64,000 nucleotides of DNA from contig CM119386.1 of NCBI GenBank assembly GCA_051294905.1, positions 3,162,001-3,226,000 on the forward strand, written 5' to 3'. The notes below the pieces were generated by a model. It was not told the DNA's origin. It saw nothing but the letters and a program-made list of their open reading frames with translations, and searched no databases. Positions 1-64,000 of this stretch are shown here, piece after piece (within the stretch, counting starts at the first letter, position 1; the number at the start of each line of letters is the position of its first letter). The translations under genes and the position numbers were made by a program. The stretch is from Botryllus schlosseri (Eukaryota).

Positions 1-222
1 CCACTGCTTAAATCTGATTTACCCATACATAACAGTGAATCCCGACGACGACACGCTTGGATGTAAGCTTGTGTTTCCGAACATTCTAGAGGGCGCTTTT
101 ATCTGAGCGATGGGTGTAAAGCAACTATGTCAAAGGGTGAAGCAACACACCACGCTCCCTCAAATGGAGGTCGTACAGATATGCATATGTCAAAGTGGGC
201 ACCAGCACCCGCTGGGGGTCAC

Positions 223-456
223 TGACCACGACCTAACATCAATCTCGCCTTCCGCCACATGTCACTTCATTTTGTCGCTTGCTTTTCATATTCTCTGCTT
301 TACTTTTCATTCAGTGTGCATGCCTCTTCTTTACTTCGCCTAGGCCAAGGTGTGTGTCTGATCTCAAAGACTACTCCAAGTTGTTTCGACACCTTCCTAT
401 CTTTTCATTGTCTCGCAGTTTTGTGGTGTTTTGAAATGATGGAAATATTAATAAAA
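223..456 (+). mobile_element. Short retroposon/LINE 3' end, family A (diverged copy)
   Basis: Shares TTTCATTCAGTGTGCATGCCTC..CGCCTAGGCCAAGG and terminal AATAAA with 4831-5104 and 23228-23497. Confidence 0.75.
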
Positions 457-504
457 CAGACTGATTGATTGACTATGAAATGGGCGATTGGCGGGCGCTG
501 GCTA

Positions 505-966
505 CACTACAAAAAAAAATTGGACAAATTTGGTCTCAAATTTAAGAAATGAGGATGATTTGGTCTCATTTTCAACGATTTCAGTCTCACTGATGGTCTC
601 ATTTTACCCACTCACCATAAATGCTATTTTCGACTCAGACAACCATATATATATTGATCTGAATAGTACGTGTGAATAGTAAGTGGCATGTACCTTGATA
701 ACTATATCTAGTGAATACCTTGTAAACATAGTACAGGATCGTCTCAACACTGCAATTTCTGGTCTCTCTCACCCTTCCCCTCCTACGCTCAGACCCCTAA
801 CACTGAAAGGGATGCCCCCAAGGCACTGCTACTATTTTCGATCAATTTCTGGCTTACTTTTGAGACATAAAGTACTTGGTAAGACTAATTGGTCTTTAAG
901 ACTTTTTTTTTGTAAAAAATCGATTTGAGACATTGAGACCAAATTTGTCTGATTTTTTTTGTAGTG
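505..966. mobile_element. CACTA/EnSpm-type MITE
   Basis: ~34-bp TIRs CACTACAAAAAAAAATTGGACAAATTTGGTCTCAA / TTGAGACCAAATTTGTCTGATTTTTTTTGTAGTG, TA on both flanks, subterminal GGTCTCA repeats. Confidence 0.8.
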
Positions 967-1687
967 TATAAATTGAGAGCTACAGTGGCGCTGATACTTG
1001 ACTTCTCGTGCAAGGGGCTCCAGCAGAAAATGTTTGGGACACACTATGCTAAAGAAACACAATGTAGACTAGTTTCAATAATTTTGCACTAGAAACCAGC
1101 TATAAGATTACCAAAGTCTCAAGGATTCCAATAATGTCTACAGATTACAGTAGCGGAGTGGCCTGTAGCTTATAATGAAAAATCATCCAACCCTTTTATC
1201 TACCGCCGTAGTATAGTTTATTGAACAATAATTGCAATCAGTATCTTTGCAGCAATGGGCCTACACTCGTTATTACCTCTTGCGCATATTTTGGTCAACT
1301 GTAGGCCTATGTATGTTGATGAATTATAAGGCAACACAGAGTTGGAAACTGTTTCTTATATAAAATAGAGTTATATTAATGATCAAGTAAAATGAATGTA
1401 GACTGAACAGCTGCTGCATATAGAAGTTGAAGAGCCACCGGCAGAATGAATACCGGTATCGATAACAGTAAACAAATGGCACCACTAGAGCTTGCTTGGT
1501 ACTTACCCCACCGGTTGTCTGACTAAATATATAAAGACAATTTTTCGCTTTTTCCAGGTTTTGATATATGTTTAATCAATCTCTTGGATTTTTTGCTATA
1601 TTTTACAAGCCTACCGGTCGACATTCATGGAGTTGTAGGGTATATGAGTTAACAATAATACGAGACGGCAGGAGGTGCGTGACTTAC

Positions 1688-1760
1688 CTTTGACGCCAAC
1701 TTCGAGCATTTCTGTGGGAATACTTTCGGCCATAGCAGAAGCTTCCAGTGGAGACAAAGC
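1688..1760 (-). CDS. Possible 5' exon of an unidentified minus-strand gene (MAESIPTEMLEVGVK...)
   Basis: Open frame between acceptor TTATAG and strong donor AAAG|GTAAGT; product not recognised. Confidence 0.35.
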
Positions 1761-2058
1761 CTATAAGTTTAGCGTCATCATATCATAATAAATAAACACT
1801 GCAAGACTTGGCGGGAAACCAGAGGTTGGCATTTCGTGACCGGTTCCGGAGCCGAAGTAAGAGCGGGGCATTATCACTGAACTGAATCAACAAACACTGA
1901 ATCAACATAACATTATCGATAGGGCATAATTTCGTCGATTTTAATCACTGAGCTATAGTCGGATTACATCCGGCTTTTTAATTTGCTTCGAACATTGGAG
2001 TTAGGATTTTTTTAGTGAAATATGGAAAAGAAGGAGGATTTCAGCAGGATTGTTCGGA

Positions 2059-2280
2059 CTCTGAATTGTAAATTCACCTGGCACATATTTTCGAACTCGA
2101 AAATCCGGATGGATTCGTGTTCCGAAAATTGAGAATTCAACCATCTCCGTGGAAAACTGTTAGAGATTTCTTGATTGACGAGAAGAGGTGAGCGGATATC
2201 TAAATTTCGGAATCAGAAGCCATCCAGCCCTTAGAAATTTAGAATCCGAAAAAACCGCCTGGTGAATTTCAAATTCAGAG
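2059..2280. repeat. Inverted repeat pair inside a GGATT/AATCC-rich MITE remnant
   Basis: CTCTGAATTGTAAATTCACCTGGC (from 2059) vs GCCTGGTGAATTTCAAATTCAGAG (2256-2280). Confidence 0.6.
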
Positions 2281-2525
2281 TACGACGGGGAAATCGCACT
2301 CAAATTATAGTAGTTACTCGATACGGGGTTTTCCGATCACCATGAAGTTTTAAAGCGCACGCTGAAATCTCTCACCTCCAAACCGCACCATCTGAATTTT
2401 CTGACACCCGTATCACAAATTTCCAAGCTCGCAATTTCTAGAATTCATTGTGTGTACCGGGGCTGTGCAGGTAAATTCGGTAAATTTTACCACCGACTCC
2501 AACTCCGACTCCGAACATTGTCAGC

Positions 2526-3087
2526 CAGAGATGAGCGGATTTGAAATTTCTATGTCCTAATCCAATCCAAAGCCGAATATTCAAATCCTAATCCGTGTCC
2601 TAATCCATAAATTTTGTATATTGCAAGATAGATAGATAGAGAGAGAGAGAGAGAGTCTTTATTTTCCTTCAAAAAACCGACGGCAATGATGATGGTACAG
2701 AAAATATGCACGCACACTTAATTTGCACAGTATTCGCTATCAAATAGGAATGATCAATACGACCGTGAAGGTCAACTATAGTCTGAACACGCCAATCCTA
2801 ATCCTATCCCGATATCAACTTGGAATTCCTCTAAGAAATCCCACATCTTAGGCCTATAATTCTGTAAAAATAAATCATAAAACGCATGAGTGCATAAGTG
2901 CATCAAAATACTTTGGTAGAATGAAAAACTTTGTCGCCATTCGCCACATGACATCAATCTCCCGTAAGTCGGTAAATCCAATCCTAATTCTAATCCATTG
3001 AAAAAAATCTGAAATCCTAATTCACTCCTAATCCGACAAAGTTTAACAAATCCGGTTCTCACAAATCCTAATCCATGCTCGTCTCTG
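2526..3087. mobile_element. MITE with CTAATCC subterminal repeats
   Basis: Imperfect TIRs CAGAGATGAGCGGAT / ATCCATGCTCGTCTCTG; many TCCTAATCC units; no clear TSD. Confidence 0.65.
2627..2793 (-). mobile_element. (CT)n-tailed short retroposon, family B
   Basis: GA-repeat tail then TCTTTATT (AATAAA on minus); homologous to 22968-23140 and 43066-43242. Confidence 0.75.
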
Positions 3088-3188
3088 ATACAGATTACAA
3101 CTCCGATTCCAACTCCCGAGTCGAACCCAACTGAAACGGCCGGCCTCGAGTCCAAATTTCAATGCATTTAGAAAAATGTTCATAAAAT

Positions 3189-3267
3189 CCGAACCACGAG
3201 ACTTGAACCGACACCCAGTATATCGCTGTAATCGTGAAACAGCCGCCTAACCAACTGAGCTACTCTC
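3189..3267 (-). ncRNA. tRNA-derived sequence (SINE head or tRNA pseudogene)
   Basis: Minus strand has A box TAGCTCAGTTGG, B box GGTTCAAGTC and stem GCTGT/ACAGC with a 9-nt loop; acceptor, D and T stems do not pair properly. Confidence 0.65.
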
Positions 3268-3553
3268 AAAGCGAGAGAGAAACAGGTGATGCCCCTATAC
3301 CAAGAAGTGTTCTCAACTTTTTGAAAATAAAAGAGAATTTGCTTCTTGAATTTGCGACTACGTCATACATAGACGTGCTCGGGATAGAATCATCGCCTGA
3401 CTGATTTCACAGCAATATCAGGATTCCAAAATGACCTGAGTGAGGTTCTTACGATAATACAATCGACTGTAACGACCGCTGATATACCGATGGCTACAGT
3501 TGGCTATAGCGCGATTGATGCCAGGCGTCTCGCATTCAGTGCACATACACGCG

Positions 3554-5220
3554 CCGCGTGTTATTGTAGTATTGACGACGCTCATTCAATGATTCAATTC
3601 ACAGTGCCGGACGCCGATGTATGTAATCGCTTCGTACGAGTTACTAAGTACTAGATAGTGCTTTATCGAAACACACCTTGCTCTTGTACAACAAGTAGAA
3701 ATGAATATATATTGGTTGGATTGACAGGTAGTCATATCTGCAATATAAAATGCAGTGTTTCACTGCTATTTTACTGGGCATTTGAAGAAAGATTAGGTCA
3801 TACGGGGCCTACGATAACTTATCGTAGGCCCCGGGTCATATTATGCAAGCCTTTCATCCACAATGGTGATGTAGACAATCGCTTTGAGACAAGGGCTGTC
3901 TATTGAACCAATAGGCATCCTGATAACCCAGCTATCACGACATGCGCATCACAGCAATCAGTTTCGAAGTGCACAACTCGACCGCCGACTCTACATACCT
4001 ATTTCTTCGCTAATTTGACAATGGACATTGAACATTCAACCATATTTAGGTTTTGTTCTCTACCATGGGCCAGATCTGAAACATTTTCACCAGAATTGAA
4101 GCCATTTACGGACATAAATTTTCTGTCATATCGATTGCGCTTTGGAGATCTTGTAGCTCGCTGAACTGAACACCATCATGTTGGTAATGCTGTATTAGTA
4201 TGAAAAGCAGCAATCGATATGCGTAATCTGCAACAGCGAATCTTCGCTAATCACAACAGCAAATATATTACCGCGTGTTATTGTTTGGGTGATAACATAG
4301 TATCGCGGACGTTGAAATGATTCATTTCACAACGCCGGTATATGTAATCGCTTGTCCATCCTTTGTACGAGTTCGTGCCATGTGTTGAAACTAACATTGC
4401 TGTTGTACAACACGCACATCGCAGCAATCAGTTTCGAAGTGCGTTCGTGACCGCAGACTCTACATACCTCGATCCGCTAAATTGAAAATCGACATTCAAC
4501 CATATTTTTGTAAAGTAATTTATTGCGTGGCGCAATATATGCCATTGGCTTTGCTGGTCGTCAAATTTTCATGAATGACCTGCGCGTTGTGGACGGAAAT
4601 CTCGAGCAGACACGAAAACACCTTTCAATACCAGAATCGCGACTGGAGCTTTGATGTGCCGGTACATTTCGTTTTATTCGCTAGGCTACTACGGGAAAGA
4701 CGTGAAACATTTTCACCAGAAGTGCAGCCATTTACGCACATAAATTTCCTGTCATATCAATAGCGGAGATCTTGTAGCTCGCTGAACAATTACTACTGAG
4801 CAATTACTACTAAATAAATACAGTCCATCCTCAAGATTACCGGACCACGACTGACCTATCGATCTCGCTTCCAATGACATGCCGCCCTATTTCTTGTCGC
4901 TTTCTTTTTCTATACTGTATTCTTTACTTTCATTCAGTGTGCATGCCTCCTCTTTACTACGCCTAGGCCAAGGTGGGTGTCCGATTCCATTGACAAATCC
5001 AAGTCGCTTCGACATCTTCCTGTCTATTCATTGTATCGCATTTTTTGTGGTGTATTGAACTGATAAAATTGCTAATAAACCAATGATGATGATGATGATG
5101 ATGATGAACAACATCATGGCAGTATTGGTGTATTAGTATGAAAAGCAAAAATATTCAATATGCGTAATCTTCAACAGCAACAGAAAATACATTGCTAAAA
5201 CCCGCGCATGTTATTTCGTA
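3554..5220. repeat. Diverged tandem duplication (units ~3554-4270 and ~4271-5200)
   Basis: Collinear shared blocks: CGCGTGTTATTG, GCAATCAGTTTCGAAGTGC, GAAACATTTTCACCAGAA, GGAGATCTTGTAGCTCGCTGAAC, TATTAGTATGAAAAGCA. Confidence 0.75.
4790..5104 (+). mobile_element. (GAT)n-tailed short retroposon, family A (young)
   Basis: AATAAA plus (GAT)n tail; TSD TGAACAA at 4783-4789 and 5105-5111; nearly identical to 23228-23497. Confidence 0.85.
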
Positions 5221-5959
5221 AAATATTTTTACTTTCAGTTCAAATAATCTTCTGTGCGACTAATTATTGATTATAAGTATTCCAATAGATGGGCAATGGG
5301 CATAACCAACGCATGTTAGGAGAAAAGATCTGCAAATGAATTTGATGTCTCGGCGATGCGCTGATTTAGGTCACGGGCGCTGGTTTATCTCACGCGCGCA
5401 CATTCACGCGAACGCCGTGGCGAATTGTATTTTGCGCAAAACGTTTTTATGTATTCAATCTGCATTTTGAACAGGCTATTCGATAGTATAAGATGTTATT
5501 TATGGCTCGACGTATGCGTATTGATAATAGCTATCCATCTGTAATAGTTGTAATTGTCTACGACCAGAACAACCCAGGAAATTTTGGATTAAGTAAAGCG
5601 TGTTCGTGAAAATACGCTCAGTTATCATTAATGAGTATGCCGTTTCGACCGCACCGACTCCTACTATTTTCCTCACAGAACTCCGACTCCAAGAATACTA
5701 CAAATTTACTTCGAAAATTATATATGTCACAAGTGAAGGTTTAATGACTTTCATATAACCATTAAACATATCCAAACATATTTTTCACGATGGTATCCAG
5801 AATTGTTTCATTGTGGCATAGCTCTCAATACTTACTGCACAATTAACATGGAAGTTTTAATTTAGAAATATTCTTCATTTTTTCATAAGTTTTTATAACA
5901 TATAGACAAGCCACGGATATTCTCTAATATTATATAAATCATTCAAACATGTTATATAT

Positions 5960-6400
5960 TAGGCTTACCATACGTCCTCTTTTAAGAGGATTTGTCCTCT
6001 TTTTTGACTTTTTTGAAAGTGTCCTCGGAGGACGCCCTTTTGTCCTCTTTTTTGAGATTTTGTCCTCTTTTTTTAGGATTTAGAGCAGATTTAGAGCCAA
6101 TTGCAAGTGATATGCCGCATACTAGCACAGAATTGAAGCTCCGAAGGGTGAAAAACGGTGATTTTAGCTCTGAGCGGAATGATGACCTTTTTTTTTTTTA
6201 ATCATCCACCTAGCAATGTGGAGTGGAAAACGTTAATCTGAGATCTGAGCTGAAAAGATGACCTTTTTTTTTTTTTTTTAGTCAACCGATCACAAAGTGG
6301 GCGAAATTAACCGATTTTTGAGAATTTCACTGCGGTTTTGCAATTTGCAAATTTCTGAAAAAGTGTCCTCTTTTTTGATTTCCAAAATATGGTAAGCCTA
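5960..6400. mobile_element. hAT-Blackjack-like MITE
   Basis: TIR TAGGCTTACCATA / TATGGTAAGCCTA; perfect 8-bp TSD TTATATAT. Confidence 0.9.
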
Positions 6401-6603
6401 TTATATATCCCATCCTGTATAATTAAAATGTGGATAAAAACAATATAGTGTAGCTCTTGTACATGAGTCAGCAAATAATACAGAGATGTACAAATTTTCT
6501 CACTACACACTATATTCTGATTCAAGCACACGCTCTCTCACGACAAATAAAACGGTGTTCAGAAACGAAATTTAGGGAGTAGTCAAATAGCATATGTCTA
6601 CAT

Positions 6604-7735
6604 CAGGGGTCACCAACACGCGGCCCGCGAGGTCCTATTTTGCGGCCCGCGACCTGATTTGAAAAAATTTCAGAAAAACGCTTAGTAAATCATTTTGAAA
6701 CGCTGAAACATAATGTTGTTGTTGTTCATAGTAATCCATTCTACTGTGCCCAATATCACTATTCCTCACTAGTAGGTACGGCTTCGGCATGGTAATATCA
6801 TTCCATGGATGAAGAATTTGCTGGTACGAATGGGCATATTGCCTTGACGTGCAATGGCCCCACCACTGCCAAGACCGAGACGCTTGAAAAACGACTTCGG
6901 GCTCTCCAAAAGACCATGCTTTACGAGGAGATAGTTGTCTAGCAAGTAGGCCTATACCGTGTCTAGCTAACCCCAATATTGATTCTTTAATCCAGGGGTG
7001 GCCAATCTGCGGCAGTAGAAGGGCAATTATGCGGCTGTCGACACTTTTAATAACTACCCTAAGTTTTCGAAGATACACCCTGCATCAGCTCTATCGGTGA
7101 ATCTGATCACATTGGCCGAGAAAGGATAAATATTTTATAGTAATAGGTGAAACTATACTAATATTTATTGACGAAATTCATTCATGAACATGAAAATTTT
7201 TTCGCGCTTCGCGCGTCTACTGAACGGTTTCCTGTGGCTCTTTACAACATAACTACTAACGCATAGTAAGCCAATATGCGTAAATAGATTAGTTCGGAGT
7301 GTACCGGCAATGGACAGGGACAGTTTAACGTGGGTATTTGGCCCCAGTTAGTTTATCGCGACTAACCACCGGTATGCGGCCGCAGGCTACATGAGTGATC
7401 GAAATGCGGCCGTGAATAGCAAAAATGTTGGCCACCCCTGTTTTAGCGGCTACAGAGTGTTGTCAGGTATCGTGTACAGCTCATAGTTCAAAATATAATG
7501 AAATTGATGATACTTTTCGTTGTATTTGTGTTTGTTCAATAAAATATTATTTCTTTTGTGGTGACTATAACAGTCGCGCATGTTAGAGAGCACAGCATTG
7601 TAATAACGTGGAGTTATCAGACGTGGTTATTGAACTGCGTTGCCTACTTTTATCTCGATATTGATGTCATGCGGCCCGCGGCCTCTAGGAATTTGGAAAA
7701 GTGGCCCGCGACCCATTTTGAGATGGCGACCCCTG
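6604..7735. mobile_element. hAT-Charlie-like non-autonomous element
   Basis: TIR CAGGGGTCACCA / TGGCGACCCCTG, GCGGCCCGCG subterminal motifs, TSD GTCTACAT/GTACACAT (6/8). Confidence 0.8.
6993..7440. mobile_element. hAT-Charlie-like MITE nested in 6604-7735
   Basis: Perfect 13-bp TIR CAGGGGTGGCCAA / TTGGCCACCCCTG; TSD degraded. Confidence 0.8.
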
Positions 7736-8182
7736 GTACACATGCACTTAGTCAAGTATCCCTAGACTAGGACTATACTTGCACTCTTTATATTTGTTGA
7801 ACCCAAGCGACTGAGATACTTATTTTATAATAAGAAATATATTACATTTTGGCAAGTTGGAAGCAGCACTTTACATTTCACAACCGATGTTGTCCCTTTT
7901 AAAACCACACGATTTATTAACTCTTTCACAGTATCATAACATAATCCCAAAAATTCCACCAATTTGTGACCGCATCGTCGATTTTGCGTTAATCACGAAG
8001 ATGCATCTTGCAATGTTCTTCCTCTAGTCTATGCAATTGAATTGCAATTTGCAAATAATGGCAATTTATCAATATCGTTATCAATAACAGTGATTGTTGG
8101 TACAAACAAATCCTATTTTATTTAATATGAGTAATTTCAAGAGACCTGTGAAAGCACTTGCATGCTTTCATATTAAACAAGT

Positions 8183-8344
8183 TGGAGTCGGAGTCAGGAC
8201 CATTTTCACTAACGCTGACGCCGACTCCAGCCAGTATTTTTTCACGGATCCGACTCCAGGGAGTGCTAAAATTTTTTAGACTTCGACTCCAATAAGGAAA
8301 AAATTAGCGAAACTACGACTCCGCTCTTCAACTCCACAGCCCTG
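8183..8344. mobile_element. GGAGTC/GACTCC-repeat MITE (partial)
   Basis: GGAGTCGGAGTC then multiple CGACTCC units, ending ACTCCACAGCCCTG. Confidence 0.65.
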
Positions 8345-8899
8345 GTGCCTACATTGTTTTGTTTTTATAATTATATGGGACAGATTTAGGTCGAACCACT
8401 GTTGTACTGTTATTACATTAAATATTTCTTTGCACATCCACTTTCGTGTCTTGTATAACACCATCTAACCAAATGCTTTTTTGATGGAAGATCCTGTAGC
8501 GCCTAAATCATCGTCCTCGCATTCGCGAAACCTATTAGGGTATTTGTTTCTTCATTTATTTAATTTACTGAAATTTGAACGATTTTCAATATGTCCAAGT
8601 CTGGCAGCCATTAGTAGTCGCCGAAAAGGTATAACACCATATGACAGATTGACAGCATCTATGAACAGAACGATAGATGGAGACTATGTAATATATTAAA
8701 TAGCGATGATTTCGCGAATCGAGAATAATAGTTATATTCACATTCATCATTTATATTGTCCACGAGCTCCGTATTACTCCTAACGATGCGCTTTAGGAGT
8801 ATCTCGGTCCGATAACGGTACGCGGCACAGCATTATATTGTAGGCTACTCTCGAAACAAGCTTTTCCTACCGCACTCGAATTTACTTTTTTCGATTGAC

Positions 8900-9554
8900 T
8901 CAAAATTCAGATTTTATCGCAGGAGTTTGTTGGAACGCTCCTTCCAGCTTGTGTTTGCAGTCCGAAAGTGGACCCTTGCCAAGCTTAACTACGAACGCAA
9001 CAGCACATATAGCGCATAGCGCGACCGGCATAGAGGCCGCAAAAGAAACAATCCCTAAAGACATCGCGAACAAGATGAAATGCATTTGGTCCGGGCATAT
9101 CAAGTCGTCGTCCGGAATACTTCTGATTTCTTTGCTTATGACCGCGTTGTGCCTATTGAAAGGCGTGGCGCAATACGTACCAAGGTCCTCGTTATTACCG
9201 AGTTCTCTGTTTATACGTTCGACAGTGGCGTTGTTGTATTGTTTGTCTATCAACACTCGCGGACTTGCATCAAGCAATATCCCTCTTCGCGATATAAACC
9301 AAACCAGCGGCAGTAAGTTACAATCGCAGTTAATGGGGTTGCCGAACAGCCACATGGCTTCCAATCTCGGCACGTAGGATTCGTCGATCTCGAAATTCGA
9401 TCTGGTCACTTCCCACGTGAATTTCAGCGAATACGGCGATACCGAAGGCTCGCCTATCGCCAACGTTGTGAGGGCGCATCCTTGCAAAAATAGAAAGCGT
9501 AGACGGCGCAGGTTTAGGAAAATGACGCTTGGGAGGCTTTCCAAATACCTATTC
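8900..9554 (-). CDS. LRR-TM gene exon 5 (last LRRs, LRRCT, TM, tail, stop)
   Basis: Acceptor TTTCAG; GNPINCDCNL..TYCATP..LICP, hydrophobic helix, ends KSEF*. Confidence 0.92.
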
Positions 9555-12500
9555 CTGAAATAGAAAAGAATAGTTTGTCATCCATACATTTGTGATTACG
9601 CATGAGATAGTCGGTCAAAAAATCGAAATCTTTTTAGAGCTAAGATTAAAATTGTGGTTATGCATTAACTGAATTCCTAGAACTATACAAGCGACAGTGC
9701 ACATATAGTAGGCTGAATAGGCAGGGCAATCTGATAGTAACTATAACTGCGGTACGAGACTATAGCTACCCATTTTTCCATGCCATGTATATTACAGTGG
9801 TTGTGGCCTGACACTGACGCAAATCCTATCACCGCGTCGTTCCGAATTTCGCATTGGTATTTTTGAATGTCACAATTGATTGTGGTCGTTTTTCGTGTTC
9901 CAGTAGTGCCATCAATGGTTATTTGTCAAGTTTCTTTTTTGTTTATTTGGATGTTCATGACTTGAATGTGGGAGCGAGTAGCGCGTGGAACGAGCCAGAA
10001 GAACAGTAGAATTACCTATACAGCATAAGTTTTCTTCACATTAATATACCAATTCGTATAATCGTGTAACAGTAACAATGTACGAGGATATGTACTGGCT
10101 TCTCCGGTGTTGTCAATGGGCGGACTGGCATCCACCTGGCAATGTGGAGAGAAAAACGTTATTTTGAGCATTGAGCGGAAGTGATGACTTTTTTTTTAAT
10201 TTTTTTTTTATAGTCATCCACCTGGCAATGTGGAGAGAAAAACGTTATTTTGAGCACTGAGCGGAAGTGATGACCTTTTTTTTTAGTGAACCGATCACGA
10301 AGTGGGAAAAATTTACCGGTTTTTGAGAATTCTTCTCCGGTTTTGCATGTCTGAAATTTCTGAAAAAGTGTCCTCTTTCTACATTTCCAAAATATGGTAA
10401 GCCTAACCATATGCCTTTAGTGATGTGGACTCTGCTGTACTGTACAGTTGAAAAATTGCAAGCTGTCAGCTGTGTATCATCGTAACTCCGTTACGCTACC
10501 ATTTTTCGTGGTACCATATTGCAAATATTTCTTTGCGCTGCCGTTGACTTGTTTCTGATTTCCAGTTGGATTGAAGAACGTAACAGTTTCAGTCTTTATC
10601 TATTTTGATTCTGCATGCACAAAAGACCTTCTAATCGAACCATCCCGCACCCATTAGCCGTTTATACACGCTTTCTATTGCATTCATTCAGGACGATCAA
10701 TTCGTAATATTAAATGTGCAGTTATTGCTCCACGCATCATCAATACATCACAAGGGGATGCGGTTTTGAATTATTAATTATTAATATGTTGGGATGGCAT
10801 TTGGTCACTATTATTCGAAATGAAGAGAAAAATTTAACGACTCGAGTATAGATTGCTTAGCTAGCCAGTATCGATTCAATCAACGCGATGGATGGAATAT
10901 CGACGTTCCTTGAATGCAAAGTCGATTTCATTAGAATTTAGAATCCATTAAAAGCCCACTTTCGCAACTGAACATGAACATTGAACATGTGTCTAGTAAA
11001 AATAGGGTAAGATTACAAAAATGGCGGCTTCCTCACGAACGCAAAATGCTTGGCTCAAGTGAATAATGTATATATCCTGTGAATGAAAAATATTGCGCGA
11101 AGCTAGTTAACGCGCAAATTAACTTGTAGCGACGCTGTGTCCTCTTGGTGGGCCCCACGTAAGCCTATACGTTGTAAGAGCGATATGTCGCGTCGCAATT
11201 TTAAAGCCTTCTCTGACCGGTGATTATGTAGGTCAGCAGACGATACGTAGCACTGAATACTGTGCAGATATCATGCTCTCCGAATCAAAACTCGGTAGCT
11301 TCGGTAATCAAATAATTTAGTAAGTAATCGATCTAGTCTAGAGCATTTTTCTTAACCTTTTAGCGATCGTATCCTTGTCTACAATGACCGACGGAAGTTT
11401 TCCGTTGTGATCATGTTGATATCCTCACTATGAAATCATGGCACAAAACCATTCCGTTCGTGACTCCTAGCGCTGGTCAAAATCGAGTACCTGAACTAGT
11501 CAGTGCCTTCTGCCTTCGTGTACCACTAGCACAGGGCCAGTAACCTTTTGTGTGCAGTGTGCCAAAATGTCAAAAAATGTCATATTTTTATCAGCTTTCA
11601 TGCCAAACATTCAATTTATTGTTAATATTCAACTTTTCAAGCAAGGAATACCATGCACCATCCGTTTTTCTGCAGCTGGCAACGGCATCCGTTACGCCAG
11701 TGATCTTAAATTATTATTGGTAGCGAAGGGAATAAATTTTGGTCGCTACCGCAGCCGCACCCGACTTATCGCTTACGTGTATGTATTATTTACATAATTT
11801 ATTTTCAGTCGCGCAATGATCGATCTTCTGTGGTAGATTTGGTCGTTTCCAAGTCCACTGTGTTCGGTTCCATACAGGGTTGTAATGACTCGAGTCATGA
11901 CTCGACTCGAGTCAAACTCGAGTCACAATTTTCTGATGACTCGAGTTGACTCGAGTCATTTTCTCAAAATACGGAAATGAGTCGACTCGACTCCAGTCAA
12001 TCTGTGTATTGACTCGACTTGGACTCGAGTCATCGCGCATGACTCGAACCAAGTCATATGACTCGAGACTCAGACAGCCAAGACCGACATTTCATTGTAA
12101 TTTCGAAGACTAGTAAGGTAATCACACTATCGGGATTTCGTCTATTGGTACTGGTATACTTGAAAATGCGACCAGAAACTGCTAAAAGTGAGGAAAATTA
12201 GCATATTATAAATTCGAACCATTCGATATCACCAAACAGAGTTATGAAAAGTGGCTTTAACAAGACTTTTAACTGGAAACTGAGCAGTCAACACAATGAC
12301 TTGGACTCGGACTCGAGTCACAATCCCATGACTCGGACTCGACCCTCTGCTCGATGACTTGGACTCGGACTTGACTCGGTGGTGAATTGAAAATGACTCG
12401 ACTTGAATCGAGTCAAAACTATAAAAGTGAGATTGACTTGTGACTCGGAGCCATGTGACTTGGTTACAACCCTGATACAATATCCAATAAGTGACAGGCC

Positions 12501-15500
12501 AATCAGTGTTGTCACAATGATATGGTCTGGTGTTGATGAAAATGTGCCCACTACTGTATCATTCAAGTTGGTTCGGTGTCACATTCAGGTTGGTCTGCAG
12601 ACCAACATCATGACACTAGAATTGTCTGCAAATGTCGCGGTAAAGCGGTATACATTGTGGTTGCTCCAGATAAATTTGGATCGCTTGCTCACCAGACGAA
12701 ACTAAAAGAATATCTCCTTCCGAGATTCCAAATTCGCATTTCGACATGAGCTCATGATTTTTCTTGGTAGGTCTCATTTGATACGTGTGGCTCAAGCTGC
12801 GGGCGCTGGACTATTCGGCGTTGGTCACTTCGACGCCTTGACAGTGGACATATCAATGTCGAACGTTTTGGCCGGCATGCGGCGGTTATTTTGTCTCATG
12901 GTTTTATCGCCAGTGTCGCCACCGATCATTTTGGCAACACATACACCGCACGGGAGTCGCATGTTGTCCGAAACTTTATGTCTAGGTCGCGTCTTCTATA
13001 GCGTGAAAATTCCCAGCGCCGGAATGCTGGTTCATAAGTTGCGCTCCCGTAGGATGCACAGTGAACACTTCTAACATTTTCTATATGCATATTTATTTAT
13101 TGGGGGGTTCCCACATTATAATCAAGACATAAGGTTCCAATAAATCGCGCTTCAGTTTTAGTCTTAAATTAATTTCAAGATAAGTCTTGCCCTAAAAGAC
13201 TGTTTTATGTTGATTTACGAAAAGATTTTGGATAGCCTACGAGCTTTGTGCATTTTGAAAACGTCTGTTTCACTTTTTGCAAAACATATAGTCTCAATAT
13301 GCCGTTTGCGTGAAATCATTTGACGTGCCATGAAAAATCATGTCGCGTGCCACAAATGGCACCCGTGCCGGGGTTTGTCGACCCTTGCACTTGTATATTA
13401 CCACCCGTATGTCACGTGTTTGAATACACACAATCTTTTCGCTAAGAGTATACCCCAGTAATCGGTAGAAACGGAAGCTCACCCGTGCAGGTATATCGTG
13501 TCCATCATCACCGTGCGCGAGAAGATATCCGACGGGAGACTGAACAGACTGTTGCTGGACAAATCCAACTCGCGGAGTTTCGTCATGCTACGGAAAGCGT
13601 CTGCGTGAATGTCCGCGAGACCGTTTCCGCTCAAATTCAGTAATTTGACGTTGGGAAGGCTTCGGAGGTTGGCTGAGCTGACGGTGTTGATGTTTCTTAT
13701 TTCGTTGCGGCCCAAATCCAAGGTTTCAATCGTTTGCGGGAGTTCGCTTGGAACTGAGCTCATCTTATTCGCAGATAATCTAAATCAATCGGCATTAGTT
13801 AATGCGCCTGGGTTCAGCGCAGTGTAATATTGATGCGCTGGATTAGGCTCGCTGTCCACATGGAACAAAGGAAACCGTGGATCTATTTATTCGTGCTTGC
13901 AACATCAAGTACGAACCATCCATTAATGCAGTAGGCGCTTGCCGAAAGCACTGACCGACGGGCCTTATTGTCTCGCTTTTACAGAATCTACATTCCACAT
14001 TAAAAGTGCTGCATAAAATTAATTCACAAATACACAATTCGTCGCTGGTAGTAAAAATAATAATCAAAGCATAAGGTAAAACATCGCTATAGGCGGAATG
14101 GCGACAACATCATTACTAATTCCAACACAGTCGAAATATAGCGATGGGCATTGGGCATAGTGCGAGTTATTAGGCCTCTACTTCCGCAGCGTTGTTGTAT
14201 ATCAAAGCATCACTCTCTTTGAAATGTATACTAATAGCCATTCTGATAATTATGTTTAGCAACCAGCGGAAAATACTGTCAGCGGTGATATTTTCTGATT
14301 GTCAGAATCCGCTACACCGTTAATACTAAAAAACAGTAGGGTTACCATACGACCTCTTTTAAGAGGATTTGTCCTCTTTTTTGACTTTTTGAAAGTGTCC
14401 TCGGAAGACGCCTAAATGTCCCTTTTTGAAAATTTGTCCTCTTTTTTGAAAATTTTGATTAATTACAGGTCAAAATTCGACTGAGATATAGGAAATCAGT
14501 ACTCAAGTAACGTTCCGGCGGGTATTTCGGGAGTTGAAGCGGAAAGTCGACCTTTTTTTAGTCAACCAACGGAGAATTCAACAAAAGTGTATATTTCTGG
14601 AGTGAAGTCGGAAAAATGACCATTTTTTAGTCAACCAATCACGAAGTCGGGTAAAATTTACCATTTTTTCCGGATTTTTCTCCAGTTTTGCAAGTCTGAA
14701 TATTTTGAAAAAGTGTCTTCTTTTCAGATTTCAAAAATGTGGTAACCCTAAACAACTGAGACTGATTTAAATCCAAATCAAGTAAAAGCCAATACCTGAG
14801 AGTATGAAGTACCGATCGCCGATGAAAAATATTCGACGGGAAGCTTTCGATGAAATTGTAGCTGAGGTCCAGCACTCGTAATTCTTCCAGTTGTCGCAGA
14901 GCTCTTTCTTCCAACGTTCTGATCTCATTCCCACTTACATCCAGTGACTGTAACCACCTATTAGTCAGCAAATGGTCTGCAATTAGAGATATAACGCAAC
15001 AAGCTCTCTGCCAATGAGCATCACCCTTTCATATGCATCGTGAAAGGTCAGGTCGACATGACATATCGATCTCGACAACCGTCACATGGCACCTCATTTT
15101 GTCGCTTATCCTTTTACAACTTCTTTTACTTTTCATTCAGCGTGCATGCATCTTCTTTACATCGCCTAGGCCCAGGTGGGTGTCTGATCTCAAAAACTAC
15201 TCCAATTCGTTTCGACACCTGCCTATCTTTTCACTGTCTATACGTATATGCTCACTAGTCACTGCCCATCCGCCCCCTTAAAGAGGCCTTTGGTCGAAAG
15301 TGAACGGCTTTTTACTAAGTTTATAAAAAGTTATTTGAAAAATATCCCAGCGATGAAACGTATGGCAAGTTTTTTATGAATGCAAATTTCTAATATATAA
15401 TGGTTCATAAGCCGCATGCGAACGCTTATACACATACCCTGATAGTCATAAGCCCACTATAGTTCCTGTAGTCTAGTACAATGCTTCTTATTCCATGAGC

Positions 15501-18500
15501 GCAGTACACGACAATGTTTTCAAGGGTATTAATGATCGGTGTTCTGTAATTGCAGTATTCTTGGACATACAATCCGCTTACGATATGGTCTGGAGAAAAG
15601 GTCTCTTGTTCAAATTGACGAAGCATGGTGTCAAAGGTCAAATGCTACATTGCATCCACAACTTTACGTCAACGCGTTATTTCCAAGTCGGGAATACTAG
15701 CTCATTTCATGCACCAGCAATATAGTAATGTACACGTCAGCCATACAAAAATGATGGACTTTTCTTTTTCAATTTTAATAATTCTTACTAAAAAATACTC
15801 CATAATCTATTTCGATTTACGGTATTATTTTGGGGGGTTTGGGGTGCCGCAATTACGGCCCTGAATCTGTATTAGATGTGCATTGTGGTAGGTTTTTATG
15901 ACCCGGCGATGATTTGAGGTTCCACGAAGGGTTGCAGACTAGCATAAGTGTTCAGCAGGTTAGTAGAGGATAAGAACTGTCGTAGGCCCCGAACCACTGT
16001 ACTAACACCTATACCTACACCTATATGCTGGTATTGCAAACCCCATTGCCTGTCCTCTTAGAAATCTATTTTGAATAGCCAGATCGATAATACTTCATGA
16101 GAGGCCGACTATACAGGAGATGCATTAATGTTTGCTCTTAGACATATATCAATTTGTATTTAGTCAATTTCCATCTTTCATTAATAATAAATGATTGGAA
16201 TGTCAGGCCGTAATGCGTATTTGAAGTTAGGTTATATATATTATTTAGATCAGTAAGTGGTAGCCTATAGCCTACTTACGACACGAACCATTACCGGTAC
16301 GATAGAAGTGTGGTATATCGACATTGACAACATAGTGAGTGCATTTTCTGCATACCGTAATCCCGCCAAGCTGTATTCTTCTACATTCGGCCCGATTTCG
16401 TTTCTCGCGAGATTAACCTCCTCGACGTTATGCAAAGTTGTAGTGAAGTGGTCGGCGTGCCGAAAGCAAGCCGGCATTTCGTGAAGATGATTATCTGTCA
16501 GAAAAAGTATAGTTGGCAACGCACAGCAACTAATGATAACTCTAAGCGTTGCTCGTAAGATATAAATTCGCTAAATGGGATGCTGACACGAGGCTTGCTA
16601 ATGATCCTGCTTTATCGGCAGCCTAATCTAGCTCTACATCAGTGTTTATTAACCGGTGTTCCATGGAGCACTGGGGTTCCAGCAGCCAGTCTCAGCGGTT
16701 CCCCTGGAGGTCGATACATACACTAAACTCTTCTTGGCCACATTGGTGGCTGGTAATTATGCCTGATAAGTAGGGCAAGTTTTTGCAACTGTATTTTTTA
16801 CAGCTTACGACAGCGTCGTAGATACTCAGAATCTATGTACTATGATGTTTCAAGCTGTTTGAAGGGATTTTATAGTGCAACTTTTTGCAGCTTTTCTCAA
16901 TTCTTCATACCCAATTTTTACTGCAACTTTTATCAAATATTGCGTAAAAATGTAAAGGAATGATTTAAAAACAGGCTTTAAAGATAAACTATTTATAGTA
17001 TAGTTCTATTCTCTTTGATTTGCATAACAAAGAGTTATATTATGGGTTAGCAGCATCTCACTATCTATGACACAATAGTTTGCAAGCAAGAAATTCAACT
17101 CCCCTGCCAAGCATGAATGAGCCCGGACAATATGTTAATAAATCGCGTTATTAATTATGTCGTGTAAATTTGAGATAGTTTCCCATTTCACGAACGCCCA
17201 GGCGAGACCAACGAAAATAACATTTTCACTAGGTCATCTTTCTAAGACTATTTATTTTGTTAAAGTCGCTAGGTGTGAGTTTTTCTGGAACGCCTTGGGT
17301 CAAGTTTGCAGACCTAGGGGCTTTGGGGTGCGTTACTTGACTTGTTTTAGTAGGAAGGGGTTATCGCTATGATGTTTGGCGTATGGGGGGAAATTATGCC
17401 CGCATTGTGTAGGCTTACTTGCTGTGTACCGGAAAAACTGTAATTTTTAGGCGGTCCAGCCAGAATGTCCGTGAAATGGCAAAGTGTCAAATTTGACAGC
17501 CCTGCAGAAACTAGGCTAAACAACGAAACCTTTCGGGTACCCAATACCCTAATAATTGAACAAAAATTATAAATGCAACCCTTTACTGCAACTTTTTTCA
17601 AAATTAAATGCAACTTTCTCGCATTTTTAGTGCAACAAAAACTTGCCCTACTGATAAGTCTAAGTCTTAGCCTATAATTGTGAAAGTTACGGTGTTATTT
17701 CGTCGAAACCCCTTACTTCTGAAATATAAATTCTATCTCCAATATTTATAAGCTTATTTGCAACTAAGCAATTGAAAATGTGGGGTTCCGTGAAGACTTG
17801 TAGATTAGCGTGAGTGCTCCTCGGGTTAGTTTAGGGTTACCATACGTCCTTTTTAAGAGCATTTGTCCTCCTTTTTTGACTTTTTTGAAAGTGACCTCGG
17901 AGAACGCCCGAATGTCCTCTTTTTTGAGATTTTGTCCTCTTTTTTGCTGGAGCGAGATACAGTAAATCAGCACTGAAGTCATATTCCGGCGGCTATTTCG
18001 GGAGTTGGGCCAGAAAGTTGACCTTTTTTTAGTCAACCGACCACGAAATGGCAAAAAATTGCCATTTTTCAAAAGTATCCTCTTTTCAGATTTCCAAAAT
18101 ATGTAACCCTAGGTTAGGTAAGGTTAAAAACCACTGGTATAGATACGTGTACGATATCTATACGGGCATTTGCGTGTTTATTCGCTGTTTTAACCTTGTT
18201 TTAGTCATTTCACATCGGATGCAAACCATTGACTTTGCCATCTCCGTAGAGTCATCGCTTTATTACGGGAAATTACAAATTCCGATTTCAAATTATCAAA
18301 CCCCTGGCCAATGTCGGATCTCCGGGTTCACAACTTTAGGCGATGATACCTGGCCAGGATGATTTGGAGACCCGGCCCTATAACCTCATGGATATAAGTG
18401 TAAGTGAAGTATAATATCAATTTGATTTACCTGACAAATCGACATATTTGAGGGGCGAATTGATCGTGCTGCTGTTCATGGCCGTCATATTGAAAGCTGA

Positions 18501-18794
18501 CGGATGGATAAAATCAATGTGGTTTCCTGACGCGCTGACTTTCTGGAGGCTTGTAAAGAGTCCGAAATAGTTTACCGGCACGTTCTCAAGGCTGTTGTTA
18601 TCCAAATTCAGAATTGTCGCCGTGCCTTGCACCTCGCCAAACATGGGAACCTCCTGCAATTGCTTGGAACTGCAATCGATTAGCTTTCCCGAAACGCAGC
18701 TGCATTGGCCGCATGTATAATTATAATCGGCACCAACGTGAAATGCGCTCAGCAAGAACAGTGCTAAATGCAAAATCGTCTGTATTCTCCCCAT
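8900..18794 (-). CDS. LRR type-I transmembrane protein, 538 aa, 5 exons (signal peptide, LRRNT, LRR array, LRRCT, TM, short tail, no TIR)
   Basis: Exons 18794-18431, 16494-16356, 14957-14796, 13779-13483, 9554-8900 (1617 nt). All introns GT-AG with phases 1,2,2,2. Junctions rebuild LRR motifs: VDLS|DNHL, AGLR|WLQSLDVSGN, HTLR|LSANKM, IYLHG|NRYLESLP. Confidence 0.9.
10129..10405. mobile_element. hAT-Blackjack-like MITE, 3' half with ~86-bp tandem duplication
   Basis: Ends TTCCAAAATATGGTAAGCCTA like 5960-6400; unit CATCCACCTGGCAATGTGGAG... at 10129 and 10215. Confidence 0.75.
11875..12474. mobile_element. GACTCGAGTC-repeat MITE
   Basis: TIR CAGGGTTGTAA / TTACAACCCTG; dense GACTCG/CGAGTC subterminal repeats; homologous to 63499-63987. 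Confidence 0.85.
13321..13387. mobile_element. Charlie-like terminal fragment
   Basis: CGCGTGCCAC..GGCACCCGTGCC..GTCGACCCTTG resembles a hAT-Charlie end; partner end not found. Confidence 0.4.
13483..13779 (-). CDS. LRR-TM gene exon 4
   Basis: ETLDLGRNEI, KLLNLSGNGL, RELDLSSNSL; acceptor GATTTAG, donor GG|GTGAG. Confidence 0.92.
14337..14750. mobile_element. hAT-Blackjack-like MITE
   Basis: TAGGGTTACCA / TGGTAACCCTA; TSD AAAAACAG/AACAACTG (6/8). Confidence 0.85.
14796..14957 (-). CDS. LRR-TM gene exon 3
   Basis: WLQSLDVSGNEI, RVLDLSYNFI; acceptor TAATAG, donor AG|GTATTG. Confidence 0.9.
15052..15245 (+). mobile_element. Family A retroposon 3' end (diverged)
   Basis: TATCGATCTCG, TTTCATTCAGCGTGCATGC and CGCCTAGGCCCAGG shared with the other family A copies. 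Confidence 0.7.
15495..15720 (+). pseudogene. Non-LTR retrotransposon reverse transcriptase fragment
   Basis: VIAVFLDIQSAYDMVWRKGLLFKL..GVKGQMLHCIHNF..RYFQV matches the LINE RT LDxxxAYDxVW region. Confidence 0.8.
16356..16494 (-). CDS. LRR-TM gene exon 2
   Basis: DNHLHEMP..VEEVNLARNEI; acceptor TGACAG, donor CG|GTATGC (phase fits exon 3). Confidence 0.85.
16771..17650. mobile_element. hAT-type MITE (young)
   Basis: Perfect 15-bp TIR TAGGGCAAGTTTTTG / CAAAAACTTGCCCTA; perfect TSD CTGATAAG. Confidence 0.9.
17832..18111. mobile_element. hAT-Blackjack-like MITE
   Basis: TAGGGTTACCATACGTCC / ATGTAACCCTA; TSD GGTTAGTT/GGTTAGGT. Confidence 0.85.
18431..18794 (-). CDS. LRR-TM gene exon 1 (signal peptide, LRRNT, first LRRs)
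   Basis: MGRIQTILHLALFLLSAFHVGA signal peptide; CGQCSCVSGKLIDCS LRRNT; donor TCAG|GTAAAT. Confidence 0.92.
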
Positions 18795-19358
18795 CGAAGT
18801 TATGCGGAGTCGTCAATCATACGCCGCTATAGCAATTGAGCTTTAGGCAACTGCTCGCGATTCGGAATAATTGATCTGAATCAAAGAATAGATGAAAGTC
18901 ACGTCAATTAGCAATGACACGGGTTTAATCCACCATCGTGTGGACACATCTGCTTCAGAAGCCCCCCAGAACTTCGGTTTATCATCATGTGGGGGGGGGG
19001 GCAAGACCAACGTTTTGGGGGGGGGCTGACGAAGTGCTGTTACGGCCCTTTTCCTCCCCACATGTATAACATAGGTGCGGACGTAGGTTATCTTATATAA
19101 CGGCGGATTACAACTGTCCTACCTCAATGTGAAGAAAATCAGATATCGAGCCTGGCGCTCAGCATCAAATTTCGCACATATAATACAAGCATAGGCTACC
19201 TCTGTAAGATACAATCGAAGTTGTTACTATAATACATATTAATGGTAAGTCGAAAACTGGAATATTGGTAGAGTTGAATATATTTCAGTAGGCCTATTCA
19301 TGCAAAGTTACGAAACAATTTCATGTCACTCTGAGTTCGGCTCACTCCAACTGGCGAT

Positions 19359-19844
19359 TAGGGCTGGGCACAATGATTCGAGTACTCGAATCTGAATCGA
19401 TTATTAATTTTAATGATTCGAGTCGAGTAGTACAAGATGATTTTTTCGAGTACTGAAATTATACGCTCCTTGCAACAGAAAGTTAATTTACTAATGAGAA
19501 TTATACTTTCCATACTATTTTCCACTGCGAAAGCCTTGAAACCTTGACTGGCCGTGTTGCAGCAAACGAGACATAGCATAAAAGCTACGAACGTTACTGG
19601 AAATAACACATTTCCGAAGTCATGATCACCCCACAACATTCTTAAGAAGTGCAATGAAACCCGTATGGTCGAAAGAATACCAAAGTATCTTTAATGTGAC
19701 GGATAACAGGCAATATGTTCTTTGTGGTGACATAAAGTTCAGTCTGCTGTTACGTCATAATGAGTAATACTCGAATACTCGACTCGAAGCGGAATACGTC
19801 ATTCAGAATCGAATGACTTAGGTACTCGAATTTTCCCAGCCCTA
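19359..19844. mobile_element. hAT-type MITE with GAGTACTCGA repeats
   Basis: TAGGGCTGGG / CCCAGCCCTA; TSD CTGGCGAT/ATGGCGAT; inverted homologue at 62380-62878. Confidence 0.88.
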
Positions 19845-22282
19845 ATGGCGATATGGGTGTTTGTGACATTTGATTCAACCAAAGCTTCCATCGCAATCAG
19901 TCGTGGACAACAATATAATTCTAGTTGTCAAATTAGAGCAAAATGCCGCTAATGTAGTTCTAATCTAATTTGTGAAGTGTTTATTGTTCTAATATTAATT
20001 CTCATCTAATTTCTGGTTTTCCTAGGAGAACTGTATCGTGCAAAACGAGTCAAGATTGGCGTTAGGACATTTGTACCTAACTCGGACATTTGTACCTAAC
20101 TTTTGTAGTTTAATCTTGAGTATTAGCCTACGTTACGTTACGTATTATTCTATGGCATGATCCTGACATATTATGTATATAGATATATTGGATATGCGAA
20201 AATCCATCACGGGAAAATATAGTATACCTTGTAATATGTTTACCATTATGAACCTTCACTTAACCTCGCTAACTCCATTTCTACAATTGCAATCCCGTAG
20301 GGAAATTTTAGTCGAATGGCGGCATGACTTTTCGTATGACTGATAAATATTATCTAGAGCAGTGGTTCGTAAACGCTTTGACACGCGCCTCCCTTGGCGA
20401 TGGCAAAACAAATCGCACCCCCTTATCGCCAAATCAAAAAGTATTCAAAAGACCACTGGTGTTATTTGCAATACAGCGCATGGTGCCATAAGTCAAGCTC
20501 GACTCTGTAATCCCATTTGACTAGCATCTTATAATAAAGTAATGTTGACACATATTGGTAACAATAGGCATGTATCGTAGAGAACTCCTGTTTCACCCAT
20601 TTGTCACAAAAATGCGCTGCTTCTACAGCAGTTATATTCTATAAAATCTCTTATAATTACACATTAGTGACCACTGGTCATACTTTAACGCTGCAAATGA
20701 CCATGTTTCGACTATGTCTCAAAATTGTAGGCCTACTACAACCACTGACATAGATAGACCGTGCAAATACTATATATGGCAATCTACATATAACACAGGT
20801 GTCAAACTCGTATGTAAAGTAGTCAAGACTTCGATATCCGGTGCCGCGGCAGGTGAGGGAATAAATGGGTTTGATTTGAAACCAGAAATGAATTATTCGC
20901 TGCTATAATGTAACGATGATTCAAATTACGTCAGTGTTTAAATTGTTACGGTAACACAAATACACTTTGATTTAAGATCAACATTATTCTGTAAGTATAT
21001 TTGACAAATTTACCAGCATTTGCTGGAGGTTCATTCCTTGTCAGCTCAACTGAAAATTTCAATTTTAGCAGGGTCAGCAGAGCCTTAATTGTATATTTAG
21101 TTCACAAAATCGTAAACTACTCGAAGCTGATAATTCAAGTCGACTAAACCATATAATTGCTTTAAAGGACTAGGCTATATAGTTTACATTCCTATAGCTA
21201 GCCTATCAAGTATCAATCTTATATCTGCTAATATTCCGAGATGGCAAAGCGAAAGCGGCACATGCTCAATGCTAAATTGCTCATCTGCAAAGGTATTGCG
21301 AACCGTATTTCAATTGAAAGCTATACCAGAAATGGAAAACTCCGAGTGACGGTCGTATAAAAATTTCTCGCTTTCACGCTAAATTGAATGCGTATGAATG
21401 CGAAGGCTATCATGCACTACAAAAGGAACAAGGCGAGGTCGCTACAAATCTAAAATTATTCCCTTGACACTGTCAAATATAGCTTCAGGTATTCGTTAGT
21501 ATTACAGAGGGCTGGCGTGATTGTCATTCTGCTCTGTTCCTGATGCGAATTGATTCATACTCCTGAAACCCGCGCTTTCTACCATCCTCACAAAATTCTG
21601 AAGTTGCCTAGGTATTTCCAGAGTAAGCCGCGATAACTATAGTATCAATAAAATTTGGCTTCGTTGACAATCTTTTGTCATCAATTGTATCCCAAACAAA
21701 ATCAATGACTCCGCACTATTGAAGAAAGTGTTACTTTCCTTTATCTGACTTTTAAGCAGTAACATATTGCGGGAGTTGTCCATAATGTCCATATTTTCCA
21801 ACATAAATGTCATTTAAATTCGACTGCATAATGGATTGAGAATGACGCGCTTCAAGATCGATTGCAGTGCTGTCGTTCTAATCATTCTGACCAGCTGTTT
21901 CGCACTGTGATTTCCGCTAGTGTTGTTGGCTGTTTATTCCAGTGGAAATCGATCTACTAATAGTCTTAGAGAGCATATGCTCTTAGCATAGCAATGCATT
22001 TTCAATTCGATTTGTACTTCGTACTTTTTCCGAATAGCCGACCTCCAGTATTGCGCAGTGCGCGTATGGTCAAGCCAGAGAAGAATACGTTTCCCAATAG
22101 CTATATGTCCCATAATGATAAAGTCATGTGGTAAAACGACATCATATAAATAGCTGACATGTGTTTAATGGAGCGTGCGTAATATTGTAAAATGAATAAT
22201 ATATGGGGCATGTCTGTTTATATATATTTATGTAAAATATGCAGTGCACGCATGCACATAATTGCATATTGGTATTAGTGAG

Positions 22283-22849
22283 GAGCATGGACCGGAGCCG
22301 GATTGGATATCCGGCCGGATTTTTTAAATTTTGGGCCGACCGTATCGGAGCCGGATCAGTACTTTTTTGATATGGCCAGATTCTTTATGGGTAAGCATGA
22401 CTTTTATAACTAAATAACTACCAACCAAACACACACAAGTAACATCCAAGCCTGTGCGAAAATAAACGAGGCATATTTATAAATTCACGGAACCCCCGTA
22501 CCGTGTAGGGCCGGATTTCTGGCCGGACTTCTACATTTTTGGCCGGAGCCGGATTGGAGCCGGATCAGTACTTTTTCTTGATACAGTCGGAGCCGGACCG
22601 GAGCCGAGAGAGAGAGAGAGAGAGAGATTTATTGATTTGTCCAACCGTAAAGAAAAAACATCATTGGCTCATGAAACAACAATAAATGGACTTAACGGTA
22701 TAGGACAGGGTGTGACCGATATGACTCTGGGTAGGGTCAACTAGTCTGATCACACCCTGCATTAACAAATACAGATAGCCTATTGTGTCATAAATTTGGA
22801 CCAGATAATTGAACAACCGGATTGGAGCCGGACCAGAAAATGCATGCTC
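22283..22849. mobile_element. CCGGAG-repeat MITE interrupted by a family B retroposon
   Basis: Ends GAGCATG / CATGCTC; GGAGCCGGA(TTGG) units on both sides of 22606-22790. Confidence 0.65.
22606..22790 (-). mobile_element. (CT)n-tailed retroposon, family B variant
   Basis: GA tail, TTTATT, conserved box CTAGTCTGATCACACC at 22741-22756; body differs from the other B copies. Confidence 0.7.
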
Positions 22850-22967
22850 ATTTTTCGGTTCCCAATATTTGGGGGGCGATGATCGGTGTGGAGCTGGAAA
22901 TGGGGCCGATGAGTCGGAAAAGGTTGGGTGCCACTGGCCTAAAGGAAAAAGTGGACGAACGTTATCC

Positions 22968-23140
22968 GAGAGAGAGAGAGAGAGAGTCTTTATTTTCATC
23001 GAACCAAAATACATAACAAACGGCAGTGATGGTGGTACAGAAAATATGCGTGTACACTGTACAGTATTCGGTATTAGATAGGAATGATCGATAAGACCGT
23101 GAAGGTCATCTAGTCTGATCACACCAGCATCAAACAGGTA
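22968..23140 (-). mobile_element. (CT)n-tailed retroposon, family B
   Basis: GA tail, TCTTTATT, box at 23110-23125; collinear with 2627-2793. Confidence 0.8.
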
Positions 23141-23227
23141 CACTTGACTCAGAACAGTCTGGCTGTAAAAAAATGTTTAGTTAGGAAAGGAAAATAGAAA
23201 AAAAAATTAAACAATGGTAGCAAATGA

Positions 23228-23497
23228 TCAAGATTACCGGACCAAGACTGACCTATCGATCTCGCTTCCCATGACATGCCGCCCTATTTCTTGTCGCTTT
23301 CTTTTTCTATACTGTATTCTTTACTTTCATTCAGTGTGCATGCCTCCTCTTTACTACGCCTAGGCCAAGGTGGGTGTCCGATTCCATTGACAAATCCAAG
23401 TCGCTTCGACATCTTCCTGTCTATTCATTGTATCGCATTTTTTGTGGTGTATTGAACTGATAAAATTGCTAATAAACCAATGATGAAAAATGATGAA
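23228..23497 (+). mobile_element. Family A retroposon (young)
   Basis: Near-identical to 4831-5104 from TCAAGATTACCGGACCA to AATAAACCAATGATG. Confidence 0.85.
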
Positions 23498-23671
23498 GCA
23501 ATGTCTGGGCGAGGTAGGGCAACAGTGGAGGAGCGTTGGTGTCCTTAGGTTTCAAATGACTAAGGATTGACGTTTCAAATAACCAACAACATTGCCAACG
23601 ATCAAGGATTGATTCGACACTGTAACATTCCTTGGTCAATCACAACGTAAGGTCAGGAACACTGAGCATTG

Positions 23672-24654
23672 AATTACTTCGTTTCCATGCTCGGCCGATG
23701 GGCCTCTTTTCGAGAGACTCGTCCGACGAACGAGAGAATTTTGTTGCGCATTCACAGATTGCACACCCACGTCGGCCGAGAGTCGGCCGACGAGTCGGCC
23801 GACGAATGAAAGCTTCGGCTTAGCCCTTCGGCCATACTTGCGTTGTGTCCTCGACTAGCGAATTGGTATTCGCTACTTACAATACGCTTTTCGTATATAA
23901 TTAACTATGGCTGCACTCCGGACGGATCTTGGACGCGTTGAAAAACCCGGAATTTAATTATGATTGCAATGGAATAAAGTAGTACCGGTACTGCTACGAA
24001 TTACCCGTAGGCTACCGAAATCTTCGCGATCTGATCACGTACGCTGCTGCCACAATTCGAGGGTTTGTGTTCTGGTGCATGGGTACAACACAAACTGTAC
24101 ATTTTGACCACAAACTAGGTGATCTTATTCACATTCCCCTTGTAAGCAAATCATCAACAGGACACTGGAAGTTCATGTGTGGATCATGACGACGAAACAG
24201 TAGTACCGGTAGACTACTGGACAAGTTATTATTCTGTGCTCGAAATTATTGGACCCCGATATCCCATAGAATATCTATATCCCCCACATACTAAGATATG
24301 CCACCAATTTTCATCTTTTTTCCATTTTATTTTATCTTCTGTTCATCATGACCATTTTACATGTTGGATGGATTTAGGCCTACGTGTTCAAGGTCAAAGC
24401 GTGTTGTTTGATTGAATGACCGCTACAAGTCATCTCGGCTCATTCCTCCCGAGTCATTTTATCGCAATCCTGTGATTATTATGAAATTATTACTTAGTAA
24501 GCAAGCCAAAAACTTTATCGCGAACGCTTCGCCCACCTAGTTCGGTGAAGTCACGGTCGGATTACGCCTAGTCATGGAAACACGGCCGACATGTACAACG
24601 CATGCGTCATGGCCTTTCGGCCGACAGTCGGCCGAGCATGGAAACGAAGTAATT
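23672..24654. mobile_element. Non-autonomous DNA transposon, possibly PIF/Harbinger-like
   Basis: Perfect 27-bp TIR AATTACTTCGTTTCCATGCTCGGCCGA; TCGGCCGA subterminal repeats; TSD ambiguous (TA or AATT). Confidence 0.75.
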
Positions 24655-24752
24655 GATCCTATCGAGCCATCTGGAGGTAGCGTCATGCTTGACATATTTT
24701 AGATACCAATGTTTTGGTTCACTGATTCTCGGCGTTGTTGTTGCCAAGTACC

Positions 24753-24804
24753 GACAGACTACACAGATAACTAACCTCCGTAGGTTAATTATCTATAGAC
24801 AGAC
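24753..24804. repeat. Micro-hairpin element flanked by GACAGAC direct repeats
   Basis: GACAGAC-[TACACAGATAACTAACCTCCGTAGGTTAATTATCTATA]-GACAGAC. Confidence 0.65.
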
Positions 24805-25955
24805 ACGGGTGATCATTATCAAACTTATTGTGATTACTGCTGCTGTGACTATTGCGTAATGAGCGCGGTTTGATAGAATTGAAGTTGTTGGGTTGCATTA
24901 CAATTTAACACTCTGTTCCTACAGCAGCATATGATTTATGGGTGAAGAGTTTTATGTCCCAGTTACGGAAATGTAGATCCATTGGTTTTTGTTTGCCCGA
25001 CCGACTGGCAAACTGGAAACACTGCTTGTTTTCGGCAATAAGTTGCGCGTCGCAAAACGGAAACGCTTAGAAAAATGAAGTAATTTAACGGAACATAAAT
25101 AACAATCGTCCTTCAACTCGTCATTAAATGCGCGTGTTCAAAGATTTGCATTTCGTCATGTTGATGAACTCTAGTAAGTACACCGGTTCACTAAACCTAC
25201 TCACTGGATGTACTTTCACAAAAAGTAGCAATGTTAACAGCTTGAACAAAATGCAAACAAACTGGATACATCATGCTTGAATATTGGTGTAGACATGAAA
25301 ACTATTTATGAATGACATGTAATCTTGTGGTGTATTGATCTGATAAAATTTTTGCTGAACTGAACCGTTTATTTTATACTTCTATTGTTACGTTAGTTCC
25401 CAGATGACAGCGAGATTAAAACTGTTTTCGTTACACAGCCCTGCAGCAATATGACACATCCCTCCGATAGTGCTTGAGACTACGGTACTCTCAGCCACAC
25501 TATGGTAGCATCTTTCTACTGGCATGTATTGTGGTACATACGGTAGATATAATTTAGCTGTAAAATATAAATATTTAATTGTAATGTGATCACGTAACTT
25601 TGTAACATAACTGAAATTGGATACAGCTTTTGTATAAGTCCCTTGTTCGTAATGAATAAATAATGATGGTTTTATGTCATTCAGAATCAAGGACATGTCT
25701 AATGGATTCGGATTTAATATCATGGACTCCAGCTAAATCAATCTTGTTGTTGCTGGCAATCAGTTTCATTGTTATGATCATATAGTCATTGAAGTCTATT
25801 TACAACTGGGATTGGATTCAACTGCTTTCTTGGTCTTCGGAAAAATTGTTATCCAAAATTTGCTTCTGAAATAACTGTTAGGTGCAGTTGACTTGCTTGC
25901 TACAATTTTATATGCTCACTTATCCTATAGTTTATGTACTAATTGCTTCAATGTG

Positions 25956-28900
25956 ATGGAAGTGGAGGGCCCTATTGAAAACGACATTCATCAGGAACCA
26001 GAATACGATGAGGACAGTGCTATCATGCACTTCACGCTCCGCGGAGATCTGGAATTACTAACATCGTGAGTTGATATCACTGAAACTTTTGTTCAAATTT
26101 ATGTTTGTTCATTGCTTAAAAGCAAGTGTTCAAGTGGCTGCACGAGTGACTTTTGAGGACTTTTAGACTAGCCTAGAGTTGCCATATTTTCGTAGCCCCA
26201 AATCGGAACATTATTTAGCGCAGTGGTTCTCATAAGGGCTATTTTTAGCATCAATTTTACGGACCGGGGAACCTTCTAAAATCTAAATTAACGGAAAATG
26301 CAATTATGACAAAAGTATGCAACGTAAAATATTAAAAACTTCTTTTTGATATTACACATGTTATATGTGGTTTTATTGATGTTTCTGCAAGGTGAAGTTC
26401 TTTTAAAAACCACTGGCTTGATTTGGATTGCTCGTTTTCTTTTGCTGGCCTAGGTATTATACTGACAAATGTCAGTTCAGTAATTTGTATTTCTGAAATT
26501 GTAGAAATTTCATTTAAAATATTTTCTCAGCAAGTTGTAGGCTACTTTTCAACCGTTTGATACAACACTTTGAGCATTATGAAGTGCCCGAAATCCAAAG
26601 TAGACCCTGACCTCTATATTACGACACATTGCATAATATATGCTTCAAATTCCTAAATTAATTGAATTAATTCCAACTTTGATGTTACATTTCTCTTATT
26701 AACGGACGAGTCTTCATTCTTACACTTTCCAATTGAGAACAGATGGTGTAGTGTACTGTATACTGTGTGTACTTCATTGTCGTGCAATGAAGAGAATGGG
26801 CTCCTCCATTCTAGAGCTGGGGTGCTCATAACTTCGATCCAAGTATATTGCGTGACCCTTTGGTAAATTGCAATATAGTTTCGGCAGACTGGACAGCTCA
26901 TAACAGGTGAAATGGGTGATATCAACACCAATTAGTAGTTTTCGCCTTTTCGGCACAAAGAATACCACACTGTGATGGCAGCAAAGCAAAAATTAGGGCT
27001 TAGAAAGAGTGATGACTAGGGCGATTTTTTGTTTGGCATGTCAAAATAAGTCAAAATTGAAGCATGAGGTCAAAAAATTGTCAAAATTGTTTACAAAGTC
27101 AAGATTTGTTAGACCATTGCATTTCGTTTGTATCATAGGTGAACTTATCAATTTATATTTTACAGCTTGTAGCCCACTATATTTTGATTTTTTAGGTCAA
27201 AATCATCCGTTTTTTGGGTAAAAAATATCGCCTCAGTGATCTGATCACTTTTTATTTTTAGTAAGCAGGTAGGCCTATGATAGATCTAGTGCAGCCAAAG
27301 CTTAAGCACTCCTGTTCTAGAAATTTTGATGGTCATAGTTATGACGTCACGTCATTTTCAGAATGCTTTTCTTTTCACTGATGTTCTGATGTAACGATAC
27401 TGGGTATCTTGTTTCAGATTTTTCGACGAGTCTGGCGACTTGGATCATGACCAGATAATTGAACAATTGAATCATAGAAACGATGTTGGAAAGACTCCTC
27501 TTGAGATGGCTTGCGTGCTCAGTAAAGATGGAGTCCTTTCAGAACTAATCAAAAGAGGTGCAGACGTCAACCTACGAACGAGTAACGGTGCGTGAAGTGA
27601 CAGTTTTATTTAAGACGGTACACTCAATTCATGCTTGGTCATCGCTCAATCTCCGTTGAGCCACATTCATTGAATTAACCTTCAACTTTCAGTTCGACTT
27701 TTCAAACGATGTCAAAATAACTGCAGTCATCTTGAAAATTTACTAAAGCTCCAGCTAAATCTCATAGCGTCTGAGTAGCTGCCATGGCCAATCTAGAGTC
27801 AATTACATTTCAAAACTCTTGACGATCAGGCTGGGTATAGATGTGGGATAAGCTAAAGGTCTCACGGATGTCATGTTAACACTTACATGCCAATTGCCTA
27901 CCTATCAAATACATATCTGGCACCCGCTTGCATATAATATTATTTGTGTGGGTATGGTGTTTCAAGCAGACTAATCTATCTTGTCTCAGGCAATATCCAA
28001 TTTTCCATTTATGGGGATTTTTCAGGCACAATACCTATTTCAAAAACATACCAAAGCAGGCCTCGTAAAAATTACACGGGCATGCTCATTGCTCAAGACA
28101 CAGCGGTTGCACTGACAAGCAATGGTTAACTCAATCTCTTCATTACTCGTCGATTTGTGAAACATAATCATCCCAAGACCAACCTGTTGTGACGAAGGGG
28201 GGTTTTCCATTAAATTCCATTTGCACTGTTTAAACTTGAACAATGAAACTATGATTTGAAAACCATGCAAAATTGTCCACGTGGCACTGGAATATTCAAA
28301 ACTCATTATTAACCAAGGTTTGATTTTTAATGTCTTGACCCCAGTATATACACTTTTTTGTTGGCCTTGCACCCGGAATTATGGGACTGGTTTTTATATT
28401 TTAGCATTGTAATGTGAATCTACCTAACTTGCGACCTGTGACACCCTATAACTCGAATTTGCGATGAATTAAATATACCACTGTCAATCAATTTGATCAT
28501 GCTCACGTTTTTGAAATGATTAGGCCCAAACTGACAGACTGGACTGTGGACATGATGATAGTGAAAGTTATTGCATCCGTGGAATGGTTTCTTGATATTC
28601 TCACTAAATATTCCACAATAATCACACTACCCAACCTGCAAGAATACATGCATTTAAACTCGATGACTTTTCGGGTACCTCAGCACACAAGAGGTTGAAA
28701 AGTCACAAACTTTTGAATCTGTCCGAATTTCTGTTAGTGTGTCGATAACACATGTTAAGAGGTACCCGAAAATTCTTTGAGTTTGCATACATGTATTGCA
28801 ATGGATGTTGTGACGAAAGCTATCTTCAAATTCTGCACCAAACCCAGCTATTTGAATATTCTAACTTCTTCTTGTTCAGGCTATACTCCACTTCACATCG

Positions 28901-31900
28901 CAGCATGTTGGGGATCCCGACCGTGTCTGGAAGTCCTCGTTGAAAACGGCGCGGACCTCAACGCGAGAAATAAATATGGCGAAACGGCGAGACATTCCGC
29001 CATTCGGTACGGTATGGAGGAATGTATACAATATCTGGACTGGGCAGGTTCGATTTTATTTGCCGCATCTTCTGGATTTTCTTGATTGCACCAAAATACT
29101 GATACTTAATACAGAGATGGTCAGTAGGCTAACGAAGTACTTCTACTTTTATGGAGTACTCAAATAAGTTTTGCCTACGTTCAACACTGGGTAGCACTTC
29201 TAGAATTAAAATTATATTATTCAATTGTATACTGAAGTACTATACCCCCAAGATTCTCTCGTACTACTCCTGTATCACGGCTACTGATTATCGCTTGTCT
29301 GCTCTGGCTTTGTTACGGCCCAGGCACGACTTTTTTCGCTGCCGACACACAACGCACTGGGCATGTTGCCTAGGATTGAGCTTCGACTTACAGTCGAGAT
29401 CGTGAGCAGGGCTCAGGCTGTAGACGGGAGCGTTACTTTTACATCAAGGTAGCTATTGCTGGAGCATTTAACATATAACTCGTTTTCCGAACTGTAGAGG
29501 CTGAGGAAATCGTTGATGGCGAGAAGAATGAAGTCAAAAAAAAGTGACAGGATCTATCTATCGACTGATGTGTGCAGGGAATACCGCCGGTGCAGAAAAG
29601 TTCCTTACATATTGAATATTGAATGGATTTATATTCAGCAGAAAGCAGATTTCTAGTGAATTTTTATGCATTTATTTCAGTTCAGGGTATTAATATATGA
29701 AGATATTTTGTAAGTTGGCACTTATCTCAGATTGTTTTGTAGGTGAGGTGAAAACAGGGCTTGTCATCTCTAACAGAATCCCATTCCAAGTTGGTTAGTC
29801 CTGTAACAACTATCTTCTACCTCATACAACAGCGGGAGTTCAATTATCTTATTAAGAAAAGAATATCAATCGTGGGTCGGAAGTGTAGCCAGAAAGAAAT
29901 TGAGTAGAGGCAAGCGGATTTTCTACAGCTATTATTGTCGAATAGTATCACGCCGATGTCGCAGGTCTATATTTTCCAGTCTTGATCAGAACATGCATTT
30001 CCTCAGTTGTATTGATATTTAGTGCTAAGTTACTTCGATTGAAAGGACAGTGCTGTGAATGAAGATGACAAGACTACAACCAACATGTGTTAGTCTATGC
30101 AGTTCAGTGATACACCAGATGTCACATACCCCCCAGCTGTTTCCTATTAAGGTTTACCACTATATACCTAATGAAATCTGATCACTGGGGTCTTGTTGCT
30201 GGTGACTCAACGTCTAAAATTAATGAACTCGATAGAAACCGGAAGCGACTGTCATAGGAATTGCAAATGTGTTAATATTCGGCATGAACTCGTCCCCTCC
30301 CCTATATAAGAATAGAATATGATCTTTGAACTTGATCACATACCTGATGAGGCTGTAAAATAGTGAATGGATTTGGTCTGAAATTTGCCATGTTACTAAG
30401 CTGTCGACTTGACTTAACTCTCAGTCTTACTATAGCGATCATGATGCATCTCAAGGTATCGAAGATATAGGGCAGTGGCTCCCAAAGTTTACTTCAACGC
30501 GATCCTTTGGGCACTGAAAAAATATTCAAATTTGAAAATTCTTTCGACCCCAGCGATGTTGATATATAAAAAGTCATTTAAATTATTCATCAAATCAGTC
30601 CACAATCACATTAATGAGAATGATAGGCTCGTTTGCCATTAGTATGCTTTGGTATAAGTGCCTTTTCAAATCGTAGGTAAGTTTCAAATACCAACTCCAG
30701 ATGATGCGTTCAGCACACATCGCTCTGAATCGATTGTATCGAAGTCAAGTTTTAGCTATTGGCATCAACTTCCGAATTGCGACATGTGAAGCAATTCGTT
30801 AAAGTGTGACCGTTGCACCTTGTATAGCCTTTATTTGGCCCACAAACTTGATATCTACATTGTATTTTAGCTCAGAAAATATATATGAGAGGCTGCTTTC
30901 ATCAGATCTTACATCAGATCTTCCACTAGATGGCCACGGAGGCCAATGGAAGTCAGTGTAGCTTAGGGTTACCATACGTCCTCCTTTTTCAGGTTTTTGA
31001 AAATGTTCTCCGAAAAAGGTGTCCTCCTTTCCCGATTCCAAAATATGGTAGCCCCACTGTAGCCAAACCACTGTCCACATATGGATATATTATTCAATCG
31101 TTTTCTTCCGTTACGGGCCAGTTCTGCGTCATATTTGATCACAAACTTACGACGCACCAGCCACCAAACTACTTCGTCAAGGCACAATATTTCTCAACTG
31201 ACCTGGTTGCACAGCTCTGATTTGGTTCATTTCCATTTTCGACCATATCATTCTGAATTTCCCACGTTCATTTTTTTTTCAAGTTACTATGCGAGCGATC
31301 TTTTACGTCACCGTTTTAAAAACGAAATTTTCCATTTCATTTGCATTTTTCAAGTGTTTCAGTGAAAGCGACTCAGAAAAATTTATGGAAGATATTAGGT
31401 ATAGATTCGTATACTTTCCGTAATCGAGAAGATTGACTGTTACCGCCCGACTCAAATCACATTAAAATCAATACTTGACTCGGATTCCCGTACACGAAGA
31501 CTATTAACCGAGGTTATCTGCTTGTCTTTTATAGACGCGCGCAAAACGTTGAAGGATTTGATAGCACAACTTCGTGAAATGCTCTCAGACCCAGAAAAGC
31601 TACAAGGTGTGAAGCTAACCAAAGACGAAAAAGTAAGATTCGTGATCCTTATGAGAGGAGTCCAAAAAATATTTTACAGACCTTTTACTGCAGTGAAATT
31701 ATTTAAGTCTAATGTCATTTCAACGGTTATAGATCGCGATTTGTCGTTATTTACGTGGGAAGTCTGGAAATTCGTGTCATGTCAATAATTTGATCACCTC
31801 TCGTATATCTATTATCTTTCCTAAATCCTTTTCCTGCAGTCTACATGTATTTCGCAACACCATCTGCGATTTAGTGCTATTTGCCGTTGTATCGATCCCC

Positions 31901-32237
31901 TCGTGTGCCTACTGTGGTGTCGTTACTGATGAATTGGAAAGCATCATGTCATGAAGGCATAGTCGTAGGACACCCTTGTTGACTTGTGACGATATTACTA
32001 ATCAGAAATTAATAATCAACGAAATATCGTTCCACGAAATTTAGACCAAGCCCATTCCCTGCATCACAAGCTAACTGAACAGGCATTTATGGATTTAGAG
32101 CACTGTGGTATCCGCGTGTAACGAAAAACAAGAATGGATAGATACTAATCCAGAAGCTACCGCGTCAGATTTTCTGCTTAAAAAGGCTGAACTGGAGAAG
32201 GACGTGGAAGCTGTAACTACGAAAGTAAACTCACCAC
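25956..32237 (+). CDS. ANKRD45: Ankyrin repeat domain-containing protein 45 (exons 1-5; terminal exon not identified)
   Basis: Exons 25956-26065, 27418-27587, 28880-29047, 31535-31632, 32099-32237, GT-AG, phases 2,1,1,0. Sequence GYTPLHIAACWG..CIQYLDWA|DARKTLK..SDPEK..DEK|STVVSACNEKQEW parallels recalled ANKRD45 (GYTLLHCAAAWG..CVEFLDWADARLTLK..EDKNTILSAC). Confidence 0.88.
26221..26415. mobile_element. Charlie-like MITE (old)
   Basis: CAGTGGTT / AACCACTG ends; no TSD match. Confidence 0.5.
27017..27235. mobile_element. hAT-like MITE (old)
   Basis: TAGGGCGATTTTT / AAATATCGCCTCA; flanks share GTGAT. Confidence 0.45.
27418..27587 (+). CDS. ANKRD45: ANKRD45 exon 2
   Basis: GKTPLEMAC..LIKRGADVN ankyrin repeat; acceptor TTTCAG, donor G|GTGCGT. 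Confidence 0.9.
28880..29047 (+). CDS. ANKRD45: ANKRD45 exon 3
   Basis: YTPLHIAA..LVENGADLNARNKYGETA ankyrin repeats. Confidence 0.92.
29250..30350 (-). pseudogene. Heavily decayed LINE RT in ANKRD45 intron 3
   Basis: Ordered minus-strand remnants KTGKYRP, FRPTIDILFL, GGIP, LLAINDFLS..LYV, with many stops and frameshifts. Confidence 0.5.
30964..31056. mobile_element. 93-bp hAT-Blackjack-like MITE
   Basis: TAGGGTTACCATACGTCC / TATGGTAGCCCCA; TSD GTGTAGCT/CTGTAGCC. Confidence 0.75.
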
Positions 32238-34310
32238 GTAAGTTGATACGAACGCGTCACCTCGACCAGTAGAGTTTAGGGTGCAAGCCCTGAGTTATTT
32301 ACATCCAATGCTTTGATAGTCATTACTGTCCTATTGATTCATTTATGTAGAACGCCACCTGTAATGTCCATAATCGAATGAAAGCCTCGGAAGCTGCACT
32401 CTTATGTTTACTGGCAGAATACGACACCTGACCAATGACCATGACCACTGACCATTCAGAGATGCGTGCGAAGGCGCCGTCGCCACTCATTGTATATGAT
32501 ACAATTACGTTCAAATCAATTATTATAGTCCATTTACAGGATTTTGGTCACATGATTGGTTGCGAACAGCAACAATCGACTGGTTAGCAAGCCAACAACC
32601 TCTTCGCGGTCTAATATCACGGCCCAAACTCATTCTACCGTTGTTTCAAATAGATCTACATATCATGCAGGTTGTATAGTGACACGTGAATGCACGATAA
32701 AAGAAATATCGGCGTATTTATGGATAAGGAGTTGTGCAGGAGGGTGGAGTGAAAAATATTTATAAAATTGAATTACAAAAAGTGATCTTAATATATGGTG
32801 CCAAATATCAATTGTAAACAATATTGCCATCATGATCTTGTGTTCTTGCACCCTCTAGTGGCCTTGCAAATCAAACGACAATAGCTAATTTTGCCATATC
32901 TTGATAACCGCTTACTCTAAAAAGCTAGTTTTGGGCTTAAGAGTTGCAGAGCTAGCATGTTTCTATCTCACTTGCATAGAACTTTGTCATGAAGTCCCCT
33001 TCAAGTATAAATACGGCTCGGGCTTCGAATAGCGACTGCTTGTACTGCGTGGTGGCCGTCAGTAGGCTACTCAGTAGCGACTTGCGACCTCACGATATCG
33101 ATACATTTAAGACAGTGACCGTCAATAGACTTGGACCAACAGACTTCTTAGTAAAAAGTTATTACCAACATACAATTTTAGGGTTTCTATCACACAACTC
33201 CATATTGGAAACGAAAAAATTTAATTTCAAATTCAAAGATTGTTTCAGTCGCGCAGTGGACAACGTTTATTCTGTAAAATGGCCAGGCTGGAAACCACCA
33301 GGAACGAAGTGGGGATATTGTTGGTGACTTCTAGTTAGTAGTTACCTATGTTAATGACTCCATGTCTATATATACCAATGAGCGACTAGTTTGATATCAG
33401 ATACATCATAATCTCTCCGGTTGATTCGTCGGATTTTAATCGAAGCCCTTGTTCGGATATGAAATCTCTATTTCCAATATAATTCGCTAAATACTGTTTC
33501 ACAGCACCGAATACAGGAAGTACAGGGAAAAAGTGAAGGATCGTGGAACGTCCATAAAATGACATGTCCAAAGCTTCTTCCATATTTGCTACCAAAGCTT
33601 TATTTTTTTATTTATGAATATACATATATTTTACATAAAAGACTCTTCATTGTGCTGGGCATGGTTTACCTATGTTGATAGTTGGCACGGAGCCTACGAG
33701 ACTTTTATAGGGAATGACGTGCCAATGAAGTTCTGCGCTACAATCGAGTAGGCGTCAAGTAACAATGAATACGCCACAGTAAGGTTTTCGTTTCTGTTCA
33801 TAAAACCATGGAAAACCAGTTTTCCATGATAAAACCTACCGATAGATATCTGTCATGGACTGACGTCATATCGATAACCTTTACTTGTAATTTGGCCTGT
33901 CTTACATCTCTATAGTGACGCTGGTAATATACCGGTATAGTCGAGGGGCGAGACAGCGTAGTGGTATGATACGCAGGTGTAACACCAATGGGTTGCGGGC
34001 TCAAGTCCGAGCCCACAATTCCTACCCAAGTGTTGGAGGATCTAAGCTCCTCGTCATCTCATTCGTGCACGCGGTGTGTTATAAAAGCCTAGAAGCTGGC
34101 CGTGCTACAAGTCAGCAGCTACAGAATAAAATTGAAGAAAATTGACTAGGTATAAATCACAATCGTAGTTGACGAACACCACGAATAGGCGTCCACGCAG
34201 AACCTTTATGAACCTTATGTCGATAGTCGATATTGGTCAAAAAGTACATCGCCTTAAGGCGAAAATCACGATACTAATCAGACAAGCTATCCATAAGTGT
34301 TGTGGTGACT

Positions 34311-34366
34311 GACAAACTATAGATAACTAAGGTAAACCTTAGTACCTTAGTTATCTATAGACAAAC
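34311..34366. repeat. Micro-hairpin element flanked by GACAAAC direct repeats
   Basis: 18-bp perfect stem CTATAGATAACTAAGGTA / TACCTTAGTTATCTATAG with an 8-nt loop. Confidence 0.75.
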
Positions 34367-36880
34367 ACGCCGAATTATGAATTCTACTTGAGCAGACAAT
34401 CGATTTTAGATTCTCCATGCCCGTTCAAGATTTCTGTCCTTTACTTGTCCAAGTATGGGATATGATGTCCGCCTGATGGCACTATAGGCAGTCTGCGGCA
34501 ATCGCAAGCCATAGTGATGAACATCATTCAGATTCGGACATGGCTTTTGCACACTTTTGTGGCAGTCGGATCGGATAGAGATTCTATTTCAGATATTGAT
34601 TCGGATAGCTGTAATTTCTGTCACGGAAACATGTGTATAATGTATAGTTGTAACCGGAAGTCAGCTTTGATTACAGACCAGAAGAAAAAATCATGAGCTA
34701 CATAGCCTACCAAAACACAGACAGTAAACCTTGTGACAGCGACCGGTATCACACTCTTGTTGTTTTGTCAAGGGTCCTAGCAAATATAAATCAACTAATC
34801 CTGTAACCATAGCTTTTGTAAGCAGGCTATATGCCCTAACTGTGTCTGATTCCTCCGTACATTTAGGACTATCCGGGATTGTTATTCAATACGGATTTTT
34901 CGGATTCTTGGATGAATTCTTCATTCTTCTTCGGACTGATTGTTTCTCAGATAGTTAGGCTGTCGGACGGGTCCGTATTCTCAAAAATCATGATTGGTTC
35001 ATCACAGGCGCAAACCCGTGAAATAAACTGAATTTATGCAAACGTGCAGATGACATTATGAATCATGTAATCCATCCTGACATGTCAAACATGCCGACCG
35101 CAACGTTTTAATCCGGCCTGTGATGCAATGACGAGTAAATAAAAAAATTCCAGTATCATCCAGTACATTTACATCAAAATTCGAGATTCTTAATAATAAA
35201 TACTTCCACGCAAATAATTTCTCAAGACAGAGGAGGTCGAGCATGTTCATTGATAATATCAATCACATGTCACATTATAATCGTCCTGCGGTAATGTTGT
35301 GTCTTCACGCTAGTCGCCACTGTAGTAACAAGTCTGTGCTATCGTCACCAAATTCACAGTTTTCAAGGAAAGTGGACCGAAAGCTAGTTACTCACGTAGG
35401 TGAAAACGGCAAGGATAAACCTTTGTATGTAACTGGCATTGTTATTGCAAATTAATGTAGGCCTAACACTGCCCTTGGAATTCCTATTATTAGAGAATAG
35501 AATATAAGATTGAATTTCTATATAACTTCTGAATCAATCGGTTTCAGGCTCAGCCCTACAAAAATATTTATATATTAAAAATATCTTAGTCACACCTGTC
35601 GTTATCTTTAGTATCGTGAGTTCGTTCAAGGAGGCGGCGATTCCATATTCGTTTTTATCGTGACTCAAAATCCTTTCCGCGGAAACCCGAACGGTAATGA
35701 AGCAAACTCGAAGCGACCGTGTTTGAGGCGACATCTATTGTATTCCTCACAACGAATCACATCATTATTAAAACAAACATACCCTGGCCTATAGTATGCC
35801 AAATTATATCGTCACAAGCCGACGTTTTATTCGTTATAAACTGTGTTCAATCGACCAATTATTGTATGTTACCAGTTATTTGTCTCGAACCAACCGACTG
35901 TTGTAGCAGGGACGTAACATACCACTGTATTTCTCGCCACTTGCTAATCTAGTGAACACCAACCATCTCATTTAGCGATCGGGATCTGCACGTGAGAAGT
36001 TGTTATTTCAAATTGCAGTTTAACGCCTTTTGCCCAACGAAGTACTACGTGAAATCGTCTCTACTCCATTCAACATTGTGATAGTTAGAAATAATAATAT
36101 TAATGGTGTGATGGTTTAATGAGAGCGCGTCTCCCTACATCTGTTCCGTTGAATATTTAGTTCGTAATCATTGTCAAAATGGTTAGTTATGAATTAACTC
36201 AATGCATATTCTCTTCAACCATCGAATAGGATTCAGAGACGCCACAATCGTTCAGTTTTCTTCTCACGGGCGTTGTCCGTTTAGTGACATTCGTAGATTG
36301 ATTATGATCAACTATTCTATATACTCTCAACTATACCGAAAAAGATGATACACGCGTGGAATTCAAAATACCAATTATGCCATATTCGAAAATTATGGTA
36401 TGCTTTAGTGAGAATCGTGGTAGGCGTTTTCTAGTTACTAACTATCACACCCTTTTAAATGTTATTACTGGCGAAAGAGCACTCAATTGGCGACGGAATA
36501 GCTGAGATGAGAGACAAGGCGACGGCCGCAGCTAAATTAATGAAAGCTACTCTGAAGAATCGCAGTTCCTATTACGCCACTTGACCGGCACTGATCTTCA
36601 TGCATTTTCCCAAAAATAGCTTTATAATAACCTTTAATTCATATCTCAACCACGTCGTCACTCTACGCTTGAAGTAAAAGAATGCAATCACACCAGAAAA
36701 TAACGTACACATCAAAAATTGTACTTTGACGGAATAATAAAAAATATATAGATCAACAAAATTTGAAAATCACAGTATTCACCATATATATATACTCCTA
36801 CGGTGATCAAAAGAGGAGGTATAATTCAAGTCGACAACGCGTCTGTACACGTTCTCATTATATGTGTAATCAAGCCCGTT

Positions 36881-39800
36881 TCACATCGCCTCTCTCTTTT
36901 GTAATTCGTACCGGCGAAGCGCGTTTTTCAACGGGTTTACATAATAAATTCTTGCGTCCTTGATCAAATTCGCCAGCTCCGTATACATCGGCAGCATCAT
37001 TCCTTTGATAAAACCCTCTTGCGAATCGATAATATCAACCTGAAAATGAGAAGAGCTGCGTCAGAATTCGCTGTAGACGGTGGTAATGTCATTATAAGTC
37101 GACACTATGCCTGTGGTTGCGGAAGAAAGCTGCGCACGATACCCAAAACATCTCACTGTGTTAAAACGACTTGTTATAATTATTTCTCCTTCACGCTTAT
37201 CTGGAATTTATTCTCTATAAACTCCGTATCGAAAATGGTATCTTGTGCACGCCTGATCGGAACAGGCGATAAAAAGGCTTTCAATCGGAATAATAGCTCC
37301 CGACCTTTTAATTGAAAATATGGATGAAAATAACTCGAGGAGAACGGCCCGGGCAACTTTCAAGTACATCACCGAGGATATTCTAATGGAAATTTCCGAG
37401 CAAGGAATCGATAAATCGGCAACTTTGTTTTCGAATTGACAGCCCAACAATAACACATTTCAAAACAAACGGATGGCAATTTCGGTGTTTCAAAATCATG
37501 GAAGCTACTGTCAGGTGCACACCGGATCTAAATGATATGAATAAATTCGGAAATTGGCCAAATTGTAAAAATATGTTTGTGTCGGATATTACTTTAAAAG
37601 GCCGAATCTTAATGAAATTTTTGAATATTTCTTATCAATCACCTAGCACTTGATCAGATATTGCGATCTATTCGCCAGCGATTCGCGGAACAGGAACTAT
37701 AGAGAATCGCGACTCTAATTGTTTTCACTTTACAGAAATATTTTCATGAGAAATAAAATTAACATCAAACAAAGACATCGATGTTTTGAGATGCGGCGAC
37801 ATGATTTACGGAAGTAGTATTAATTTCGGTCTTTAGGCCATTTCCAGAGTTTTAAAAAGACTAATCTGCGCGAAATCGTGACTGCTCCGACAAAAGATGT
37901 CCTCAAAAATGTGTGGGTTTCTCCTTTCGCGGTGGGGCCTCTGCCGTGGTACACGTGCGCCGTTAATGTTTCCAGTTACTTTCACGTTCTTCGTTTGTAC
38001 TAGTGTCTAATGAATTACGAGGAAACTGATTTTCCATTTCTCTCCCGCGGCGCCAAGATCAAGCGTTGTAAATTATGCTGTAGCGATGGCGAGGTTTATT
38101 TACCTTTTCCGGGTCCATGTACGCGGTGACCGGTAGTCTTTCTCTTTTCTCGCGAGCGCTTTGCTCAAAATACTCAGAGAACAGCCTTTCGACCCAGGGA
38201 GTGGCGACATCCTCTGGTCGTACTTCGTTCGACACGTCCGCACACTTCACTATTATCTTCAACAGACTCATCACGTCGGCCCTGAAATTCATCGCACAGA
38301 TTAGTACAGATGCATGCATACAATGCAAAAGCATAAACATCATGTGAACTATAAAGTGTGCTTAACCCCAATAGGGACCCGAAAATATTGACTTAAGGTC
38401 GTTAATATCAGTGTTGCGCTTGCGAGAATAGTCCTGATTCCGATGTGATTTCATTTTTAAATTAGTAGTTTGCTAAGATATGTCTTTTGGATTCATACAT
38501 GGATATGGTTCCTTCATTTGCCATATCTTACCATCAGCAGATGACCAAGTCACTGTGTGTAAATGATTATGAATGAGTTAAGCATATATAAGAATATGTT
38601 ACGAGTATGTAACATTTGCATGATGGCAAATGTTTCGCTCAAATCATGGCTTGAAACAGCTAACAATTTTTTCTTATTACGACGAAACATATCAAACACG
38701 CCTTTGTGAATAAAAGTACATTAAATAAACGTTTTCATTCGGCCGAGCAGCTTGTATGCTTTCATCTGTCCTATTTTGTTTTCAAACTGAGACTTAATCA
38801 CGCTAAGAAACTTGTTTTCTGCGAAAGCATAATTTATCGTAATCGTAAACGAAAGCAATCACACTGGTACTTAGAACTTTGTGTGGTCATACAATAAGAT
38901 CAACAATTTTGTCTTTTTTCACAGTCGTCTAACCCAATTTCGTCGCAGTCGCATGCATTAATCACTGTCGCTAGAGATCATGTAGTTCGACCGCAAATGC
39001 TCCACTGCTCGTGGATTAGACCGTGTCTGTGCGTCATATCACAAAATATTTACGTCAATGCAATTGCTGAGATTTGTGTCACGGCAAAACACAGATTACA
39101 TAGCCAGACGGTAGTCATTACAAGATAGTGAAAATCTTGAAGTATGCCTATCAAGTCATCTGCGATGATTGATTGAGATAGTGTACGATAGCTTCCGATC
39201 AATCACAATCGAAATAAGTGTATATACTGTACCTGTTGCTGAAATTGAAATGCGGAATTCTTTTTGTAAAGTCATCCATTATGTCTTTGTGCAAAGCCAA
39301 ATCGGTCGCCAATATTAACGATCGTGCGTCGCTCAGAATTTCGTCTCTGTTCGCCACGTTTCGGAATATGTTTCTTTCTTTATTCGTCAATATTCGACAT
39401 GTCACCGCAAAATGATGCTGCTCTGTACAAATGTAACATTTTGTTAAGGGATTGATATTACACGCCGCAATGCGCTATGCGATTCCATACCTAATATACT
39501 TTTGTAGTCGTATAGAATCGCGAGGGGCGACTGAGCGTGGGAATGGTAGCCGTTGCTGAGTCCCGGGTGGTCGACGTCGTGGCATACGGCGGCCGTTAGT
39601 AGAATGCCGAGGTCGTCAACGCTGAGTAGGTTTCGCAAATTCAATTTCGATACCATACTGTACACCATCTGAAAAAGCATGGATATTTCTCAACACCGCA
39701 CACGCGCTTAACCTTAACCGGAAACACAATTCCTTAAAAATGAAGGTTCGCGGCGTTCTGTTGACCATAGGCTAAAAGAATTCCCTGAATGTGACAAATC

Positions 39801-41386
39801 AAATCAATATTGGTATCATTAGCTGACGCGGGTCGTGGGGCTTAGCGGCGTAACCTATAATCATTGACATTCGCGCCTGATGAAGAACTGAAAATGGTAC
39901 CATCTAAGTTCAAAATTGAGCGATAAGAGAGTGGTAATTTGTGCCTATTTTGGTCACATTCCTGATTGTTCGTGAGATAATGACGTCACAAATCTGTGGT
40001 TTGACGTTTCACAATCCGCCAGTTATTGTGTAGATAGCGTTAGGCAAGTTATTTCTTTTACCAATTCCGACAACTCCACATGCTGCAGTCAAGAGAAATA
40101 AACAATACAGGACGGGGGCATGAAAAGATGTCCGTTCCACCGGCACAGATAACCGCTATTAGTTGGTATTAACGTGACCACAGGAGAAGGCAAAGGAAGT
40201 TATGTTTGGATACGGCTGATAAGCTCGATATAGAAGGAATGATAAACCAAAAACGTGATGACGCTTTCAAGTGAAGACAGAACAGAAGCCGATATTGGTA
40301 GCCGCGAGTTCGCGTAGGAAAATATAAATGCTAGAAGAATTTTACCTGGGTTACGCAAAACGAATGCTTGAAGTTGTGATACGGATTATCTTGATAGCGT
40401 TCTCTCACTCCGAGTAAAAACATGCGAAGAGTAAGCCGTGGTATTTTCCAGGCCTGGGTCACTCCGAAGTCATTGTACATATACCTATGCAAAAGCAATT
40501 CAATATATAATATACAGATCACAGAATTTCTATAATTAAAATAAGTGACCATGAATTTGTGGAATGCAGATATAATGTAGTTCGTATTATGTCATGAAGA
40601 AGTGATCTGTGAAACATGACATTTGTAAAACATTGGTACTTACTGTATATGGTCAACCATTCCATCTCGTCCCAGTCTCCAAACATCGAAATCCGGGTCA
40701 GCTAATCGGTCCACGGTATCCAAAGGCCACGCAACATCATCCATCATGTCGACAACGTCTTCGTCGCAAGAGTCGCTATCCCGACACTGTTCGTCTGTAT
40801 GGATGTTGTCTATTTCTCTCTGTCTTTTCTCCCTCCTGCGCTCAGACGCGTTGGCCGGCCCCTTTGTAGAATCGTTTTGCGAGTGATGGAAATCGTCGAC
40901 CATCGCTTCGTTTCTCTCAGATTCAAACTGCTGTGCGTCCTCGTCTGGGATGTCTTCGGCTGATTTCTCGCTGCCTTGATACGAATTCTCGTCGTCTTCG
41001 ACTTGGCCGGTTCTAAAAGAGAACAACATTGATCAACACTACAGCAAGTATTTCATGTTAGGGCGACATTAAAAACCATTCGTTTGGATCACCGGAGGCC
41101 AAGCGACATCGACACGTCCGCATTTAATATCCGTTAGATACCGCACGATATAATGCGAAAATGTTTGGCGGGAGTAACACGTCAACAAAGGCCTGCATGT
41201 TATTTACGAAATTCTGTTATCAGCCATCGAGTTCTGCTTTTTTGGGCAATGGGCATATTCTCCGTCACGATCTAATCGCCAAATAGAAGAGATTAGGTTA
41301 TAATCTGTCATCTGACGAGTATTAATCGTGCTGGCATTCAGCATGTCCAAGCGTGGAACTAAATTGACCCGTTGCTCTGACTTCAT
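36881..41386 (-). CDS. PDE9A: cGMP phosphodiesterase, PDE9-like (catalytic-domain exons)
   Basis: Exons 41012-40644, 40484-40346, 39668-39491, 39422-39233, 38281-38104, 37039-36881 (phases 2,0,1,2,0), plus a likely exon ending 41208. Motifs [43 protein letters not shown]. Symbol denotes family, not proven orthology. Confidence 0.88.
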
Positions 41387-43065
41387 CCGTAAGGGCCACG
41401 CGGTTTTACCAAAATGCTAAATAGCCACACTTCCAGTACAGACATATTAAGTAAATAAACCGCGCGAAATGATGACACCCCGATGCCACGCACGAAATAG
41501 TCATATCAAGTGAAGTTGTAAAAGGGTTAACAACCCAATCGGCGTATCATATGTTTACGATATATTGTATTACCACAGATAATATCAGAGCGCGCCCATC
41601 TCAATACGGTTATCTTAAAAAATATCATGATACCATGAAATCAACTGGTAATGTTAGCGGTAGATCATTGCACCCCACCTACAAACAGTACATCCCGACG
41701 AGCATTATAGTTGTTGTTTTAGTGTTCATCGTGCTTCGGCATCTGTGGTAATTTTACACAATGCCGATAATCTTCATTGCGATTCCTGATGTGCCTTCTA
41801 TCATTTTAGACTCACTATCGTTTTAGAGTTAGACCTTTGTAAGACAATGCCTATGCGAATCGGTTGGCGATTAAGAACATAGATAAATCTTTAACACTTA
41901 AGAAGTGATTCCGAAATCAACCTCTACCGGACACTACCTAGCAACCCATTGATTTTGCAGCGGTGGAACTTACCTCTAAGCTTCTCGCCACCTACCAGTA
42001 TTATTTCGCAAACGATATATACCCGTGGACAACGGAGAGCATAATGATGACCGAATTGAATATCCAAAAGGTTTTGTTAACTTTTAATGCATGACAAGGT
42101 AGTATATGTTACAACTGTACCAACTGTATTCATTGACACAGAACAAAATCTTTTGAAACAACGAGCATGATAGAAAATAGGGATATGTGTTGTAACCTAT
42201 TCGTACAAAGTTTAATCGAGATAAAATCCATGTTATTGCGGTCTGCGTGATGGCGCATATTAATTCTCTGGAGTTCACGTGACGTTTTCCTTGTAGCTAA
42301 CGTGACGTTTTCCTTGTAGCTAATTGCTAATAGCAATATTGCTAATTAATTACATTACAAAATTACAACACTTCCTCCGATTAAAGCCATCGAGCACTTT
42401 ATACTTACGACTTAATAACAATTTGATTCCACTGTTTATCTTCTTCGTAGCGCAATGCGTTCACCGCTAAGCATAACATGTTGATCGGTAAGATTTTAGT
42501 CCTTGCTGCGTCGCGTCCGCTAACCTCCAGTATTTAGCCGTCGTGAGTGAAGACAAAACGTGTCTGCTGTCCGATCGCGCTCCGCTCGGCTATTTTATCG
42601 AGTCGCGCTCGCCCGGGGATGCGCGCTTCCTTCTAGATTTCGCGAAAGATCGCTATCTGAAGACTTCTTCGTTTTTAAGAATTGTTTCCTAAATACGTCC
42701 CGGGATTCTGTTATGCTTAACAATACATGTGACCGCAACGTCGCCGACCTCACGTAACCAACGTTGCTCATCGTGATTGGCTTTACCGATATGATGGATA
42801 TCTCTGTCGGGGGATTGTTGATGCGGGTTATAGTTGCGCCATAATTCTCGCGCATATATGCCAACGGCTTGACCTTGAACTAACGGTGACTGCTCTTTGG
42901 GTTCCGCACGCACTATCGAGGTTGATTGATTCAAAAAAGACTTGCGCTACATGATTACCCCTCGTCGTCGGCATATACCTCGCCCAGACATCGCTACTAT
43001 ATCCTTGCATGTTTTTTTCTTTCTATTTTGGTTACTGTCATATCATGAAGAGACATTGCATACTT

Positions 43066-43242
43066 ATTTGATGCGGGTGTGATCAGACTAGTTAACATCC
43101 GAGGTCGATCATTCCTATTGTCCAATAACGAATACTGCGCATTATGCAAGCACATTTTTCTGTGATGTCGTGGTTGTTGTTGTTGTTGTCTGCTTGCTCT
43201 GTATTTTGGTTGGATGGAAATAAAGACACTCTCTCTCTCTCT
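43066..43242 (+). mobile_element. (CT)n-tailed retroposon, family B
   Basis: GGTGTGATCAGACTAG at 43076-43091, AATAAA, (CT)n tail. Confidence 0.8.
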
Positions 43243-44172
43243 ACACTTTCAACGGAGAATACTACAAAAAGGCCCATTGCTAGAAGGGCGGTTGCTGAAA
43301 TTAAACATGCCCCTAAGCACGGCAAAACAGCCACTCTATCGCACGTCAAACGCGCGCGGGCTATCGGGCATCTCATCGCCGAATTTGGGTCATCCGAAAA
43401 TATAGGAAAGGGTTGTTGAATCTGATTGCATTTGACTCAGGAGTCAAGATGTCATGCCTCGCCGAAAGTGACGACTGGATAGGATTGCTTGCGCGATGAA
43501 TATGAAATCATATTCTGAGCGAAATGGGTATCTTCGCGGGCATCAGTGAAATTGATTTGTACGAAAACATGAGTTCGAGAACAACTTTTATTGTTTTCGC
43601 GTCTGGTCATTCGCAACTACTGGATGAGTCGTATCAACGTAACCAAAGCACGTGAACGACGTTAAACGTGTATTTGTAGGGAATAAGCCTCTATTCTGTA
43701 TGCTGTTGGGTCATTTATGCTCCCAACAGCAAAGTACGAAACTTAAGGCGAAAGATACTAATGCTCGATATACACTATACAGCTATCGGGCCAAAGCGAT
43801 TAAGTTTCAGCGTTCTTGGAATAACCTATACATGATTACATGTCCAAACGTGCGAAAATGCGTATATCATGCACATTTAAGCTAAGACATTTCTCATATC
43901 ACCGATCGGACGGTAATCCAAACCATCGGATCAAGATCCGTCACCACGGGTGAAGTCAGTCTGAGATAACGAAGATTATTTCCAAGATAAATGTGCAAGT
44001 GTATATGTTGACGCGTTCGCTCTCTAACCCAAACAATTGAGAAACCGATTTTGAAAACATCTTCAAGACGAATTGATTTGGACGCGGTGTTAGCCTACAC
44101 GCCGACATCTGCAAGCGCGCGTTGTCAGCTAAGCGCGTGAGCTTATCTGCTCATAAATCTGATATAGATTAC

Positions 44173-44247
44173 TGATAACGATTGGTGTGTCTTGTTCGGC
44201 ATCGTCCATCGCCCGTAGCGCACACCGCACCGTGAAAGCGACGTTGT
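44173..44247 (-). CDS. Tentative upstream PDE9-like exon (DNVAFTVRCALRAMDDAEQDTPIVI)
   Basis: Acceptor TTGCAG, donor A|GTAATC, phase fits 45872-45960; link to the core exons not established. Confidence 0.35.
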
Positions 44248-45871
44248 CTGCAAGTTATGCAAATCTAATTACAGTATGGATAGCCTATCCAATTACCGGT
44301 TGATCAGCTCAGCATAAAACATATGCAGCGGTTAAAAATCGAGATAACGAGATTTTCAGCATAATCTGATAATGAAAGATAAGGAGAAATTCACAAGTCA
44401 TTGGAATTTGGATAAGTTTAGAGGTGTGGTGAGCAACGCGTCTTCATGGAGATCTTAAAAACATGGGGCGAATTGTGGGACCAATGTGTCACAATTAAAA
44501 GCGCAGGATACATGGCTTGAATCGGCGGAATATTTTTCTTATCAAAATATAATATGGTACAAATATAGAATATTTTCTTCGTAACGAATTAAATATAGCA
44601 TATATATATAGCTTGTATCATTGGGCCACCAAAAGTGCCTTACACAAAACTAACTGAATAGTATATTCAATTCATTTTGAAATGAACCCGAATATTTTCG
44701 GCTGACACTCGTCAGGGGTAATCGTCAGCAACTAGCAGTGAATTGAAAAGAACAATGTATATCATTTTATGTACATTGGACGCTCTCTGATTCGCAATTT
44801 CATGCTGGTGACGTCATATTTTGTGATACGATTGTTGATATACAATGTTCTTTTCATTTGTGTAGTGAAGTTCTGTACCTCTTGAAGCTATACAAAACTA
44901 ACGGTAGCGAATACATATTGTTACGTACGTATAGCTTGGTACTATGTGACTTGACGAATTGTGTCACGTATTAAAGATATATTACATATATATATATACT
45001 GTTTGGTAGAAATTCCAGATTCTTTTGCGTCGCTACAACCTGGCGATGACTGGGTCAAACGATACCCTAGCTATCTCAATACCGAGGATTTAAATCTACT
45101 TCAGGATCTGACAGTTGTACATGAATAGTGAATCATAAATCGGTCAACTATTGGACTACTGTTCTCATTATAATATGAATATACTATACAATTGTATATT
45201 GAAGTTCTGTACTTCCTAGAAGCTGTTTCCATTATATTCAATGTGTATTCACTCTTCTTACGTGCACGAGTGCGATAACTCCTCAGGGAAATATTAATTA
45301 ATCCAAAACTATGGATTCATCTTCAAATTGTCAGTTTCAAGCAAACAATGATTCCCCGCGTCTTTGATTAAGTGATCGGCGTTCTTAGTCATAGTGTAGC
45401 TTCAAGCGATATCAATCCCTATTTCTTTATTGCTTAGCGAAGAAGTAAACCAATTTAATGATGCGTCTCTTAAATAAACGATGCATGTCTGTCGTCTACC
45501 CACAACTTCTTCTCAATTCAGTAGATTGAGATCATGTTGAAACATACAAAAATATACCTGTAGCATTTTAATTTAGGATATAACACCACCAGAGTTATCG
45601 CAGCCTGCTCCAGTGCAGCATGATAGAGAACTAATATAAACAAAAACTTTGATGATAGTATACAAGCATATAAATGGTATAGGTAACCATTGATTTACAA
45701 TTAGCGTGCGTATATTGCGTTACCCATCAACCATCTCTTATTTTGCAATCGGTGGGTTTAAAAGGGCATGGAAAACTCACCAGGGCGATAATGTGAGTTT
45801 TGAATGAAAGCATGATATTGAAATCTTCATTTCTATATTCCCACTTAGCGTACAGCCGCACACCGCCTTAC

Positions 45872-45960
45872 CTGGCCTTTTGTCTGGCGTTGAGCACGGC
45901 ACGAAAGAATTATCGTCTTGGAAGAATAACTCACTTTGACAGTCCACGTCCAGACCATCT
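45872..45960 (-). CDS. Tentative upstream PDE9-like exon (DGLDVDCQSELFFQDDNSF...)
   Basis: Acceptor TAATAG, strong donor CAG|GTAAGG, phase 2 fits 54125-54207. Confidence 0.5.
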
Positions 45961-46757
45961 CTATTAACTGTTTTGCGATGACTTTATAATCGGGCAATAT
46001 GATCTATCCAGAAAAATCCGTCTACAATCAAATTTCAATGTCCCGTCACACTTTAGATTGATTGATGGTTTGTTATAGCATCTTTTTCGTCTTGAGGCTT
46101 ATCAACTTTGAATCGAATATTACCGAATCGAAAAAGAAATCAACGTTAGATAGTGAAAGCTATCAATCTATGTGTAACATGCGATAATAATCAATGCTTG
46201 GGCAGTAATCAAATGGTACAAAGCGAACGTTTGATCAAACGGCGGGATTCGGCGTATTTAGCACAATCAAATGATCTGTAACAACCGCAAAATTAGTTTC
46301 GCAATATTTTCAGGGTCCGGTCGTGTTGCACACAAGCGAGTCATGCAGTGACACACACAATTGCACGGACGTAGCCAGATTGGAACGCGTACACAACAGT
46401 CGACAATGAAGCAACAAAACGTATATTTTTGAATATTATTAACAAATAACGTGACGATGTCCGAAATCCAACGTCTTGGGGGTGAGAATATTTTTATCGT
46501 CGTTGTTGCATACACACTATACACAGGCATACGTGAACGATATTGGATATTATATCCTGAATGTGTGGATTGAACGATGTAGTGTAGATGATAATCATTT
46601 CCCTGTGCTTCCCTTCGTCCGATTATATGGAACCGAACTTGCTGTGAACTTCTACTAAAGTGTCGTTAGCAGGTATACTCGCCAATCGGTAGATTGCACC
46701 ATGTAACAAAATTTTGCAAAAATCTTAGTTGGCTAAAAAATTTCATGTATTGTGTTG

Positions 46758-48198
46758 CAGGGGTTCTCAACTTCCGTTGTATAACGGGCCGCATTTCAAC
46801 AGCAAATGACGCTGCGGGCCGCAGAACATTATTACCTTGTATTTTTGGGCTGCTACCAATCGTATACGGACATTTAGGACATTTTTATGAAGTGTAAAGC
46901 ATTGATGGGCGGAGTTCGTAAGTTTGCAGTTGCTGTATTTTTGTGAGAATAAGTATCTTCCAGCGGCGCAAGTAACTCCCTTCATGGAGCGTGCATTGCA
47001 TTCGTTACCAAGTCGTTAAATGCACCTTTAAACTCTTCCACCATAGAACCGAACTTTTTGTTTCAATGCGTGAGCGAGCAAGCATTAAATTACTTTCACT
47101 TTTTCGGTACTGAGGCAATTATCACTTCAAGCTCGCAAATATATGAGAAGAAGTCTGGCGTTCGGGGTCATTTTTAAGCAAACCAACAACCCTTCTCCTT
47201 TCATTCCATAGTTAAAAAAGTCAGCTTTATCAAGTTGATGTTTTTCGCTGGTCCCTCCCCACTTTTGCCCCGCCAGCATTTCGTCTGCAAATATGCCCAC
47301 TCTGATAAATGTACCCAGATAATTAGCTCTGCAATGTATGTGGAGCCAGTGGATTAGTCCAATGCGAGGCTAGAGTAGTCTTCGCGGCAACGTGTTTCAG
47401 AACATGCGGTAAAAGATCGACTGACATTGCTGTTACTCATCTGGTCACGGTTGAATCAGACAACTGTAGCGTCGAAATTTGTCAGGTGATGTTGTCCTTG
47501 GTGCTAAGCGCCGGAAACAGCGAATATTCCCACAGTATGTTAAAGTTTAATTGAAATACATCTTCTCTAGCAGATTTATTTGGTTTAGCGATATTCCAAT
47601 CAATTTTGAACGATGCGTCTGTAACTTCGTCGGCAATTTTAACGATGTCTCGAAATTTGAATTGCTTGGTTTGACACCTAGGTAGCAGCGTTTTTTCTAA
47701 GATCAGGTGATATGTATAACTCCAGAAGAAACTGTCGTGGTACCATTGTAAGCTTCAACCCTTCTTTACTACAAGTGTTCTTCAACAAATATGACACATT
47801 GGTTTTCCGTTTATATCCGAGAAAGCAAATTCATTGTTGCGCGCAGAGTTACAAACCCAGTTTTCGACGTTTAATGTCCCGTTCCTTGTTCTTGTTTCTG
47901 TTCAAATCATTCGGGGTGAGTGGAACACTCTTTAAAAGTGTACTACGAAGCGGGGTCCCCTTGAACCAGAGTCCAGCCGAATACCGATTCAAAACAATAA
48001 CAATCTAAGCTCGAGCGTATATCAAGAATCCAGAACACATCAAAGAATGAGTAATCAAATGAAACAGAGACGGTGCGATAGAGAGCCAAGTAGCTAAATT
48101 GATATGTAACAATACCGTGCCATTAATAATAGGTTCACGATGACAGATGTCGCGGGCCGCAAAATGAACGTCTGCGGGCCGCGGGTTGAGCACCTCTG
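46758..48198 (-). mobile_element. Fossil hAT-Charlie/Buster element with transposase N-terminal remnant
   Basis: Ends CAGGGGTTCTCAAC / GTTGAGCACCTCTG, GCGGGCCGC subterminal motifs. Minus strand reads NEFAFSDINGKPMCHIC (BED finger), DASFKIDWNIAK and QLSDSTVTR, with stops. Confidence 0.85.
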
Positions 48199-48854
48199 TG
48201 TTATAGTATTCCAATCCAATTACAAAAATACCAAAATTTTTCCTGAAGTGTTCCGAATTTTGAAGAAATGTCAATTTCTCTAATTTTTCATTTTACTCAT
48301 AATTACAATTTGTCGGTGTTTTAATCTTGTCGATAAATCACTCCCTGCGGAAAACGTGGCATGCCTATCGAACAATTTCAGACAAGTAGGCACATAAATC
48401 TATATGTGTGTACGCAGGCAGGTCTTCGGTTCATTTGCCAGATGCCAGCAATACTCCGTGAGGTTGGATTTGGACTCGAATGTATATAAAAAGAGATTTG
48501 AATATATAAACCGAAGTTGCACGATACCGGCGAGACCTGGCTGGAATTTCGATTCGGACTCATAATTTAGAATGGTCGTAAATGCTATATGACTTGGCTT
48601 TGGTCGTGAAACTGATTGATGAATGAATTCCAGATCATGGATCGGGATTTCAATTCGGGATGGTGCTTTCAGAATGCTATTCGCTCATCTGGGTAGCATA
48701 CAGAGCAATAAAATGTGGTTCACGTTGATGAGTTCATGGTGTATAGTTACAATCTTGACGAAGACGACATTTTAAACGGTTGAAATTATTCTCTTCTGCA
48801 ATAGTTTTGTGACATTCATCACGTTACAACAATTCCACATCTCAGAATGTCAAA

Positions 48855-49121
48855 TCATTCTCCCAAGTTCACGAGCAATAGCAATAGCTTGTCGCATGGA
48901 ATTTGTGATATTATGGGGTACGCTTCATCAGGCAATCCATGTAATCCTTTTGTTACGAACATAAAATATGGAAAATGGGGTATCATATGACAGCGATCTT
49001 GATAACGCTTAAAAAGATTGTCACGTACATATAATTGGGAATAATATGGTAATTGCTCGCGAATTCTATTTATAGAAAATATTGCGGTGATGTCACTATA
49101 TACTATATAGCTAAACGACAT
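48855..49121 (-). other. Unassigned ORF (88 aa; frame extends upstream through one stop)
   Basis: Protein-like composition; C-terminal LPDEAYPIISQIPCDKLLLL; no family recognised. Confidence 0.3.
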
Positions 49122-49478
49122 CAGGAGATGAATATCAAGCGTCCATCGAGAAACGTCACTGAGATTCTGGTTGAAAAGGTCCGTAAAAAGTTTGTAGAAT
49201 ATAAAGAATCAGTTTCGAAGCATATCGTTTCTTTTTTGAGTGCATTCTTTATGATACATATTAATACCTCGGTTCCGTTTTTACAAAATATAACTATATT
49301 CATATTCAGACTTGTACCACTGAAAAGTCAATATATATTGTTTTCGGGTAATCTTCTTCAGAAACAGTCGTATAGATAAACAAATAATAATGACAACTAA
49401 AATAAAACCACACCTTACGTATCGAGAGTATTCGTTTCTGGTTTGCTGTACTAACTACAAAGTTTAGTAAATAGGCAC

Positions 49479-49808
49479 ATGGATGTATCTACAAAACTGT
49501 TGGTCATTGGGATCCTGCACAAATTAAACATCGATTCGGCTCGTCAACGTGGAAACGTGTATCATTTTATATTACAATACGGGATGCTTAAAGATTGGGG
49601 AGGTTGGGAGCTTTTCGATTCCAAGTTTGAGTTCTCATACATCGATGAAATTGATTTGGTTGACTTCGCGATAGAACACTACGTTCCATCCGGGTCAGTG
49701 GTGTTGCAAAACCCTCAATCTAGAATGAACGTCGGTCATGCTATAAGCGGACAGCAGGAATTGCAAACCGAATGCTGTAAATTGATCAGCGATGTCGAAA
49801 CACCATGA
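49479..49808 (+). other. Unassigned intronless ORF, 109 aa
   Basis: ATG start, uninterrupted frame, globular-looking composition; no family recognised. Confidence 0.35.
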
Positions 49809-52642
49809 TAAAAAACAGCAACAACTTGAGTTTGCCTTATGCTCTCTCTCAATGACATGCTGACATACGATTATATTCAGAACACAGCGTATCAGTTCTA
49901 TTGATATGATATAGAATGTTGTGTATTAAAAGAGGAGTTGCACAGAGTTCATGGTACTGTATCACGAGATCAAGCATTACGAAGTTGAACCAAGCGGTAA
50001 TTTCCAGCACAGTAACAGCGAAAAATCTGATGTGACATGCTTTCGTATCGAAAAAGAGCAATCGAAGCAGACATCTATCAAGTTTATCAACAGTGTGAGG
50101 TCATTCTGAAACTACCCAATTGCGTTTAGTTGCCTGTTTGTGTAAAATGTAACAAAAAACGTATCAGACAGAAATCTATTTGTTATACTCATACTCACAT
50201 CTAGCTGCGCTAATAAACATATTATCTTTGGACGCAAACCAGAATCGACCACAAACGACGGTGTTGTCGTCGTAAAATCGCAGTCATAATATTCAAGCAC
50301 GAAAATAGCAGCCCCAATATATTGGAAAATAAACAGTTAACTGGTTACATACTTTCCTCGAGTAAATGATTAAAAAAAAGTGTCGAGTTGAATGAACGCC
50401 GTTTTAATGTTGTTGTAACGTACCAGGAGGGCAGTTTTCAGTACACAACCCACGAGGCGAACACATAAACGCAGTGTACTCTCGACGAAAAATTCTGCGC
50501 GTGATCCAAAACGCTAATCTGCCGTCCGCGGTAATTCGCTGGAAGCGACGTTCCGCGGAGCCCTACGAGGCAAGTCACGTTGAAAGGTTTTTCAGTAATT
50601 AATTCTCGGTAATCTGCCATCTGAGTCATGGCGATAACATACCTATCCGGGAATTGTAGACAATAAGATAATCGCACATTCTTATCTAAAATGATGAGCT
50701 TGGCCCTGCAATCGCGTCGTGATCGACAACGATACGCGCCGATAACATCTCAAACTGTAATCGAACAGGCGATGAATTATTAGCAAGTGACAGATACAAC
50801 ATATACATTACGTCTACGCTTTATTTCGATGTGGCAACATCAAAATATGATCTTACCCTAGTACACCACAGTTAAATTCGTATGGTCACGGAAATGACGA
50901 GGTAGGCCTACGCCAGGTTTTTCGGCCCAATAGTCGGAGTGCACGCATTGTCTCATGTAGTGTAGACGGTCCGATTGTAATGGCATTTGAAGTGTGCAAC
51001 TGTGCATGGATAATATCCGATTGTTTTCAATGCCTCCAACCATGCACCATGCCCAACTCCAGGCTGGAGCAATCTATACATCTCGTAATACGTATTAGGG
51101 CTATATTGTCGTGACATTATGCTGGTACTGTAGTGACGATCCCATTAACTTCAGAACGACGACCTTTGCGTGCCTACAAACAGGGTATCGCGTGCGGAAC
51201 CCAGTCCAACAAAAATTTGTATACACCCATAGAGTCATAAGAAAATATTAGCCGCATGGCTAACACTTGTTCATTTTCGCAACTTAATGACAGGCCCGGC
51301 AACTGCGCCAGAACATCAATGTTATCGCGCTGCAAATCTCAGTCGCCTCACTCAAACTCTCATGGCGCTACAACACCGTTGCACGACAAGGCGTTGAGTG
51401 GCTGTCGGTTTAATCATCTCTTCGCGTGACACCGTCGTGAAAGTGGAGCAAGCACTACTTTGGTGGCATTAATGACTGATGAAGATCTAATTCAGCTCTA
51501 ATCAATCGCATCGCCCGCAACTTCATATAGACGAGAAACCGCAGACCAGCAGTTAAATTTGGAGTATTTAGCAGAAGCATGCGGGCATGCGTAGGAGAAT
51601 TTAAAACACGCAAAATCGATTTCATTCGACGCTCCGTCAAAAAAAGGTTCTCTGGCGCGGAATACCTATCGCCAGATTCGCTCATTTGGAGATACCAATC
51701 TTGAACAAAAATCAATGATACGATAAACAACAGCAACGAGGGAGAATTCGTGACCTGCTCTTCGCCTGTTTACATTACCAGATGACAGATAAAGTCGTTG
51801 ATAACCTACATATTGACCACGCCAGGATCTAGGATCAGATTCGAGCGCAAATCGAAAAATGAGTGCCTGATGACCGGATACTCGAGATTCCGGCAATCTT
51901 ACAGCGGCAGTGTCCCGCACTGCATACAATCCCTACTCCTCAGATATAGTTTCAGTTCATTGTGAGCTACCGCTCCACCTTTTGCATAATAAGCGATCAT
52001 GAGGATATCCCGCATCGCCCCTCTTCACCGCTCAACAACGATTGAAGTGTGGACGCCATTAGTTAGGGAAATATGCCGCGATGAGAAGATTTTGGTGGGA
52101 CGCAAAACAAAGCTAATTACATATAAAGCCCAAACTGGCCATTATTGTCATATGCTGGAATGTACCGATACATATGCATGAGTGATAACTTCATTGCCTC
52201 GCTCAATTTCTGTCCATGCCCGCAAATTTTGCAGTTACCCCTTTCGGACGGTAACCAATCATAAGTCTTGTAATCGATTTTCCTCCGATCAAATTATAGC
52301 GGTTCTTCATGGACTTTCAATATGAACCCACTGCGTAACATGATACGAGGTCGCAGAAGTTATCAACCCGCGTCTATAATCAGCACAATCTTTTCTTCAA
52401 TAACGGATTACTTTTGTACATTGTAAAGCGACACTACGCTAAGTAATAATAATTTCAGAACGTTTATCGTTCACGGATTCATTTTGTTCAATTCATTATG
52501 CGGTTCTCTATCGATACGAGTAGGTTCATGACATTCCCGAATGTCTCGTATCGAAAGCTCATTTTTGGGCCGTCTTCTGGTCCAAAGCATTCGGGTTCGG
52601 GCAAGGTTCGGGCCTTGTGCACCAGGACCGAACCCTCTATAT

Positions 52643-53484
52643 CAGTGGTTCCCAACCTTTTTTTCTTAATTCCCTACTTCCGAATTATTCTAAGCCTTCA
52701 TTCCCCACGTGAAATCTCTATATCCACCCTTTAAAAATGCTATCTCCAATAACATTTGGCAAGACTTTGCTTAATAAATACGTGCTATTGGTGATTGTTA
52801 AGATTCCCGGAAATTATAAACACACAATTAAATCAGCACAGCAGTGAACTGGTAACCGTAAACGCGCGTCCGTAAGTATGTATCTATACCCGGGCGCGGA
52901 GCTAACAGAAAAATAGGAGGGGTTTGAAAATTTTTCAATTGTTGCGAGGTAGCATCAATTTACCTGCGTAAATACCGAATAATATATGGATCAGATAAAC
53001 TTCCTGACGTTGACGAACTCATGCGTGTGATATATATAAGCCACCGTAAACTATACTTTCGCACGCTACTAAAAGACCTCGAAATTAAAGAAATACATAA
53101 TTTAATTTGTCGTAGCAAATCCGAATGTGGCAACGTGCTATCAATTATCGCGTCCGCGATCTCCCTTGAATACATATTCAGCAATATCAGCTCCTATTAC
53201 AACGAATCAGGATACTTCAATCGCTCCATTTCATGTGCAAATGAATAACACCATATGTTGGAGATCGCGTGCCGCTATCCAGGCGATTCTCGCTAATTGG
53301 AGACACTGAATTGCTGATTTGCAAATGAGCTAAGAAATATTAGAGATACGATCGGCATTTCAAAAGGACATTTAAAAAAGGAGATTATTGCTGTGAATAT
53401 TTTTTTCAAAAGCGAGTCTATTCCCCATCAGAAATCCCGAAATTCCCCACCAGTGGGGAATTCCCCACCGGTTGGAAACCACTG
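52643..53484. mobile_element. hAT-Charlie-like non-autonomous element (young)
   Basis: CAGTGGTTCCCAACC / GGTTGGAAACCACTG; perfect TSD CTCTATAT. Confidence 0.9.
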
Positions 53485-54124
53485 CTCTATATGGTTCAAC
53501 CACATTATAATTTATGTGTTGTGAGTCGGTACCCATCACCATATATAAACCTTTACGAGACATAAGTGGTCATTAGCCGCACAACTGTTTCCTTAAAGTC
53601 AATATACTAAATATGTTTCTCGTTAGTGTGCGAAGTTTTTCATTAATGCATTGTTCTTGGTATTAACCAGCGCAGGACACTTCTAAAATAAGGAGAAATG
53701 TTGGAATTACAACCAAGCAGTGAATTTTATTATATGTCGTGTTTCATTGGAGATATTATCCTGACAGTAAGAGTTGAACGGAATCTATGTGGAATGTGTT
53801 TAAATTCCATAGGATCGCAAATTTTTCAGGAGCGCGCAAAACATGAGCGACATGCGTGCAGAAATGGAGGAGTCAACCGATCTGATATCCGACGTTCAAC
53901 TGATTGAAAGGAGAAACGATATTGATCTTTTAATAGGGCCGGACTAAAATAATATTTTGGCCCACGCCGATGCGCAGAAGTCACGTTGAAAGGATCATGC
54001 AACGCCGCCTTTCCATCACATTAGTCTCGGATTTTTGAGAATCGGCATGTGACAGTACCGGTAACGAGAAACACCACTGCCTCAATCCATTCAGGATATA
54101 ACAATGCACTCCATAACAACTCAC

Positions 54125-54207
54125 TTGTCGTCTGTCGCGGCTTCTTCTACATCTTCTTTCTGCTGCGCCGGCTCCACAGTCTTCAGTGACATTTCTTCTG
54201 CCGACAT
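54125..54207 (-). CDS. Probable first coding exon (MSAEEMSLKTVEPAQQKEDVEEAATDDK), tentatively of the PDE9-like gene
   Basis: ATG, acidic open frame, strong donor AA|GTGAGT in phase 2. Confidence 0.55.
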
Positions 54208-56961
54208 TCTATTCACAGATTTCAAAATTCCAGTGGTATGCTAAACTGTACTCTGTACTGTTGAGATGCAACGCAAGAATAGATCGTATGATAATATATG
54301 TAAAGTAGGCTAGCTACTACTATTAGAAAGGTGCCGTAAGCACTATCATTGTATAAATTTACATTGCTTTAATCGATCGCGCTGTTAAGACAAACAGAAA
54401 ACAAGAGTTGACACAGACACGGTCCGTATGAATGCTAAAACATGGCGAGTGTAGGTAGACTGCACAGTTGACGCGCAAGGTCGTAAATACGTGAATTCCT
54501 AACGAGACCGGAATCAATATTGAAGGTCGCGATATGTTTTGGGAAGGTAGGCCTACCGCAGAAAACCTATTAGTTCGCAGTAAAGTCTATCGATCCTCTT
54601 ACTTCATCGATTATTTCGAAGTACTAATCCTGCAATCATGACTTATTATGCACAGCGATCAATAATAAAAACTACATTCGACACCACAGAAGGAAGCTTC
54701 TCCTACAATCTAGAATGAGGACAATTCCGCGCAGGAGCATTGACTTGAGTTATCTATGGTTCATCTCACCACTGTAGTGCTCCATTCTATTTGGAAGCTG
54801 CTCTCTTATCGCGACAGTCCTAGCAAGAAGTGGGCACGACTCGCGGAAATAGAACCCCTAAAACCAGCTGGCGCAGCCTGAGATTTGATTAGCACCTGCC
54901 AAGGCTTGCATACATTTTTAAACATCGATATAAAGTTCCTGAATCAATAACAAGTGCCTTGCATAATATATCCAGGTGACACGCTTCTCTTTTATGGTTA
55001 ATAAGTTCCATGTGCTTGGGTCCTTAGGTAACCATGATTATTCTAAAAAGTTTGACAGGATGTTTTCCGTCGTTAATTCTATATAATTCTTGCATCCTAC
55101 TGCGACGGCATTTAAGATCTCAAAAACATATGACACGCACAATGCACTAATGCAGTGTATTGGCTTAGCAATCCCGATACGTGGAATATACTTTCTCTTG
55201 GCCTGTCTGATGAGAATGAGTACCGCAACCTGACAATCTCCGTAATACATACCACCTCACACAAACAAAGGCTACTTGTATTTAACTAGATCTAAACTCA
55301 CATCGTAAAATGACCAATGCCAATGTATGTACAATGTACATGGACAATTATATAACATACATATCCATTAATCCAATGTTTGAAGTTCATAAATAGCGCA
55401 GCTTCACAAAAGCTTTGTACTTTACAATTTGGCGACACCCGTGATCAATGGCAGTTGGAACAGCTTTTCGTACGGTATAGAACAAGTCGAGCGTATAGTA
55501 ATAAATTATTACTATTAAGTACTGTAATAATAGTTGCTCGTCGGTGCCGAATAGCCTATATAGTGGACAGAACACGAAGTAATATTAAGTCCTATAGTTT
55601 ATATACACGATTATATACCTACTACTCCTGAAACCCCTAAAGTTTAAACTTCGTCCGAGAGGCTTTCGAAGTGAAGGCTTGGTGGTATAAAGACGTAACT
55701 GAATAATATCTATGACAGAGTTATTAGAGTCATTGTTAATTCAAACCTAACTTCTTTGTTATGTTTGCTTAGGACACGGTATTATAATTTTCTTTTCAAC
55801 AATAGCATAATAGCACGCCGGCTTACAATAACGAATTAGGGTGAGCACAATTTGGTAGCTACTGGATAGTGCTCCTGGCTTAGGCCTATTTGTCTTTTCT
55901 GAATGACGCTATACAGGAGGGAAATGATAAATATTAGTAATGACGCCGCCCTATATGGTATTCCTTTCAAAGTTGTAGAAGGTTGCTATTATTCTACGTT
56001 ATCATCTCGATCGTGACCATTTGTCACTGGGGTTTGGTCGTAACATTGACTTTGCCGCGCAATAAAATGGGGCCAGAAACTATCACAGCGTTATGGCGTT
56101 CTGACTATAACGAAAATATTGAGTGTTACCCATGCCTGTAGCCTAACAATCACGTAAAATATCGGCTGTGTGTATGATTCCAAGTTACAGAAAAATTATT
56201 AGCAAGTCGCTAATTCGTTGTTCGCAACAGTGATACTCAACACTGAAAGGTGCGCATTGCGAAATCTCATCATCGCTATACTTAACCCTCACAAAAACGT
56301 CAAAGCTGTGTCATCCATTGACGTCAATTGTACGGGATATAATTCGTCATTCGACAACCATGCTGTGGCTACGTAATCTATCTTGTAAGGGGTTAATTAG
56401 TAGATAGCTGTGCTGTGTCACAGTTACGAGGATAGCAAATTACAAATTGCTAGCGTAATTGCTACTGGCGACTATCTGATAAGTTATAATTATGAAACTG
56501 CTGACATCTAGCGGATGTAACCATTTCGTATTGGTGGCGTAAAACATGGGTCGGCAAGCTGTTTTGCCCCGCGGATAGGTTCTAAAATAAATATTCTTTT
56601 CGCGAACAGGTCTTCAAAAAACGCAAATGTTCAACATTTGTTCCACGTCATGCACAATGAGGTTGTTATAAGGTACGAGCCTTGGACTTGTCTTGCCGTG
56701 ACTGTAAACGCTTTCCACTATAGGGATGGTGTGAACGTGAGGTTCACGTTCGCGTTCGGTGTGTGAACCTCAGAAATTTAGAGTTTCACGTTCACAAACG
56801 AACCTTGGTAGGTTCTGCACTGTGAACCTTTTTCGTAATTACAATTTTCACCTCGTTATAACATCTTTGGATTGAAATTGATTGCATTTCAACTGCGGGC
56901 CACTCTATGCATGGCGCTGGCAGAATAAAAATTCAAACACTAAACGGCCATGCACCCTGAC

Positions 56962-59519
56962 CAGGGATATCTAGACTAGGGATTGATAACTCTTTTTTGC
57001 CCGTTACGTGATGAGGGCTAAATTCAAATTATCCGAGGTCTGCTGTTTGCACCTACTACCACTACCTACTGTTGCCCACTATTACTCCTTCAAGTTAGAT
57101 AGCAAATTGTTGATGACATCATATGACCATGACGTCATAACGACTATGACGTCACAAATACTTTTCTTTATTATAATATTCTCGTGAAATGGCATGCAAT
57201 TAATTTACTAGAAACACAAGATAAACTGTTACAGGACATGCAATGCCACCAATTCTGATCATGTCAATCCTTGGAAACCTTTGTCGTAAGCGTCCTCATT
57301 TAATGTAGTTTCTTTGCTGGCGGCTCAATTAGAGATGGTGTGCTGTTGAATCGCGTAAGTTCCTTCTTCGCAAAGCAATTGAAAGCTGCCTGGACGATGG
57401 AGTTGCAGTGTGCTTGACCTGATTGACAGCAGTTATTCAACAGAGGGCGAATTAGGCTGGACAAATGAACCACCTCGTGAGTTGCCTCCGTGAAAACAAA
57501 TCTTTGGTTTTGACAGCAAGATGAATGGAATCACTTATGATGGTGAAATATTTGACAGCAAGCGCCGTTATTACAAAGCATAGCCCGGTAGGCTCAGCAA
57601 GTCCAACTCGATCAGCCATTTTGAATATTTTTTGTATTCTTCTGGGATGCATAAATCCAAATCCGGAACGTCACAGTTGGTTATCAGCAATTTCTTTGCA
57701 ATCCATGCACTTTCGTCGCGCAGAAATTCATCGGCCAATGTACCCACTGACAAAATATGTGACACTGGCCTCTTCAATTGTGATGAAATTCAGCGGTGTG
57801 GAGATAGGCAAAAAAGCTCACCATCTATATATAATCTTCTGCAGGTTGTGGACACATCCTTTCATTTCTTGTAAAGGCATGTAGAATGGATTTCTCTTCC
57901 CGGTAGCTTTATTGGGACTTTTCACTGACACGATAATCGATATACTTTCAATGAATTCCAGATACTGCGCAGTTTGTAAAAGTCCAGAGAATTTGCAAGA
58001 GGCTTCTTCATGCAGGAAAATGTATAGGCGACATTCGAGCAATACCGCTAGGATTCAAAGATACTTTAGTCAATATGCAAGCAGCTTAGACGGGAAGGCC
58101 ATCTTGAACTTCATACAATATCCGTTTGAGGCTGAACTTCGCATTGCACGACACTCCTAAATATCCTCATGACCAGCAGTGGGAGGATTCATCCGATTCA
58201 TTCTCTGATGTCTCTATCCAGTGAAATTGCAGCGAATCATTGGTGCGCACAGAACTATATATGGATGGTAGTGTCTCAATCTCAATTATCTCCTGAAATA
58301 TTTGCTTGTTACGGCCCTCAATCAGAGAATTTTGCGTATCACGTCTCGCAGAAGCACTTGATTTGGTACTCAAATACTCCGACAGATTCGGGGAAAATAT
58401 GAGGAACAACACCCGGTTTCAAACGCGATCTTGATAATTTCTGAAATTGATGCTTGTTTCGGCGGGTGCTGTTTGTATCACGGGTATCTTCCATGAAGTC
58501 ATCAGGAGAGAAATGCTTTGCACACACCCTGGTGTATATATAGTGACTATCCAATCTTTGCGTGGAATCGCTCTAATCCATTTTTCGCATAAATTTTACT
58601 CTGGTGGAAAAAGAAACAGGCGCTTATGTAAAACTGAGCCTTCATCTATTGTGGCACTTTTTCTGGGTTTGTATCCAGTACGGTAATTTGGCACACAGCA
58701 TGTAGGCCTATGTACCATTCATCATTCGTAGTGTCAGCGTCAGATATATTCAAGCCTAGGATAGTTAGTTCTAGAAATTAATGGTGTTAAAATGGAAATT
58801 ATATGATATAGGCGTGTAGGCCTATAGGCCTAAAGCCCTGCACGCCTATAGGTATGTCTGTCTATATATGGTATAGCATCAGTAGATATAAGTATGTCAA
58901 TACAAAAAACAAACGAGTACAAATCCGCCAGTCACTACCAGTACTGAACCAGCATGGTAAAACGTAATGACATGTGTAGCCACTAGCCATTACCGATGAC
59001 TCTCCAGCATAGAAAAACTGAACGAATCTAGTGGCTATTACCGGTACTGCTCATGCGTGAAAACTGAACGACCTGACTAGTGAGTAGCCAATACCGGTAC
59101 CGCTCCAACATTGAAACTATAAAAACTTATCCTTAGCTCACTTCATTAAGATCTACGGTCAGTCCATATCTTATATCACGACGCAGTTAACGATGAACGC
59201 AAACCCTCAACCAGAATTTGAATTAGGAATACCGGTACTACCCAATCGCGACCGCCATCGACGCTTCGCACAAGGTTTATGAGACAGGCGAAGGTTGCCA
59301 GCTGACTACGATGTACGTACAATGTCCGTAACTTATCTCGTAGATGCCTGGCGAAGAGTATATATCCCCGTAATAACGAATAACAACGAACACAAACTGA
59401 ACTGCGAGCGGAACGACACTCCTCCGCCTCAACTCCTGTTGGACAAGAATGCCCTCATTCCGTCAACTCAGTACGCGGTCACGTGACTAGTTATCAATCC
59501 CGTAGTCTAGATATCCCTG
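56962..59519 (-). mobile_element. P-superfamily transposon, internally deleted (2558 bp)
   Basis: 30/31-bp TIRs CAGGGATATCTAGACTA(C)GGGATTGATAACT; perfect 8-bp TSD ACCCTGAC. Confidence 0.92.
57300..58718 (-). pseudogene. P-element transposase pseudogene (THAP, central fragment, C-terminus)
   Basis: MVHRPTCCVPN..FLFP..KWIRAIPRKDW..RVCAKHF..LKPGVVPHIFP (THAP; one stop, one frameshift); TAQYLEF..VKSPNK..RNP; EASVTYFVSGYIG; DRVGL..P; AAFNCFAK. Confidence 0.85.
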
Positions 59520-61184
59520 ACCCTGACAGTCTCAAAATTTTACTTGTTTTGTTGCAAAAGTTTGCTCGAAATATCCAGCTTTCCGTTTGAGAATATTTAG
59601 TGACTCTTTGCTCCTGTGAGCTAGATCCGCAATCACACAACAGCAAGAGCGAGATACACTACATGTATAGTCAGCGAATGATGCTTGATCAATGATCATC
59701 CAATCAATGAAATTGATATCGTTGTCTGATGTAAAAAATGTAGCGGGCGTATGGGGTCAATCTTGACTTCATATGTTTATTGTATCATAAAAACCAAATC
59801 CGTGCTACTGCTGTTAATGAGGAAATATCGCGACAAGTATAGAATGCAGTTTTACACTCTGCTCAATATCAGCAACGTAACCATACTCAGACGCCGAATA
59901 CATTGTCCGGTCTGGCCTAGACCGTTAAAGCGTAAGCATGTATTCCGTTGCAAGTCCTCGTCGAAATTGTTGGCAAAGCGACGAAAGATATTGATTTTAT
60001 GGGATTATTGTATCATTTGATTGCTCCAGTTGATACATTTTGCGACGATTAACACGTCAATACGTACTTCAGCATAGTGGCATTATGTGGCCCGAGTCGT
60101 CGCTATGCTGTATCGTGTACAATAATATATCACTTCACTGAAATACAGGGTTAGAATTAGCAATATGACGTCACGTGACGTCATGAGGTTCACGTTCGCG
60201 TTGACACAGAACCTTCAAAAAGGTTCGCGTTCACACGAACCTGAACCTTTCAGAGGTTCACACCATCCCTACTTTCCACCTAGGAATTCTATAATTTGAT
60301 GACACGCGAAATGTAGCCTATCATGCGCGTCCTTCTTCTTTTCCTGATTTCGTCTTTGTTTCTGCCATTTCAAAACTCGCATAAATATAGGATATCACGA
60401 ATGGAAGCAAGGCTTCAATGCTTTGTATTGCACTCTTAACTATCACGAATATGTTCCTTGAATTTACGTGAAGTCCAAGATTATACTGGATTGATAAAAG
60501 ATATTCCCAACAAACTACTTTCTAAAGCATTGGTTCCCAAACTGCGAAGCGTGAGAGCCTTTCAAGTGGTATCGGGCGACTTTTAAGTATCTAGAAATTT
60601 GTGAATTTTGCAAGTCGGAAAAGCATAACAACTATAAATGAATGGCTAGGATTTAGAGTCGAGTATCAGTAAACCCTTTGAAAAATCATCTGTTAAGGCA
60701 GGGGTTCTTGAACTTTTTAGACCGCGACCCATATCTGAGTTTTATTTCATCTCGAGACCCAAGCCTCATGTCGACATGAATGTATTTTTAATGTCAGTAT
60801 GACTCGAAACAATAACTTCATATTGTTAATTCATTCGCTAAAAGCTTTTCGACTGACTCAAATGGCTTGTTTAATGCCAGTATGCTACGTATTTACGAGC
60901 ATGCATGAAATAGAGAAGGCGCAGACAACCAGTTGTACGCAATGCAGTTCTATGAAACATGTGTCATGCACGCGATTTCAAATCGGGGTGCTTTTTTCCT
61001 CTGCGGGCCACATTGGTACTGCGGGGCTCAGATTCCAAGGACGAGACTATTCGGTGCCGACCATTTCGAAGACCAGATATTTCAATATTGAAGGTTTTGG
61101 CCAACCAGCAGTGGCCATTTTAGTTTTTATCGCCTTCATCCTGCATTTTTAGCACCGCATTTTGGCCGCAGCCGCATGTAGGCC

Positions 61185-61722
61185 AATGATGTTGTAAAGC
61201 GAACGCCAAGTGGTCGTGCGATGCGCAAGCCGAAGAGGTTCCAACCGACTTGATTGCCTGATTGTTTTTTCATTTGAGTTGATTACCTAGTGCGTGTTAC
61301 CTAAGGTGTACGTTAGATTGTGCTTTGAAATTCAGTTCGTTTTGGGTGCTGTGCACGACGGTTACCTTTATTGAACGGCGCGCCGAATTGACACGTTTCG
61401 AAGACTATTGAGGGCTGAGACGGCATCGTATTTAAACTCTCACGGTGTGAGGTGTTGGAGTAATTTCTCGTCTTGACTTTGATTTATCTGTATGCAAGTC
61501 ACTGATCTTTTTTCGGAATTTTGTTAGTAAAATTCTACAAATGCTTCATGTTTCATGTGTCCCGGCGCGGGCGGAAAGGGTGGCCTCGAAATACCGTTGC
61601 ACAGTGCACGTCTTACGTTAAAGCAGCCCAACGGTCACCGGGGGCGTTAAGCGATACTAGGAATATTCTGCTCTTTCACAATTGCGAATAAAGTCGATTC
61701 ATTTCTGTAAACTATGCGTACA
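61185..61722 (+). mobile_element. Possible LTR-retrotransposon 3' end and LTR
   Basis: RTPSGRAMRKPKRF* resembles Gypsy pol C-termini; a TG..AATAAA..CA segment lies at 61446-61722; no clear polypurine tract. Confidence 0.3.
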
Positions 61723-61803
61723 AAAATATTGCGTGCGGCAGTTACGCCAGTGCTCTTTCCTTCCCTCCACCCTGCCCGAGTATTACCCCGTGACAGCAAA
61801 ACA

Positions 61804-61977
61804 ATTCCAACCAGTGGAAGCGGAGTTATTGCCGTCGAAAAATTTGGAGTTTGAATAAAATAGTATTTACGGTGACCGATTCTTTGTTTATTTATTATAA
61901 TTGTTCTCACCGTAAATACTATTTTATTCAAATCCAAATTTTTCGACGGCTATAACTCCGCTTCCACTCGTTGGAAT
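61804..61977. repeat. Foldback (long inverted repeat)
   Basis: ~71-bp arms 61804-61875 / 61907-61977 with 2 mismatches and 1 indel; 31-nt spacer. Confidence 0.9.
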
Positions 61978-62379
61978 AGAACCAAATTTGGTGAGCATCG
62001 TTTCTATAGACAGCCTAACACTTTCATGGGGTGAACAGAAAATTTTCAATTTTTTTATTATTTGTTTTTATATAACAAATCGAAACTTTCTTCTCCTGTA
62101 GCAAAGCGGTTACTGGCTGGAATTGAACCAAATGTTGTGTGTAGGCTTAAATTAGGTAACCTAACAATTTTATTGAGTAGCCAGTACGATTTGTGAAAAA
62201 AAGTCATTTTTGAAGAGCCCTATTGTGCAGTCCATATTTTTGGATTTCTAAATCTCTCTGTAGTAGTTATAGTTCGAGCACTGTATTTCATACAATGGGA
62301 ACTATTCATTGCAGTCTTGACTCTTGAGTTCTTTATACTCCCTTTTTGCGTAATGAAATGATACATTCACTCTCTCAAC

Positions 62380-62878
62380 TAGGGCTGGACAAAATCGAGT
62401 ACCTGGGTGATTCGATTCCGTATCACGTATTACGCTTCGAGTCTAGTATTCGAGTATCACGCATTATGACGCCACAACAGAATGTACTATGTCAAAGTTC
62501 AAATATGTACCTTTTATTCTACCACAAAGAACATAATGCCTGTTATCCGTGACATTAAAGATACCTTGGTATTTTTCGACCATACCGATTTCATTGCACT
62601 TCTTGACAATGTTGTGGGATGATCATGACTTCGGAAATGCGTTATTTCCAGTAACGTACGTAGCTTTGCACTATTCTGCGACACGGCCAATCAAGGTTTC
62701 AAAGCTTCCTCAGTTTCAACAGTATCAAAACTATAATTCTTGATAGTAAATTAACATTCAGTGGCGAGGAGCGTATAATTTTAGTATTCGAAAAAATTGT
62801 CTTTTACTACTCGACTCGAATCATTAAAACTTATACTGTATTCAGATTCCAGTACTCGAATCATTGTGCCCATCCCTA
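62380..62878. mobile_element. hAT-type MITE, same family as 19359-19844 (inverted)
   Basis: TAGGGCTGG / CCATCCCTA; perfect TSD CTCTCAAC. Confidence 0.88.
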
Positions 62879-63298
62879 CTCTCAACCTCCCATGCGATGA
62901 ATCTGATATATTGGAAATTTCACATAATAAAATTCTTTAATAAAGGCTGATTCAAATAGCATCAATAATAATATTAAACAAGTGGCTAAAGTCGTTCTAT
63001 TCGTACCTATCTATATAGATATGCCGATATTTTATCAATTAATAATGACGCAGCAATCTACTACCATCAAGGTATTTCCGTAATGAAATGGACAACGCCG
63101 AATACGATTGAACACAATAAGAACTGAAATTTGTGAAAAGAAATAGAATATAAATAACATCAACAATCAGCATTCCTCGACACCGTTGAAGGAGTGCGAA
63201 ACGTTATTCCTCTTGCTTGAACTCGGACACGTTGATAATGATTTATGATCATGATCATGCTTGTCTCGTAATCCAGCATATTGTAAAATCATCGTTTC

Positions 63299-63354
63299 TC
63301 ACCACGCACAGGCTTCCGTAGCACCGTCACAACCCCATTCCTTCAACGCGATAT
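63299..63354 (-). CDS. Possible terminal exon of a gene continuing beyond the window (IALKEWGCDGATEACAW*)
   Basis: Pyrimidine-rich acceptor TTTATCCCTAG followed by an open frame to TGA. Confidence 0.3.
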
Positions 63355-63498
63355 CTAGGGATAAATACAGAATATTGACAGGAAACTTGACTATTATCAG
63401 AACTAATAGCGTATGTGTCTGTCACTCACATCAACATTATAAATCTCCATTAAGTTTAAGTAAATTCCTGTGTTTAAAGTAGCCACAATTCAATCGAA

Positions 63499-63987
63499 CA
63501 AAGGTTGAAATGACTCGAGTCGCAATTTTTAGTTGACTCGACTTGACTCGAGTCAATTTGTCTATTGACTCGACTTATACTCGAGTCATTGCGCATGAAT
63601 CGACCAAGTCAGATGACTTGCGACATTCTATATGACTTATTCTAGTCTCAAATATCAGGAGTGAAAATTTTAAAATAGGCCCAGAAACTGTCTTTTATCT
63701 GTTTGAATAAACATGTTTAGAGTGAGAGAGAGGACTATATTATGAATCCGAGGCATTCGATATCATCCGAGAGTTTCACAGAAGTGAATTGAACCTGACT
63801 TGAACTTGATATTAATGACAAGTAAGCACTACGACTTGGACTCGAGTCTTAACACTATGACTCGAACTCCGCCCGTTGCCCCCGGCTTGAACTCGGACTT
63901 GACTCGGTGGTTGATTGAAAATGACTTGACTTGACTCAAGTCTAAACTGTAAAAGTCAAATCAACTTGTGACTTGGTTACAACCCTG
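63499..63987. mobile_element. GACTCGAGTC-repeat MITE
   Basis: Ends GTGACTTGGTTACAACCCTG, identical to the end at 12474; degenerate left TIR. Confidence 0.8.
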
Positions 63988-64000
63988 AGGTAATGCTGGA

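Follow-up and report, generated by a model that had tools for sequence, protein, structure and literature searches.

Toll-like receptors (TLRs) combine about 20-26 leucine-rich repeats (LRRs) with LRRNT and LRRCT caps, one transmembrane (TM) segment and a TIR domain, and RP105 (CD180) shares their type I LRR ectodomain, the caps and the single TM segment but lacks the TIR domain; RP105-type proteins are defined by descent from TLRs and by an MD-1/MD-2-like partner. In ordinary LRRCTs the spacing between the CxC motif and the next cysteine amounts to about 20-29 aa. A further set of described proteins, namely LRRC26/52/55, GPV/GPIb-beta, TPBGL and LRTM2, are small LRR-LRRCT-TM proteins with short tails which are subunits of larger membrane complexes, whereby the BK gamma subunits possess about six LRRs, a family-specific TM segment and a polybasic juxtamembrane sequence. 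LRRTM1-4, synaptic proteins of vertebrates, join an LRR solenoid of 10 repeats and a TM segment to a PDZ motif, the conserved -ECEV end, and their genes were reported to be absent from tunicates (PMC3933685). From Ciona, TIR-less "TLR-like" LRR-TM genes were documented, and the same work concluded that these genes are not TLRs (PMC12816324). It is common for LRR-TM proteins to lack signalling domains, and the result reported here is mainly a clean annotation of one such gene.

The gene in question was identified in the window, i.e., the whole stretch of 64,000 nucleotides of Botryllus schlosseri DNA that was analysed, and is an ordinary gene, though unstudied and without an entry among the annotated proteins, of an uncharacterised sea-squirt family. 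Its product, 538 aa long, is a type I membrane glycoprotein that has a cleavable signal peptide, one LRR solenoid and a single TM helix. It is probable, though by no means assured, that this intact single-copy tunicate LRR-TM gene, whose product is devoid of a signalling domain, encodes a co-receptor or adhesion subunit which binds a partner. The original prediction had proposed a complete five-exon model of 538 aa, which was re-derived exactly (minus strand, ATG at 18794, stop codon 8902-8900, five in-frame exons with GT-AG borders), and each described element, comprising the signal peptide, the LRRNT, the LRR array with its inserts, the enlarged LRRCT and the TM segment with Pro and Cys, was located in the sequence where it had been placed (Table 1).

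Table 1. Features of the LRR-TM gene; coordinates are those of the window
Feature	Coordinates	Strand	Properties
Coding exon 1	18431..18794	-	364 nt, end phase 1; includes LRR1-2 and LRR3 start
Signal peptide (exon 1)	18729-18794	-	aa 1-22
LRRNT Cys cluster (exon 1)	18672-18713	-	Cys 28, 31, 33, 41
Insert 1 (exon 1)	18453-18497	-	AFNMTAMNSSTINSP; two N-glycosylation sequons
Coding exon 2	16356..16494	-	139 nt, phase 1 to 2; LRR3 remainder and LRR4; donor ACG/gtatgc
Coding exon 3	14796..14957	-	162 nt, phase 2 to 2; LRR5-6 and LRR7 start; acceptor aatag/GTGG
Coding exon 4	13483..13779	-	297 nt, phase 2 to 2; LRR7-10 and LRR11 start
Coding exon 5 with stop	8900..9554	-	655 nt; LRR11-13, insert 2, LRRCT, TM, tail
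Insert 2 (exon 5)	9374-9454	-	GEPSVSPYSLKFTWEVTRSNFEIDESY
LRRCT (exon 5)	9095-9328	-	Cys 397, 399, 449, 474
TM helix (exon 5)	8987-9085	-	aa 478-510 (33 aa); Pro497, Cys501, Cys504
Tail (exon 5)	8903-8986	-	28 aa
S-E-F (exon 5)	8903-8911	-	C-terminal residues
Stop codon	8900-8902	-
First polyadenylation-type hexamer	8559..8564	-	ATTAAA; 335 nt past stop; candidate 3' end

Pfam LRR_8 was identified above cut-off on exon 3 (E = 6e-9) and exon 4 (E = 1.7e-14), while the LRR_8 and LRRNT matches of exon 1 were weak and exons 2 and 5 gave zero Pfam matches, the LRRCT being unrecognised; the ten longest other ORFs in the window likewise yielded no Pfam match. The exon 1 and exon 2 regions match residues 26-141 and 139-192, respectively, of the Styela protein P0002. 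In run X3, one RNA contig spans 14796-14955 and continues across a splice into exon 4 (junction 13779/14796), with CT..AC ends that correspond to GT..AG on the minus strand; exon 4 is covered by RNA contigs from runs X1 and X3, which belong to two studies, and sequence words of exon 5 and of the 3'UTR occur in several probable RNA runs. In the contigs and runs examined, exons 1 and 2 are without RNA cover, and the raw-read RNA runs X19 and X23 gave zero reads on all exons, their signal falling on intronic repeats only. Transcription of the gene is low-level. As LRR_8 is found on exons 3 and 4, the exon structure recurs in Styela and a spliced RNA contig exists, the gene is real and intact and goes well beyond a chance ORF.

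The protein comprises 13 LRRs, and the CxC-to-C spacing of its LRRCT is 49 aa, i.e., some 20-25 aa are additionally accommodated between the CxC motif and the third cysteine, which according to structure prediction would be mostly helical. KLGK follows directly after the TM segment, and the tail is without recognisable domain. Structures were predicted for the exon 5 translation (AlphaFold2) and for the Styela orthologue (pLDDT 75 and 82, respectively), in both cases resulting in an LRR solenoid with caps and a TM helix. Within the exon 5 model, helices were assigned to the LRRCT insert, insert 2 reached a pLDDT of about 50, and the TM helix was placed at residues 156-192 of the translation, hydropathy giving 157-189, which corresponds to aa 478-510. 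A sequence profile search of the PDB, Foldseek searches (PDB, AFDB clusters, Swiss-Prot) and the ESM Atlas revealed generic LRR/LRRCT matches only, the best sequence and structure matches being a mixture of IGFALS, LRRC15, chaoptin, LGR4, LRIG1, Leptospira LRR proteins and Slit; the check by homology and structure prediction that had been proposed thus returned generic LRR proteins beyond the tunicate family described below.

The closest full-length relative was found in Styela clava (XP_039252965, 549 aa, automatically named podocan-like or platelet glycoprotein V-like), which is 42.8% identical and colinear over the whole length. The Styela gene possesses internal exons of 139/162/297 nt and intron phases 1,2,2,2, as does the Botryllus gene, it is the reciprocal best match on all five exons, and both genes form a clade with a support of 100/99; the branch leading to the Botryllus gene is long. 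Judged by these comparisons, the gene is the orthologue of XP_039252965, and the clear orthologue backs the verified model of a gene that annotation had missed. The neighbours of the Styela locus, a 391-aa gene and a Band_7 gene, are absent from the window. A phmmer search against 1.84 billion representatives returned 25 matches, 10 of them at E <= 1e-10, and every named one is a tunicate protein; with exon 5 as query, P0001 was 91% and the Styela protein 49% identical (E = 4e-52 over the C-terminal module). Besides Styela, the named relatives are LOC143468651 of Clavelina lepadiformis and H2XJT9 of Ciona intestinalis. All three names are automatic and none of the proteins has been studied; the Botryllus gene is thus not orthologous to any well-studied LRR-TM gene. 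A homology search starting from the Styela protein gave generic LRR proteins and returned neither the Botryllus protein nor its family, and the literature searched for the accession numbers and for tunicate LRR-TM families contained nothing on the family of this gene. The family thereby defined is small, appears so far to be restricted to tunicates, and stands out by the length of its LRRCT and the conservation of its TM helix.

The hallmark of the family is an LRRCT-TM module of the form WLFGNPxNCxC ... LD ... C..P.NR...V.G ... CP ... GI..F....P, and its invariant columns (W, N, P, 4 Cys and N-R, as well as G, F and P in the TM segment) are all present in the Botryllus protein. The mean majority-residue frequency is 0.56 for the TM segment, 0.50 for the LRRs, 0.62 for the LRRCT and 0.31 for the insert, whereby column identity figures of the TM segment are inflated by its hydrophobic composition. 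G, F and P of the TM segment do not vary, and L and I hardly do, across members which are only 25-30% identical overall. The Styela orthologue shares with the Botryllus protein both inserts, the long LRRCT, the conserved TM segment and the internal exon sizes, whereas Clavelina and Ciona lack insert 2. As compared to the Styela, Clavelina and Ciona relatives, the Botryllus protein has a shorter N-terminus and a tail that is 16-19 aa longer.

The original prediction had suggested a lineage-specific recognition co-receptor or adhesion protein, for which a count of paralogues and the diversity of the concave face were thought to be informative. In its own genome the gene is single-copy and accompanied by one very divergent paralogue, concave-face positions are 43% and the remaining positions 38% identical to Styela, so that the concave face is not hypervariable, and the transcribed allelic differences comprise 6 synonymous and 1 non-synonymous change; the alleles thus look as if shaped by purifying selection. 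A lineage-specific recognition receptor is therefore not favoured. From the architecture alone, the LRR solenoid would be expected to bind an extracellular or cell-surface partner, and a signal would pass laterally via another membrane protein, which would give the protein the role of a co-receptor or adhesion subunit. Because the TM segment is about as conserved as the ectodomain, the gene is single-copy and its alleles appear purified, a conserved endogenous partner would be favoured over fast-evolving pathogen recognition. If the conserved TM segment marks a fixed membrane partner, the family would give access to a receptor complex that only tunicates, as the invertebrates most closely related to vertebrates, possess.

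A more specific version of such a role assumes that the protein assists a channel or a receptor of several subunits as an auxiliary component held mainly by its TM segment, comparable to LRRC26/52/55 for BK channels and to GPV for GPIb-IX-V. The TM segment, being as conserved as the LRR core among the 25-30%-identical members, and the very short tails of all family members would fit such a subunit, as would LRRC26, LRRC55, TPBGL and LRTM2, which the C-terminal model matched structurally, and language-model neighbours such as LRRC52 and GP1BB. These matches are however generic and of low score (TM-score 0.3-0.4, Atlas scores under 0.9). With 13 LRRs the protein is far larger than the BK gamma subunits with their six, where these subunits have a polybasic juxtamembrane sequence it has only KLGK, and in comparison with the whole group the protein has far more LRRs and a longer, different LRRCT, while its TM segment and tail share no significant sequence similarity with the LRRC26/GPV group. 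Moreover, the TM segment diverges fast between close relatives: relative to P0001, 7/33 residues are changed in the TM segment and 4/28 in the tail, but only 7/153 in the ectodomain. This makes a TM interface under tight constraint less convincing for the preferred reading as well. The auxiliary-subunit reading is unlikely. It is similarly unlikely that the protein branched off the tunicate TLR lineage as a TIR-less form which modulates TLR signalling, as a decoy or co-receptor like RP105/CD180. The caps, the LRR ectodomain and the single TM segment of the TLR type are present, and the sole LRRCT of the own genome outside the family whose alignment takes in the full length of the cap is that of a TLR gene on contig C13, where it lies directly upstream of the TIR exons (hhalign probability 96.5%, E = 9e-10, 91 columns), with a CxC-to-C spacing of about 47 aa as against 49 aa. 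For the Styela orthologue, the better-scoring PDB and database hits furthermore include TLR3, TLR13 and TLR8, and TIR-less "TLR-like" genes are documented in Ciona. Yet the LRRCT resemblance is weak (26.8 bits, E = 1.3e-3) and confined to the capping motif, the best hits by sequence and by structure are a generic mixture, the 13 LRRs of the Botryllus protein fall short of the TLR number, kinship in sequence or fold to TLRs and RP105 does not extend past generic LRR likeness, no TIR remnant was found past the TM segment, and the Ciona genes are held not to be TLRs by the very report describing them (PMC12816324). The caution which that report implies for counts of "TLR-like" genes in ascidians is shared here. 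As had been predicted, TIR, Ig and FN3 domains are all absent from this complete LRR-TM protein: a genome scan with PF01582 found TIR on contig C13 only and none on the chromosome of the window, and tblastn of the own-genome TIR exons against the window gave nothing under E = 0.69, so that the window holds no TIR. Since the proteins of relatives and orthologues likewise end shortly past the TM segment, the TIR-less architecture is taken as ancestral within the family.

The proposed PDZ-binding tail was taken up in a further explanation, which assumes an adhesion molecule of the LRRTM or synaptic type, anchored by docking of S-E-F to a putative class I PDZ scaffold. S-E-F does match the class I pattern [S/T]-x-hydrophobic, and P0001 has exactly the same final eight residues, TPAIKSEF, while 4/20 preceding tail residues differ. 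A loose end of this kind is, however, expected by chance in roughly 1/20 C-termini, as estimated from residue frequencies, and S-E-F is kept in P0001 only: the Styela protein has the acidic end -SEDED, the two relatives of about 50% identity the likewise acidic -SLSDD (P0148) and -SLSED (P0149), more distant members finish either with an acidic -EKED/-DDNN/-EKEE or with -KKQD, and the last residues of the Ciona entry are ...KTKFG. The motif thus resides on an extension of about 16-19 aa past the ancestral C-terminus. LRRTMs do combine LRRs, a TM segment and a PDZ motif, and LRRTM2 was among the structural matches, but tunicates have no genes for these proteins (PMC3933685), and whereas their repeats number 10 and their -ECEV end is conserved, the Botryllus protein has 13 LRRs and an S-E-F that is unconserved even among orthologues. 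This explanation is accordingly rated as quite improbable. This extension is young and lineage-specific, and as relatives of about 50% identity lack it, the PDZ idea is weak; the extension may or may not have gained PDZ binding. Rated lower still is the combined view that the family is a tunicate-specific TLR-ectodomain offshoot which lost its TIR domain and now serves as TM-coupled accessory subunit of a conserved receptor complex, the ancestral acidic end having been overrun in the Botryllus lineage by the extension with its new PDZ-type end; if true, it would mean that the anchoring of an old receptor was rewired, with a docking motif born via a stop-codon change. Finally, a decaying or silent gene copy without function would explain the very low RNA signal, with none on exons 1 and 2, and the long branch, but is hardly credible given that all five exons are open, the splice sites canonical, the exon structure conserved with Styela, a spliced transcript present and the allelic changes predominantly synonymous (6:1). 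The partner-binding co-receptor or adhesion subunit is the preferred reading.

Regarding the exon borders, the alternative donors GTAATG (16294) and GTAAGT (16279) look strong, but neither can be joined in frame to an acceptor at 14976, and phase-matching alternative donors near this border are poor (e.g., GTGTCG). Alignment with the Styela protein placed the donor at 16355 and the acceptor at 14957, and with these borders the frame and the 538 aa were restored. The junctions of exons 1-2 and 2-3, which lie outside the RNA cover, were accepted because sizes and phases of the orthologous exons are identical. All four introns had been placed inside the LRR core; three of them indeed cut LxxLxLxxN, whereas the second (after R168) coincides with a repeat boundary. 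The modular shuffling that had been linked to this arrangement is formally possible for exons 3 and 4, which are symmetric (phase 2-2), but exon sizes are frozen in comparison with Styela. At the 3' end, the hexamer near 8560, formerly read as AATAAA, is actually ATTAAA, and further hexamers follow at 8126 (ATTAAA) and at 7918, the latter being the first AATAAA.

The five open minus-strand pieces which the original prediction had joined into one gene are all present in the sequence, and most of their borders are clear (see table). The non-obvious junction is that between the second and third exons (E2/E3), where the strongest-looking donors, GTAATG (16294) and GTAAGT (16279), allow no in-frame join with the acceptor at 14976 and the other phase-matching options near these positions are few and poor; it was resolved by alignment to the Styela clava homologue. 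The resulting coding sequence (364+139+162+297+655 = 1617 nt) has only GT-AG introns and encodes 538 aa plus stop, exactly the length proposed before. The signal peptide, LRRNT, LRR array with inserts, LRRCT, TM and tail were likewise all recovered, and the placing of introns inside LRR core motifs stands for three of the four introns, which cut LxxLxLxxN, but not for the second, which lies at a repeat boundary. The hexamer near 8560 that had been read as AATAAA is ATTAAA (8559-8564), the first AATAAA being found at 7918. A 160-aa open frame antisense to E5, found without support, is probably a by-product of the codon usage of the coding strand.

Coordinates of the gene, its protein product and associated features (positions in the window, in the protein where marked aa, or on C-numbered contigs of the own genome, the window itself lying on C16)
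Feature	Position	Detail
E1	donor 18430	clear
E2	acceptor 16494; exon end 16356	acceptor clear; donor ACG/gtatgc from Styela alignment
E3	exon start 14957; donor 14795	acceptor aatag/GTGG from Styela alignment; donor clear
E4	acceptor 13779; donor 13482	clear
E5	acceptor 9554	clear
Signal peptide	aa 4-22	hydrophobic N-terminus; cleavage probable after VGA22
LRRNT		Cys cluster C28-x2-C31-x-C33-x7-C41
LRRs		13 repeats
N-glycosylation		six sequons
Insert 1	inside LRR2	AFNMTAMNSSTINSP
Insert 2	inside LRR12	GEPSVSPYSLKFTWEVTRSNFEIDESY
LRRCT	aa 397, 399, 449, 474	cysteines
TM	aa 478-510	33-aa hydrophobic segment; P497, C501, C504
Tail		KLGKGPLSDCKHKLEGAFQQTPAIKSEF
Antisense frame	8895-9377 (+)	160 aa
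Intronic repeat	10304-10409; 14336-14754; 17850-18103	introns 4, 3 and 1; 74-85% identity
Upstream repeat	19220-19400	begins ~560 bp upstream of ATG
Acidic open frame	40643-41032	130 aa
TLR-type cluster	C13:3075887-3094359	three tandem TIR-bearing genes in ~18 kb
Further TIR match	C13:1766589-1766690	
Paralogue L004	C16:10421718-10422173	tail only ~7 residues after TM
350-aa LRR frames (examples)	C11:19521481-19522026; C3:21184183-21184722; C1:15470814-15471356	intronless

RNA mapping covered exons 1-4. A 375-nt contig of run X3 spans the 13779-14796 junction with ends CT..AC, i.e., GT..AG on the coding strand, which proves that the E3-E4 transcript is spliced; it does not quite reach the modelled E3 acceptor, ending two bases before it. 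Exon 4 carries a contig of run X1, which comes from another study, and 8-38% of the words of E5 and the 3'UTR are present in several probable RNA runs. Within the mapping of exons 1-4, two raw-read runs gave nothing on the exons and exons 1-2 had zero cover, hence the gene is expressed weakly or in a restricted way. Seven exonic positions distinguish the transcribed allele from the window, six by synonymous changes and one by N265K, which is the pattern that purifying selection gives; that the gene is dead is therewith highly improbable, its scant RNA cover standing beside a spliced transcript. Five exon 4 variants (13575, 13620, 13650, 13668, 13704) are common to the X1 and X3 contigs, from two different studies, which suggests a common second haplotype ~2% off the assembly.

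A phmmer search with the E5 translation against 1.84 billion representative proteins gave 25 matches at E <= 1e-3, 10 of them at E <= 1e-10. These comprise P0001, a 214-aa fragment from an SRA assembly (91% identical), Styela clava XP_039252965 (549 aa, with 49% identity across exon 5 and the automatic names 'podocan-like' and 'platelet glycoprotein V-like') and, next in the list, a Clavelina lepadiformis protein of 553 aa and Ciona intestinalis H2XJT9, together with several further unnamed members. Such relatives mark the genome as that of a tunicate. Over their full lengths the 538-aa model and the Styela protein are 42.8% identical, and the alignment takes in the long LRRCT as well as the two 'atypical inserts'. 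Mapped on its own locus, the Styela gene has five exons (421/139/162/297/631 nt, phases 1,2,2,2), of which the three internal ones equal those of the window gene in size, with introns at the same residues, and on this match the two junctions without RNA chiefly rely. Searched against the window genome, the Styela protein finds its best matches in the five exons, in their order, and in a maximum-likelihood tree built on the C-terminal module the window protein, P0001 and Styela form a clade (support 100/99) within a looser group of Clavelina, Ciona and two unnamed members. The gene is conserved, as one gene, in two tunicates of stolidobranch grade. No flanking genes are common to the window and Styela loci, which is usual in ascidians and was also noted for TLR loci (PMC12816324). 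Over the last ~150 residues, alignments A1 and A3 reveal an invariant skeleton (W-LFGNP-x-N/x-C-x-C, L-D, C..P.NR...V, C-P) and invariant G, F and P inside the TM; column by column, the majority residue has a mean frequency of 0.62-0.63 in the two LRRCT halves and 0.56 in the TM, against 0.50 for the LRRs before them and 0.31 for the LRRCT insert. The window protein belongs to a tunicate family that has no name, and a literature search found no paper citing its accessions.

Pfam LRR_8 passes its cut-off in exons 3 and 4, its hit in exon 1 is weaker, and the LRRCT is without Pfam recognition. AlphaFold2 modelling of the E5 translation (pLDDT 75) gave helices in the LRRCT insert and insert 2 as a low-confidence loop; in the model of the orthologue from Styela (pLDDT 82, pTM 0.78), 13 strands form one solenoid that is capped at both ends and followed by a long TM helix. 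Foldseek and sequence searches of solved and predicted structures returned a generic mixture, including Slit domains, Nogo receptor, VLRs, LGR4, LRIG1, LINGO-1, LRRTM2, Leptospira LRR proteins, TLR3/7/8/13, RP105, LRRC15, IGFALS, LRRC26/55 and TPBGL; no PDB profile match extends into the LRRCT second half or the TM.

The gene is transcribed and spliced, and its product is an LRR protein of surface type that lacks an intracellular domain. It is favoured, with moderate confidence, that it acts as a co-receptor or adhesion subunit, like many TIR-less LRR-TM proteins: the LRR solenoid would bind a partner, while signalling or anchoring would depend on another membrane protein. The defining features of the TLR, LRRTM and LRRC26 families were tested and found lacking, placing the protein outside all three. 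The predicted TIR absence was borne out, as a Pfam TIR scan of the whole own genome (495.5 Mb, 219 contigs) gave four matches, all on contig C13, tblastn of the C13 TLR-cluster TIR exons against the window gave none, and all full-length relatives end 13-20 residues past the TM; a window free of TIR and short-ended relatives together argue that the TIR-less architecture is ancestral to the family and not an annotation gap. Derivation from a TLR, yielding an RP105-like regulator, is considered quite unlikely. The sole non-family LRRCT in the own genome that aligns to the family profile over the whole long cap is that of a C13 TLR gene, immediately upstream of the same gene's TIR exons, with ~47 residues from CxC to the next Cys (hhalign: probability 96.5%, E = 9e-10); with a weak match of 26.8 bits, this putative TLR link is a lead only. 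A possible membership of the RP105/CD180 type would build on this weak LRRCT resemblance to one own-genome TLR. Ciona TIR-less 'TLR-like' LRR-TM genes are known from earlier work, which distinguishes them from TLRs (PMC12816324). A specialist would not find the window gene surprising. Within the C13 cluster, the copy at 3094030-3094359 has the unusually long LRRCT CxC-to-C spacing seen in the window family; stop codons in two of the four TIR matches may be introns or broken copies.

A PDZ-anchored adhesion molecule of synaptic type is improbable. The predicted S-E-F end does fit the class I pattern, and the last eight residues of the tail are kept in P0001, but the Styela orthologue (...LSLSEDED) and other relatives end otherwise, two ~50%-identical ones in ...ISLSDD and ...SSLSED and more distant members in -EKED, -DDNN, -AED, -EKEE or -KKQD. 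The window tail, ...GPLSD-CKHKLEGAFQQTPAIKSEF, overruns this ancestral acidic end by 16-19 residues, and the motif is therefore young and lineage-specific. By our own estimate, about one in 20 termini carries the class I three-residue pattern by chance. Tunicates have no LRRTMs, the classical LRR-TM-PDZ proteins (PMC3933685). An auxiliary subunit of a channel or complex, held by its TM, is unlikely; the TM has its invariant residues, yet window and P0001 differ at 7/33 TM and 4/28 tail positions vs 7/153 in the ectodomain, and this faster change tempers the TM-interface argument.

A lineage-specific recognition role, as originally proposed, is not favoured. Concave-face variable positions are not more variable (43% identical to Styela vs 38% for other non-consensus positions, Fisher p = 0.56), the own genome holds one further copy of the C-terminal module, a very divergent paralogue at C16:10.42 Mb, and the allelic differences are biased 6:1 towards synonymous; nothing in these points to a rapidly diversifying recognition receptor. 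The paralogue, L004, has lost the NR and CP motifs, and an LRR exon lies ~1.2 kb upstream of it. Dispersed over many own-genome contigs, none in the window, are at least 25 intronless LRR frames, nearly always exactly 350 aa and ~33% identical to Styela protein residues 160-342; such uniformity of length in frames so widely scattered suggests an LRR family of retrogenes or one borne by a transposon.

Window 1-8000 and 19500-64000 held no other recognisable protein-coding content, and the ten longest other open frames, the acidic one included, had no Pfam match; the LRR gene seems to be the sole clear gene in the 64 kb. One short interspersed repeat recurs in three introns, and only those of its copies that sit in introns 3 and 1 fall within the mapped stretch; RNA contigs and raw reads pile up on these very deeply, with many chimeric joints, which indicates that the element is abundantly transcribed elsewhere in the genome. 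The second highly represented repeat, upstream of the gene, reaches an RNA contig depth in the thousands, with many loose ends at 19357-19359.
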